DNA of 64,000 bases from Hyaloraphidium curvatum SAG 235-1 (lineage: Eukaryota; Fungi; Monoblepharomycota): assembly GCA_025558095.1 (NCBI GenBank), contig JAIVFI010000011.1, positions 744,001 to 808,000 of the forward strand, written 5' to 3'. Positions within the stretch are counted from its first letter, which is position 1. The number at the start of each line of letters is the position of its first letter. Shown in pieces: positions 1 to 64,000 of the stretch. The notes beneath the pieces are model-generated. The model had not been told where the DNA came from, did not search any database, and saw nothing but the letters and a program-made list of their open reading frames with translations. The position numbers were made by a program, and so were the translations under genes.

Positions 1-685
1 TCTGGAGCACGAGCTGCGGTATCGGAATGCCGACGAACCTGGTCCGCTTTGCCGGGGTGTCCAGCGACGGCTGCTTGGCGTGGAGGAGGTCCTTCCAGTC
101 GTCGGCCAGCACGGTCCGGGCGGCGGCGTCCAGGAGCAGCACGTCGTCCGCCAGGCGATGCCGCACCGGCCTCGCCTTCGTCAACCGCTGCAAAATGGTC
201 CAGACAGGCAGGACCTGCCTCTTGAAGGCGGCGTCGAAGGTCTCGGTGGCCTTTGCCATCGCTGCCGGTAAAGGCGAGCCCAAGCCGGCCCCCGAAGGCT
301 CGTAGGCACCCCAGCGTTCGCGGATCGCGGCATCCGCAAAAGGCATCGCGATCCGCCTGATGACGGGATACAGGGAGGGGAGGAGCTCGAGGCAGAGGGC
401 GCAGTACTGCTCGACCTCCATCGGTTCGGCCGGAACGCGTCCCTTGGGGAAGAACGTCGCCAACCCCTCGCGGCTGCGGACCGTGCGGTCCGAGAGCGCG
501 AGCAGCTGCAGCATCACGATGCCGAGCGGGAGGTCCAGCGCCATCTGCAGCGGCATCGGCGCGGGGGCGGGCGGGCCGGCGGCAAGGCGTTCCAGCGCGC
601 GGAGGGGCTCCTTGCACGCGTCCATGGCGGCGGCCGTCTCGCGGACGAAGCGGGCCGTGTCCATCTCGCTCCAGGAGGGCGCCAT
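1..685 (-). CDS. Hypothetical protein, 3' end runs off the window start
   Basis: Open minus frame from ATG at 685 (MAPSWSEMDTARFVRETAAAMDACKEPL...) with GC3-rich codons and no stop before position 1. No family recognised. Confidence 0.6.
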   Translation of the reverse strand, partial: MAPSWSEMDTARFVRETAAAMDACKEPLRALERLAAGPPAPAPMPLQMALDLPLGIVMLQLLALSDRTVRSREGLATFFPKGRVPAEPMEVEQYCALCLELLPSLYPVIRRIAMPFADAAIRERWGAYEPSGAGLGSPLPAAMAKATETFDAAFKRQVLPVWTILQRLTKARPVRHRLADDVLLLDAAARTVLADDWKDLLHAKQPSLDTPAKRTRFVGIPIPQLVLQ

Positions 686-1002
686 CGCGGGTGGCGGGTC
701 CGATGGAATTGTGGGACCCGATGACGACCCCTACGCGGACTCGAGCTGGATACTCGAACCGTCCTTGAAGTTCTTGAACAGCACCCTCGTCAAGAGCGTT
801 CTCATGACTTAGAACCAAAGGGCCGCGTGATTCATTCCACCTCTGCTAAGCAAAGTCAAGGCTCTATGTTTGGTATAGATGCCCAGGTAGCTATGTGCAC
901 ACTCTTGCAGACCACTCCAGTCTATCTCCTCTTTTCTGTGGTGTAGCTTCTCATGCTACATCGGTTCCGCCTCTTGTCTAGCTTCTTGCGCTTGCGTCAG
1001 AT

Positions 1003-2256
1003 CTACATCTTCGCCTTTTTAGTCGCCGGGGCGTTCATGACCGCCGACGGCCTCGGGAAAGCAATCTGCCTGCTCGAAGAGTCGGGATTCCGAGCGATTC
1101 CGGAGCCACCAAGACACCCACCTCCCCACGGCCACCAGCTTCCCGTCTGCCCTCCACAGCGTGATCTCATACTCCGCCACGTCCCGCTCCAGCACCGTCA
1201 TCTGCGCTCTTGTCCGCAGCCACGAGTCCGAACCGTCGCCCGACGGCGGGCCGTCCCGAACCGGGTTCAGGAAGTGGATCGCCAGGCTGACGGTCGAGTG
1301 GCCGTAGGATGCGGGCCCGGAGGCGATGCCGCCGGACATGAGGAAGGCGCCGTACTGCCGCAACCCGGGTTAGCGCACCCCGGAGCGAAGGAATGAACGC
1401 CCAGCATGACGCACGTTGAACGATTGTGGCGCGTCGCAAAGGAACAGCGCGTGCACGTTCTCCGCCGGCCCCGCAACAACCTCCTTCCTCATCCGGATCC
1501 AGAAGTCCGTCCCGTCCGCGAGGTCCATCCAAGCGTCCACGTCACCGTCCCGCGCACCGTCCCCGCCATTCGCCTTCCGCGAGCGGATCAGCGACCACGC
1601 TTCGGCAACGCCGGGGGAGGGGTGGGTGTAGGCGTACTCGAGGTTCGCAAGGTACGGAGGTTTCTTCCAACCCGTGCCGTCGAGGAGGTCCTGGGGGGTG
1701 GGGTTCGAGGTGATGGTCGACGGCGTCGGCGCGGGTTTGGAAGGGCGGCGGTAGCGCGAGGTCGACGCGCTGATGTGCAGCGGCTGGTCGTGGGTGGCGA
1801 GGTCGCAGAAGGTGCCCTGGACGACGAGGAGGCACTTGGGTTCCGAAGGTTTGGAGGGCCTGCCGAGGGAGAACAGCTGGGGAGCCGTGCAATGAGCTCC
1901 TCCGCGGCAAGCATTCCGAACCAATCGCCGCAGCCCACTTCGCATCCCGCCACACAGGTCCGCTTGCCCTTCTTGACCACCCGCACGACCGCCTCCAGCG
2001 TCTCCCCGGCCAACGCGCTCGCCACGAAGTGGGCGTGCAGCGTCAGCGCGTCCGGGTACTGCCGTCCGATGTGCTGCAGGATCGCCCGGGCGGCCACGGT
2101 GAGATAGTAGCCGCCGTTGGCGATTCCGTCGGGGAAGAGGGTGAACTGGTTCGAGCAGACGATCCGGTAGCGGTCCGGCGAGGTCGAGGATCCCGGTGGC
2201 GAAACCGGGGTCGGCAGCGTCGCGGCATCGAAGGCGTCCTTTGCGGGCGCCGCCAT
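1003..2256 (-). CDS. Acyl-CoA thioesterase-like double hot-dog protein, probably peroxisomal; 3 introns
   Basis: Motifs IANGGYYL, TLHAHFV, VRVVKKGKR, STVSLAIHF, EITLW..DGKLVAVGRQ. Splicing three GT..AG introns gives a C-terminus ...KKAKM* (PTS1-like). Confidence 0.8.
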
Positions 2257-2494
2257 GTCCGGTCTTCAAAAGCAAAAGAATCCCGACCAGCAGACTTTGA
2301 CCAGCAACAGAAGCTTTGGGAGACGCCGTGCCTTGCCGACTCTCCGCAGCCTTCTGAGACGCGTCCATTTCGCGAACCAATCCGGGGGCCTGGGCCGTCA
2401 CGGTCCAGCTGCAAATCGCGCCTCAGTCGTACCGATCTTCGGCCGTTGCTGGTTTCCGGGAGGAGGAGGAGTTGTAGAGGGGCGGAAGGGGGAA

Positions 2495-3928
2495 ATGGCG
2501 CCTGATTTCCACTGGCACGGGCCGCGCGGCGTTCTGCGCGTTGCAGCACCGCTGCTTGTCGTTATTCTGGCCGCCGCGATCGTCATCGGGCCATTCAATG
2601 GCAGCGGACTCGGGACGAACCGTGGGCCGCGGAAGGACGGCCCGCCGCAGCGCAGCTTCCGGACACCACGGCGCCTCCGCGTCTTTTCCTGGGTCGACCG
2701 GATCAACAGCGCGGCCGACCCCTCGGCGGACATCTGCAGCGTCCTCAAGGGCTGGGTGGCGAACAACGTCCACGGCACGCTCATCTGGGGATCGCTGCCG
2801 CACGTGCCGCCGCCGGTGCCGATGCCCGACGACGCGCTGATCCACCAGGGGGACGGGAAGCCGCCCAAGCACGGGGCCATTTTCCAGACGACCATGGGCA
2901 AATGGGTCCACACGCTGCCCTGGGTGGCACGGCAGTCGCGGCGGGACCTCCTCATGTTCGTGGACGCGTTCGACGCCTACTTCCAGTTGGGACCGGACGA
3001 GATTCTGCGGCGGTACGCGGTGGCGGCGCGAGAGGAGAGGCGGAAGGACGTGCTGATCATGAGCGCTGAGGCGTGGTGCTCGCCCTGGTTCTCGTGGGGC
3101 CCGTGGGCCGCGCAGAAGAGCAAACTGGGCAAGGCGCACGAGTTGTGCCAGGGCTACAAGCCCGCCATGTTCCCATACGATGTGCAGGCGGAAGTGGAGG
3201 ACGCGAGGCGGGTTGGTGCCGGCCCGGAGTATCCCTCGCTGCCTCCTCCGGCGCCGGCGACCCCGCAGCCCCTGCTGGCCCGGTTCCTCAACACCGGCGC
3301 CCTGGCTGGCCCCGCATCGGCCCTCCTCCGTTTCTACGCCATGATGATTTATCTTGTTCCCTACAGGGACTACGTTGGCACGGCATTCGGTGACTACCTG
3401 GATGACCAGGCTCTCGCCAGCTGGCTGGTTTTGAACTCGACAGTTTACAACCTCGGGGCGCGTCTCGACCGCGCCTCCCGGCTCGCCTACAGCGCGCACG
3501 ACGTCTGGGACAAGGAGATGGAATCGGTCCCCGCCGGCGACCCCGATCCCGTCGAACCCCGCCGCTTCTGGCGCCACAAAGCCACCGGCTCCGTCCCGGC
3601 GCTGGTGCACTTCAACGGCGACGGCAAGCACGCGGACCGCCTCTTCCGCGCGGCCTCGGGATTTTGGTGGTTCAACGCGACGCCGGACGACGTGGCCGAG
3701 GCGCGGGAGCGCGGCACGCGGTGGTGGAAGGGATCGGTGCGGGTCGAGGGGCATGGCAAGAAGCGGCTGGCGGACATCTGCCCGGACGTGTGGGACCTGG
3801 CGGACGCGAACCTGCGGGGGAGGCTGGACGAGGAGGGGCAGGGGGATGGGTGGTTCGGGGAGCTCGAGGACCTGGAGGGGCCGAAAGAGTTTGATGTTGA
3901 GGCCGTGGTGAAGATCGAAGAGGGCTGA
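2495..3928 (+). CDS. Type II membrane glycosyltransferase, PLOD/lysyl-hydroxylase GT-domain-like
   Basis: N-terminal TM (LLVVILAAAIVIG); motifs LLMFVDAFD, MSAEAWCSP, RFLNTG, DDQAL, LDRASRL, PALVHFNG. Intronless. Confidence 0.75.
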   Translation: MAPDFHWHGPRGVLRVAAPLLVVILAAAIVIGPFNGSGLGTNRGPRKDGPPQRSFRTPRRLRVFSWVDRINSAADPSADICSVLKGWVANNVHGTLIWGSLPHVPPPVPMPDDALIHQGDGKPPKHGAIFQTTMGKWVHTLPWVARQSRRDLLMFVDAFDAYFQLGPDEILRRYAVAAREERRKDVLIMSAEAWCSPWFSWGPWAAQKSKLGKAHELCQGYKPAMFPYDVQAEVEDARRVGAGPEYPSLPPPAPATPQPLLARFLNTGALAGPASALLRFYAMMIYLVPYRDYVGTAFGDYLDDQALASWLVLNSTVYNLGARLDRASRLAYSAHDVWDKEMESVPAGDPDPVEPRRFWRHKATGSVPALVHFNGDGKHADRLFRAASGFWWFNATPDDVAEARERGTRWWKGSVRVEGHGKKRLADICPDVWDLADANLRGRLDEEGQGDGWFGELEDLEGPKEFDVEAVVKIEEG

Positions 3929-4006
3929 GGGGAGCTACATGGCATGGTATTGTCTGCTTCTGTGCATTTACAGCATATTCGTCGACTCGGCGCCCCAATC
4001 TGATTG

Positions 4007-5194
4007 CTACTCCTCTTGGTCCCCTGTGCCCGGCACCGCGACCGCGGCAGCTAGTGCCTCCTCCCATCCCTCTTCGTCCCCGTCGACCTCAACCACAACC
4101 GGGACGCCACCTGGCTGCTCCTGCCCCGCATTCTCCGCCTCGCTATCCGAATCGTCGGCCCACGCCGGCCCGGCGGCGCCCGGACCGCCCCAACCGGGCA
4201 GCTCTTCCTCCTCCACGAACGGAACCAGCATCCCACGGTGCTCCCGCATCACGTCTGCGACCTCGGGCCCGGGTCCGTCGGAAGCCAGAGCGTACCTCCA
4301 CCACGGCCCGCCCTTGGGCTCCACCTCGAGCCCCGACCCGAGGCGCAGCCAGTGCCTGGTCGTCGACCCAGGCTCGTCGAAACCCCGCGCCGGCCGTCCG
4401 AACAGCGTCAGCATCGCCGACAGCACGCGGGCTTCGCCGTGCGCGGCGAGGAGCAGCAACATGCGGGGGTAGAGCGCCTTGCCGGCCACAGCGGAGGGCG
4501 TCGGGAATGCGTCGAGGTGGCCCTCAACGAGGGCTGCGCGGTCGTACTTTTGGGCGCCGTCGCGGGCTGCGCTCGGGAGCGGGCCATCGAAGAGCCAGAC
4601 CAGCGTCCAGGTGCGGTCCAGGTGCAGGAAGATGCTGCGGGCACGGGGGGAGTCGCCTTCCGCGCCAGCAGGGGCGCCGTCCTCGGGCATCGAGTCCGCG
4701 CGGCAGAGGTAGTACAACCCCGCCCACGCATGCACGGCCAGTTTCTCACGGACGACGGGGGAGAGGTGCGTGGAGGAAAGGTACTCGTCCGTTGGTGCGG
4801 AGCGAGGATCGGGGAGCGATGCGGCGAACGAGGCTCCCTCGGGCACGTCGAGGCCGTAACGCCGGAAGAGCTTGCGGAAGGCGTTCCACTCGGCCGTCCT
4901 CGGGATCGATCCCGGCTTCAAATGCGGCGCGATGCCGAGCGCCCACGCGAGGAATTCGATGCGGGCGTCGGCCTCTCCCGGATTGAGAGCCGCGCCGTAG
5001 GCGGCCGACCTCCGCAGCCAGCCGCGAAAGTCCCCCGCAACTTCGCCCGCGGTCTCCCTGCAGACGGCACACAGAGTCCACAGGGCGCTGGCCGGCAGGT
5101 GCAGCAGGATCGATTGCATCGCGTGTGTCCCGAAGACGCGTTGGAGACCTGGGGCGGCGTCCGGACGGGTGTCGTTCGCGCCGGTACCGGCCAT
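4007..5194 (-). CDS. Hypothetical protein with F-box-like N-terminus and acidic C-terminus
   Basis: Long ORF with ILLHLPASALWTLCAVCRE, which resembles an F-box. Confidence 0.6.
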   Translation of the reverse strand: MAGTGANDTRPDAAPGLQRVFGTHAMQSILLHLPASALWTLCAVCRETAGEVAGDFRGWLRRSAAYGAALNPGEADARIEFLAWALGIAPHLKPGSIPRTAEWNAFRKLFRRYGLDVPEGASFAASLPDPRSAPTDEYLSSTHLSPVVREKLAVHAWAGLYYLCRADSMPEDGAPAGAEGDSPRARSIFLHLDRTWTLVWLFDGPLPSAARDGAQKYDRAALVEGHLDAFPTPSAVAGKALYPRMLLLLAAHGEARVLSAMLTLFGRPARGFDEPGSTTRHWLRLGSGLEVEPKGGPWWRYALASDGPGPEVADVMREHRGMLVPFVEEEELPGWGGPGAAGPAWADDSDSEAENAGQEQPGGVPVVVEVDGDEEGWEEALAAAVAVPGTGDQEE

Positions 5195-5574
5195 TGCGGA
5201 TCGTGGCAAACGTTGGAGGAAAAATGGAAAGTTTCAAGAGGGTCGCACGGTTGCTGCTGACGCGTGACGTGACTGAAGACGTTCGTTGCGTAGCGGCGTT
5301 TGAGAGGTCGCAGACTTCGCATGAGCGTTCGCTGATGAGGCTGCAACGGAATGAATTCGAGATCCGCACGAAACATATTGGCCTAGCTGAGCTGTCTCTT
5401 CGCCTATCCCGATCGGGCTATTCCGATTCGTGCGGCTCCCAGCTAGTCCGGAATGAAGGAATTGCTAACTCCACCATTCTCCACGTTTCAAACAGACTTC
5501 GCCCATATGTTACATTGAACGTGCATGGCTTCACCCAGAAGACTGTTCCCAACGCCCGAGCCTGAGAGCCCCCG

Positions 5575-7295
5575 TCACGGCTCCCACGCGACGGTCCCGA
5601 CCCGCAGCCGCGGAAGGCGCCCGCGCACGACGTCGGCGACTGCCTCGGCCACCTCTGCCTCCTCCAGTTGCTGCAGGCTGGCCAGCGCATCCGCGATCTC
5701 GACGCCGTCCCCGTTGCCCATGTCGAGCCGCAGCCTCGCCCACCGCAGCTCCGCGAACCTGCGCACACCCTGCAACACCCCGGCGGCCGAGTCGAGCTCG
5801 AGGTCAAGATGCTCCAGATCCCGGGGGAGGGCGTCGAGGATGGCACGGATGCGGACGCCGTGGCCTGTGGGGCGCGAGAGGCGGAAGGCGCGGAGCTGCG
5901 TGCAGGCGGCGATGGCTTGTGATGTCGCGGGCTGCGCGTAGGGAGCAGTGCTCAGCAGCAGACAGGGAAAGCTCGACGCAACTTGCTCACCGTCAGAGTG
6001 CACTCGGTCAGAGATAGACCCTCAAGGTGCAACTGCGGAAGCAGCTGCGCAAAGGCCGCCCCCGTGGGACCGGTGCTGAGGTCGAACTTGTGTAGCTCGA
6101 GCACCTTGAGCGTCTGCCGTCCGGCTGCGGCCATCCGGAGCCACGCCGACCGGTCTTCCGACGCAGTGAGACCCCCGGGCTCGCGAAGCACGAGGCACCG
6201 AAGGTGCCCGTTGCCTGCGACCTTCTGCTCGAACCCCGCCACGGCGCCGTCGCTTGCCTCCGGGAGCACCCATGCAAAGTCAGCCACGCGGCGGCACTTG
6301 CTAAAGAAGAACTGGATGAAACGGGGCCGCGCCAAACAGTGCATGCGGATGTCGATGCGGCGCAGCCATTCAATGCCGTTCAATCCGTCGGGCACGTGGC
6401 GCCCGATCGAGCTGATGAGGCCGCTGGTGAGGACATTGCCCATCACGGCATCTTCCCCAAGGACGACCGAGGTGAGGCGGTTCCAGGAGCTCGACGCAAA
6501 GAGTCCGGCGAGAGAATCCGAGGAAGTGGCGCAGCCTTGGAGGTGCACGCGCTGCTGTGCCGGGAAGGGGCCGCGGCGGATGCGGGTGGCGCGCTCGACG
6601 ATGCGCTGGGCGACCGGTACCGGGGCGCGGAAGTGCCGGCCGAGCTGCCCGATGACGGTCAGGTCGGCGAGGTTGCGCATGCCGGTGACGGTCTCCGCGA
6701 AGCGGTCCAGCAGCTCGACGATCCTGTGGTGCAGCTGGACCTGGCTGCCCCGCGCCAGGTCGGACGGGTCCTGCCCGCCGCGCAGGTTGACGCGGCGCAC
6801 AGCGGCGCCGTACCGGTCACGGAACCTGGAGCTTTCCAGCGCGCGGACGATGCGCCCGAAGCTGGGCTGAGGGAAGGCGACGGTGTGCCACAGGTGCGCG
6901 ATGGCGAAGTCGCGGAACGGATTGCCCTGCCCGTGGAGCACGAGGAGTACGGCCAGGATCCTGCGCTGGTCTGCCGTGAGCTCGCCGTCGGGAATGTTCG
7001 GCAGCCCCACGGCAAACGCCGCGATGTTATCGGCGATCTCGGGCGGCATAAGCAATATCGGTGGTGCAGGGCCTGCCGCGGGCCAGACATGTGCATTCAA
7101 GACCACTGCGGGTGCGTTGGCGGCGGCGGCGGCGACGTCGATGATTCTCTGCTGCCATTCGGGCACTTCGGGCAGGGCTTGCGGCACGCTGGGCTCCATA
7201 GTGGGGGGCGGCAGCTCGCGGAACGCCTCCGAAACGGTCATCCCCGGCGGGGCATTATCCACGACGTCCTGCGGTACCGCAACGTCCGGCAGCAT
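5575..7295 (-). CDS. F-box-like/RNI-type leucine-rich-repeat protein; one intron at ~5932-5990; start uncertain
   Basis: LMPPEIADNIAAF (F-box-like) followed by LxxLxL repeats (LKVLELHKF, LEGLSLTEC, LEHLDLEL). A GTGAGC..GCAG intron joins ORFs 5952-7319 and 5575-6003. Confidence 0.65.
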
Positions 7296-7395
7296 TACGA
7301 TGAGGTCCTGCGGCGCCACTGGCTCCTGCGCAACTCACCTCGTCCTGCGGCCCATCGACCTCGTCCTGCGGGGCCGCAGCATCGTCCTGCGGCAC
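7260..7395 (-). repeat. Degenerate ~21-nt tandem repeat with core CCGCAGGAC (PQD peptide repeats)
   Basis: About five to six CCGCAGGAC/GCGCAGGAG cores at roughly 18-24 nt spacing on the minus strand. Confidence 0.55.
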
Positions 7396-7773
7396 GAATG
7401 CAATGATTGATCATTACTCCACGTCCTTCGAAGGTCCGGAGGCGGGATTCGCACCTGCTGAGCCGGCGCGGTGGCGCTCTCCCCGGGACGCCGACCCGCG
7501 CTTCTCTCGCCCTTGGCGGCCGCATCCGGGCCATCGCCCCCCGCGGGTCCGGCATCGCTGAGCAGCGTCGCTTCGGAGTCGAGGCGGTCGGCCATCGGGG
7601 CGGAACTTGGAAGGATGGGGTCGAGTGGCGAAATGGTGTTTGACGTCACGGACGAGACGCGGCCGGACAAGTCTCGACGGCGGTCTGGGACAGGCCAAGC
7701 GTCGGAAAATCCGCCCGGAAACGACACCGTTTGCAACGACGGATCCGATTCATCGTCTGCCGACGCCTGCGGA

Positions 7774-8523
7774 TCACCACCTCCTCCTCGGCACTGCCTC
7801 TGCGCTCCCCCTCCTGTGCGGCGGCGGCGGGTCGCCCCCGATCATGGCCTTGCCGTCCAGCAGCGCCTCGCCCCGCTCCCTCTCCCTCGCTTCCCGCTCC
7901 AACCTCCTCGCCGCCTCCTCCACCTCGTCCCTGTAGGGCGAATAGTACCACGCCTCGAACGGCCCGCCCCACCACTCGACCATGCTCGCGTCCTCCGAAA
8001 ACTCGAACACGTGCGGCCAGTACGGCGGTATCCTCACCAGCTCGTTCGGCCCGACCGCCCTGGTTTCCTCGCGCCCCGTGGCGGGGTCCAGCATCCGCAG
8101 CGACGCGCGGCCGGTGAGGAGCACGTCGTACTGCGGCACCGCGTGCAGGTCCCCCGAGCGGCGGCCGCCGCGGCGGGTGAAGTACAGGTTGACGGTGGTC
8201 CCCCCGCCCTCGGGGGAGCGGGGCTCCTCGCCGGGGGAGGACACGCGGAGCTTCAGGATCCTCCCGCGCGCGTCGGCGTGGGAGAGCACCCCGCCCGGCA
8301 GAAGGGAGGAGGCGTCCATGGCCGGCGGCGGGGCGCGCGAGACCGTCGGCCAGCCCAACACGGAGTCGGGGCCGGCGCGGGGGGCAGCGGGTTGCCGGCG
8401 GAGGGCAAAGACGAGCGCGGCGACGAGCAGCAGGTTCGCGCCGGCGAGCACGCCGAAGAGCACCGGATATGCAGCCGACGGTGCCGCAATATTCGCGGAG
8501 AAGCCGGTCGCGCGGGGTTCCAT
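7774..8523 (-). CDS. Membrane-anchored cupin (RmlC/FdtA/WxcM-like) protein
   Basis: N-terminal TM; HADARGRI, RSGDLH..PQYDVLLTG, VRIPPYWPHVFEF...MVEWW cupin motifs. Confidence 0.65.
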   Translation of the reverse strand: MEPRATGFSANIAAPSAAYPVLFGVLAGANLLLVAALVFALRRQPAAPRAGPDSVLGWPTVSRAPPPAMDASSLLPGGVLSHADARGRILKLRVSSPGEEPRSPEGGGTTVNLYFTRRGGRRSGDLHAVPQYDVLLTGRASLRMLDPATGREETRAVGPNELVRIPPYWPHVFEFSEDASMVEWWGGPFEAWYYSPYRDEVEEAARRLEREARERERGEALLDGKAMIGGDPPPPHRRGSAEAVPRRRW

Positions 8524-8806
8524 TGCTCTCCGCAGGACGCGTCCGTATTTCCTCGCAGTCCGGGAGACGGAGTGCCACCCGACGCCGGCGGATCCGGACC
8601 ACCGACAAATAAGAACGCGTTCTTCTCCGATTTTCGACGCGAAACAGTACTTGCTCGGGGGCCCTTTCTGGTCGCGTCCTTGTGGAGCGGCGGCGATCAC
8701 CTAGCTCGATCGCGGTTGAGACGCAGCGAGTTGAGCCCGCCTGCGGTGTCGTTCTGCCATGATCCGTTGCGATCTCGTCGCCGGCGTATAGTTCTCTGCA
8801 CGAATC

Positions 8807-9448
8807 ATGTCGGTGGTCGACTTTCTCAAGGACCAGGGGCGCGACAGCAGCTTCGGCGCGCGGAAGAAGCTGTTCGAGGCCGAGTTCCCCGAGGCGACGT
8901 ACGGCTTCGGCGCCTACACGGGCACCGAGGACCAGAACCTGGCGCTCCTCGCGCGCCTCAACGGGCAGCCGGCCGCGCTGACGCACCTCGTGGGCAAGGA
9001 CCGGTACTACACGGCCCGCGCGGCCGACTTTTCGAAGCGGAACACGGCCAAAGCCGTCCCCTACTACCTCGACTACGGCGCAAAGTACCAGGCGCGCTTC
9101 CTGGATCTCCGCGCGTCGCTCTCGCCACATGCGCAGGCCTGGCTGGACGCCACGCACGAGGGGCTGCAGCGCGCCATCGAGGACAGGCTCCGCAACGGGG
9201 GGCCGGACGCGTTCGCGGCGCTGGAGCGGGATGCGGAGGCGTTCCGCGCGTTCTGCTTCGAGACCCACGCGGGGTGCTACGTCGATGCGGGGATCTGCGA
9301 ACTGTCGCCGGCGGATTGGGGCAGGATCTTTGTGGTGCCCGACGCCAAGGACCTGTTCACCAAGGACGGCCTGAGGCAGGCGCTCGACGTGGGGCGGCAG
9401 TGCGCCCCCGTCGTCCTGGAGCGCATCAAGCGCCTTTTGTACCAGTGA
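8807..9448 (+). CDS. DUF3597-like domain fused to an alpha-helical Cys/His domain; intronless
   Basis: MSVVDFLKDQGRDSSFGARKKL...YTGTEDQNLALL matches the DUF3597 pattern. C-domain motifs YYLDYGAKY..RF, LSP.AQAWLD, LQ.AIE, AFCFETHAGCYVDAGICEL...DW. Confidence 0.75.
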   Translation: MSVVDFLKDQGRDSSFGARKKLFEAEFPEATYGFGAYTGTEDQNLALLARLNGQPAALTHLVGKDRYYTARAADFSKRNTAKAVPYYLDYGAKYQARFLDLRASLSPHAQAWLDATHEGLQRAIEDRLRNGGPDAFAALERDAEAFRAFCFETHAGCYVDAGICELSPADWGRIFVVPDAKDLFTKDGLRQALDVGRQCAPVVLERIKRLLYQ

Positions 9449-9518
9449 GCCTCGAGGTGCGATGGTGCGAGATGCTTTAGATATGACGTAAATGCCGTGA
9501 CAGGTGTATTTGCATGTG

Positions 9519-10575
9519 CTAAGATATCTTGAGCGCCAACTTCCCGAGGTGGTGCCTGGCCAGCGCCTTGTGCGCCCCCGCCGCCCCCTCCAGCGGAAAC
9601 ACCTGCGAAATCCTGACCTTGAGCCCTTCGCCCTTTTCGATCAGCGCGTTGACCCGCGCCAGCAACCCCGGCTCGATCCCCGCGTCGAACGCCTCCCCGC
9701 ACACCCCCTTCCGCGGCTCCGGCGGCTCCTCCACGCCGTTAGGCCACGCGATCCTGCCCCCCTCGCGCACGACCGCGGCGGTCTTCTGCGCCGCGGGGCC
9801 GCCGGCGGCGTACAGCGCGGCGTCGACGCCCCCCGGCGCGAACGCGTGTATCGCGGCTGGGAGGTCGACGTCGCGCTTGCGGCCGTCGATCGCGGCGTCG
9901 GCGCCGAGATCGAGGGATAGGGCGACGCCGTCGGGGCCCGAGGCGACGGCGAGGACGCGGGCGCCGAGGAGCTTGGCGAACTGCACGGCGAGGTGGCCGA
10001 GGCCGCCCGAGGCGCCGAAGACGAGGAGCGACTGATCGGAGGGAGGCCACACGAATAAGGACCAGCCGACCCCCGCGTCCAGCGCCGCTTGTCCGTACCT
10101 CCCCCGGCTTGATCTTGAGCACGTCCTCCAGCGCCCGCACGGCGGTCGACGCGTCCCCCCCGATCACCCCCGCCTCTTCGAGCGACATCCCCTCCGGCAC
10201 ACTGGCGACGCACCCGACCGGCACGGCGGCATACTCGGCGTACATCCCCCCCTTCGCGTTCAGCAGGCTCGCCACGTACACCTCGTTCCCCACCGTGAAC
10301 CCCTCCGCCCCCTCCCCGACCTTGACCACCCTCCCGGCGCCCTCGGACCCCAGCACGAGCGGGAACCCCTGCTCGCGCCCGTGCACGGCGCGGAACAGCC
10401 CGGCGAAGCGGCCTTCGCGCTCGTCGGGGTCCCATGCGGCGACGCCGGCGCTCGACAGGCGGACGAGGAGCTCGCCGGGGCCGGGGGTGGGGACGGGGAG
10501 CGAGGCGGGATGCAGGGCTTCCGGGCCGCCGTACGAGGAGATGGCGGCGGCGAGCATGGTTTCGGGGATTTCCAT
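9519..10575 (-). CDS. MDR-family NADPH:quinone oxidoreductase-like enzyme; intron 10032-10098
   Basis: YGGPEAL, PGPGELLVR, FPLVLGSEGAG, GMYAEY, LVFGASGGLGHLAVQFAK, FPLEGAAGAH...HHLGKLAL. Confidence 0.9.
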
Positions 10576-10630
10576 CGCGGGGTTGGTGCTGGGCGGTGAC
10601 GCGTTCGCCGAGGACCCAATGATCGGTGCC

Positions 10631-10663
10631 ACGTCACGGTGAGTGTGGAAGGCAGCTGGACAG
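10631..10663 (+). repeat. Flanking direct repeat, copy 1 (33 bp ACGTCACGGTGAGTGTGGAAGGCAGCTGGACAG)
   Basis: Same sequence occurs at 16516-16550 and 16551-16586. Confidence 0.9.
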
Positions 10664-10901
10664 GATCCGGGGGATCTCGGCGCGGCACGGGGCGACGTGC
10701 GCTCGGGGGGTCTGGAGTGGCTCGCGTCGGGAACGTCTGATTGTACCGACCAACGGTGGGGAGTCTATTCGAGGGACAGGCATCCTTATATCCTGCTTTG
10801 CCACTGTGCGTCCTGCTCCGCCACGATGACGTCCCAATGACTCCTGAGTGTACCCGGTCCCAACCCATCCCAGCAATCGGAGCAAGGGCGTATCCGTAAC
10901 A
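10664..10901 (-). repeat. 3' LTR (starts TGTTACG on the minus strand; last ~22 nt missing)
   Basis: 10664-10891 is identical to 16291-16518 by eye. Follows the PPT. TATAA on the minus strand at 10786-10790. Confidence 0.93.
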
Positions 10902-10910
10902 CCCCCCCTC
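10902..10910 (-). other. Polypurine tract (GAGGGGGGG)
   Basis: Immediately precedes the TG start of the 3' LTR on the minus strand. Confidence 0.85.
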
Positions 10911-10923
10911 GGCCGCAGCTCCG

Positions 10924-12870
10924 TCAAAGCTTGAGACGAACAACGCCGAGTGCACGACGGGCCACATCCATGCGGGCTCCGGGGAGCGCCTTGGTGAGGA
11001 TATCGGCCGCGTTCTGCGCCGTAGGGACGTAGACCAGCTTGATCGCGTCGCGCTCGATCGCGTCGCGAAGGAAGAAGGACTTGATCGCCACGTGCTTGGT
11101 CGAGTCCTTCGAGGTAGGGGCCGCGGCCAGCGCGATCGCGCCGCGGTTGTCGCAGTAGATCACGGTGGGCTCCGTGACGGGCATGCCGATGGTGTCCAAC
11201 TTGTTCCGCCACGACAGGCCCTCCTTCGCCGCCATCACCACCCCGTGCAGCTCCGCCTCCGTCGAGCTCAGCGCGACCGTCTGCATCTTGCGCGAGATCC
11301 AGCTGATGGCTGCTCCGTTGTTGAAGAAGGCCAGGCCCGTCACCGACTTCCTGTCGTTGACGTCCGAGGCCCAGTCGGCGTCGGAGTACCCGTAGATCTG
11401 CCCCTTCCCTTGCGTGTACTTGATGCCGAAGTCGACCGTGCCGGCAAGGTAGCGCAGCAGCCGCTTGAGTGCTGCCCAGTGCTCCTGCCCGGGGTTGGTC
11501 ATGAACGCAGCCAGGTTGTGTACCGTGGAGACGATATCGGGGCGCGTCCCCTCCGCGAGGTACATGGCGAGCCCGACGCCCCTGGCGTACGGCTTATCGG
11601 CCATCGCGGCGCGCGCCTCCGGGGTCTGGGGGCACATGTCGAACGTGAGCACGCCCGAGTCCATGGGCGAGTTGACGGGCCGACAGTCCGTCATCCCGAA
11701 CTCCTCGAGCAGGTTGCGCGTGTATGTCGACTGGTCGATCGACGCCCACCCGTCCCCGCGGCGGATCCGCATCCCGACGATGAACTCGGGTTCGCCCTTG
11801 TCGGTGATGGTGAAGATCGACTTGAACTGGTTCTTCGCCTCGTCGAGGTACGCCCTGTCATTCGAGACCCAGAGCACGTCGTCGACGTAGATGGCTGCGA
11901 GGATCCACTTCCCGTCATCCGAATGACGGAAGTAGAGACAAGGATCTGCCGGCGAGTTCTCGAAGCCCATGCCCTGGAGGGTTCTGGCGGCCTCCTTCCT
12001 CGTCCTCAGCATGGCCTCCTCCTCCTGAGTCCCGTCGCCGCGCAGGGTGGCGTCCAGCTTGCGGTTCCACTCGTAGCCTGCCTGCCGGAGCCCGTAGAGC
12101 GGCCGAAGGAGGCGGAGCACGCCCCCCCTACCCGCAGCAGCCAAGAGCTCCTCGGTTTTGGCTTTCGTCGCGGCGTCAAGGTCGGGCTCCTTCAACACGA
12201 GCTCCAGGACCTGTGCGTAGCCTTCCGGCTCCCGCATGAACAGCAGTTCCTTCAGTTCGCCGAAGAGGTACGCCAGCTTCACGTCAGTGTGAGCGGCGTG
12301 GAGACTGGGATCGGCGAGGAGGGAAATGAGGAAGCGGATGGTGCTGAGCTTGGCCGTCGGAGCGAAGACCTCCTTGAAGTCGATGCCCTCCTTCTGCGTG
12401 AAGCCCTGCGCCACCAGCCGCGCCTTCTTCTTCTCCTCCGAGCCGTCCGAGTTGTACTTGGTCTTATTGGCCCATTTGCAGCCAATCGCGCGGCGTCCGG
12501 GCGGCAGCGTCGCCGCCTCGATGGTGTCGCGCTCAATGATGCCCCGGAGCTCGGCCACGAAAGCCTTCAGCCATGCCTCCCGGTGCGGGCCGGCCAGGGC
12601 TTCCTTGAAGGTGGGTTCCGGGTTCCCGATCTCGTCGACGTTCGCCACTCCGGCGAGCTCGACCGCGCGCTGCGCGGCGGAGGAGAGGAGGGCCGCCAGC
12701 CCGAGGTGGCTGGCCGCGAGGTGATCGTCCGGATCCACGTCTCCGTCCTCGTCGTCCTCCTTGATCGCCGAATGCTGGCGGTGAAGCTCCTCCCACTCGT
12801 CAAGCATGGATGATCCGTCGTTGATACGGCGCTGTCCGGCGCCGGCGCGGATGGAACGACGTGTTCCCCC
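10924..12870 (-). CDS. pol: Copia pol: reverse transcriptase + RNase H (-1 frame relative to the gag-IN ORF)
   Basis: EPTFKEAL, KKKARLVAQGFTQKEGIDF.EVFAP, LYGLRQAG..W, ADPCLY, IYVDD, GYSDADWA, SSTEAE, YCDN, ADILTKAL. Confidence 0.93.
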   Translation of the reverse strand, partial: GGTRRSIRAGAGQRRINDGSSMLDEWEELHRQHSAIKEDDEDGDVDPDDHLAASHLGLAALLSSAAQRAVELAGVANVDEIGNPEPTFKEALAGPHREAWLKAFVAELRGIIERDTIEAATLPPGRRAIGCKWANKTKYNSDGSEEKKKARLVAQGFTQKEGIDFKEVFAPTAKLSTIRFLISLLADPSLHAAHTDVKLAYLFGELKELLFMREPEGYAQVLELVLKEPDLDAATKAKTEELLAAAGRGGVLRLLRPLYGLRQAGYEWNRKLDATLRGDGTQEEEAMLRTRKEAARTLQGMGFENSPADPCLYFRHSDDGKWILAAIYVDDVLWVSNDRAYLDEAKNQFKSIFTITDKGEPEFIVGMRIRRGDGWASIDQSTYTRNLLEEFGMTDCRPVNSPMDSGVLTFDMCPQTPEARAAMADKPYARGVGLAMYLAEGTRPDIVSTVHNLAAFMTNPGQEHWAALKRLLRYLAGTVDFGIKYTQGKGQIYGYSDADWASDVNDRKSVTGLAFFNNGAAISWISRKMQTVALSSTEAELHGVVMAAKEGLSWRNKLDTIGMPVTEPTVIYCDNRGAIALAAAPTSKDSTKHVAIKSFFLRDAIERDAIKLVYVPTAQNAADILTKALPGARMDVARRALGVVRLKL

Positions 12871-15800
12871 CCTCGCCTCCTGGGGGTGGTCGTCTTGCGC
12901 CCCAGCATCCTGCCGATCATCCCCCCCGACCCCGAGGATTGCGCCCCAGCGGCGTCCGCGGGCGGAGAGGAGGGGGTCTCGTTGGCAGGGGCCGGGTTGT
13001 TGTCGCCGAAGACGACGCGCGGGCGCAGCGCCGGGTGCCCCTGCGTCGGCAGCGCGGGGAGGCGTACCGGCGGGATCACGCCCTCGTCGAAGACAGCAGT
13101 CTGGAAGTCCTTGTACGCCCCCGTCTTCGGGTCCGCAATCCGGAAGCCCTTCGTCCCCGGGGGAAAACCAACGAAGACGCCGGCGAAGCCGTGGGGGTCG
13201 AGCTTGTGCGGGAGCGTGCTGACCGGGATCCGCCCGACGGCGGGGCAGCCGAAGGCGGGGAGCTTGCCAAGCTTCGGCTTCTGGCCGTAGCGGGCTTCGT
13301 AGGGGGAGATGCCGCCGAGCGCGGCGTGGGGGGAGCGGTTTCCGAGCCAGTTGGCGTGGCGAACGGCGTGCGGCCAGAGGCGCTTCGGCAAGTTCGCATC
13401 CGTGAGCATGGTAAGCGCGCACTCCACGATGGTGCGGTTGTAGCGCTCGGCGATGCCATTCTGTGCCGAGGTGTTCGGTGCGGGAGTCTCCAGGCGTGCC
13501 CCCTTGTCCTCCAGATAGCGTCCCAGCTCCTCGTACTCACCGCCGCGATCGACGCGCGCAGCCTTGAGATTCCGCTCGCTTTCCGTCGCCCACTGCTTCG
13601 TCATCTTCTCGAAAGCCTTCGATGCGCCCGCCTTGCTGTAGTGCGTGATCAGATCCGCCCAGCGCGTGGCGTCGTCGATCGCCGTCGTGAAAACCTTGGA
13701 ACGATCGTGTCCCTCAACGCTCATGTCGCAGACATCCGAATGCACGAGATCCAAGAAGTCCCGCTCCTGTTTCTCCGCCGGCGGCATCGGCGCCTGCGTC
13801 AGTTTCCCTTGTGCGCAAGCGTAGCAGAAGCCGAGTTGCTGGCGGGTCCAGCCCGACGTGTCGACGTCAGCGAGGCCGTTCTTCCGCGCGATGTCATGCA
13901 TCCGGCCCTGGCTCATGTGCCCTAGACGGCGGTGCCACAGCTGGAATTCCTCGTGCTCGTCGAGCTTGACTGCGGGCAAAGCCTCCCCGGCCTCTGCCGA
14001 GGGTTTCGCGATGTAAGCCAGGATGGCGAACGACTTGCCGGGGGTTGAAAAGACAGCGCGCGGCTTCTTGTCGTCCTCGCGGCGGTAGATCTCACAGTAC
14101 GTGTGCTTGAAGGTGATCTTCTGGCCCTTCCTCGTCGCAAACTTGATGCTGAGTAGGTTGTACGCCAACTCGGGGACCACGAGGGTGTCGGGGAGCAGGC
14201 ACGGAACCCATCCGTCCTTCGATCTCGCCCAGATCACTGCGTCGCCGATCGCCGTGGCGGCAACCTGCGTCTTGTTGCCGAGGAAGACCTTCGATTCGAT
14301 GGGGCGCAGCGTTCCAGGCACGAAGCAATCCGTCCTGGGGGTCATGTGCGCCGTCGCTCCCGAATCGAGCTTCCAAACGTGCGCTCCGTTCCGAGAACTC
14401 TCCTCGAGATCGTCGGCCACGAGCGCGGTGTTGTCGGCCGTACCAGCCTCAGTAGGCGGCGCCCCTGCCGTCGGGCCCTCGCGCTTCGCCGCCTCCTCGG
14501 CGGGGAAACCCTGCTTGGGCACGATCGGGGCTCGTCCCGTCTTCACCTTCCCGCGCACGATCTCGGTCTCGTCCTCCGAGTCCGAGTCGATGTCCTCCAG
14601 AGGCGGCATCTCATTGTCCGCGACGGGGGCCGGGGAGGGGGTACTCTGGGCGCCATCGCCATTGTCGGTCGACGCGGTCGATTCCCGTCCAACCGACGCG
14701 TCCGAATCGTACAGGTGCTCATCGTCGGAGCTCCAGTTCTCGGCGTCGGAGGAATCAAGCGCGTCCTGAACCACGAACATGTCGGCCAGGGGATCGGCGT
14801 GAGCGGCGAGGAGCTCTTCCAGCTCGTCGTCATCGCCGGCGTCGTGCACGGCGATCAGGGAGAGTTGCTCTTCGTCGCTGCCACCGCCGGGCTGCGGAGG
14901 GGAGGGGCAGTTCTTCTTGATGTGCCCTGCGCCGCCGCAGTTGTAGCAGCGGACGGCGGCGGCGGGGCCCTGCCGCGGCGGCTTGCCGACGGTAGCCTTG
15001 CCCTTGTCGCCGTTCGCGGTCTGCTTCGGGGTTCCAGCGCCCTTGCCAGCTCCGTCGTTCTTGCGAGACGAAAGCTGCCGCTGGAGGGTGGTGACGAGCG
15101 CCTGGAGCTCGTCGTCCTTGAGATTCTTCGCATCCACGTCGCCGGTCGTCAGCTTCGCGGCTTCCTTCTTGGCGGCGGTGCCCGCGGGGGCCGGTCCAGC
15201 CTCAACGCGCGGGCGATCGCCTTGGGAAGCCTCCTCGTGACGGATGGCGAGCACAGCCCGGTCCATGGTGACCGGGATGCCTTGCGCGGCCGAAGTGCGG
15301 AGCATCTTGACCACCACGTCGTACTTCTTCTCCATCCCGCGCAGGAACAGCCTCAACTGCTCGTGATCGGGGCCGTAGCCGGGGTTGATGAGGCGCAGCG
15401 ACTCGGCGCTTTCGCGGATCCGATCGGCGAAAACCTCGATGCCCTCCCGCGGCTTCGGGGTCATGTTGGCGAAGTCCTGTAGCCAGATGTTCGCGTATTG
15501 CTGCGCCGTTGTGATGGCGTCCGCGGTGACGGCGTTGAACACCGCCTCGCATGCCATCATCCCGTCAAGGCGCATACGGATCGCATGGGTGTTGTCGACC
15601 GAGCGCCGGGCGATGCCCAGCGCCTTGCTGACGACTTTCTCGCGCTTCTCGAGCCTCGAGTCGAAAGACTCCCAGGCCTTCTGGATGGCGCTGATCTCGT
15701 TGGTCGACGACAGCCTTATCGACATGCCTTCGCGCTCATCAGGGCTGATCACCGTAAACGTCTCCACGTTCATCACTTCGCGGTACGCTCGGATCATCTG

Positions 15801-16082
15801 CGGGGTGGCGACGGCGATATCGACGCCGTCGCCTGCGGCGAGCTCCCGCAGGGCTTCGAGCCAGGTGTCCCGCATGTACGCGGGCTCGCGGGTGTAATCA
15901 GGCATGTTGAGCACGTATAGTCCCGGCCTCTCGAGCGGGGTTGGGATCGGAGCGGGCGTCCGCCGGTGGGCGTCAGCGACTTCGTTCACGCTCAGCGCAT
16001 TGGTGAGGCTGCGGAGCCAGGCAGGATAGTTCTTGCCGTCGTAACGGGCTCCGGTGTACGTGAAGGTGGTCGCCGATGCCAT
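12567..16082 (-). CDS. gag-pol: Copia gag-protease-integrase polyprotein
   Basis: Zinc knuckle CYNCGGAGHIKKNC, protease WKLDSGATAHM, WHRRLGH..CYAC, integrase LVHSDVC/RVDRGGEY/QNGIAERYNRT, SH3-like KLDP..GVFVGF. Confidence 0.93.
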   Translation of the reverse strand: MASATTFTYTGARYDGKNYPAWLRSLTNALSVNEVADAHRRTPAPIPTPLERPGLYVLNMPDYTREPAYMRDTWLEALRELAAGDGVDIAVATPQMIRAYREVMNVETFTVISPDEREGMSIRLSSTNEISAIQKAWESFDSRLEKREKVVSKALGIARRSVDNTHAIRMRLDGMMACEAVFNAVTADAITTAQQYANIWLQDFANMTPKPREGIEVFADRIRESAESLRLINPGYGPDHEQLRLFLRGMEKKYDVVVKMLRTSAAQGIPVTMDRAVLAIRHEEASQGDRPRVEAGPAPAGTAAKKEAAKLTTGDVDAKNLKDDELQALVTTLQRQLSSRKNDGAGKGAGTPKQTANGDKGKATVGKPPRQGPAAAVRCYNCGGAGHIKKNCPSPPQPGGGSDEEQLSLIAVHDAGDDDELEELLAAHADPLADMFVVQDALDSSDAENWSSDDEHLYDSDASVGRESTASTDNGDGAQSTPSPAPVADNEMPPLEDIDSDSEDETEIVRGKVKTGRAPIVPKQGFPAEEAAKREGPTAGAPPTEAGTADNTALVADDLEESSRNGAHVWKLDSGATAHMTPRTDCFVPGTLRPIESKVFLGNKTQVAATAIGDAVIWARSKDGWVPCLLPDTLVVPELAYNLLSIKFATRKGQKITFKHTYCEIYRREDDKKPRAVFSTPGKSFAILAYIAKPSAEAGEALPAVKLDEHEEFQLWHRRLGHMSQGRMHDIARKNGLADVDTSGWTRQQLGFCYACAQGKLTQAPMPPAEKQERDFLDLVHSDVCDMSVEGHDRSKVFTTAIDDATRWADLITHYSKAGASKAFEKMTKQWATESERNLKAARVDRGGEYEELGRYLEDKGARLETPAPNTSAQNGIAERYNRTIVECALTMLTDANLPKRLWPHAVRHANWLGNRSPHAALGGISPYEARYGQKPKLGKLPAFGCPAVGRIPVSTLPHKLDPHGFAGVFVGFPPGTKGFRIADPKTGAYKDFQTAVFDEGVIPPVRLPALPTQGHPALRPRVVFGDNNPAPANETPSSPPADAAGAQSSGSGGMIGRMLGRKTTTPRRRGGEHVVPSAPAPDSAVSTTDHPCLTSGRSFTASIRRSRRTTRTETWIRTITSRPATSGWRPSSPPPRSARSSSPEWRTSTRSGTRNPPSRKPWPARTGRHG

Positions 16083-16255
16083 GATGATGCGGGGGGCGAG
16101 CTTCGATGCGGGGCGCGGAAACTGCGGGTTGCGCGCTCGAGCGGGCAGGCGGTTCTCTCACGGGGAACTCGGCCGGACCGGTTGGAAGGGGCTCCGAAGA
16201 CGCTTCGGAGCCGAGTGAGTTCGAGTCAGACGACCAGTCGTCGAGCCGTGGGCTT

Positions 16256-16267
16256 GGGCTCATAACC
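16256..16267 (-). other. Primer binding site GGTTATGAGCCC (tRNA-iMet half-molecule type)
   Basis: Directly follows the ...GCTGACA end of the 5' LTR. Close to the Drosophila copia-type PBS GGTTATGGGCCC. Confidence 0.85.
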
Positions 16268-16518
16268 TGTCAGCGAGGGCAGCGCCGGGGGATCCGGGGG
16301 ATCTCGGCGCGGCACGGGGCGACGTGCGCTCGGGGGGTCTGGAGTGGCTCGCGTCGGGAACGTCTGATTGTACCGACCAACGGTGGGGAGTCTATTCGAG
16401 GGACAGGCATCCTTATATCCTGCTTTGCCACTGTGCGTCCTGCTCCGCCACGATGACGTCCCAATGACTCCTGAGTGTACCCGGTCCCAACCCATCCCAG
16501 CAATCGGAGCAAGGGCGT
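16268..16518 (-). repeat. 5' LTR (ends ...CA; first 10 nt missing)
   Basis: Identical to the other LTR over 228 bp. Reconstructed full LTR is about 261 bp with TG..CA ends. Confidence 0.93.
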
Positions 16519-16586
16519 CACGGTGAGTGTGGAAGGCAGCTGGACAGCAGACGTCACGGTGAGTGTGGAAGGCAGCTGGACAGCAG
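16516..16586 (+). repeat. Flanking direct repeat, tandem copies 2 and 3 (35 + 36 bp)
   Basis: CGTCACGGTGAGTGTGGAAGGCAGCTGGACAGCAG occurs twice, abutting the clipped LTR. Confidence 0.9.
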
Positions 16587-16706
16587 CCTCCCTGCATCCC
16601 CACCAAACACGATTTCATTTCGAATGATAACCATTCCGATGAGCTTACGAACCACCGCAGGCCCTCGCGTCATCCGATCGGGCTCACCGCGCCCCGAGCC
16701 CCAACC

Positions 16707-18338
16707 TCACCCCTTCCCCGGAGCAAGCGGCGCGCCCGCCTCGGCCAGCATCTCCGCCAGCGCCCACCTGTTCATGTAGAGGTCCCCCGCGATCCTGTCC
16801 TGCGCCTCGAGGTGCGCGATCCGCCGCCCGCCGGCGTCGCGGTCCGCGCGGAGGCCCTCCACCTCGGCGCGGAGGGATGCGAGCTCGCGGCGGAGTTCGG
16901 CGCGGAAGCTCGACTTCTTGCCCGGCGGGGCGGGCGGAGGGAGGGAGGCGCGGGGCTGCCTGGCAGGGGCGGGGACAGCCATCGGGGCGGGGGCAGCGGG
17001 AGGCGGCGCGGGCGCCTCCGGGTCGTACCCTTTCCCGTACCGCTCCCCCATCCGCTCCGACACTGCCCCGCGGAGCAGGCACACCTGCACCAGCCCCAGG
17101 GGCTGCAGCCTGCCCTGCCCGAACAGCGCGCGGTACAGGATCGCCATCCACGTGATCATGGCGCCGACGCTGGTGACCACGTCCAGGGCGGTGAAGGTGT
17201 ACACCGACGCGGCCTGCACCACGACGAAGCCGCCTAGTGTGTCGGCGGGGCGGTTCGCGGGGACGACGGAGACCTCGATGTGGCGGAGGTAGCCGCGGCG
17301 GAAGTCCGATCGGAGGACGGCCTGCCGCTGGGCGTCGGCGGCGTAGAACTCGCCACCTGGCGCAGAGATCGGGTCGCGGCGGCCGCCGCCGCGGTCCCCG
17401 GAGCCGGCGGTGCGGTCGACCGCGAAGGTCCACGAGAGCGTCGTGCGCGTGTTGAGCTCCACGCGGTAGGCGTCGAGGTCGCCGATGGCGAGGGCGCGGC
17501 CAGAGAGGAAGGCCTCGGTAGCCTTGGGATGCACGAGGGCGGCCCACACCGAGTCGCGCCACGCCCCGGGCTCGGCGTCGGTGCGGTTGGCGACGGGGGC
17601 GTCGATGCCCACCGAGTAGCTGCGGGTCCAGTTGGCGACCGGGGTGCCGCCGGCGACCGAGCGCGAGACGGGGAAGAGGTGGCAGGCAAAGAGCCCCGAG
17701 ATGTCGTCGAAGATGCCGTTCGAGGCCACGTAGTCCATGTCGTGCGAGAGCCAGAGCTCGACGGGCTCCGGCATGAGCGGGTAGCCCGACGCCTCGATTT
17801 CCACCTCGGTTGGCCCCCGGACGGGGCTAGAAGCCGAGGCCCCATTCTGCCTCGGCTCCACACGGCGGCGACGTGCACCGTTCCACGGCGAGCCGGTCAG
17901 GTTGCACCCAAACAGCCCGTCGTAGTCCGCCGGCGGCACGACGTCCTCGGACCCGTCATCCTGCCGCCCGACCTTCTTCGGCTTCGGCGCCTCCGCGGCG
18001 ATCTTCCCTGGCCCCACCTGCCACCACCTCGTCGTCGTCCTCGCGCCGGCGCCGCACAGGCCGAGCCGCACGCGGTCCAGGCACAGCAGCAGGTCGGGCT
18101 GCGGCAGCGGGCGCACCACCGTCGCATACTGCGTGATCGGCGTCTGCGTGAGAAACTGCCGCAGCGCGAGGCCGACGTACACCGCGCCGCCGGCGGCGAG
18201 CAGCGCGATGCCGAGGATGCGCGCGAAGAAGAGGGGCCGCGGGCCGATGCCGTACAGCCCACGCCGCAGCTCGCCGAGCGGGTCGCAGCCGCACCGTCGC
18301 GGCCGCGGGGTGGGCAAGTCCGCTTTGCGGGACTCCAT
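16707..18338 (-). CDS. Two-TM membrane protein with large ectodomain and C-terminal coiled coil (ENaC/DEG-like topology)
   Basis: TM1 then QFL..P.T......LPQPDLLLC; TM2 YTFTALDVVTSVGAMITWMAILYRALFG..RLQPLGLVQ; heptads ELASLRAEVEGLRA. Confidence 0.7.
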   Translation of the reverse strand: MESRKADLPTPRPRRCGCDPLGELRRGLYGIGPRPLFFARILGIALLAAGGAVYVGLALRQFLTQTPITQYATVVRPLPQPDLLLCLDRVRLGLCGAGARTTTRWWQVGPGKIAAEAPKPKKVGRQDDGSEDVVPPADYDGLFGCNLTGSPWNGARRRRVEPRQNGASASSPVRGPTEVEIEASGYPLMPEPVELWLSHDMDYVASNGIFDDISGLFACHLFPVSRSVAGGTPVANWTRSYSVGIDAPVANRTDAEPGAWRDSVWAALVHPKATEAFLSGRALAIGDLDAYRVELNTRTTLSWTFAVDRTAGSGDRGGGRRDPISAPGGEFYAADAQRQAVLRSDFRRGYLRHIEVSVVPANRPADTLGGFVVVQAASVYTFTALDVVTSVGAMITWMAILYRALFGQGRLQPLGLVQVCLLRGAVSERMGERYGKGYDPEAPAPPPAAPAPMAVPAPARQPRASLPPPAPPGKKSSFRAELRRELASLRAEVEGLRADRDAGGRRIAHLEAQDRIAGDLYMNRWALAEMLAEAGAPLAPGKG

Positions 18339-18748
18339 GGTTGCGGGGAGGGAGGCAAGGCAAATCGGGCTGTGGTCCGGCTGCGGCCCAGACCAGCCAC
18401 CCGCGATCCCTCACCCCCGCGAGCTCATCGTCACTTCATATTTCTAGTTGGAGGCGGAAAAAAACTACTATAAAGCTTAAAGAGAGGGATGAAAGGTCCG
18501 TGCAAGGAGCTGGCGGCGGCCCGCCGAATGGAAGCAGCATGACTTTCGGTCTGCGGTTTCACCTGACCTGAGGCTGCCAGTGGCGTCTCCCAGATCCAGA
18601 CCAAACGGTCAAAGGTCCTAGAGAAGCAATAGGATAGGGGGATTCTTGCCTGCGAGACCGCGGGTGGGTCACACGCCGATCAGACCGATCAGGCGGGTTC
18701 GCTCGCGGCTGAGGTCGACCACGCGCCTCCTTTGCCCCGCCTACCGCG

Positions 18749-19877
18749 ATGGCGTACCCGTGGATGTTTGCCGAGCGCATGGGCCTCGCCCCGCCGGCGC
18801 CGCCGAAGCCGCCGCGGCGCACGCTCCCCGCTCCGGGCTCCGCAGGATACCCGCGCACGGCGTCCTTCGAGGTGCTTCGCGCGTTGTCCCGGCAAATCGC
18901 GTGACTCACGCGTCTCTCCGCGCAATTAAATGCGATTTAGGACTAAGACGTCAACTGGGATTACTGCGAGGGCGGCCCGGCGCACCCGCTGCCGCGCGAG
19001 GGGTTCGGCAGCGTGTTCGGCCCCGCCGCGGGCGCGTCCCGTGCGGAGGGCACCGCGCAGGCGCGGAAGCTCCTCTCGCGGGCACGCAATGCGCTCAAGG
19101 ACGTCTTCACCTTGCGCCACCCGCAGGCCCGGAACGACGCGGACGTGCTGCCCGACGACGCGTACGAATACGTGCTGTCGGGAGGGCCGGTCGGCGCCGC
19201 CCCCGGGGCCGCGGCGTGCGCGTGGCTCGAGGCGTGCACCAGCGGCGACAAGGACTTCCCGCCGTGGGTCGTGCTTACCATGGGCCCCGGCATCGATGAG
19301 GCCACCAAGCGGGCGGCCAGCAACGCCCTGACCGCCGCGTTCCCGATGCTGGCCGAGGTCCCGCACCGCCGCATTGATCTCGGCGAGGTGCGCTTGGATC
19401 GCGGAGCTGGCAGCTTCCGCCTGTTTGCCACGACCGGGTTCGGCCCGCGCGAGGGGGAGCCCGGGTTCACGGGCATGGGCGAGCGGGCGAGCGAGACCAG
19501 TCTCGGCACCGTGCTCTCCCTCGTCGAGTCCCACGCAAACCTCGAGGTCGGAAGGGCGCTCATTAGCTACAGCAACGGCGAGATGGACCGGGCGGGCGTG
19601 ACCGTGGAGCTCGTCGGCGCGGCGGACGAGTGGCGCCGCTTCGGGATCGGCGCGGCCATGTGCCGCCAGGTCGAGCGGTTTGCCGCGCGCACGTTCAGAT
19701 GGGCGGAGGTGCTCCCCGTGCAGGTCAGCTACGTGACCAACCGGGGCGGCGGCGGGGATGTTCCTGGCGGCGGGGTTCCAGGACCAGGACGGGATGCTGG
19801 AGGAAATGGTAAAGATGGTGTACCCGGACGACGTGCTCCAGGGTGACGATTGGATCAACAACGACGAGGCCATGTAG
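18749..19877 (+). CDS. GNAT N-acetyltransferase-domain protein; 1-nt frameshift at 19743-19746; 5' exon structure uncertain
   Basis: Motif A VELVGAADEWRRFGIGAAMCRQVE. Removing one G gives motif B TNRAAAGMFLAAGF and a stop at 19877. Confidence 0.65.
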
Positions 19878-20195
19878 CTGTTCTGGCGAGCTCCATCCCT
19901 TTTCCGTTGTACCTCATCGAAGAGATTTCGTGGGCGTTGGGCCCCGATCTTGCGTGCCCGCCTTCGCAAGCACGATTCCGGCCCCGGCGCTTTGGGCGGA
20001 CCGTTTCCTGGACGGCTGTACTATCCCATCCGGGAAGCCTAGAGCGCGGCTCAATGCCTCGGTGGGATCGGCGGGTCGGGCATTCGCCCCATGGCTCAGC
20101 CGCACATGCACAGCACTGCTTAGCTCCGACAAGTTGAGAGAACATAAAGCCAGCGCGCGCACTCCACGGCAGCGCTGCTTCCTAAAGACAAAGAT

Positions 20196-21297
20196 ATGCC
20201 AACATACCTTTTCCTGTGGAACCCCGGACAAGTGGCCGTGGGACGAGCTGCCGCGCGACGCGGCCGAGGTCACGGCCACGGGATCCTTCAGGGGCCGCTG
20301 GTCCTGCGGGAACACCACCGCCATCCGCGAGAACGACCGGGCTTTCCTCCTCCGCGTCGGCAGCGACCAGCACAATCGGGGCATCGTCGGTTCCGGCTGG
20401 GTCGTGCGGGAGATGTTCTCGGAGCCGCACTGGGACGCCCGGCGCGCCGCGGCCGGGGACCTCGCCCACTACGTCGAAATCAGATGGGACGCGCTCCTCG
20501 TTCCGGGGACCGACCCGGTGTTCCCGCGGGGCACGCTCGAAGCCCCTCCATTGTCGGCCATGAACTGGTCGCAGCTCCGTTCGGGTGTCCGGATTCCGGA
20601 CGGAGTTGCCGACGCCCTTCAAACTGCCTGGGAAGCGCACCTGCAGGTCGCTCAACCGGCGATACCTCCAATCGAGGGAAATGCAGACGGCGGTGCGGGC
20701 GCTCCCGGGCCCGGCGACGGTGATCAACCGGGGAACGGACCTGCACAAGACGCCGACGAACACATGGAGGAACCGGACGCGGGCCAAGGGGGCTCTCAAA
20801 ACATTGGCGAAGATGCCGGGGATGACGACATGACCGACGACGACTCGGGAGCCGAAGACGACCCGTCACTTTCTGTGGTCGCCGACCTCCTGGATCAAGT
20901 CGGGCCGGCGGAGGGAGTGGCGCTGAGGAGGTACAGGCGGGGACAGAAGGCATTCCGCGTCAACGTCCTCGGCGTGGAATCACAGTGTCGCCTGACCGGA
21001 GTCAGCGACCCGGCCTTCCTGATCGCAAGCCACATCAAGCCGTGGAGGAGCTGCACCACCGACATCGAGAAGATGGACGGCAACAACGGGCTCATGCTCA
21101 CCCCCAGTGTGGATTGGCTTTTCGACAAGGGGTTCATCAGCTTCGAGGACGACGGGGAGGTGATTTGGTCCCCGCAGCTCGATCAGAACGTCAGGGAACG
21201 GCTGGGGTTGGGGGCTGTTCCGGCCAATGTTGGTCCTTTCAACGATCAGCAGCGCGGATACCTCAAACATCACCGCGAGAACGTGTTTAAGCCGTGA
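20196..21297 (+). CDS. EVE/PUA-like domain + acidic linker + HNH endonuclease (type IV restriction-like); 1-nt frameshift at 20222-20225
   Basis: Corrected N-terminus MPTYLFLWNPDKWPW..WSCGNT..I..NDRAFLLRVG....RGIVGSG.....HWD. C-terminus RRGQKAFR..V, CRLTG, LIASHIKPW, DGNNGLMLTP.VD.LFDKGFISF, YLKHHRENVF. Intronless. Confidence 0.85.
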
Positions 21298-21320
21298 TCA
21301 AGGGTATAAACTGGGTTTGC

Positions 21321-22420
21321 TCATTGTAATGGGTCTCTATGAATCTTTCGTCGCTTCGCCCAGTTTAACATCTCCGCCTCCGCATCATCCGCCGCCTCGT
21401 CCTCGAACTTGTAGAGGCCCAGCTCGGAAACCACCACGTCCGCGTACCTGCCGAGCACCGCCTCCTCGACCTTTGCCAGAGAAACTCGCTCGAGCGACGC
21501 CTGGCAGCCCGCGAGCACGAGCCGCTTTGCCGCAGGAAATTCAAGCCGCACGAGGACGAGCGTGATGCCGCCCGTCAGCTCGAGCTCCTCCAGCACGCCG
21601 AGCGGGGCGAGCACCCGCGACAGCGAGACGTGCGGGGGGATGGTGGTGAAGCTTTCCACGATGATCTTACGCGGTCGGAAGTCCGGGCTCGCAAAGAGCT
21701 TCCCGGCGTCCGGGAGCTCCCTGAACATCAGCGCGAGCGACGTCGCGCCGGATCGGAGGAGGGGCAACCACAGCAGGGTGTCGAAAAGGTCCTTGTGCCG
21801 TTCCCGGGCGTCGAGTTCCAGTGACAGCGCGCACCCCGTGGTCTCCACGACTGCAACGAACCCCGCAGCATCCCTGGGAAGCTCGCCCGCCCAGTACAGG
21901 TGCTTCAGCCCCGGCGGGAGCAGCACGCGCGGGCTGCGCCGGCCCTGCTTCGGGCGGCGGACGGTGCGGTCCACCCTGAGCCTGTCGAGGCGCTTCATCC
22001 CGGAAACGAGCTCGAAGACGGGCTTCTCGTCCTCCCACCCCAGGCCCAGCTCGAGCTCCCGCAGGTTGCAAAAGAGCATCGTATGGGCCAGGCTCAGCCG
22101 GGGGCCGCCGAGGTTCGCTCGGCGCACGAGGTTGGCGTGCTTGAGCGCCGTCCGCATGAAGGACGGCGCCGACGCGTGCGCCGCAGTGATACGGGAGTAC
22201 AGCACGGGCAGAGCGAGGTCGTGGATCTCCCTGCAGGCGAGGGAACATTCCAGGATGGTCCTTTTGCAGCCCATCGCCTCGAGGAGCAGGAAGACATCGC
22301 GGAGGAGGTCCAGCGGAAGAGCCTGAAGAGCGGGGCCACAGTCCTCGCCGGGCCCGTCCCCGGATCCGGGTTCCGCATGGGATTCCTCAGTCCCTGTGCT
22401 GGAGCTATCCGACGCGTCAT
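21321..22420 (-). CDS. F-box/LRR family member 1 (start codon out of frame by 1 nt)
   Basis: ALPLDLLRDVF...KRTILECSLACREIHDLALPVLYSRI; LF.SPDFRP; LxxLxL repeats. Confidence 0.7.
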
Positions 22421-22576
22421 CACAGGCTGATAAGCGGAAAAAAATGATTGACAGGCAAAATGGAACTGGTGAAGATGGCCGCAGCCCGCCACATCGACTC
22501 GTCGCGCCGATCGAATCACCGCCCGCCCGGCGGGGTAGAGCGGGCCGGCGAGCGCGTTTCCGCCCACTTTCGCCCG

Positions 22577-23673
22577 ATGAGCTCGGTCGAAGACGCGTCG
22601 CCAGGGCCCGCTGACGGGTCCGGTGCCCCGGATCCGAGGGTAGCCGACCCCGCCGATGGCGGTCCCGCCTTGCCGCCCGAGCTGATTCGCATGGCCCTCT
22701 CCGAGCTGGACGCGATGCACTGCAAGAGCACTATTCTGGAGTTCGCCCTCGCGTCCAAGGAGGCGTACGACCTCGCGCAGCCCGAGCTCTACGCGCGCAT
22801 CTGCACCGAAGACACCCTGGTCCCATCCTTCTTCGCGGCGGCCCGGAAGCACGCCAACCTCGTGAGGGACCTTGATCTGGGCCGAGCTTCCGGTCTCCCC
22901 CGCATCACTGCGTGCCTGGCCCTTTCGGGGCCCTGCGCTCGCTCCGCATCTACGCCGAGGGCGATTCGGAGGACCTCGCGCTCCAGCTGATCCCGGGGCT
23001 CGCGAACCTGGAAGCCCTCGACCTCGACTATTCGACGGAGGACGACGAAGATGTGCTGTTGGCCCTGCCAGCCGGCATCAGATCCGTCAAGCTCGTAACC
23101 AGGTTCCCTCGGGACGCGGATGCTTTCGCTGCGGCCTTCGAAGCTCTTGCGGGCCTGGAAGCATTGGAGCTGCACACTTGGAAGACGCTCCCGGGCGCTT
23201 TCGAGCCCTTGCTCCGGCTGCAATACGTCGTTTCGGCGCTCAGGACCGTGGGCCTGCACGCCGAAGAGCTGCAGCACGCGGAGGGACTGTTCCGGAGCCC
23301 GGCCTTCCGCCCGCGGAAGATCAAGCTGGACTTTATCGGGGGTTACTCTCCGCCGGCCGTCCCCGAGTCCGTTTCGAGCATCCCCGGCCTGTGCGAGCTC
23401 GAGCTGATGGACGGGATGACGTCGTTCCTTCGCGAGGCCAACCTCCCCCCCGCGGAAACCCTCACGATCGTTTCTTTCGAGGCATCCCTGGACGAGGACG
23501 AGCTCCCCCGCGTCGAGGAGATGCTCCGGGCCGAGTACGCCGGCGTCGTCGTGCGGGAGCTGCAGCGTGCCCCCGAGGAGGACCGGGCCGAGGCCGCGGA
23601 GGCCGAGCTGGCCATGTGGAGGAGGGTAGCCGGGGCGCAGGTCGGCTTTGCGATTGCGGACGACGACTTTTGA
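22577..23673 (+). CDS. F-box/LRR family member 2 (frameshift at ~22923)
   Basis: GPALPPELIRM..KSTILEFALASKEAYDLA.P.LYARI; LFRSPAFRP; AELAMWRRV. Confidence 0.75.
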
Positions 23674-23869
23674 TGGTTGATGGAGGACATGTCGAAGTAC
23701 GTCTTCCCGGAGGACGTGATCAACCGGTATGGGTTTTACTGGGCGACGGAATCGACACGGGCCACGGAGACTGGCGAATCGCCATGAGGTGCACGTTGTA
23801 TCTTGAGTTTTGGAGCAGTCAGATTACACAGGTCCGCACCTGACTTCCGACTAACGCCCGCTCCCTCCC

Positions 23870-25270
23870 TCACTTGCCGACGCGGATCAGCTTCTTGTTG
23901 ACAAACTCCTCGATGCCGTAGCGCCCCAGCTCGCGCCCGAACCCGGACCGCTTGACGCCGCCGAAGGGCAGCTCGGCGCCGTCGGCACCCACGACGTTGA
24001 CGAACACCATGCCGGCCTCGATCTGGTCGGCCACCCGCGCGGCCTGCTCCTTGTCGGTCGTGAAGAGGTACGACCCCAGCCCGAACGGCGTGTCGTTGGC
24101 CAGCTCCACCGCCTCATCCTCGTTCGCCACCTTGAACACCTGCGCGACGGGGCCGAAGAGCTCCTCGCGGAAGGTGCGCGGCACGCCCGTGAGCACGCCG
24201 GGGGGGAAGAAGGCGCCCTTGCGGTCGCCCTTGCTGAGCAGCTTGGCGCCCTCGGCCACGGCGCGGTCGACCTGCGAGGCCAGGCGCTCCGCGGCCAGCA
24301 TCGACGAGAGCGGGGGGAGGGTGCCGGCGGTGCCGAGGACCTTCTCGGAGAACTTGGAAAGGAAGGCGTCGTACAGGCTCTCGTGCACGATGAAGCGCTT
24401 GCCGGCGTTGCAGGCCTGGCCCGTGTTCTCGAACCGCGCCGCGACGGCGGCCTCGACGGTCGCGTCCAGGTCGTCGGTCGAGAGCACGATGAAGGGGTCC
24501 GAGCCGCCGAGCTCCAGCACGACCTTCTTGAGGTTGCGCCCGGCGATCTCGGCCACGGCCGCGCCGGCGCGCTCCGAGCCCGTCAGCGAGACGCCCTGGA
24601 TGCGGGGGTCGGCGATGAGCTTCGCGATCTGCTCGTTGGTCGCGTAGACGTTGTTGTAGCAGCCGGCGGGGTAGCCGGCATCGTCGTAGATCTTTTGGAT
24701 GGCGGCGGCGGATTCGGGGCACTGCGGCGCGTGCTTGAGCACGACCGTGTTGCCCAAAGCGAGGTTGGGGCCGGCGAAGCGGGCCACCTGGTAGTACGGA
24801 TAGTTCCAGGGCCTGATCAGGGAAGGGCGGCGACGGATCAGCGGGGTGAGATGGAGCGGCGACCGAGAAACCCACATGATGCCGAGGATGGTGCCGACGG
24901 CGGTGCGGCGGATCACGGCGGTCCCCTCGCCGCCCAGCAGCTCGATGGGCTCGTCGGCCAGGAACTTCTCCGCGTTGTCGCCGTAGTAGTCGTAGATGGC
25001 CACGCAAAAGTCGACCTCGCCCAGGGCCTGGTCGAGCGGCTTGCCCATCTCCTTGTTGATGATCCCGGCCAGCTCATCCCGGCGCTCGGCGTGCAGCGCG
25101 GCGACCTTCTTGACGAGGGCGGCGCGCTCGGCGACGGTGGTCTTTTTGGACCACGTCTTGTAGGCGCCGGCGGCGGCGGCGAGCGCCTCCTCGAGCTGCG
25201 CGTCGGTGGCGGTCGGGTACGTCTTGACCGTCTGGCCGGTCGCGGGGTCGACCACGGCGTATCCGCTCAT
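23870..25270 (-). CDS. NAD(P)-dependent succinate-semialdehyde dehydrogenase (Sad/GabD1-type ALDH); intron 24813-24875
   Basis: IMPWNYPYYQVARFAGPNL, KHAPQCP, LTGSERAG, LELGGSDP, NTGQACNAGKR, EELFGP, PFGGVKRSGFGRELG. Confidence 0.93.
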   Translation of the reverse strand: MSGYAVVDPATGQTVKTYPTATDAQLEEALAAAAGAYKTWSKKTTVAERAALVKKVAALHAERRDELAGIINKEMGKPLDQALGEVDFCVAIYDYYGDNAEKFLADEPIELLGGEGTAVIRRTAVGTILGIMWVSRSPLHLTPLIRRRPSLIRPWNYPYYQVARFAGPNLALGNTVVLKHAPQCPESAAAIQKIYDDAGYPAGCYNNVYATNEQIAKLIADPRIQGVSLTGSERAGAAVAEIAGRNLKKVVLELGGSDPFIVLSTDDLDATVEAAVAARFENTGQACNAGKRFIVHESLYDAFLSKFSEKVLGTAGTLPPLSSMLAAERLASQVDRAVAEGAKLLSKGDRKGAFFPPGVLTGVPRTFREELFGPVAQVFKVANEDEAVELANDTPFGLGSYLFTTDKEQAARVADQIEAGMVFVNVVGADGAELPFGGVKRSGFGRELGRYGIEEFVNKKLIRVGK

Positions 25271-25718
25271 CTGTGACGCCGAAACAATCGTAAACGAAAG
25301 TCCAGGAACACGTCTGCGGTGTCCGCGGAGCGCGATGGCGGCGGCGACGCGTCGTCGGGGAACACCGCCCGCAAGTCGAGCGACGCCGCCCATCGGGGCC
25401 CACATCGCGACGTGCGCCGTCTGGGGCCGACGATACCGACCTTGGCAGGCACAATGGACGGCACGGAGTCGGGGCTTGAGGGCAGACGGTCGCTTTGGCG
25501 CGGGAACTGGCGCGAGAGTCGCTTGCTGCCGCTCCGCCCGGATCGCCGATCAAAAGAAGGGCGGCTGTGCGGCCGGACGCCGGACACCTCGAATCATGTG
25601 ATCGTACCTCGGCAATGGCCTGAACTCAAGAGGAGCTATGGATGGAGACCGGGATCGGTACTGGATGCGGTCTCAAAGATGGACACCTGCGTTCGCGACC
25701 GTGGCGCTGGTTGACGAT

Positions 25719-26804
25719 CTACCCAAACTCGACATCCACGACTTGCAAGTTCCCGTCCGTGATCCTCCTCCACATGGCCACCTCCGCGACGTCGGCGTGC
25801 CTGCCGTGAGTGCGGAGCCCCTGCAAGACGATCGCGCTGTACTTGCTGCGCAGCATCGCCTCGACGCCGCCGAGGTCCGGTTCGGGAAGCGACGCGTTGA
25901 AGTAGTGGATGGAAAGAGTTTGGGCGGGGGGAAGGCCGGGCACCAGGATGACGGATGTTGCGCCGAACGTCAGATGGAGCTCGCCGAGCCCGCTCAATGC
26001 GGAAAGGGACCCGGGGATGATCCAGGGGATTTCCACCACACGAAAGTCGATCTTGATGGCCCAAGGCTGGAAATCCGGGCTCCGAAACAGGCCGTCCGCG
26101 TGGTGCAGGTCATTGGAGCGTAGACCGAGGGTCCGGAGTGCCGACACGACGTGATTCAGGGGCAGCAGAGGATCAAATGCCCCCTCGAACAAACCATAAG
26201 TGTCGAGATCGAAAACGATCAGGCTCGTGAGGGGCTCCAAGGCCGCAGCGAAAGCTGCAGCATCCCGAGGGAACTCCGTTTCCAGCTGCAGGGAACGGAG
26301 GCCAGCAGGCAGAGCCAAGCGCAGCTCGCGGCTGGTGAATGGCATGAAGTAGATTTGAAGGAGCTCCAGATTCTCCAGTCCGGGGATCAGCTTCCATGCC
26401 ACGTCATCCCAATCGCCCACGGCGCGTACGCGGAGCGAGTGCAGGTCATCAAAAAGGGCCAGGCACGCTGTGACGCGGGATTCGCTGGACTTTCCGCTGC
26501 GCAGATCGAGTTCCCGGACGAGGCTTGCGTGCTTCCGAGCGCTCGAGAAGAAGGCCGGAGCCTCGGTGTCTGCGGTGCAGATGCTCGCGTAGAGCACGGG
26601 CAGCGCGAGATCCTACACCTCTTTGGAGGCGAGGGCTAACTCCAGAATAGTGCGCTTGCAGTGCTTCGCGTCCAGCTCGGCGAGGACCATGCGAATCAGT
26701 TCAGGAGGCAGGGCCGGACCGTCGTCCGCGGCCGCAGCTCCGGACGTCTCGGGGGCCGCAGACACGTTGCCGGTCCCGGCCGACGCGTCTTCGATCGAGT
26801 TCAT
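25719..26804 (-). pseudogene. F-box/LRR family member 3 with an in-frame TAG at 26613-26615
   Basis: Close paralog of member 2 (GPALPPELIRM..ASKEV*DLALPVLY). The paralog has Tyr at this position. The rest of the frame is open to AEVAMWRRIT. Confidence 0.7.
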
Positions 26805-26931
26805 CAGTACAATAACGGAAACGGGGGCTCGCAGGTGGTTCTTCGGGCAGTGATTGTCGGCGCCTGTGCAGGTGAGTCGAGTGGTTGCCGCGTTTTCGGC
26901 ACCTATTCCACAACTCTCCGCGCGCCGTCTA

Positions 26932-28476
26932 ATGGCCGCGGCGCCGGAAGTCGAGCTCGACATCCGCCGACGTGCCGCCGCGGCCGGCGATGCGGAGCCC
27001 GGCAACCATGACGAATCGCGGGACAAATCGCACCCCGAAGAAGGGCCCTTCGCCTTGGACGGCTACGAATGGTTCGCGCTCTTCCCCTTCCGCGTGCCGC
27101 AGAGCGGAACCCTGAGGGTGGATGGCGCGGCGTTGCCCGACCCGGCCGCCGATCTGCGGGACCTGAAGCCGCACGACTACGAGTCGATGCTCGCGGCGTG
27201 CAGGGAGACGCGCCGGCCCGGAATCGCCTTGCTTGTGCGTGCACATTGCGCCCTCTGGCTGGGGAACTTTGTCGACAGTGTCTGCATATGTCTGCTCAGA
27301 GTGCCCGTGGTCGCGGCGGCATTGACTCTTGCTGGCGGCAGTATTCTCTTTCCGGCACGGAACTTGTGGCTCGGTGCGTTTGCCCTCCCTTTCGATCTTC
27401 TCTGGAGCGTCGCTGTCTGGACTTTCGTCGCGCTGAAGACGGGCGATTTTCTTTGGCCACGGCGGGGGTTCAGGGGCGGGTACATCATCAGGACCTCGGG
27501 CATATCGAACATGTTCTCGTGGTCCTTGCTGGTTCGAGAACGGCCGCATTCGCGACTCTTGATGCACCGCGCTCAGGACCCGTCTTGCACGTGCACCGAG
27601 CCCGCCTGCTCCGGCGACATAAACCGGATCGATGCCACGGCCCGCATCTCCGAACTCTGCGTGTTCTCCGCCGTAGTTCTCGCCATCATTCCTTTCCTTG
27701 TCTGGACCCCTGCCGTCACGCTGTCGTCCGCCTTCTGGCCGTCGCCGTGGGCGGTTGCCGGCGCGCTCTGCATGCTGTCTGCCCTGGCGTCAGTTCCCAT
27801 CCGCCTTTCCCGCATCATACACATGCCAAGCATTCCGTCGTTGCGGTTCGAAGGACGGCTCCGGCTGCGGGCCTCGGCCCTGATACTGGAGGACCTCCTC
27901 TCGCGGAACGGCGTGGCCGTCCGCAAGCCCGGATCCCGTCGGACCCCGGAGGAACAGGAGCCGTACGTGGACATGTGCCGCACGCTGTCGGAATACTGGT
28001 CCTTTGCCGGCAGGTTCAGCCCCAACGCGGTCCGGTTCACCCTGCTGCTCCACGGCTCCGCCGTGCTCCTCGCGTTCGCGTTCAATGCCGGCGCCGGGTG
28101 CATGACCGCGTGGCAGCTGGCCTCGCTGGCCCAGCTCGCCGGGTTCGTCGCGACCATGCTGGTACACATGGCGGAGCAGAATGCGCAGGTGGCGGGCGTC
28201 ACGGAGCTCTGGATCCAGGCGCAGGGAGAGCTGAGGATGCTCGCGCTGCGGACCAAGGATGGCGTGCTCAAGGGGGAGCTGGAGGCCCACGCGCGGGCCC
28301 TGGCGAGCTTCGTGGAGAGGGGCAACACTTTCCGGGCCAAGCTGCTCGGGATCACCGTGGATTACGGCACGCTGAGGGCGCTTGTCGCGACGGCGATCAC
28401 CGTCGCGGTCGGGCTGTTTGGGATCCTGCGGGCCGCGGGGCTCAGGCTGACTTTGGAGACGTTCTGCCCGGTGTGA
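26932..28476 (+). CDS. 7-TM membrane protein A (GR/7TMIC-like layout), intact and intronless
   Basis: Seven hydrophobic segments; H...D..CxC....C motif; AEQN; C-terminal FRAKLLGITVDYGTLRALVATAITVAVGLFGILR. Confidence 0.8.
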   Translation: MAAAPEVELDIRRRAAAAGDAEPGNHDESRDKSHPEEGPFALDGYEWFALFPFRVPQSGTLRVDGAALPDPAADLRDLKPHDYESMLAACRETRRPGIALLVRAHCALWLGNFVDSVCICLLRVPVVAAALTLAGGSILFPARNLWLGAFALPFDLLWSVAVWTFVALKTGDFLWPRRGFRGGYIIRTSGISNMFSWSLLVRERPHSRLLMHRAQDPSCTCTEPACSGDINRIDATARISELCVFSAVVLAIIPFLVWTPAVTLSSAFWPSPWAVAGALCMLSALASVPIRLSRIIHMPSIPSLRFEGRLRLRASALILEDLLSRNGVAVRKPGSRRTPEEQEPYVDMCRTLSEYWSFAGRFSPNAVRFTLLLHGSAVLLAFAFNAGAGCMTAWQLASLAQLAGFVATMLVHMAEQNAQVAGVTELWIQAQGELRMLALRTKDGVLKGELEAHARALASFVERGNTFRAKLLGITVDYGTLRALVATAITVAVGLFGILRAAGLRLTLETFCPV

Positions 28477-28599
28477 ATCGCGAATTCGTAGAGCTCCGCC
28501 TGGACTGCAGTCTCGCACCCCGTTGGACTCACGTCCAGCGTCCCAAAGCATAATGAAGCTTGCGCCTCACCCAGCCTACGATACAGTGCACGAGAGTTC

Positions 28600-29066
28600 G
28601 GACGCAACCCCCTCCCACATGTCGAGCTCCCCTGAAGGTGGTCGCACTCGAGTAAACGGAGCTGGAGGAGGCCGAAGATCTGTTCCGGAGCGCCTGCTCC
28701 CGGCCGCGCAGGATCAACGTGCATTTCCGCGGGCTCGGCGACCGCCTTCCCGCGGCGGTCCCTCGATCATTCGCGGACATCCCGGAACTTACTCGCTCGA
28801 GCTGCGCCACGCCCATACGTCCCTCTTTGCCAAGTGGGCTTTGTCGCGGGCGCGCAAGCTCGTCCTCCGGGACTGCCTCGCCTCGCTACGCGAAGGATCG
28901 GTGCCGGCGGTCGATACGGCCTTCCGGGAACGGTTCGGGGAGGTTGTCCCAGGCTACACTTTGGCGAGCGGGAGAGGAGGGCGCCGAAGGACCCCGACGA
29001 GGAGGCGGAGAAGGCCATGTGGCACAGGCTCGTGCGCGGGAGGCACATCGTGTTCACGTACAATAG
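28600..29066 (+). pseudogene. Degraded C-terminal remnant of the F-box/LRR family
   Basis: Fragments in several frames: LELRHAHTSL, RKLVLRDCLASL, EAEKAMWHRLVRGR. Confidence 0.6.
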
Positions 29067-29102
29067 GAGGGAATAGGAAGGCGGATACATCGACGAAGTC
29101 TA

Positions 29103-29975
29103 TTAGTCCAGCTCGTCCATGCCCCCGGTCCGCTGCGGCTGCGGCTGCTGCGCGGGTGCCGGAGCCGTAGGCTGCGCCAGCTGGACGAGCTGCGCCGCCT
29201 GCGCTGCGCCCGCGCCCGCGGGACGGGAAGGAGGCGGCGGGATCCGGTCGTCGAAGGAGAAGGCGTGCCTCAGCACTGCGGCGTCGACAGCCGCCGGCGA
29301 GGTCAGCTCCCTCAGCCGCTCGAGGAGCGACGCCAGGTGCCTCGCTTCCGCCCTCTCGGCGTCGTCCTTCTGCCTCCAGGAGTTGACGTACATGGCTTTG
29401 AAATCCTTGGTCTTCTCGTGCCTCTCCTCCGCGCTCCGGCCCCTGTAGAGCTCCTTGCACCTCTCGTACGCCTCCTCCGCGTGCTTCGCGAGGTCCTTGG
29501 CGCTGCCGACACCTTTGCAGACGTCCACTGCCTCGTTGAGGAACCTGGCGATGCCTTCCTCTCGGCCGCCTTTGCGGAACGCGGCGACGATGGCGGCGGA
29601 GAGCACGCCGATCCGGCTGCCGGCGGCGTCCGCGGCCTCGACGGATTCCCTGCCGGCGCGCACGGGACGTTCCTTGGTCCCGACGAGCCGGCCGATCTTC
29701 TCGGCCAGCCGCCTGATTGCGAAGTAGTTCTGCAAACCCGTCAGGGTCGCGTGCCCCGTCCGGGTCCGAGGCGGCGGGACCCACGCCGAGCACCGTCCAC
29801 GCATCGCGCTCGTACTCGTTCACCTCCTCCGCAAGATCGGCGACGAGCGTCCTCGTGGTGTCCGTGGCCTTGGGCGGGGCTCCGTCGTCGAACTGTGCGG
29901 GCGGGTCAGTGCCACGCGGGCGGCGGGGCGTGCCGGGAGGGGCGGACGTACGAATTCCGCGTCGCGGTCGGCCAT
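29103..29975 (-). CDS. Hypothetical helical protein ending MDELD; one 5' intron and a frameshift at 29754-29757
   Basis: MADRDAEF|GTACGT..CACAG|FDDGAPP..; removing one G joins it to ORF 29103-29804. Confidence 0.55.
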
Positions 29976-30274
29976 CGCGGCAGTGCGACGGAAGGGTCGC
30001 GTCGGCGAGGGAGGGCGGGCCGTGATGGCCGCGGGGAACGTGACGGGAACGGGCCGGAGTTTGCTCTGGATGCTTGCGCTACGCGCGCTGTGACGTTCTC
30101 TCGCCCGACCACCGCAATGTGTAACCACCGCAGCAGCGGACTCTCAGATGAGTCGCGTCTCGAGACCGTGCCAAACGGACGAGTAAGAGAAGTCGTAGGC
30201 AGAATGGGCGGATCGTAATCCCCGCATGGCGACGTTGGAGGGGCACGACCGTCAATCGCTACACCCGCTTCAGG

Positions 30275-31333
30275 TCACGGTAGCAAGCCGCCCGTCACCC
30301 TCGTCCACAGCGCCCTCTCCTTGCCGATCTCGCTCTCCGAACGTGTAGCCTCGGAGAACTTCATCCCCGCCACAGCGACCCGGGCGAACCTCCCCAGGAG
30401 CATCCCTTCGACCTCTTCCAGGGTCCCCTCCTCCAACGACGGGCAGAACCCGTCGAGAACGAGGACGTCCGCGGGGGGAAGAATCGCCCGCAGCGGACGC
30501 AGGTGCGAGGTAAGCCCGTTCCGCAGCCTGAGCTCCCCCAACCCCTGCACCGACGCGAGCGGGCGCAGCGAATCCAGCACGGAGAATTCCGTAAAGTCGA
30601 CGAGGTCGATACCGATCCTCCGCGGCGCAAAGTGCGGGCTCGGGAACAGCCCCTCCGCGTGGGCGAGCTCGAAGTAGTCCATCTCCAGCACTTTGATCGC
30701 GGCGACGAGCCTGGGCACGGCAGCGAGGCGCTCGAAAAGGTCCCACGAGTTATCGCGGATGGAGAGGTCCAGCGAATCGAGGAGGGGGGCGGCGCAAAGG
30801 GAGGCGGCGAAGACGGCGCCGTTCTCGGGCACATGGCCGGACCACGAGAGGCGCTTCAGGCCCGGGGGGAGGGGGAAACGCCCCCGACGCGCGGTGTATG
30901 CGCCGGAAAAGAGCACCTCGAGGTGCTCCAGGTGCTCCAGGCGGGAAGCAAGGTCCAGCAAGTGCAGGTCCTCGCTCGAGGCGAAAACCAGGCCGACACG
31001 GCGCAGATTGGGGAACAGAGAAAGGCACTCTGCGGCGCGTTCGGGGGGGCACGGAGGGCGGAGCAGGTCCAGGTGCTGCACGAGGTGTGCGTGCTTCCTC
31101 GCGTTTGCGGGGAACGACGGCGCCGACGCGTCGCGGCCCGCGATGCGCGCGTAGAGCACTGGCAGCGCGAGGTCCAGCATGTGTTTGGACGCGAGCGCGC
31201 ATTCCAGGAGGGTCCGTTTGTGCCCCGTCGCGTCCGCGGCGAGGAAGACGGCGCGGATGAGCTCGGGGAGCAGCGTGGGAGGCCCGTGGGCGGCGTCCGA
31301 GGGGGCGGGGTGCGGCGCGGGGGACGCGTCCAT
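30275..31333 (-). CDS. F-box/LRR family member 4 (intact)
   Basis: LLPELIRAVF..KRTLLECALASKHMLDLALPVLYARI; LFPSPHFAP; ERALWTRVTGG. Confidence 0.8.
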   Translation of the reverse strand: MDASPAPHPAPSDAAHGPPTLLPELIRAVFLAADATGHKRTLLECALASKHMLDLALPVLYARIAGRDASAPSFPANARKHAHLVQHLDLLRPPCPPERAAECLSLFPNLRRVGLVFASSEDLHLLDLASRLEHLEHLEVLFSGAYTARRGRFPLPPGLKRLSWSGHVPENGAVFAASLCAAPLLDSLDLSIRDNSWDLFERLAAVPRLVAAIKVLEMDYFELAHAEGLFPSPHFAPRRIGIDLVDFTEFSVLDSLRPLASVQGLGELRLRNGLTSHLRPLRAILPPADVLVLDGFCPSLEEGTLEEVEGMLLGRFARVAVAGMKFSEATRSESEIGKERALWTRVTGGLLP

Positions 31334-32275
31334 TACGGCGAACCCGCACCTGTTCGTCCGAAGGCCCGGTTCGTCCGAAGGACCTGTTCGGATTCGGCAC
31401 AAACATCTAGGAGGTTCCCATTTTTCCGCATCTGCTCCGCTGCGCGTGGGAACCGCAGTACATGTCCCGACGGTGAGCTGCGCGCACGATCGGGGCTTGG
31501 ACGCGAATGGCAGTGCGGCAGATCCCCGTTCGCGAGCCCAAGAAATCCAGCCTCGGGTTCCATGGAGACCGAGAGCGTGGGATCCCGCGCGTGCCTCCGA
31601 TGTATTGGCCTACCCAAATGGAATGGTGTGGGAACAGGGGTTTGTCGCCTCGCCCTTTGGCCTCGGCGATTGCTGAGTGTCCGTGGACAGCACCGGTGAC
31701 GTGCGCGGAATTCGGATCGAACTGCGGTGGCGGGGTGGTTCGGGCGGCGCAATTGCTGCGGAAGCCGCACGTTTTCGGGCTGCGGGGAAGGGCGGTGCGG
31801 GGCCGCTGCGAGGAGACCGACCGGTCCCCCTCGCAGGATGCCCTTCCGACGTGCCGGAAACTCTGCCGAAGCTCCGCTGCGGCTACCCCGCGCCGCAACG
31901 CCAAGGTCTGGACTCGGCTGGGCGGCGCTTCCGCCCTTCTGATTGCCGAGCCAGGCGGCAATTAGTTATCGCACCCTGGCTGGGCAGGACACGGGATCGG
32001 GCGTCGGACTCGGCATTCTAGAGGCGAAAGCAGCAAATCCGCATCGGGGACGGTCTCTGTTGATTGACCAGGAGCGCCCGGAGGTCGGTTCCGAAGAACT
32101 TTGCCGTGGCGTGCGACAGCACGGGGGCGGGACGAGCCTGGCTGGCGGCCTGGGCCCAGTGACGTGAGAGGGAAACTAGGGAACCTTCTCTTTGGAAGAG
32201 TGGGTCCCGCACGGGAACTCCCGCCCGCCACCGACTCGCCGCTCCCGAGTCGCCGCCCTCGCCTGTAGATCGCCA

Positions 32276-33431
32276 ATGGACCCCTCCAGCTCGCCCGAAC
32301 TGCCCGAATACGACGACGCGCCTTCGTGGAGCAGCCTTCTGGCGGCGCTCGCGGCCGAGCCGGCGCTCGCAGCTCGGTTCGCGGAGGGCCGCGATAGGCG
32401 CAGCCGCTTCAGATCGCTCAGGACCATCGGCCGCGGCTCCGAGGGCTCGGTGAGGTGTGCCCTCTCGCTGGACACCGGGGAGCTGGTCGCCGTCAAGGCG
32501 TGCCGGAAGCCGGCCGCGCCCGAGCCCAGCCGAGCGCTGGTCCGCACGCCCTCGGCGGAGGCCGCGATCGTCGACCGCGCGCGCGTCTCGGACGAGCTGC
32601 GGCGGCGGTTCGAGGCGCTGCAGGCGCTGGAGCACCCCAACCTCGTTCGAATGCTCGAGCAGTTTGAAACCGAATCGCGGGTGTACACTGTGACCGAGCT
32701 CTGCGAGGGGGTGGGTCGCCGGCGGCAATCTTACATCGCTCGGTCATCTGACCTTCCTATGTGTTGTTTAGGACCTGGCAGCCTTCCTCGAGGCCCGCGA
32801 AGACCGCCGGCTCCCCGAGCACCTCATCCGGCCCATCCTCCTCGCCGTCCTCCGAGCCCTCTCTCACCTGCACGCCCACGGCATCGTGCACCGCGACCTC
32901 AAGCCCTCCAACATCCTCCTCCGCACCTTCTCGAACCCCGCTGACCTCTGCCTGGCCGACTTTGGCTCCGCCAAGGTCCACGACCCCACCTCGGAGGACC
33001 ACCGCATGAAGACACTCGTCGGCACTCCCTTCTACATCGCCCCCGAGCTCATCCAAGGCCTCCCCTACGGCCCCGAGGTGGACCTCTACCCCCTGGGCGT
33101 GATCGCCTTCGAGCTCGCCTGCGGGTCGCACCCCTTTGCCGGCGCCGCCGGCTTCGCGGACCTGTACGCGCGCGCCGCCCGCGGGGACTGGGAGTTCCCC
33201 CCCGGCGTCGGCAGCCCCGAGCTGCGGGACCTCGTGCGCGGGCTGATGCGGGCGGACCCGGCGGCGAGGATGGGGTGCGCGGCCGCCGCCGCGCACCCGT
33301 TCTTCGCGGGGCATGCGGGGGCGCAGCGGGCGAGGCCGAGGATGGCGAGGGAGATGTCGGGGACCGCGGTGACGTGGAGCGCGGAGGCGAGGGAGCTGCG
33401 GCCCGCGGAGACGGTCGCGGCAACGGGGTGA
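32276..33431 (+). CDS. CAMK-group Ser/Thr kinase 1; intron 32711-32771
   Basis: IGRGSEG, VAVK, HPNL, HRDLKPSNIL, ADFG, GTPFYIAPE. Confidence 0.9.
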
Positions 33432-33536
33432 TGGCAATCTGGATGGATGGTTTAGAGCTGTACCACTGTGGTCCCAGGGTTGACGTGTTGTATTGGCATT
33501 CGTTGAAGTGATCGGTCATATACCCTTATACAAACC

Positions 33537-34191
33537 TCACTCCTTCAGGTGGCACACGGCCTCCACTTCGTGCCCGTCAGGATCCTTGACGAACGCGCCG
33601 TAGTAGTCCGGATGGTAGTGCGGCCGCAGCCCGGGCTTGCCGTTGTCGGTGCCGCCGGCGGCGATGGCGGCGGCGTACCAGGCGTCTGTCGAGGGGAGGG
33701 GAGCTGGCGGGTCAGCGGGAAAGGTGGAAAGGGAGGTCGAAGGCCGTCTCACCGACGGACTTGCGGTCGGGCGAGGCGAACGCGATGTGCATGCCCTTAA
33801 TGGCGGCCGCGGAGCGGGAGGGGTGGCACGAGAGCCAGAAATCGGGCTTGGTCTGCCCGGGGGGGCCGCCCCATTCCGTCAGTAGGTGCCGACGGGGGTG
33901 TGCAAGCGGTGCGCCGGCGTCCCACCTTGCCCATGCCGACCTCCCTGCCCATCGGGTGGTCGTACCCCATCTTCTTGGAGATGCCGAGAGGGGCAAGAGC
34001 GGCTTCGTAGAACTGCCCGCGAACGGAAAAGGCGACGTGGGGCCAAGCGTCGAAGGAAGAAGGGTGATGCCCGGCCAAGACGACAGGTCAAAATAGAATT
34101 GTCCTCCACCGGGCGGGAAGCGCACCTTGAGCGACTTGTCCATGTCCGCGACGGGGATCGAGACGTGGTCAAACACGGTCGAGGTGAACAT
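33537..34191 (-). CDS. Glyoxalase/VOC family protein, multi-intron
   Basis: FDHVSIPVAD, FYEAALAPLG, MHIAFAS, GGTDNGKPGLRPHYHPDYYGAFVKDPDGHEVEAVCH. Confidence 0.9.
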
Positions 34192-34625
34192 CTTCGCGAC
34201 TGGCGGCGGGAGTTCAGAACGGCGGCTTCCGCGGTCCGTCAGGGCGACGCCGGCCCGCCCGCCCGCGCTCACCGCTGTCCGTGGGGGCGGGGCTCGTCGT
34301 GGCGTCGGCGCTCATCACGATGGGCCCTGCACGTCGAGGGGAAGCTCAACGAAGTTCAGCGGGAGAACCAGGGGACCGCCGTCCCGCATCTCGGAACCCG
34401 GAAATCGCCACGCACGGCGCTACGGCCACCTAATCATTTCTGCTGGACACACTCGATGAGTTCCTTTCCACGTCATGCAGCCGGACCGCTGTCGCATAGA
34501 TGGCCGACGCTTTTCCAGAACTTCGTGCTCGATCAATGTCTCCCACAACGCAATCAAGCCGTGCCCAAAGCCCCCGGTCCTTAGCTGCTTTTTGAGAGAT
34601 GAGACGAGTCCGACCAAGGGGATAG

Positions 34626-35099
34626 TTGCTCACGCGGGCCCAACCCGCTGCGGCCGCCGCTCCCGCCGCGCCATCGCCCGCCGCCGCCTCCCCGCCGCCC
34701 CCCGCAGCGCCGCTGCCGGTCGCCGCCGCCACCGCTCCGCCCGCTGCCGAGGTCCTGCCGCCGCCGGTGCCGCGCCGGCCTCGGGACCCGCTGCCGCCGC
34801 TCCCGACGCCGGTCGACATCGACCTCCCGCCCGCGCCCCGCTCCGCCGCCGACCCCGAATTCCGCTACACATTCCTGTGGAACGCTGCCAACGCCTCGCT
34901 GTCGCGCAGGGGCGGGCTGACGCCCGAGCCGGAGGAGGACGAGGAGGCGGCGGAGGACCCGAAGCCGCAGCTCAAGGACGCTTCGAGGTCCAGCGCCGCG
35001 ACCCTGGTGCAGGAGGACGGCACCGGGGAGGTGTTTGTTTACGGGAAGGAGACGGACGGCGTGGAATGGAGGGCAGTGGGGCCGACCGTCGTCGCCTGA
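34626..35099 (+). CDS. Pro/Ala-rich hypothetical protein or terminal exon; start unclear
   Basis: Coding-like codon bias but no clear ATG. Confidence 0.35.
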   Translation: MLTRAQPAAAAAPAAPSPAAASPPPPAAPLPVAAATAPPAAEVLPPPVPRRPRDPLPPLPTPVDIDLPPAPRSAADPEFRYTFLWNAANASLSRRGGLTPEPEEDEEAAEDPKPQLKDASRSSAATLVQEDGTGEVFVYGKETDGVEWRAVGPTVVA

Positions 35100-35457
35100 G
35101 CGGCGTTCCCCCCAAAAGCGGACTACTCGTCGTCGACCTTGGACGATGCTCTTTCACGAACTTGGACGGACCTGATTACGGCCGACGGGCGTCTCTGTCA
35201 CGCTTCCAGGGACGGATTGTTTTTCATTCGCTGCGGAACCACCGGGCGAAAACGGACAAAGTGTAACCAACTGCGCAACTGCGCTCTGACCAATTCGTAG
35301 CATGTGAGGATAGATGTTTATCAATGAAGGACCTTCGATTGCGTTTCCCCGTCGAATGCGGCGGTCGGGAGCCGAGTTGTAGCTTGAAGACGCGCGGCGA
35401 CTGGGGACGCCCGACAAGCAATGACAAACCACCTCCCGCTCGCCCGTAGCCAACGCG

Positions 35458-36602
35458 ATGGACGCGGCATCGACCGAGTCCAAACTCTCCGACGCGTCCG
35501 ATGCCGCGGAATCGGCCGCCGGCGGAGCGGAGGAGGACGGGCCGGCGCTGCCGCCCGAGATTCTGTGCATCGTGTTTTGCATCCTGGACGACGCCGGCTG
35601 CAAAGCCAGCCTCCTGGAGTGCGCCCTCGCGTCGAAAGCGACAAAGGAACTTGTTTTTCCCGTTCTTTTTGCGCGCATCAAATCCAGGCACGTCTGGACG
35701 TCTTCGTTCCTGGACGCCGCCGCCCGAAAGCACGGCCACCTGGTCCAGATGGCGGATATGAGCGAACGATACCTAGGCCGCGAAGGGACGGTAGCCTGCC
35801 TCGCTTTCTTTGGAAATCTCCGAAAACTCGATCTGGCCGCGGATTGGGAAGACGACGGCTTCTTCCTGCGGCTCGTTTCGAGCATGGAGAAACTGGAGAA
35901 GCTCACGGTGCGCTCTGCCGAGAGCCGCCACGGCCATCCGAACCCGCCCATTTGTCTGCCACCGGCGCTGAAGTTCCTGACCTGGACGGGTCTGGTTCCC
36001 GACAGGGGATCCAAGCTCGCCGCGGCGCTCGGGCCCGCCCGGCAGCTGCGATGCCTCGAGTTGGACGCTTTCCACACCTCGGAGGACTTTTTCAACCGCC
36101 TCGTCCCTCTGGGCCGGGTCGTAGCGGCCACAACTGTCCTTTCCCTGCCGCGGAACGAGCTCGTCTTTGCCGACGCACTTTTCCGCAGCCCCGAGTTCGC
36201 GCCGTCCAGGCTCTACGTTGGCCAGTACTGGCGCCCCGAGGATGACGACGGTGACGAGGACGGTCCGACGGTGCTTCCGCCTTCCCTCTGCGCCCTGAAC
36301 GGACTGGAGGTGCTCGAGCTGAGCGGCTTTCGTTCTTCGTTCCTCGCCGAGCAGGGAAGCGGGCTGCCGCCGGCAAAGGAGCTCGTGCTCAAGAGCTTGT
36401 CGGCGGACCTGCGGCCGGACGAGCTGGCTCCCGTGGAGGCCATGCTTGGGAAGAAGTACGGAAGCGTCGCCGTCTCTCCTCCGGGACATGGAGCACCGGG
36501 GTGGACGCTGCGGAAATGGACATGTGGAGGAGGGTGACGAGCGGGCGGACCACGCTTCATGGACCGCCACCCCGCCCTGCTCGTCGCTCGGCAATGGTAT
36601 AG
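35458..36602 (+). CDS. F-box/LRR family member 5 (frameshift near the C-terminus, ~36480-36500)
   Basis: GPALPPEILCIVF..KASLLECALASK; LFRSPEFAP. The family tail AAEMDMWRRVTSGR lies in another frame. Confidence 0.75.
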
Positions 36603-37101
36603 AGGGCCATCGGGAAGTCCGACTCTCTTCATTTGCCACCCCCTGCCGAACGACCGGAATCTCCAGGCGACGCAACATGAGGCCGAAACGCGCCGGAAAG
36701 AACGGCCAGGAGTCGATTGTTGCTCTTCATGTCAGAGGAAGAAGTTGTGCGAGTGGCGCCGGGGCGGCGAAGCGCACCATCCCCATGTCGCAATCCCGAG
36801 TGACTAACGAGCCGGATTTCCGGCATGAAAAAAAACCGGACGGCCTGCAAACATCACGCATTCTTCGACGCCCTTTCGCTCACAGGCCGTTAATTTTCAT
36901 TTCTGGTGGGCGTCGCTCTGCGGCGGGCGCGTGAACGGGGGACACGGTGCGTCCCAAAGGACTTGCCGCCGGCCGTGCGGGATCCCCCGGAGCCCGGTGG
37001 CGCCAACTCATTTTTGCTCGTTCCCTTTTCCTCGCGCACCTCGACTGTTTCAGTTGCTTTCCCATCGCACTGCAGCTCCCTCCGACTTCCTGCGCCGCAC
37101 C

Positions 37102-38861
37102 ATGTCGACGAACAAGGCCGTCGCCGCCGAGAGGGCGGCGCTCGAGGACGAGCTCCGGCTCGCCAAACTCGGGTACAAGCAGGAGCTCAAGCGCGGCCTG
37201 ACGGCCTTCCACAACTTCGTGGGTGGCGCCCGCTGCCCCTGCAACGGCGCTGACGCACTCCTTCCGCGCAGGGCATCTCATTTTCGCACATCTCGATCCT
37301 CATCGGCATCGCCCCGCTCGTCGGCTATGTCATGGTCGCCGGCGGCCCGGCGGCGGCGGTTTGGGGGTGGATCATCGCGGGCGCTTTCTCGCTCTGCGTG
37401 TGCTCGGCGCTGGCCGAGATCTGTTCGGCATACCCGACCTCGGGCGGCCTCTACTGTCGGTGGCGTTGCCGGAGCTCGGCAGCATCGTGCTCACCCCTTC
37501 CACGCAGACTGGTCCGCCAAGCTCGGCGGCGAGGAGTACGGCCCCGTGTTTGCGTGGTTCAACGGCTGGTTCAACGCCGTCGGCGAACTCGCGGGTATCA
37601 CGGGCGTCGCGTACCAGGTCTCGCTCTTCATCGTCGGCCTCGTCAACATCCAGACCCCGTGGGAGTACACCCAGGGCACCGTCGTCGGCATCGCCATTGC
37701 GCTCCTGTTCGCGCAGGGCCTGCTCAACAGCCTCAACGAGCGGCTGCTCGCGCACTTCACCGAGGCTTCCGTGTTCATCCACGTATTTGGATCTCTCGCC
37801 ATCTTCATTACCCTGCTGGCGACCTCGCCGAAGCTGCAGTCCGCCAGCTGGCTCTTCACGACCGTCGTCAACGAGACCGGATGGGAAAGCAACGGCTTCG
37901 CGTTCCTCCTCGCCTTCCTCCTCCCCGGCTGGACCTTCGTGGGCTACGACGCCTCGGCCCACGTCTCGGAGGAGACCCAGAACTCGCACACCGCCGCCGC
38001 CAAGGGCATGATCCACTCGCTGCTGTGGTCTATCGTCGGCGGCTGGCTGCTCCTCATCGCCTACTTCGTCACCATCCAGGACTACGAGGCCACGCTCACG
38101 ACCTCGTACGGCTTCCCCGTCGTGCAGATCCTGGTCGACAACGCCGGGCCCGTCGGAGGCAGCGTGCTGCTGGCCATCATCACCCTCGGCTCCTTCTTCT
38201 GCGGGTTCTCGGCCATGACCGCCAACAGCCGCATGATGTACTCGTTCGCCCGCGACGGCGCGATTCCGAAGCTCTTCTACTGGAACCACCCCACGACCAA
38301 GCTGCCTCTCCGGACGATCTGGCTCTGCGTGCTCGTGTGCTCGCTGCTGCTCCTCACGGCGTTGGGCTCGCCGATCGTGCTCTACGCCTTCAACTCGGTC
38401 TGCACTATTGGATTCAACGTGGGTAGCCCGCGCCGGGCCTGGACGGAAAGCTAACGTCATGGCCCTGGCCGTCGCAGACCGCCTACGTGATCCCCATCCT
38501 TCTGCGCCTCACGGTCGGCCGATCATCCTTCAAGCAGGCCGAGTTCAACCTCGGCCGCTTCTCCGAGGTCATCGGCTGGCTCGCCGTCTTCTGGGCCGCC
38601 TTCCTCTTCGTCCTCCTCTGCTTCCCGACCTCGCAGCCCGTCACCCCCGAGACGGCCAACTACGCCCCCCTGATGCTGGGCTCGGTCATCATCGCCGCGG
38701 CCGTGGCGTGGTTCTGGGCGCGGAACTGGTTCAAGGGGCCGAGGGTGCTGGTGTCGGAAGAGCAGGTGCGCGAGCTCGAGCAGACGCTGCGGGAGCGCGG
38801 GGCGGAGCCGGACGCGCAGGAGCTGGCGGCGGAGTCGAAAAAGGAGGTTTCGGCGGCGTGA
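37102..38861 (+). CDS. APC-superfamily amino acid/GABA permease (UGA4/ACT-like); 3 introns
   Basis: LGYKQELKR, GGPAAAVWGW, LAEICSAYPTSGGLYYW, GYDASAHVSEET, SRMMYSFARDGAIP, ANYA. Confidence 0.92.
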
Positions 38862-38939
38862 TCGTCCGCACTCTCTTTTGGTTGACAAACTAGAAGAAAT
38901 TCCTGCTACCGTTTGACCAGCGCCGTGCGCTGAACGGCA

Positions 38940-39447
38940 TCGCAATCCTTCTTCACCCGGCCACCTCCGCAGCGTCGGCCGCCGATCTTCTGCCGCGGAC
39001 GAATCCAAAGTCCGGAACCGATACCGGATTGAAACTAGATGCACGGCCTAGCTCCACTTCTCGGCAGGACGACCGGCGTGGTACGAGAATGCCATGCAGA
39101 AAAGGGTGAACGCCCGTCACGGCCACGAGATGCTCTCCTGCAGCAGGTTGCTGGCCCACCAGAAGCACCCGTTGGGATCCCCGTGCGGGGACGAGATGAC
39201 GAACCCCGGCTGCATCCTCCGCACCGCCACCCTGTACCACGTCCTCGTGAGCATCACCGGCGGGATGTTGGAGCGGTACGACAGGTCCAGCAGGATCCTC
39301 CGCTGCATCGGCCGCCGATCCCTCGCCACGGACGATTCGGAAGTCCCGAACCCGGATCCCGAACTTGAACCTCACGCGCATTGCACGCTCCACGCCATCG
39401 AGCTGAACCGGATCCAGCGAGACCTTCCCGCCATCGAGCGCGAGCAA
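38940..39447 (-). pseudogene. Scrambled remnants including two F-box/LRR-family C-termini
   Basis: VRDFRIVRGEGSAADAAE and VPDFGFVRGRRSAADAAEVAG*RRI resemble member 6's FARGEGSAADKAERAMW. Confidence 0.5.
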
Positions 39448-39732
39448 GGGCGTCGATCAATCGGAAGCCCGTCCGTGGTCCTCGAGAGCAGCGCCATTCC
39501 GAATGCCGCCGCATCCCAGCCAACAAGAACGGCAGCCTAAGCTCCTCCGAAAGCTTCCCCCAAGCTAGCTTCATGCAGGCCGCAAAGTCGCCGTCGTCCG
39601 GGCGCCGCTTGCAGAGCAGCGCTTCTCCCACGGACCCTTTCTCATAAACCTTTTGGGATTCACGCGAATAAGTCGACTCGCCTGCACCGTCACTAACCAC
39701 CCACCCGTCCGCCCGTCCCGCAAACACCGACC

Positions 39733-42700
39733 ATGCCGTCTTCCGACCCCGTCTCGGGCAACGCGATGCAGCCCCGCGGCGGCCCCGCCGGCCGCACGCC
39801 GCCCTACTCGATCCGCGACGTCCCTCGCCTTCACGCGCGTAACCTCGCGCTCGCCCGCCCGGAGCACCACTGGACCGCGCCGAGGATCGTCGTCGACGCG
39901 ACGGAGGACGAGTTCCATGCGCAGGCGAAGAAGGAGGAGGGGGGTGGGGGTGGGAAGAAGGCGGACGGGACAGGGGCTGCCGCGGTGGGCTTCTCGACCT
40001 GCCGTCGCGCGGCGGGGCGGCACCGACCTTGTCCCGCAGCGGCTCACGCACCTGCTTTCTTCGTTTCAGAAACCGTCTTCGGATGAGGACCAGAAGTGCC
40101 CAGAAGAGGATCAGCAGGGTCCGAAAGGGGAACGGAAGCCGTCTTCGGAGGAGAAGCGGAAGTCTCGGGAGAAGGCTCAAGGGCCGAGGGAGGACACGAA
40201 TCCGTCGTCCGAGGAAGGTCAACAGGCGCCGAAACCTGACCAGGAGCACGCGGACGCGGGCAAGAAACGACCTGAACCTGACCCGAATGCGCCCGGGCTG
40301 TACGAAGCGCAGCTCATCCGCGCCATCTCCAAGCCCGGGGCCAGGAACCCGACACCGCCCTCCTTCCCGCTCACGGACATCGACAACGCGGACACGGGGA
40401 CGCCGGACAACTGGGTCCCGCGGCTGACCTCGGAGACGGGCGAAAGCCTCACGCGCCTCACCGGGTCGCACCCCTTGAACGCCGAGCCCAAGCTCGCGGA
40501 CCTGCTCTCCGACGGCCTGCTCACGAGCACGTTCCGGCACTACGTCCGCAACCACGGCCCCGTGCCGTTCCTGGAATGGGAGACCCACAGCGTGTTTGTC
40601 CGCGGGCCGGGGCTCGAGGCGGGGAAGGAGGTAGGGATGGACGAGATCGCGGGGATGGGGCGCGCAGAGTTCCCCGTCACCTTCTGCTGCGACGGATTCC
40701 GGCGGTCGGAGCTCAACAAGGTCCGCAGGACGCAGGGGTTCGACATGGGCGCGGGGACCGCCGGGACCGCGGTCTGGGGCGGCGTGCCGCTGCGGACCTT
40801 CCTGCTGGCACTGTTCCCGGACCTCGACAAGCGCGAGACGTCGCAGCTGCACGTGCACTTCGAGGGCACCGAGGACCTGGCCAACGGCAAGTACGGGACC
40901 TCGCTGCCGCTGGACTACGTGCTGGATGCGGGCAACGACTGCATGCTCGCATACACGATGAACGGCCTGCCGCTGCCGCCGGACCACGGGTATCCGATCC
41001 GGACAATCCTTCCGGTGGGCCAGTCGAGCCGTGAATGCGCGATAGTCCTGACCCTGGTTCGCCATGCAGGGGATGGTCGGAGGGCGGACTGTCAAGTGGC
41101 TTCGGAAGATCGAGATCGCGGACCGCGAGAGCGACAACTGGTACCACCGGCACGACAACCGGCTCTATCCAGAGCAGGTCAAGGACGTCGGCGATGTCGA
41201 GCGCGTGGAGTGGCACCTCCATCCTGGTGGGGAAGAGCGACGGCTGCGCAAAGCGGAGGCTGCTGATGTGCGATCGCGTTCGTCCCTGCAGATACGGTCA
41301 TCACCCAGCTCCCGCTGCAGTCCGTCATCGTGCACCCCGCCCCCGGCACTCGCCTCCCGCTCTCACAGCTCTCCGCCGCCAGTGCGACCTACAAGCTCCG
41401 TGGCTTCGCGTTCGCGGGCTCGGGCCAGCGCGTTTCCAAGGTCTCCGTCCTGCTCTCGGGCGCTTCCCTCCCCGCCACGTGGCGCTACGCCCCCCGCACC
41501 TTCCTCCCGGACTCGATGCGGCACGGCACGAAGCACTGGACCTGGTGCCACTGGGAGCTCGACGTCCCCGCCGCGGAGCTCCTTGCGTGCGAGGAGGTGC
41601 GCGTGCGGGCGTTCGACGCCGGGAAAAACACCCAGCCGGAGGAGAGCGTCTTCGATCTGGGCGGGTACATGGGCAACGGGCACTACGTCGTCAAGCCGCG
41701 GATCGTGCCGGCCGGCGAAGGGGGAGGGGAGGCGTGCCTGCTGTTCCTGCACCCGACCGACACCTCGGATCCGGGCAACGGGTGGATGGAGCCGTCGGCG
41801 GCGGTCAGGATCGAGTCGGCCAAGGCGGCGGCGGGCACGGCGGACCTCAAGGAGATGTCGTGGGACGAGGTCAAGAAGCATGCCAAGCGGGACGACATGT
41901 GGATCGTAATCGACGGCGTCGTCTGTAGGTCCTTCTGGGTGCTACCATTCGTGTTCAGCGTTGATCGGCAGACCCAGATGACGTCACTGACTTTGCCTCC
42001 AAGCACCCTGGTGGCACCGCGCCGCTGGCGTCGCACGCCGGCCAGGACGTCTCGTTCATCTTCGCATCCATCCACGACGACCGAGCCCGCTCGATGGCCT
42101 CCTCCTACGCGATCGGCCGCGTCTCGTCTCCCGAGCCCGGGGCGCGACCCACGCGGGCCCCGCATGAGGCGACCGAGGGCGACCACGCGATCCACCCCGG
42201 GCGCTGGGTCTCGTGCTCCCTCGTTCGCAAGGAGGGCGTCTCGCACGACGTGAGGCGGTTCACGTTCCGCTTGCCGGGGGGCGGCAGGCTCGCCCTCCCG
42301 ACGGGCAAGCACCTCCGGATCGGCGTGCACTTCAAGGACAAGATGGTGCAGCGGATGTACACGCCCACGAGGCCGATCCTGCCCGAGGAGGAGGACGGGA
42401 CGTTCGACTTGGTGGTCAAGATCTACCTGCCCAACACGGATCCGCGGTACCCGCCGGGCGGGCTCATCTCGAACTACCTCGACACAATGGTGCGTCTGCG
42501 GCTGCAGTCGATTTCTCGGCCATAGACTCATCACTCTCCTGACAGGAACCGGGCGACAGGATCGACGTCCGCGGGCCCGAGGGCTACATAGAGTACGACG
42601 GGAACGGCAAGCTGAATGTGTCGCTGAAGGACCTCGTGGCCAAGCGCATCTCGCTCGTCGCCGGCGGCTCGGGCATCACGCCCATCTTCCAGCTCATCCG

Positions 42701-43055
42701 CCGCATCCTCTCAGATCCCGATGACCCGGTGCGGATGCGGTTCGTGTTCGCAAACAAGACCCCCTCGGACATCATCCTCCGCGCGGAACTCGACAGGCTG
42801 GCGGCCGAGAACCGGGAGCGGTTCGAGGTCATGTACTCGGTCGACAAGGAGCCGCAGGGGGAGGATGCGAGCGGGATCGCACACGTGGGCCACGTGGATG
42901 CCGGGGTGCTGGGGTGGTTGTTCCTGCCCGGGCGCGGCGGCGAGGAGGAGGCGGTCGCGCTGGTGTGCGGGCCGCCGCGGATGATCGAGAAGGGGGTCGT
43001 GCCCGGCCTCGAAAAGCTGGGCTACGAGCGGGAGAAGAATCTCTTTGTTTTCTAG
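39733..43055 (+). CDS. niaD: Nitrate reductase-like enzyme (Moco + dimerisation + cytochrome b5 + FAD/NAD domains); about 5 introns
   Basis: TPDNWVPR, LTGSHPLNAEP, HYVRNHGPVP, CDGFRRSELN, LPPDHGYPIR, GGRTVKWL, WTWCHW, HPGG, RMYTP, AGGSGITP, FANKT, CGPP. Orthology to niaD is untested. Confidence 0.88.
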
Positions 43056-43079
43056 TTGTCACTGGTCCAGTAGATGCTC

Positions 43080-43510
43080 TCATTCCTCGCGAAGCGCTTC
43101 TCGCGGCGGTACATCTTCGTCTACAAGACTCCAGTGCTCCCAAAGCGGCTCGCACGCCGCCTCGACCTGGCATTCGCATTCCTCCCCTCCCCCCTCCCGC
43201 CTCGCCTTCCTCGCCTCCCTCTTCCCGGGCGCCACCTTCCTCGGCGCCCTCGACCCCCCGCATGCGCTCCCGGCACTCCCACCGCGCGGACGTGCTTCGC
43301 ACCACCGGCTCCTCCTTCCCCTACGTCGCCACCCTTGCGGCCGAGGAGGACCGGCCGGTGGTGCTCGACGGGCCGAGCGAGGAAAATCCCGGCGGGCGGG
43401 AGATGTGGGGGTACGCGAGGGCGGGGCATGCGAGGGTCGGGCCGGAGGGGGAGGCGGGGTACTTTGGCAGGGTGATGCAGGAGGGGAAAATTAGGAGGCT
43501 GGGGGAGGGG
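43080..43510 (+). pseudogene. Frameshifted gene fragment, family unknown
   Basis: Coding-like segments spread across frames (RADVLRTTGSSFPYVATLAAEEDRPVV...). No start. Confidence 0.3.
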
Positions 43511-43640
43511 AAGAGGAGGGGGGTGGGGGGGGGGGGGCTCGGGTGGCGTGAGGCTTCCGCGTTGGGGAGAAAAATCCGTCCATTCGCGCAGAAAAGACAG
43601 GGGAACCGATCCTCCAATGCCCAACGACCGTCCGAAGCCG

Positions 43641-45243
43641 TCACCGCACGATCGGGCACGTGCTCTCCACCGTGAAGAACACGCCCAGCCCCCTGAGCAC
43701 GCTCCACAGCCCGAACGCGACGGTGAAGACGGCGGCGAGGAACGCCCTCACGGCGCCGAAATCCACCGCGAGGCCCAGCACGCGCGACTTCCACCCCTCC
43801 AGGTGGCCCAGCGAGCCGAGGACGCGCTCCTGGTCCTCCAGCGCGGCGAGGACCGCGGCGGAGGCGGTGCGGCGGTGCCGCGCGAGGAGGGAGCGGGCTT
43901 CCTGGCGCGCCGAGTGGAGAAGCGTGGAGAGGCCGGCGACCTGGGCGTTGCTGGCCGCGGTCAGCAGCAGGAGCTTGGCGAAGCTGAAGACGGAAATGGC
44001 GATGCCCGTCAGGTTCCAGAGGGTGACGCAGCTGCCGGTGGCCTGGGAGGCGGAAGGCGGTCGGCGCCCCGTGCGAGAAGCCGGCCGGTCACGTACCAGG
44101 AGGACGACGGCCTGGAACACCGTCAGGGTCCCCATGCTGCGCGTGATGAGCCTCCCTCTGTCGAGCTGCTGCAGCCTCGTGCGGTACGCGGCCGACAGGG
44201 AGCGATGGAGCGCGAAGAACGGCTCCTGCTGCCTCGCAGGATCGAGCGCCTCGGGCGAGGAAAGCGCGGCGCGGTACCGCGCGAGGAACGAAGCCAGGCA
44301 GACGGCCATGGCGCGTGTGTGGAGCCGTTGCTGGAGGTTCAGGATGTTCCATCCGATTTCGAAGGACACCAGCGCCCGGATGAACTGGAAGTCGATCTCG
44401 TACAGCACTTGGAAAGGCGGCATGAGGTGGAGCAGGATCCTAACACGGCGGGGTGCACCAACCGAATAAGGCAAGGACGACGGCGCTCCAGGGTGTGCTC
44501 CAGGTCCGCGCGCCCCACGTGAAAATGGGGGTCCACATCGAAAAGACGACCACGACGAGGTAATAGGCCAGGTTCTCCGCCCGGTCCACCAAGCGCCGCT
44601 CCCATGCCGCCCTGACCGGCAGGCGTCCCGCGCACGCCGCTTCCGTGCAGGGACACAAAGTATCTCCGGCGAGGTGTCGCACCAGAGGGGAGGCCTCGCG
44701 CTCGGTCAGATCTGGGGCCGCCTCGGTGTCTGCCTCTACCCCGGCGGGACCCCGCAGCGCCGCAAGCTGCAGCCAGCGGACCATTCCGGGGAGGGGGTGC
44801 TGGTCGGGTCCCGGTGGTGGCACCGCCGTCGTCTTGGAGCCGCCCCGCGCCAGCAGAAACACCAACGTCAGCACCGGCACCACAAGATACCCGACAACCG
44901 ACAGCACGGTGATGGCAACGAGCGAGGCGGTGGCGAAAAGGCCGTCGTTGAAGGTCCAGAGGACCGCCAGCACGGGCACCATTGTCGCGCACGCGAGGGT
45001 CGCGCCCAGCCCGACGCGGCGCGACCACGGGGCCACCGCCAGCTGCCACCTGAGCTCGCGTGCGAGCGCCGGGAACGGGCGGAGGGCGGACAGCATGTCG
45101 GCGGCCGTCAGGGGCGGCGCGGTGCGCGGCGCGGTCGGCGCGGCGTCCGCGGGCCAGAAGGAGAAGGGCGCGTCCGTCGGCGCCGGAAACAGCGCGAGGC
45201 GCTCGGCCTCGGTGAAGCCGGAGAAGTTCTCGGCGGCCTCCAT
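43641..45243 (-). CDS. 7-TM membrane protein B (frameshift at ~44450)
   Basis: FSGFTEAERLALFP; HLAGDTLCPCTEAACAG; AASNAQV; WKSRVLGLAVDFGAVRAFLAAVFTVAFGLWSVLRG..FTVESTCP. Confidence 0.75.
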
Positions 45244-45387
45244 CCCTCCTTCTTTCCCCAACCCGTGTTGGTCTGGGGCGACGGAATCTTCGAATCTTCG
45301 ACCGATCGCCAACGCAAGATCGGCGCCGCCTGTACCTCCTCCTGAGCCCCGAGCCCCTTTCCTGCCATCGAAGCCTATTGGACCGGC

Positions 45388-46427
45388 ATGCAATCTGACG
45401 AAAACGGGCCGTCGGTGGCGGACGCCATGCCGGGGCCGGGATCCGCGGGCGATGCGGACCCGAGGTGCTCTGCTTGGTCTTCCGCGTGCTGGACGGGACG
45501 GGCGCCAAACGGACGCTTCTGGAGTGTGCCTGTGCTTCCCATGCTCTGAACGACCTCGCCCTCCCCGTCCTGTACGAGCGGCTGAGTCCCGTGGACGCGC
45601 ATTTCCCTTCCTTCATGCCCGCCGCCCAGAGGCACGCCCACCGGGTGCGGCACCTCGAGCTCGACCGCGACAAACTGCATCTCGTGCGCTTCGTCGCCTG
45701 CATGGCCCTCTGTCCATCGCTGCGCAGCCTGCAGCTCAGGCTCGGGCTGCAAGTGTACACGGAAGGGCTCTCTGTGTTGCTCGAGCTCGTCGGGGGCATG
45801 CGCGACCTCGAGCGCCTCGAATTTCACGTCACGCAGCTGAGCGCGGAAGCTTTGTCGCGCGTCATTCTGCCTCCGAGGCTGAAGGAGCTCGTCATTGCCG
45901 GCGGGGTGCCCAGCGATTCGACTTCACTGGTATCGGCCATGGACTGTCTGACCGACCTGAAACGCCTGACATTCCAGATCGGGGGAGATTCGGGAAATTT
46001 CTCGGAGCGTGTTTCTGAAGCGCCGCACGTTGTGTCCGTCGTCAAACAGGCCGCCTTTTACCAGCGCGAAGTGCAGAAGGCTGACGTGCTGTTTCGCCAC
46101 CCGTGCTTCCGACCTGAATCGCTCGTCCTTCACATGGGCAACGGCGAAGATGGAATCCCGCCGTCGGTTGCCTCAGTCAAGGGCCTGAACTTGCTGCACA
46201 TCCTGGCCTGCCGGACGTCGGTCCTCGCCTCCCCCCTGCCCCCCGCGGAGTTCCTCCGCTCGACCGACGTGCGCGCGGACCTCGAACCGGATCAGCTGCC
46301 GGCCGCCGAGCGCACCCTGGAAAGGTATTCACGCGTGAGGGTGTGGGACATATTCTTTGCGCGGGGCGAGGGATCGGCTGCCGACAAGGCGGAGAGGGCC
46401 ATGTGGGGGCTGGAGAAGCGAGAATAG
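45388..46427 (+). CDS. F-box/LRR family member 6 (1-nt shift at ~45460)
   Basis: PEVLCLVF..KRTLLECACASHALNDLALPVLYERL; LFRHPCFRP; AERAMW. Confidence 0.75.
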
Positions 46428-46491
46428 ATTGCCGGCCGGCCGATTTGTTGGATTCATGTGGTGCAGAGTCGAGTGACCTGTTTTAGATAGC

Positions 46492-46690
46492 TTACACCCA
46501 GCACACGCTCTCCACCGTCAGGTACACCCCCGCCCCCCTCAGCAGCCCAAACACACCCACCGCGACGGTCAGCAGCGTCGCCGCCACCGTCCGGATGAGC
46601 CCCATCGACGCAGGTGCCCCCAAGAATGTCGCCCAGACCCCTCCCTTGAGCGCGGACGAGATCACCGCCAGGGCTTGCTCTTCGCCAGCA
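46492..46690 (-). pseudogene. Orphan C-terminal fragment of 7-TM protein C
   Basis: ATFLGAPASMGLIRTVAATLLTVAVGVFGLLRGAGVYLTVESVCWV* is nearly identical to the end of 54574-56135. Confidence 0.8.
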
Positions 46691-46795
46691 GAGGAGGGGA
46701 AGCAGGGGAGATCGAGTGTGGGCGAGGGTTGGCTTTGGGGAGTTTTTGGCAGGTGGAGGATGGGTAGGCTCTATCATCGCACTCGACCATCATGA

Positions 46796-47957
46796 TCAGT
46801 GATCCATGCTGTCACTTCGGCCCCGTGTTCGAGGTTCCAAGATCGCGTCGTTGCTCCGGCAGCCCGATCGCGCCTTTCCGCCGTTCACATCCGCCTTGGC
46901 CGCCTTGGCTGCGGCCAGCAACTCCTCCTTGACGATCTCCAACACACCGAGGAAGCTCCCTCCCCTGGATCCCCGCGAGATGAAGTCCTCGAGATCGATC
47001 TTGGGGTACTCCTTCGCCTCGCCCCCTTCCCCGCAGATGACCAGCGCCGTCCCCCTGCACTCCTCGTCCTCGATCAGCCTCATCACCGCGGCCACGACGG
47101 CTTCCATGGGTGTCCACCAGCCGCCCATCGGCAGCGCGTGCCTCCAAAGGGGGTGCTTGGCGACTTCTTCTGGCGTTGTCCCGGCGCCGATTTTCGTCAT
47201 GATCGGGGTGAACACCGCGCCCGGGCAGATGGCCCCCGTCCGGATCGGCGACCGTTCCAGGCCGGCCTGCCAGGCGCGGGTTTCGAGGTCGCCCTGTAGC
47301 GCGGCGCAGAAGGAGATGATGCCAGCTTTGGCCACATGGTCTGCACGCCGGGGTAAGCATCCGTCGGCACCCTGCCGCCGCGCCGTGCTACCAACAGGAA
47401 TAGCCCTGCTGGGACCACTTGTTGTAGATCCCGTGCATGCCGGCCAGTGAGGAGTTGGCAATAAAGACGCCCGCGGTGCCCCCGTTTAGCCAGTGGTTGG
47501 CCGCGGCCTTGGCGAGCATCATGGTGCCGTACAGGTTGCCGTTGATGGTGTTGATGCTCGCCTCGTCGGGGCCCTCGAGGAAGGAGAGCTCGGCGCCGTA
47601 CCCGGCGTTGGCAAACACGATCTCGCAGCTCCCCAAAGCGTCGACCGCCGCGGTAAATGCCGCCTTGCACGAGGCGAGGTCGTTCAGATCCATCCTGGTG
47701 AACCGCGCGCGGCCCTCGCCGTGCTTCTCCGCGAGGCGGGGGAGCACCTCGGCCGCGAGCGCCTCGTTGCGGTTGGCGATCATGACGCCGCGGCAGCCCT
47801 TGGCGAGAAGCTCCTCGACGACGGCGAGGCCTATTCCCTGGCCAGGCCGGGGAAGGGCGTCGGCGGTACGTCCCCGCGGCGGGATCCGGGGCGGCGAATC
47901 GCGTACCTCCGTGCCTCCCGTCACCAGCGCGACCTTGTCCTTCACGCTGAACACCAT
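46796..47957 (-). CDS. SDR (15-hydroxyprostaglandin dehydrogenase-like), copy 1; 2 introns; stop lost
   Basis: VTGGTEGIG, FANAG, NSS, YHVAK, ICPGAVFT. Confidence 0.85.
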
Positions 47958-48156
47958 TTCCGCGGACGGGGTGCGCTCACGTTCGGAATGGCAAGGGGGG
48001 ACAGACCGGATTCCAACGAAGGTTCCGTCCGTGGGCTGGTCCGAATCCACGCCGCACCAGTCAACCGGCAACTATCGCAACGTACGAACCCAACAGAGAC
48101 CAGGATTAACCAGCGCCTCTTAAGCGGCTGGTGGTATACATGCGTCCATCGACCCC

Positions 48157-48973
48157 CTAAGCCTTGAGGTGCGCGATCTCCTTCGCCAGGTCCTCCTCGG
48201 CGTCGAGGTGGAACAGCTCCCCCCTCTTCTTGCCGTTTGCCGCCAGCGCCGCCAGGAACCCGCCCAGCTTGGCCGTGTCGACGCCCGGGAACCCGAGCTG
48301 GTTCTGGCCGCCGCCAAAGGGCGCGATGCCGAAGTGCACGCAGGCCACGTTGACCCTGGCCGGGGTGCCCTCGTGCTCGCTTGCGAGGGAGAGACCGAGC
48401 GCATTGAGGGCGCCGTTCTTGATCGCGCCTAATGGACGAGAGCAGTCAGGGTCGGCGGTGTTCATCGGCAGGAAGGCACCGACCGGCCCACAGGATCGGC
48501 GCCATCGGGTTGCCGTGCGCCGCGCCGCCCGACACGATCGTGTACGAGGCGTCCGCGCCGTCCTTCATCCGCGGCAGCAGCGCCGCGGCGGCCCTAAAGT
48601 GCGGCTCGAAGCCGTCCTCCAGCGCGGCCCGCAGCTCGGGAACCTTGCTGCCCGTGGCGGCGGCCGCAGGGATGTGAATGAAGCCGAGCGCGGCGACCAC
48701 GTGGTCCGGCCGGGTTCCGAGCGCGGCGGTGACGGCGTCGGCGGCCTTTGCCGCGGCATCGTCCGAGTCGAAAGCGGCCTCCACAATTTTCAGCCGCGAG
48801 AGCGCGTCGTCGCCGGCGGCGGCCGCGAGCTTGGCCTTCAGCTCGGCCGCCTTGGCCGCGTCGCGCGTCGTCACGGCGACGTTGGCGCCCGCGGAGAGGA
48901 ATTCGGCGGCGGCCCCCGACCCAGCGAGACCGGTGCCGCCGAGGATTGCTACGTTCTTGCCAGAGAGGGTCAT
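48157..48973 (-). CDS. Atypical SDR/Rossmann oxidoreductase; 1 intron
   Basis: KNVAILGGTGLAGSG, DHVVAALG, SYTIVSGG, RVN. Confidence 0.8.
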
Positions 48974-49514
48974 GGCGTGTTCGGAAATGGGGAGTGAGGG
49001 CGGGGCCGGTGCGTCGGTGGGGTCGAACGTTCGAAGAGAAGTGCGGGACCACGGCCGGCAACGGCGGGCTCTTATACTCGCGGGTGCGTTTGCTAATCAG
49101 AAGACTGTCGCGCTATCTTTTGGAGAGCGACGGCGAACCGGAACGACTTGCGGATGACCGCGGCGGAACCACCTCGGAACAACTCTAATCCTCACCAGCC
49201 CGGGGCCCGAACCCCGCCCTCCGTCGGTGTGGGACGTTGGCGTGTCGACGCTTCGGCGAGCGGTCGTTTCGCAACAGCCACTTACAAAAGGCACCTTGGG
49301 AAGGACCCGGAACAGGGAATGAGGATCTGCATGGCCTGTCCGCCGTGAGGCGAAGGGAAGCAAACGAGGTGGAGCGATACCTGATCAGGCGCAGCAATGC
49401 CTTTCCATACCTGAATTACTGCCGAGCCAACCGGCTAGCCTCACAGTTAGGAGAGGAGAGGTCCGCGACACGCCGCTTGTGGATCTTGACGCCAATACCA
49501 TTCCGTTCGCGGGA

Positions 49515-50556
49515 TCACATGTTGGCCCCCTCGCCGTACCTCTTCCTCATCTGCACCCCACCCTTCTCCACCGCCCGCTTGACCAGCCGCGCGAAGCTCT
49601 CCGGATCCTGCGCCCCCACCAGCTCGAACGAAATCAGAACCCTGTCGTCCCCGTCTACGCCGCCGTTGGCGTCGACGACCTTGAAGTCGTACCACGGAAC
49701 GCCCGTCACGCCGCGCTCGCGGACCTCGTGCTCCGCCTCGAGGACTTCGCGGCGGAGGGAGGGGGAGCGCAAGAAGGCGAGGGCGGATTGGGCGGCGGAG
49801 GGGGGGAGGCCCAGCGCGGGGAGGAGGGCGGCGAGGTTCTGCCATGGGGGGAAGGTGAGCGGATGCCGATCCGTGCTCCGGGGCGAGCCCACCTCCGGGT
49901 CTGCCACGTCCTTGCCCTCGGCAAATGCCAGGTCGTAGAGCTTCCCCATCGCCCCGTAGCCCAGGCGTTCCGCGTACGCCCCGCGCTCCCTCGCGGGGTC
50001 GGCGTCGGCGAGGCACGGCTCGCCCTCGTGCAGGCCCTGCAGCCAGCGCAGGAGGCGGTGGGCGTCGGTGGTGTCGGGGAGCTTCTTGCCCTTGCCGGCG
50101 GTCTTCAACGGCTTCATGGGGAGCCCGGCTTCCTGGACAAACGCTTTGACCTGTCCGGGCGGGGGGAACTGATCAGGGGCGGCACCACGGGTGATCGGAC
50201 GGGACGGTTTACCCTCGCGCCCTTCTCCTTCCGCTCCATGTCCTCCCACTCGTCCGCCGGCGGCGGCTGCTCCACGGCCTTCTGGTCCGCGGGCCGCTCG
50301 GAGCCGTCAGCGAGCAGCCGCTGCGCGTGGTTCACGAAGAACGGCCGCACGGCGAGGCGGACCTTGGCGGGCGGCAGCAGGGTGCCGAGGGACTCGAGGG
50401 CGGAGGAGAAGCGCGCGTGGGAGAGGTAGCACCTGAGCGATTTAATGGGTGAGGTGAGGGTGGGGGAGACAGGACATGGAAGCGGGGAGGGGCTCACCAC
50501 GGGCACGATACGTCGGCGTACACGTCCACATCGAGCTGCCAGTTGTCCGCGGACAT
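49515..50556 (-). CDS. DsbA/FrnE-like thioredoxin-fold protein; multi-intron
   Basis: Spliced VDVYADVSCPWCYL, VRPF, DTTDAHRLL, GVTGVP, GAQDPESF. Confidence 0.8.
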
Positions 50557-50726
50557 GGCGGCGGCGGCGGGCGGCGGCGGGAGGGCGGGGCGGCGGGGCG
50601 AGACGCGGGGGAACTCGTGCCGATGGGCAGCCGGTCAACAAACCGACGCCGGCCGCGGACCCGGAGATCGGACGGGTTCCGGACAACATAAGGGCGCAAT
50701 CGGTATCATGCAATCGCAAATCCATG

Positions 50727-51623
50727 TCATTGGCATGCAAACCCCCCTGCAGAGCGCCGGCTCCCGTCCCTCGTCCCCGCCGCATCCCCTGGGCACGCCA
50801 ACCCGGCAAACAGCCCGTCCATCAGCCTCTTTACCAGCTCCTTCTGCTCCTCCTCATCCAACCCTCTCTCGTACTCGTCCTTGGACCACGTCCATCCCAC
50901 CTCCGGCTGGGGGCAAAACCTCACCCTCCTCCGTTGCGGTCGCAGCTCGGGGAACAGCGCTCGCCCGCCAATGCTTGTGAGCGCCCAGGTGTGCAGGTCC
51001 TCTTCCGACGGCGGGGAATCGAAGGCGGGGAGCAGAGCGGGGGAGGGGCAGGGGGAGGCGGTCCGTGCGTCGTCGTCCGAATCGGGTTCCGGGTCCGGGG
51101 AGACGGAGCGCCAGTCCACCCCCGACGCCTCCGAGCCGGCGGTCGAGTCGGAGTCTGACCCCGATAGTGCCTCGCCGTCGGGACAGTGGCAGCCCCAGGT
51201 GGCAAGTCCGGGCACGGCGATGGGGATGTCGACGAAGCCGTCCCCCCCATCGGCGTGCTCGGGCGGCGGGTCGGCGTCGGCCGGCAGCGCGAGGAACCGC
51301 GGGCGGGGTGGCGACGGCCGCCGCCATCTCGGCACCGCGGGGGCGGCGGGGAGCGCCCACCAGCGGGGGGACGGCGTCGGTTCTCCCGGGCACCGGCACG
51401 GGCAGGGGTCGTCTCCGTGCGGCGTGGGGCGGTTCCGCGTGTTCGCCCCGTCACCGGGCGGGCAGAGGCAGGTCGGAACGGAGGAAGTGAGCCCGGCCGG
51501 GGTGCTCTCCGACTTTGCGCGCCGGAGCAGCGACCGGACCCATTCCTCGCCCTTGCGCTCGCCCGGGGATCCGAGATCCGAGTTTGTACGGTGCCTCCCA
51601 CTCTGCATGACAGCGGTCTGCAT
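50727..51623 (-). CDS. Disordered protein with a PP1-docking motif (neurabin/Bni4-like)
   Basis: RRRVRFCPQPEVGWTWSKDEYER, i.e. RVxF plus a T(Y/W)S..EY.R extension. Confidence 0.6.
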   Translation of the reverse strand: MQTAVMQSGRHRTNSDLGSPGERKGEEWVRSLLRRAKSESTPAGLTSSVPTCLCPPGDGANTRNRPTPHGDDPCPCRCPGEPTPSPRWWALPAAPAVPRWRRPSPPRPRFLALPADADPPPEHADGGDGFVDIPIAVPGLATWGCHCPDGEALSGSDSDSTAGSEASGVDWRSVSPDPEPDSDDDARTASPCPSPALLPAFDSPPSEEDLHTWALTSIGGRALFPELRPQRRRVRFCPQPEVGWTWSKDEYERGLDEEEQKELVKRLMDGLFAGLACPGDAAGTRDGSRRSAGGFACQ

Positions 51624-52278
51624 ATCCTCTTTTCGATTTGTGGTGCTGAGTTCGTGTTTATGTGCGGCCTGCGGAGCTTCGGCGATTGGGGCGGAGGATC
51701 CATGCGCCGCGCTGCGCCACGCCGGAACCGCCGACGCGCCACCGGCACGGAAAAACGCCGGGGAGCCGGCCCGGACCGAAAATTCAAGACGTTCCGACGT
51801 TGGCAGTGCGGAAGGAGCGGATGGAACGATCAATGGGCCGCAGCAGGTTCTTTGGTTGAAGAGTCCGATCATGGGGACGGGCGGCGTTGCCTGTGGGACT
51901 CGTTGACGCACCGGCCGCCGGTCGTCCACGCCGTCCCACTCGATCGGAAACCGACGTTCTGAGCCGGCGAGTCATGGTCGGGTTGCATGGGGCCTCAAGA
52001 GGTAGCCCCGTGGGAATCCAGGGATGTCGAGTCCCGGTCCGCAGAGTCGCAGCGCCGCCGCCGATGCCGCGGACGCAACGCTCGATCCCGGGTGGACGGA
52101 TCGGATCACTTGCCACGCACCATGTACTTGAGCGCCGCCAGCCCATCGATGTGTTGTCCAGGTGCGGCGGTCAGGGCCCTGAACCTTCCCTCGAACGTTC
52201 GAAGGGACCTCCCACTGGCCCCCTCTTGAGTCCTTCCGATCCCGACCAGTCGCCGCTCCCGCACTTCCGCCCGCCGAA

Positions 52279-53368
52279 ATGGTCTTCAGCGTCAAGGACA
52301 AGGCCGCGCTGGTGACCGGCGGCACGGAGGTGCGCGATTCGCCGCCCGGGATCCCGCCCTATCGAGCCCCTGACGCATTCCCGCGCCTCGCCCGCGCAGG
52401 GAATAGGCCTCGCCGTCGTCGAGGGGCTCCTCGCCAGGGGCTGCAAAGGCGTCATGATCGCCAACCGCAACGAGGCGCTCGCGGCCGAGGTGCTCCCCCG
52501 CCTCGCGGAGAAGTACGGCGAGGGGCGCGCGCGGTTCACCAAGATGGACCTGTACGACCCCGCGTCGTGCAAGGCGGCCTTCGCGGCGGCTGTCGACGCC
52601 TTCGGGAGCTGCGAGATAGTGTTCGCCAACGCCGGCCAGAGCGCCGAGTTCTCCTTCCTCGACGGCCCCGACGAGGGGACAATGAACACGCTCAGCAGCC
52701 TGCTCTTCGGGACCATGATGCTGGCCAAGGCTGCCGTCAACAGTTGGCGCGGCAGCTGGTCGCCGGGCGTCTTCGTCGCCAACGCGTCGCTGACCGGCCT
52801 GCACGGCGTGCACGACAAGTACTGCCTGCCGTTCAACTCCTGTGGGCCGCCCGATCCCTCCCGCCCCGCTTTTCCTGACGCCCCCCTGTGCCCAGACTAC
52901 ACCTCCAAGGCCGGCCTCATCGGCTTCTGCGCCGCGCTGCAGGGCGACCTCGAAGCGCGCGCGTGGCAGGCCGGCTTGGACCGCTCGCCGATCAGGACGG
53001 GCGCCGTGTGCCCCGGCTCCGTGTTCACCGGGCTGTTCCCCAAGAGCGGCATCGGGAAAACGGAGGAGGAAGCCGCGGCGTCGCCGCTGTGGCGGCACAT
53101 GCTGCCGATGTTCGGGGGTTGGACGCCCATGGAGGCCGTCGTCGCGGCGGTGGTGCGGTTGATTGAGGACGAGGAGTGCAGGGGGACAGCTCTGGTCGTC
53201 AGCGGGGAGGGAGGGGAGGCGAAGGAGTACCCCAAGATCGATGTGGAAGACTTCCTTTCACGCGGGGGCAAGCCGGGGAGCTGCGTGGGGGAGGTGGAGA
53301 CCATCAAGCGGGAGCTGCTGGACGCGGCCAACGAGGCCAGGGCGGGTGCGGGGGGGGGGAAGGCGTGA
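52279..53368 (+). CDS. SDR copy 2 (inverted paralog of 46796-47957); 2 introns
   Basis: Near-identical N-terminus MVFSVKDK.ALVTGGTE; YYTSK; same intron positions. Confidence 0.88.
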
Positions 53369-53479
53369 TCGGGACTCAGGGACTGATCATCCGGGTGCCA
53401 GAAGAACGAGACAGGATCGTGGACATGACCGGGGTCCGGCGAAGGAAATAGAGTGACATGCGCAAATAGCCCGATCGTG

Positions 53480-54412
53480 TCAGCACCGGAAAGTAGTCAG
53501 CCGTCCTCCAGTGAGCCTCCTCCACATGGCCGCCTCCGCCGCATCGTGCGGGCAGGTCGCCCCCCTTCTCAGGCGAAGCCGCATAACATCCACCGCACCG
53601 TAAAGGCCCTGCAGAAGCACTTCCAGGGCCGCACACTGGTGCTCATCCACAGTTGCTTTGAACACGTTGATGACCAGCCGCTTCGCGGGGGGCAGCGCCG
53701 CGCCCAGGAGGACCGACGTCGCGCCGGCGCGCAGCTCGAGCTCCTCGAGGCCCCGAAGCGAGGCCAGGAGAGGATGTAACCGCAGCGGCTGCCAGTCACG
53801 GTCGCGGTCCAGGCCGATGGAAACCGATGCCGGCCGGAAGCGCGGGCTCCGAAACAGGGCGTCGGCGTACCGGAGGTGGTCACAGGGAAAACTTAGACTC
53901 GCGATGACGGACACGGCGCGCTCGTATGATGGCAGTCGCTCCAGGAGCTGCGGAACGAAGCGGCCCGTCGTCCGGATTTCCAGAGTCTCCAGGTTGGCGG
54001 CGGCGGAATCGAGCAATTCCAGCGTGCGCCTGGGGTTACGGGGACACGGTCCGTCGATAGCGAGATGCTTCAAAAAGGGGGTAACGAATCCAGCGAAAGG
54101 TAGTCCAACGACGAGGTCAGAAGCTCCAGCCGCGTTAGATTCGACATGCCGGCCAGGAGCCCGAAGGCCTTGGGCGCCGACCAAGAAAGACCAAGGATCA
54201 GGCTGCGAAGCGCCTCGAACATGGCCAGGCACGCACAGAAGCGCCCGTGGGAAGCAAAGTGGCGGTCGTCGAGCTCCAGGTCGCGGACCAAGTATGCGTG
54301 CCCCGGGCCGCTCGCCATGAATGAGGGCGACGACGCGTGAGACGCGCTCTCGGAAGATTGACGAGCCTTGGGCCGTGGGAGAATTCCCTGCCAAAATCCC
54401 TTGGCCAGCCAC
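53480..54412 (-). pseudogene. F-box/LRR family member 7, F-box region degraded, frameshift at ~54075
   Basis: PSFMA...HAYLVRDLEL..ACLAMF, LFRSPRFRP, AAEAAMWRRLTGGR. No recognisable F-box upstream. Confidence 0.7.
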
Positions 54413-54573
54413 GTCGGGTCCGACTTCACGAGTCTCCCTTCAAGGCGGCACTGACGTTCTATTCGATTGCTACACCGGACTGCGAAGACTTTCTGGTCTA
54501 AGCCTGCAGTTTTCAAGCGGGAGCCGAACGGGAGGCGGACGGAACTTTCCTCGCGACCTCGCCTCGGTAAACA

Positions 54574-56135
54574 ATGGCTGCCACCCAAGAAGGTTCCGGA
54601 GACTTCCCGGCAATGATCTCCTTCTCGGACCGCGAGCTCCTCGCCCTGTTCCCTACTGCTCCTCCTCTTGGAGTCCCGCCGCCGTGGGCCGGACATCGCG
54701 CCGAAGACCCCGCACGGGCCGCCCGTCTGGCGCTGCCGCTGACCCCCAAGGCAATGCTGGAGGCTCTTTCGCCGTCACCGGGCCTGCAACGGATTGCTTC
54801 GTTGGGCATTTCTCTGCGGCCATACGCCAAGTACGCCCTGTTCCACTGGTTCGCGCTGCAGCTCGTCTATTACCCGCTGCTCGCGATATGCTGGGTTTAC
54901 GGCCGGGATTTGTTCGACACGAAGCAACTGGCCATCACGACGGCGGCGCTCGTCTTCCAGTTTGTCGTGAGCGGGCTCATTTTCGGGGTTTCGGGGTTCA
55001 TGATGCGCGATGTCGACCTAATGAAGGCCGGTAAACCGGACGAAGAGGCCAGCGGTGCGCCGGCTGCGGATGTCGTGGATGAGGACATCATGGCGCCTTT
55101 GGCCCGCTGTGGTTCCAGCTGACGTCCGTGGCTGACGGTGCGGGAAGGAGGAAGGGCGCGGACTCGGCGGGAGGGGCCTCGCCTTTGACTTCCCACGTCG
55201 ACGGCGACCCTTACTGCCCCTGCTCGAGCTCCTTGTGCTTGGGGTCGTTGCCCCGCCGGGTCGTTGCCAGCTTCCTCGCTTTCTTTGGCTTCACGGCGGG
55301 AGTCGCCTTTGTTCAGTACACGTTCCTCCAGAACTACTCGGCCCTGGTCACCTTGGCGGACGACACCTGGACCCACGCCTGGAGCGCCCCGTTCTGCGTC
55401 CTGCTGATCGTGATCCATCTTTCCTACTTCCTCCTCGCACAGTTTTCCTTGCTGCGCAACAACTCCGGCCTCCGCAGCGTCAGCCTCGAAACGCGCCTGC
55501 AAGTTCGAGCCTTTCGCCTCGCCCTGGGCTCTCTGGTGGACCGCTTCCACCATGCGGAACAGATCGGAACGGACCTTCCCCCCTCGCACCGCGCGGAGCC
55601 CGCCGACGCCGAGCTCTACGTGGCCCTGTACCGCTCGCTCGCCCCAACGTGGCGGCTCCGCGTCGCCGAGGATTCTCATTTGCAGACCATGACCGTCGGC
55701 CTCTTCTTCAGCACCTGCATCCAGGCCGTCATCTTCGTCGCCGGTGGCTCCTGCTTCCCCGCCTACCTTCTGATGGCTATCGGGTACTACGTCGTGCTGT
55801 GCTTCGTCCAGCTCGCCGGGCTCGCGCGGAGCAACGCCAAGATCGACGCCGTCACCTCCCTCCTGAACCGCACCTGCGCCGAGCTGCGGCTGCTCGTGCT
55901 CCGCCTGGGCCCCGGAGCGGATGCGGCGCTGCGGACCCGCGCGCAGGACAACATCGCCGTGATATCGTCGGCGCTCGAGGGCGGAGAGCTGAGGGCGACG
56001 TTCCTGGGGGCACCCGTGTCGATGGGGCTGATCCGGACGGTGGCGGCGACGCTGCTGACCGTCGCGGTGGGGGTGTTTGGGCTGCTGAGGGGGGCGGGGG
56101 TTTACCTGACGGTGGAGAACGTGTGCTGGGCGTAG
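54574..56135 (+). CDS. 7-TM membrane protein C (frameshift at ~55040-55110)
   Basis: ISFSDRELLALFP; HVDGDPYCPCSSSLCLG; ARSNAKI; LRATFLGAPVSMGLIRTVAATLLTVAVGVFGLLRG. Confidence 0.75.
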
Positions 56136-56194
56136 GAGGAGGAGCAAACGAAACTGTAGAATTGAAGAGCTGTCGAACATCACCCCGACGCACC

Positions 56195-57349
56195 TCAAGT
56201 CTTCGCCGCCTCGGCCACGTACCCATCGTAAGCGGGCACCAGCACCCCCCTCACCCACCCCGCGCTCCCCTCCACCCATCTAAGCTGCTTCCAGTACCCG
56301 TTCCAGCACCCGCACCTGCCCAGCGCCTCGTCCGTGCCGTTCCCGTCCGCCATCCAGCACCGCATGCACCCCTGCGACGGCTTCGGCCCCTGCATGTGGA
56401 CGATCTGCAGCCCCGCGGACGGGGGGGGGGCGCCCCAGTAGGCGTACCAGTGCATCCCGAGGGGGAGCACGTCCCGCAGCCCGAGGCGGGCAAAGGTCTC
56501 CGAGGTGATCTCCTGGTCGAACGCGCCCGGCCAGCCCGTCTTCCGGCCGCGGGCGATGACTTCCCCGCGGTGTGCGGCCAACGCGGTCGAATTGATGAGC
56601 ATGACCCCCGAGGAGAGGAGCCCGCGCCATTCGGGGTGGAGGTACCCGTGCGCCGACGCCCCCATCGCGACCCCCCGCACGGGGCGCGGGTGCGCGCACG
56701 AGGTGACGTCCGAAAAGAAGAGCACGTCGGTGTCGGTGTACAGCACGAGCTCGGGGTGGACGTCCGGCGGCGGCGGGGGGAGCGAGGGGAGGACAAGGGG
56801 GATGTCGAGGCGCAGGAAGGTGCCGTATTCGGATATCCAGGTGGCGGGCTTCACACCGCTCTCGACGGCGTCGACGAGCAGGGGGAGGAAGGAGAGGTTG
56901 TGCCTGACGACGGTGGCCCCCTGGCGCTCGAACCACTTCGGCAGGTCGTCCTCGGCGTCGGCGACGTCCGTGATCAGGTACGGGAGCAGCGACGGCGCGT
57001 GCTTCTTTGCCGAGAGCAGCGCGGCCTTTGCGTGGTCGCCGTACTTTTTCCGCTTCTGTTCCGGGTACGTGTCGGTGCGTGCCGCGTCGAACTGCGGCGT
57101 GCGGCCGGTGCCGACCGTCATGAACCACCGCAGCCGCCGCGGCACGCAGGGAGGGGAATTCGGCAGCGGGTCCGGCGGCGGCTGAGAGGCCTTCAGCAGG
57201 TCCGCGGGCGCCGGGGCCGGCGGCGCGGGCGCGGGGTCGGCCGCGGGGTCCGCCCTTTGCCCCGTCCCGAAGAGCACCGTTGCCGCGAGCCCCGCCAGCA
57301 GCGCCCACCGCAGCGCCCGGAGCCTGGGGCCGGACGCCCACTGCGCCAT
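56195..57349 (-). CDS. Glycosyltransferase family 8-like, membrane-anchored; intronless
   Basis: TFLRLDIP, VLYTDTDVLF (DxD), SGVMLIN, FDQ, IVHMQGPKP. Confidence 0.8.
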   Translation of the reverse strand: MAQWASGPRLRALRWALLAGLAATVLFGTGQRADPAADPAPAPPAPAPADLLKASQPPPDPLPNSPPCVPRRLRWFMTVGTGRTPQFDAARTDTYPEQKRKKYGDHAKAALLSAKKHAPSLLPYLITDVADAEDDLPKWFERQGATVVRHNLSFLPLLVDAVESGVKPATWISEYGTFLRLDIPLVLPSLPPPPPDVHPELVLYTDTDVLFFSDVTSCAHPRPVRGVAMGASAHGYLHPEWRGLLSSGVMLINSTALAAHRGEVIARGRKTGWPGAFDQEITSETFARLGLRDVLPLGMHWYAYWGAPPPSAGLQIVHMQGPKPSQGCMRCWMADGNGTDEALGRCGCWNGYWKQLRWVEGSAGWVRGVLVPAYDGYVAEAAKT

Positions 57350-57962
57350 GCGCGGGGGCGGGAAGGCGGGCGGGAACACGAACGGTGGGAAGGTCAGCTA
57401 CAACGACTCGCCGGCGGGACGTCCGCCCCCGAGGCTCTTGCCCCAAGGATCCCTGGACAATCCAGCGAGAAGCGATGACAGCCAATAGTCCAAGAATCCA
57501 ATAATCCGGATAACAGATTCTAGTCTCGATGGTGCACGACCCGGGGGGCCTGACCGGGGCGGCCCGCATCCCTTGTCGTCCCACCGCCCGGGGCGCCTCG
57601 GCCGCCAGGCAGGAACAGCCGGCAAGATGGACTGACGTGCCATGCTGCAGGACGAATTGTCCTGATCGCTCCGGCGTGGAGTCGCGAGCGGGCAGGGCAG
57701 GGTTCCGGGCCGACTCAGGGATCGCGAATCAGCCTGGCTACTCGCGTCCGATTCAGATGAGCCTCTCTGTTTGCCGGCTGTAAGCTCCCAAAAAGCCCAT
57801 CCCCACTGCGAGATCCGTGGCTTCGGGCGGCCGGTCCTCGCTGCCGGACCCCGTCCTTGCCACCGCCACGGTGGTCACACACAACAGTGTCTCCCCCGAC
57901 GTGTTTCTGCCCCTCGAAACGCGCCTCCTGCACCATCTCCCTTCGGAAGCCGAGTTTTCGAC

Positions 57963-60208
57963 ATGGCGGCGGCCAAAATCGCGGCGGTCGCGGTCGGATC
58001 GGCGGCGGCGGCCGCCCTCGCGGACTGGCACTTTGGCTTCCGCCACGACATGAAGATGGCCCAAGCGTACGCCAAGGGCTTCGAGTACATGCTCGGCCGC
58101 GAGGCAGCGGGCCGGGCGTCGACCGTCGAGCCGTTCGTGGCGACCGCCCGCGGCCCGATGGCGGAAAAGGAGTTTCTCGTGTTCGGCGACTACTCGGCGA
58201 CGTTCGCGCAGGCCGACGCCGAGAGCAACCGGCTGGCGCAGCTGCTCGCCGAGGCCGGCGTGAAACCCGGGGACGTGGTCGGCATCTGTTTCCAGAACAG
58301 CCCGCAGGCCGTGTACGCCCAGCTGGCCGTCATGAAGCTCGGCGCCGCCGTGGCGTGGCTCAACCACAACCTCGTGGGCAACGGGCTGCTGCACACCTTC
58401 AAGCTCGGCAGGTCGAAGCACCTGCTGTTCGAGGACATGGTGGCGGGGTCGATCGCGGACATCGCGAACGGGCTGGACGCGGACACGAAGCTCATGTGCT
58501 ACGGCTTCTCGGTCCTCTCGCCGGTGCCGGCAGCGTTTGCGGGGCGGGAGTTCCAGGCGTTCGACGCCGCGGCGCTGGCTGCGCGGTTCTCGGACGGCTC
58601 GGTGGACCCGGGGATCGAGGTCCGCAAGACGATCCGGCTCAACTCCTTCGCGGGCATCTACTTCACCTCCGGGACCACTGGTGGGCGATCCGTCGCGCCG
58701 ATCCCCACCGGATCTGATCCGCGTTTGTCGTCTCCGCCTGCCAGGCCTGCCCAAGGCCGCCTACCAGATCCACTCCCGCCTCTCGACCTTCCCCTCGGTC
58801 ATCGCCCTCGGCTTCGGGTACTTCACCGCCTCGGACCGCATCTTCTGCCCCCTCCCGCTGTACCACGGCGCCGCCCAGGTCTCGCTCAACATCTGCTGCC
58901 TCGTGGGGGCGACCTACGTATTCACGCGCAGGTTCTCGGCGTCGACGTTCTGGGCCGAGGCGAAGAGGACGCGGGCGACGGCGATGCAGCACATCGGGGA
59001 GGTGGCGCGGTACCTGTACGCCGTCCCGCCGGGGCCGCAGGACAGGGCGCACTCGGTGACCAAGGGGATCGGCGTCGGGCTGAGGCCGGAGCTGTGGTGG
59101 GTTGCGACATCCCTACCGGCCCCGGTCGAGCCTGACGCCCCCCTCCCCCCCCCTCTTCCAGGAAACCGTTCATGGACCGCTTCGGCCTCCGCCAGATGCT
59201 CGAATGGTACGGCGCCTCCGAGGGCGTCGTCGGCATGTTCCACGTGCAGCAGGGCCGGGACGGGATCGGCTGCGTCGGCAGGCTCGGCTACCTCGCGCGG
59301 CGCAACGGCAACGTCCGGATAGTGCGGATCGACCCGGACACCGAGGCCATCGTCCGGGATCCCGGGACGGGGCTGGCGGTGGAGTGCAGGCCGGGGGAGC
59401 CGGGGGAGGCGCTGGGGAGGATCGACCCGCCCGAGATGTCGCCGGTGAAGCACACGAACTTCGACGGGTACTACGGGGACACGGCCGCGACGGTGGGTAC
59501 CGCGCGCGAGCGGGCTATTGGCGCGATCCGACGCCGCGCGCGGCTCTAGGAGAAGAAGATCAGGCGGAACGTGTTCAAGCAGGGCGACGCGTACATGGCC
59601 ATGGGCGACATAATGGTGGGCCGCACGTTGCCTCGCCGTGGCCCCGCCCTCACCCTGCCGATCTCGCAGAGCATCGACCGCCGCGGATGGGTCCGTTTCC
59701 ACGACAGGATCGGGGACACGTTCCGCTGGCGCGGCGAGAACGTCTCGACAACCGACGTCGCCGGCGAGCTCTCCCAGTACTCGGAGGACCTCGTGGACTG
59801 CAACGTGTACGGCGTCGCGGTGCCCGGGCAGGACGGGCGCGCGGGGATGGCGGCGGTGTCCCTGCGGAAGGAGCTCTCGCCGGCGGAGCTGGAGGGGTTC
59901 ATGCGCGGGATGGGGAGGTTCGCGGCGGAGAGGCTGCCGAGCTATGCGGTGCCGCGGTTCGTGAGGGTGGTCAAGGAGATCGAGCTCACGGGTGGGTGTG
60001 GTTGGTGCCTGGCAGCAGGCCCGCAGAGGCTCACGGTGCGCGGTCTGCAGGCACGTTCAAGCAGCGCAAGGTCGAGTACGTCAAGCAGGGCTTCGATCCC
60101 GCCGCCATCCGGGAGCCGATGTTCTGGTTCGACGCGGCGAAGAAGTCCTACGAGCCGTTCGGGCCGGTCGAGCACCGGTCCATCGTGGCCGGCAAGGCCA
60201 AGCTGTGA
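57963..60208 (+). CDS. FAT1: Fatty-acid transport protein / very-long-chain acyl-CoA synthetase, PTS1 AKL; about 5 introns
   Basis: IYFTSGTTGLPKAA, PLPLYH, FSASTFW, IGEVARYL, GLRP, EWYGASEG, FHDRIGDTFRWRGENVST, VYGV.VPG.DGRAGMA, TGTFKQRK. Confidence 0.92.
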
Positions 60209-61883
60209 CGGTGCCGGATACATAGTACACTTTCTCTTCCGCCCGCTCTACCGCCCGCCGCCTCGACAAGGATTCCCGCGAAGGTCGCATGTACCTGGCC
60301 ATCTCCTCCGCGTCCATGTCGAGGCCCGCCTGGCGATCCGGGAGTCCGTGGGGGCATGGTCCACAGCCATCTGATGCGCGGCTGCCTACCGCCGGGTGTG
60401 CTCCTCGAAGCACGGTCACTTTGTCGGTGGGGACGAATGGGAGAAAAACAGAGTAGGGAAAACGTCCTCGCCGCCGATGACAGGGATGTGGCACGTCAGG
60501 GCCCACAACCGGGGGAGGAACCCGATGCGGCGCAGGAGCACGACGTCGTTACTCAGGGACACCGCGAGGCTGCGCACCGCCCCGGCGGACGCCAAACACT
60601 CCGGAGAGGAGGTTGAGCACCGGCACCAAGGCGCCGTGGCGTTCGAGGGCGGCGGCAAGGGACGGAAAGTCTCCCTTCACGGGGCGCAGCCGCCTCATGA
60701 GCACCGGCATGGCCAGGTCACAGAGATCCGCGGGAAGCGAGGTTGGTAACGTGTGCCGGGTCGCCGCCGCGGAGGGCTAGCGGGGGATCGAAGATTTCGC
60801 GGGAGGACAGAGAGGGTTTTCTGGGCGGATAGATGTGTGTGCATCGAAAATGAGTTGCGACGCCAAGCTACCGTTCGCCAGAACTAGGTTCGCCGGACCG
60901 AGGAGTCGGGTCTCGCGCACGGGTCGCCAGCGATGACCCGATGCCAGCAACCGGCCCAGTCGGCCTACCAACCCACCAAACGGCGCGCGGCAACCGATCG
61001 GCCTCCGCGCATCCCGCATCCCGAACGTTCCCGCCGCGGCGGCGATAGTGGCGGGGGCCCGGACCCGCGCCGGCACTGAAAATCGGCGTGCCGGGTGCGG
61101 GGACCGCACTTCTCGCCACGCGCACACCCCCGGGACAGGGTGCGCAGATCGGCCGGTAACACTCGGGGCTTCCTAAAGTTCCATCCCCGGGACGCGGGCC
61201 CTAGCGCCCGATGCCCCGCAGAGTCGCGGGGGGGAGTTCTATCGCGCGGGGCGGGATGCGGCGGCCTGGGCGCGCGGCGGCAGGCGGTCCGGACCGAGGG
61301 CCGAGCAGCCGCCGGCGGCGATCGGCGTCCGACGCGATCGGGGAGGCCGTGGACGGCCGCGGGGGTCGGGAGACGTCGGAATCGGTCGAGGCGTTTCGGA
61401 TCACGCGCATTCTCGCACCCGAGTGCCCCGATGTGCTCTGCCGTGGCATCGGGAAATCGGAAGGCCCGACTGGCTGGATGGCCCACTGTGCGGGGTGGCG
61501 GGCTTCCGAAGCGGACACGGCCGGCTGGCCCTCGATCGGGCCGCACGGCAAACACAACCCCGCAAGCGGCGGCTGCAATGCCATCACACACGATCGATTC
61601 GGTGGCCCATTTTCTGCTCGGCAGCGGGTGGGAAATCGTGTGAGCAAGCGGCGGTAAGCGGCGATCTGGGCCCGAGCGGGCCGCCGGCCGCGTTGCCGCT
61701 CCCGCTTCCTCACTGGAATCTCCGATCCGCGTTCGCCCACGCGCCCCGCCGACAGATCGCGGCCCCGCCGCCCGGGCCCCGACCGGAGGAACCCGCCCGG
61801 CCGTTCCCGACGCGCGGCCCCCGAGGGCGACGCCGGCCACCCCACACCTGACTTATCTGCTGACTGCTGAGGGTCTGCCGGCC

Positions 61884-63056
61884 ATGGGCTCCCCGCCCTC
61901 CCCGCCGTCGCCGCTGGACGACTCGTCGCCGAGCTGGGAGGACCTTGTCGCCGCGCTGGCCGCCGAGCCCGACTGCGAGGCGCGCTTCGCAGAGGGCCGC
62001 GCGCGCCGCAGACGCTACCGCCCGCTCAAGACAATCGGCCGCGGCTCCGAGGGCGTCGTCAAGTGCGCCCTCTCCCTCGACACCGGCCGGCGCGTGGCAA
62101 TGAAGGTGTGCACCAAGCCGCGCGCGCCCGAGGTGTTCCGCTCCGTGGCGCGCACGCCGTCGGCCGAGGAGACCATCGCCGCGCGCGAGCGCATGTCGGG
62201 CGAGCTGCGGCGCAAGTTCGAGGCGCTGAGGGAGCTCGAGCACCCGAACCTGCCGCGCATGCTCGAGTTCTTCGAGACCGAGACAAAGGTGTACACCGTC
62301 AGCGAGCTCTGCGAGGGGGTGAGCAGGCATGCGCGCCAGCCACCGCCGTTGCAGGTATCTGACTCCTCCGCCCGGGTCGTCCAGGACCTCTCGGCCTTCA
62401 TCGCCACCCGCAAGTCCCGCCGCCTCCCCGAGCCCCTCATCCGCTGCATGCTCCTCCCCCTGCTCCGCGCCCTCTCGCACCTGCACGCCCACGGCATCGT
62501 CCACCGCGACCTCAAACCCTCCAACATCCTCCTCCGCTCCTTCTCCGACCCCGCCGACCTGTGCCTCGCGGACTTTGACGGCGCCCACGTCGACTCCCCC
62601 TCCCGCGTCCCCAAACCCATGGAAACCCTCATCGGCACCCCGTTCTACATCGCCCCCGAGCTCGTCCGCGGCTTGCCCTACGGCGCGGAAGTGGACCTCT
62701 ACTCGCTGGGCGTCATCGCGTACGAGCTCGCGGCGGGGGAGACCCCCTTCGCGGACTCGGCGAGCTACGCCTCCCTGTACGGCCGGATCGCCGGGGCCGA
62801 GTGGGAGTTCCCCGCCGGGTGCGGGTCGCCCGAACTCCGCTCCCTCGTGAAGGGGCTGATGCACCCGGACCCCGCGAGGCGGACGCCGTGCCGCGAGGCC
62901 CTGGCGCACCCGTTCTTCGCGGGCCCCGCCGCGGTGCAGAAGAGGCCGGGGCTGGGGGACAGGATGATGTCGGGTACCGCGGTCGTGTGGCGTTCCGAGA
63001 CGGGGGAGCTGTTCCCCGTGGGGAGGTGGGGGGAGGCGGTGCAGGCGGGGAGCTGA
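61884..63056 (+). CDS. CAMK-group kinase 2 (paralog of 32276), DFD instead of DFG; in-frame intron 62319-62384
   Basis: IGRGSEG, VAMK, HRDLKPSNIL, ADFD, GTPFYIAPE; same intron site as kinase 1. Confidence 0.9.
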   Translation: MGSPPSPPSPLDDSSPSWEDLVAALAAEPDCEARFAEGRARRRRYRPLKTIGRGSEGVVKCALSLDTGRRVAMKVCTKPRAPEVFRSVARTPSAEETIAARERMSGELRRKFEALRELEHPNLPRMLEFFETETKVYTVSELCEGVSRHARQPPPLQVSDSSARVVQDLSAFIATRKSRRLPEPLIRCMLLPLLRALSHLHAHGIVHRDLKPSNILLRSFSDPADLCLADFDGAHVDSPSRVPKPMETLIGTPFYIAPELVRGLPYGAEVDLYSLGVIAYELAAGETPFADSASYASLYGRIAGAEWEFPAGCGSPELRSLVKGLMHPDPARRTPCREALAHPFFAGPAAVQKRPGLGDRMMSGTAVVWRSETGELFPVGRWGEAVQAGS

Positions 63057-63481
63057 GCGGGCGGAGGGGCGGGGGGCTGGAGCACGGTGGAGGTGCGGTT
63101 GGACTGTGTCGTGTATCTACGTGCGATTGGATAATCGAGTTCACGCTTCTGAGGACTAGGAAAGACCCGCATCTGGAGCTGCGACTGCTCCCTCCGACCG
63201 AATGCCGGAGGGGCTAGAAGCAGGCACGGAGCACGCTGCGGATCGCGCAAACGAGACCTCGCGTCCGTGATGCCGGCACGGCAGTGCCGAAAGTCCGGGA
63301 GCGGAGCCGAACGAAGAACCTGCCGCCGGACGGAGCCGAACTCCACGACGACCGCATCAAGAGCACCAGGGGCCATCAGAGGCTCTGAATCGGCGCGAGA
63401 GGGTGATCGAATCCCATTCCATGCCGACTGTGTCCGGACACGGCCCTCCGCATCCATCCCGCGGACCGCACCGATCCGCGC

Positions 63482-64000
63482 CTACCCCGTCGCCGGCCTG
63501 GACCCCAACCCCCGCACCCTGCTCCCCCCCGCGCCCTCCCACGGCTCCCTCGCGCGGATCTGGTACGCCGTCGGGCTCGCCTCGCCGCCGCCCCCGCCCA
63601 AGGGCAGGCTGGCGGTGCGGTCGGGGGCGGGGGCCGCCGGCAGGAGGCGGAAGTGCGCCGCCGCCGGGACGGGCTGCGAATAGGGGGGGTGCGAGGGGAG
63701 GGAGGAGTAGAACACGGGCTGGGAGGATTGCTGGTGCAGGTGCGCGTAGGCCGCCAGCGGGTTCGGGGGCGTGGGGGGGTACCGCGGGGGCCCGGGCAGA
63801 CCCCCCACCGGGGCGGGGGCGTCCCTGGACGGCAGGGGACCCGAGAACCCGGGCTGGCCCCTCGCGACCACCTGCGCGGCCTGCAAGCGCATCGCCTGCT
63901 CCGCCAACGCGCGGACGGCGGCATCGGCGCGGGCGGCCTGCGCGGCGTGGAAGGCCTGCTGCGCCTGCAGCGCGCGCAGGGCGGCCCTCGGGTCCGGGGG
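63482..64000 (-). CDS. Partial low-complexity Pro/Ala/Gln-rich protein (5' end outside the window)
   Basis: Open minus frame from the window end to the stop at 63482. Confidence 0.5.
   Translation of the reverse strand, partial: PPDPRAALRALQAQQAFHAAQAARADAAVRALAEQAMRLQAAQVVARGQPGFSGPLPSRDAPAPVGGLPGPPRYPPTPPNPLAAYAHLHQQSSQPVFYSSLPSHPPYSQPVPAAAHFRLLPAAPAPDRTASLPLGGGGGEASPTAYQIRAREPWEGAGGSRVRGLGSRPATG

What the first reader, a model, noticed from the sequence alone, without database searches (positions are those of the whole stretch)
20196..21297. Bacterial-type EVE/PUA-HNH modification-dependent restriction endonuclease in a eukaryotic genome
Seen: an intronless gene that, after removing one C from a C4 run, reads MPTYLFLWNPDKWPW...WSCGNT...GIVGSG (EVE/PUA-like reader), then an acidic linker, then an HNH domain with apparently intact catalytic residues (ASHIKPW, NGLML, D.LFD). 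It sits among intron-containing eukaryotic genes. Known: PUA-superfamily reader-HNH fusions such as the EVE-HNH VcaM4I are prokaryotic type IV enzymes that cut modified (5mC/5hmC) DNA. Inference: a horizontally acquired defence nuclease, possibly against modified viral or bacterial DNA, or used in transposon control.
Basis: partly seen in the sequence, partly recalled or inferred. Interest (0 to 1): 0.8.

Follow-up and report, generated by a model that had tools for sequence, protein, structure and literature searches.

The report
Disabled bacterial restriction enzyme in fungus
A likely fungal nuclear genome carries a transcribed gene for a bacterial-type DNA-cutting enzyme, predicted to recognise chemically modified DNA, but one extra base near its start breaks it, so it is likely a recently disabled relic of a rare transfer of bacterial defence into a eukaryote.

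Summary
Read across one extra C (20222-20225), 20196-21297 encodes an EVE-fold reader, an acidic disordered linker and a VcaM4I-like HNH domain with all four active-site residues. Named relatives are prokaryotic, plus one giant-virus entry. The gene lies in eukaryotic chromosomal DNA, not a contaminant. The same reader subfamily is fused to McrB in McrBC operons, which supports modification sensing. It is not the VcaM4I-type EVE, so the base it reads is unknown. The extra C appears real: an RNA contig carries it unspliced. Neighbouring accessory genes carry similar one-base lesions of both signs, and 7 of 8 F-box/LRR copies look broken. That points to general decay, not programmed frameshifting. 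The protein still keeps 68 of 71 family-conserved residues, the gene has host-like codon use and there is no bacterial flanking DNA. Best reading: a horizontally acquired type IV restriction gene, probably kept working for a time and now a transcribed pseudogene in this strain. An active eukaryotic defence nuclease remains possible in relatives but is not shown.

The parts
20196..20222 (+).
   Evidence: Matches the N-terminus of reader homologs; strand E3-8 in the model of homolog P0330
20222..20225 (+). C4 run holding the +1 frameshift at codon 10
   Evidence: Sequence; carried without a gap by RNA contig X1, which has 14 genomic plus 22 adapter letters to its left, and by DNA contig X2 starting at 20220
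20224..20649 (+). Rest of the EVE-like (PUA superfamily) reader, a subfamily distinct from the VcaM4I EVE
   Evidence: VIA-align Z 10.5 to 2ar1 (rmsd 2.9, 128 aligned) and 9.6 to 2eve; homolog P0330 Z 12.9; 25 of 27 conserved positions kept
20650..20862 (+). Acidic low-complexity linker, predicted disordered
   Evidence: 21 D/E and 0 K/R in 72 aa, GC3 0.61; pLDDT below 50 for residues 155-212 of P0001; longer and more acidic than in directly fused homologs
20863..20898 (+). Predicted helix before the HNH domain, in the position of the auto-inhibitory linker helix of VcaM4I (inferred)
   Evidence: Helix 214-225 in the model; role in VcaM4I from PMC7897488 section 22
20905..21297 (+). VcaM4I-like HNH (HNH_2) nuclease domain with H279, N297, D306, D310, and the stop codon
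   Evidence: Pfam; phmmer to 6yex E 2.4e-31; 43 of 44 conserved positions kept
20196..20723 (+). ORF actually opened by the first ATG: 175 aa, out of frame after codon 10
20413..21297 (+).
20208..21312 (+). Stretch covered by one unspliced RNA contig
   Evidence: + strand inferred from adapter orientation
20232..20280 (+). Hairpin starting 6 nt after the C4 run (weak lead for recoding)
   Evidence: z -2.7, 4th strongest of 110 windows along the gene; 12 of 1000 synonymous controls fold as well

Best explanation
This is a transcribed, frameshifted gene for an EVE-like reader fused to an HNH nuclease, likely acquired from a prokaryotic modification-dependent (type IV) restriction system, likely kept functional in this eukaryote's lineage for a time and then recently disabled. 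Intact, it is predicted to work like VcaM4I: a dimer whose reader flips a modified base into an aromatic pocket, which lifts inhibition by the linker and lets the HNH domains cut nearby DNA. The base it reads is unknown. In this strain the extra C sends ribosomes that start at the ancestral ATG out of frame at codon 10. The lesion looks like one of many replication-slippage hits in local accessory genes. Shown: sequence, frameshift, transcription, conserved residues, prokaryotic relatives. Predicted: fold. Inferred: transfer, past function, mechanism, present inactivity.
For: Origin: 6 of the 119 non-self hits listed carry an organism name, and all six are bacteria. 16 of the 120 listed are named: 14 bacteria, 1 archaeon, 1 viral metagenome, no eukaryote. 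The HNH is 60% identical to an Azospirillum protein. The query falls among prokaryotic and metagenomic rows in four trees. Function of the family: the same reader sits in McrB next to McrC on two plasmids examined, and is fused to HNH_2 and to McrA-like HNH. Location: a DNA contig bridges the HNH 3' end to the next gene (21237-21761), and DNA depth is about 5-6 like the flanks. Lesion: present in RNA. Similar lesions are bridged by contigs in the GNAT-like gene (+1, 19743-19746), an F-box/LRR gene (-1, about 22923-22925) and another F-box/LRR gene (TAG, 26613-26615). 7 of 8 F-box/LRR copies look broken. Past selection: 25 of 27 reader and 43 of 44 HNH conserved positions are kept, and the leave-one-out reader score ranks 22nd of 39. 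No second lesion. Codon use scores host-like (+0.023 on GC-ending codons; host genes -0.024 to 0.080; 13 bacterial genes -0.009 to -0.051). No other bacterial gene, sigma-70 promoter or terminal repeat flanks it.
Against: Conserved residues cannot separate selection inside the eukaryote from recent capture from an unsampled donor. No eukaryotic ortholog or paralog was found, so dN/dS could not be computed. The codon test is weak and mixed: proline is CCG 15 to CCC 1, which is bacterial-like. The C4 run is not bridged by 31 genomic letters on both sides, contigs drop rare variants, and the runs may come from the strain that was assembled. No contig bridges the 5' junction (gap 20148-20207). The trees name no donor. 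No activity was tested.
Confidence: 0.55

Rival explanations
1. Dead on arrival: a bacterial gene was captured recently, never served the eukaryote, is transcribed from a fortuitous promoter, and may have survived only because the frameshift made it harmless.
For: Single copy and no eukaryotic relative found. Bacterial-like proline codons. A review argues that restriction enzymes are counter-selected in eukaryotes (PMC11249213 passages). It lies in a region where broken genes persist.
Against: Nearest known relatives are only 47% (reader) and 60% (HNH) identical. There is no flanking bacterial DNA. It is a discrete transcribed unit. Codon use is host-like overall. The linker is expanded and acidic, unlike direct bacterial fusions.
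Confidence: 0.25
2. Programmed +1 ribosomal frameshifting at CCC-GGA gives a small, safe amount of full-length nuclease.
For: GGA is rare in host genes (15 of 308 Gly codons). A hairpin starts 6 nt downstream. Everything downstream is intact. The GNAT neighbour's +1 site also follows AAC-C.
Against: Local lesions include -1 shifts and a stop, which no single recoding rule explains. The hairpin is not exceptional: three stronger windows lie in the same gene. No ortholog is available to show a conserved shift site.
Confidence: 0.08
3. The 294-aa product from the ATG at 20413 (half reader, acidic linker, HNH) is the working form, a nuclease restrained by the acidic linker and no longer modification-dependent.
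For: The RNA contig begins at 20208, after the first ATG. The HNH is intact. In VcaM4I the linker helix alone restrains the HNH.
Against: Contigs cannot show a transcript start. A half domain is unlikely to fold.
Confidence: 0.07
4. Artefact: a bacterial contaminant joined into the assembly, or a homopolymer error in an intact gene.
For: The 5' junction is not bridged, and the C4 run has only 14 genomic letters on its left in the RNA contig.
Against: The 3' junction is bridged and depth matches the flanks. Composition matches the window. Contigs assembled from two studies carry C4.
Confidence: 0.04

Closest known systems
VcaM4I (TspA15I group) EVE-HNH type IV restriction endonuclease, PDB 6yex
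   Same: Domain order reader-linker-HNH; HNH E 2.4e-31 with H224/N241/D250/D254 conserved; best structural match overall
   Different: Long acidic linker. Frameshifted. Eukaryotic host. Specificity unknown.
   Same: Same reader subfamily, up to 47% identity; same fusion to HNH_2 in many members
   Different: They have continuous frames and 24-78 aa linkers when directly fused; none is known to be biochemically tested
THYN1/Thy28 and 2eve EVE proteins; YTH domains
   Same: Fold: Z 8.8-10.5 to EVE structures and about 8 to YTH for the query model
   Different: 13-18% identity to EVE structures; these are stand-alone readers with no nuclease
Katablepharid mitochondrial HpaII-like restriction-modification system (PMC8099122, abstract)
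   Same: Bacteria-derived restriction nuclease in a eukaryote
   Different: Type II with a cognate methyltransferase, mitochondrial, shown functional; this one is nuclear, type IV-like and broken
Crinkler-associated HNH_2 proteins of fungi and oomycetes (recalled; only a search listing seen)
   Same: Pfam HNH_2 in a fungus-like genome
   Different: No Crinkler N-terminal domain was detected; the closest relatives are prokaryotic at 50-60% identity

Membership tests
EVE domain (PUA superfamily) | EVE beta-barrel fold | tested here: met
   Query model Z 10.5 to 2ar1 and 9.6 to 2eve; intact homolog P0330 Z 12.9, top 18 hits all PUA-like
EVE domain (PUA superfamily) | Pfam PF01878 sequence match | tested here: inconclusive
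   No hit for the query; 7 of 23 aligned proteins hit at E up to 0.05; homologs P0356 and P0275 pass the curated cut-off
VcaM4I/TspA15I group | HNH with H, N, D, D active-site residues and Ser before the His | tested here: met
   S278, H279, N297, D306, D310
VcaM4I/TspA15I group | Reader of the VcaM4I EVE clade | tested here: not met
   Profile A3 matches 6yex only at 171-308; BLAST to a homolog with the VcaM4I-type reader aligns only the HNH
VcaM4I/TspA15I group | Pocket residues P24/W82/Y130 for 5mC/5hmC | not tested
   No residue-level superposition was available; invariant W8, W35 and W124 are candidate pocket residues (inference)
Type IV (modification-dependent) restriction endonucleases | Cleavage depends on a modified base | not testable with these tools
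   Indirect support only: reader fused to McrB in McrBC operons
Type IV (modification-dependent) restriction endonucleases | No cognate methyltransferase beside the gene | tested here: inconclusive
   None among the 28 window translations scanned with Pfam; L001 and L002 ORF lists read by eye only
Type IV (modification-dependent) restriction endonucleases | Continuous frame joining reader and nuclease | tested here: not met
   +1 frameshift at codon 10 in genome and RNA contig
Crinkler HNH_2 effectors | Crinkler N-terminal domain and kinship with fungal HNH_2 | tested here: inconclusive
   No such Pfam hit, but no Crinkler sequence was in the trees

The most novel reading that the evidence does not exclude
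The frameshift is a strain-specific hit, and wild relatives encode an active nuclear-encoded type IV restriction enzyme, with a new EVE reader and an acidic DNA-mimic linker as a brake, used against modified DNA of giant viruses or bacteria. It would be a working restriction-type immune enzyme in a eukaryotic nuclear genome.
Probability: 0.3. Interest if true: 0.82.

Novelty: new variant of a known kind. Interest (0 to 1): 0.45.

Why it matters
[quoted passage not shown] A transcribed type IV-like gene in a nuclear genome tests that idea either way. If relatives keep it intact, eukaryotes can domesticate modification-dependent restriction. If it is always broken, it records the barrier in action. 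Giant viruses persistently infect zoosporic fungi, and their integrated DNA differs from host DNA in 6mA and CpG methylation (PMC13533422, passages), which gives a plausible target. As it stands in this strain the gene is most likely a pseudogene, which caps the interest.

Tried and rejected
No whole genome is held for this window, so paralogs were judged only from protein searches, where P0003 is a one-member cluster. Splicing as a repair: seven GT/GC-AG candidates restore the frame on paper, but none appears in the RNA contigs, and each would remove or scramble conserved Trp residues. An upstream in-frame start: the frame is open from 19813 (1.1% of shuffles) but has no ATG before 20413. Mobile-element signature: no convincing terminal repeats or target duplications; no Rfam hit. 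A giant-virus MAG has the HNH with a VcaM4I-type reader at 21% GC and does not group with the query, but the AU test did not reject such a grouping (p 0.149), so this route is unsupported, not excluded. Other strains: the metagenome scan gave 8 distant HNH loci only, and the exact-pattern scan of viral contigs gave 0. The region-limited homolog search was uninformative. Trees: 135-153 columns, no starred group holds the query. Near-duplicate rows were dropped, and several long-branch rows. Host methylation: no CpG depletion in the window or the copia element, which does not identify the host's marks. No run is on record as RNA; X1 was judged RNA from its spliced intron. Earlier scan findings: none.

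Full report
Observation. The ATG at 20196 opens MPTYLFLWNP, runs into a C4 tract at 20222-20225 and continues out of frame to a stop at 20723. The next frame, 20224-21294, is open and holds the rest of the gene. Skipping one base joins them into 366 residues. The first ten residues belong to the gene: among 38 non-redundant homologs of the N-terminal domain, W8 is kept in 38, N9 in 33 and P10 in 36, and the best homolog aligns from residue 1 at 47% identity. The public protein for this locus starts at the next in-frame ATG, 20413, and has 294 residues (P0003).

Nuclease domain. It matches Pfam HNH_2 at E 1e-10 and VcaM4I (PDB 6yex) at E 2.4e-31. The VcaM4I paper names H224, N241, D250 and D254 (PMC7897488, sections 19, 21, 22 and passages read). 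These align to H279, N297, D306 and D310 here. Of 44 positions conserved in at least 85% of 132 homologs, 43 are kept.

Reader domain. Pfam does not call it in the query. The model of the window's frame (mean pLDDT 81) matches EVE structures: Z 10.5 to 2ar1, 9.6 to 2eve, 8.8 to THYN1 with DNA, and about 8 to YTH domains. An intact stand-alone homolog gives Z 12.9 to 2ar1 in a search of 48,161 chains. Seven of 23 aligned proteins hit Pfam EVE weakly and two homologs pass its cut-off. So it is an EVE domain, but not of the VcaM4I clade: a profile of the subfamily hits 6yex only in the HNH. The subfamily is a mobile sensor. It is fused to HNH_2, to McrA-like HNH, and to McrB upstream of McrC on both plasmids I opened, out of six plasmid hits. 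It was found in 4 of 401 genomes sampled from one phylum. Bell et al. describe such fast-evolving EVE domains in type IV systems and note that some may read bases other than modified cytosine (PMC7641849, passages). The target base is therefore open. The query keeps 25 of 27 conserved reader positions and ranks 22nd of 39 in a leave-one-out score.

Linker. It has 21 acidic and no basic residues in 72, is predicted disordered, and is longer and more acidic than in directly fused homologs (97 aa against 24-78). In VcaM4I the linker helix blocks the active site, and removing it makes a toxic non-specific nuclease. An acidic brake here is an inference.

Origin. Six of the 119 non-self hits listed and 16 of the 120 carry organism names: bacteria, one archaeon and one viral metagenome entry, no eukaryote. 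The exhaustive search of 1.84 billion representatives gave no close relative; those hits are unnamed. Four trees place both domains among prokaryotic and metagenomic rows without a supported sister. No eukaryotic HNH_2 was available as a contrast. A giant-virus copy of the HNH exists but has another reader and 21% GC; its grouping with the query is neither found nor rejected (p 0.149).

Location and expression. The host is a eukaryote: run X1 skips a GT-AG intron at 24812-24874, a copia element with identical 229-base LTRs lies at 10663-16518, and a permease is nearest to fungal clusters. A finer lineage was not established. A DNA contig bridges the gene's 3' end to its neighbour, at the depth of the flanks; the 5' junction is not bridged. 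One RNA contig covers 20208-21312 with no gap or mismatch and so carries C4. It has only 14 genomic letters plus 22 adapter letters to the left of the run, short of the tool's 31-letter rule, and the runs may be from the assembled strain. Adapter orientation (adapter identity recalled) points to a + strand transcript; the same logic gives the right strand for two neighbours. Contigs give no expression level or start site.

Context that changes the reading. The neighbours are broken too. The GNAT-like gene upstream (weak Pfam hit) shifts +1 at 19743-19746, splitting a GNAT motif (motif recalled). One F-box/LRR gene shifts -1 near 22923-22925. Another has TAG at 26613-26615 where its paralog has Tyr. 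All three are covered by ungapped contigs. Of 8 F-box/LRR copies in the window, 7 lack an unbroken frame; five lesions, four of them outside the laid stretch, have no RNA check, so introns are not excluded there. Lesions of both signs and a stop argue for decay of accessory genes, not one recoding rule. They also mean that the nuclease's lesion need not reflect selection against it, and may be recent and strain-specific.

Was it ever functional here? For: a single lesion, near-complete conservation at 40-55% divergence from the nearest known relatives, no bacterial flanks or promoter, its own transcript, and host-like codon scores. Against: an unsampled donor explains the conservation equally well, proline codons look bacterial, and no eukaryotic ortholog was found. 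I put past function followed by loss at 0.55 and dead on arrival at 0.25. Recoding (0.08) has a rare GGA codon and a hairpin in its favour, but the hairpin is only the fourth strongest in the gene. A working truncated form (0.07) and artefact (0.04) are minor.

Literature and novelty. The protein works like, but is not a member of, the VcaM4I group (Lutz et al., PMC6765204, abstract and sections 14 and 25). A review says restriction enzymes are undocumented in eukaryotes apart from one anecdote (PMC11249213, passages). A known case is a mitochondrial type II system in a protist (PMC8099122, abstract); I did not confirm that this is the review's reference. Iyer et al. describe prokaryotic methyltransferases and readers acquired by eukaryotes, and the passages seen name no eukaryotic EVE-HNH (PMC4738411). 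Searches listed no report of a nuclear EVE-HNH in a eukaryote; I saw listings and selected passages only, no supplements, and the library lacks most subscription papers. Verdict: a new variant of a known kind, interest 0.45. The bold reading, an active nuclear type IV enzyme in wild relatives, has probability 0.3.

Noticed in passing
window 18926-26860, also about 35460-36560, 45388-46427, 53500-54100, 60600: Dense single-base frameshifts and a nonsense codon in accessory genes: 7 of 8 F-box/LRR copies and the GNAT-like gene look broken, mostly in mononucleotide runs; three are confirmed in RNA contigs. This may reflect a mutator or long-cultured strain, or birth-and-death of the family.
   Followed up: partly
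window 23870-25300 (- strand): Aldehyde (succinate-semialdehyde) dehydrogenase 71% identical to Tsukamurella and Rhodococcus proteins, with a spliced intron at 24812-24874, a second skip in the 5' region and GC3 0.97: a likely domesticated actinobacterial transfer 2.6 kb from the nuclease. Only plasmids were searched.
   Followed up: partly
window 10663-16518 (- strand): Ty1/copia retrotransposon with identical 229-base LTRs, so a recent insertion, with a frame change between integrase and reverse transcriptase near 12700.
   Followed up: no
L053:3001-3354 (giant-virus MAG; same protein as P0343): A giant-virus contig at 21% GC encodes a full VcaM4I-type EVE-HNH, a candidate viral type IV restriction enzyme.
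   Followed up: partly
proteins P0004, P0124, P0163: Prokaryotic or metagenomic HNH proteins carrying two different EVE readers in tandem (this subfamily plus a VcaM4I-type), possibly sensing two modifications.
   Followed up: no
L014 and L016: The same reader sits inside a long P-loop NTPase-like protein (L014) and a McrB-like protein (L016); judged by eye from the translations.
   Followed up: no
window 19813-20223 (+): The nuclease's frame stays open for 137 codons upstream of the C4 run without an ATG (1.1% of shuffles); probably chance.
   Followed up: partly
window 46863-47969 and 52267-53373; 32335-33411 and 61943-63024: Two pairs of duplicated genes (short-chain dehydrogenase, 77%; protein kinase, 73%).
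   Followed up: no
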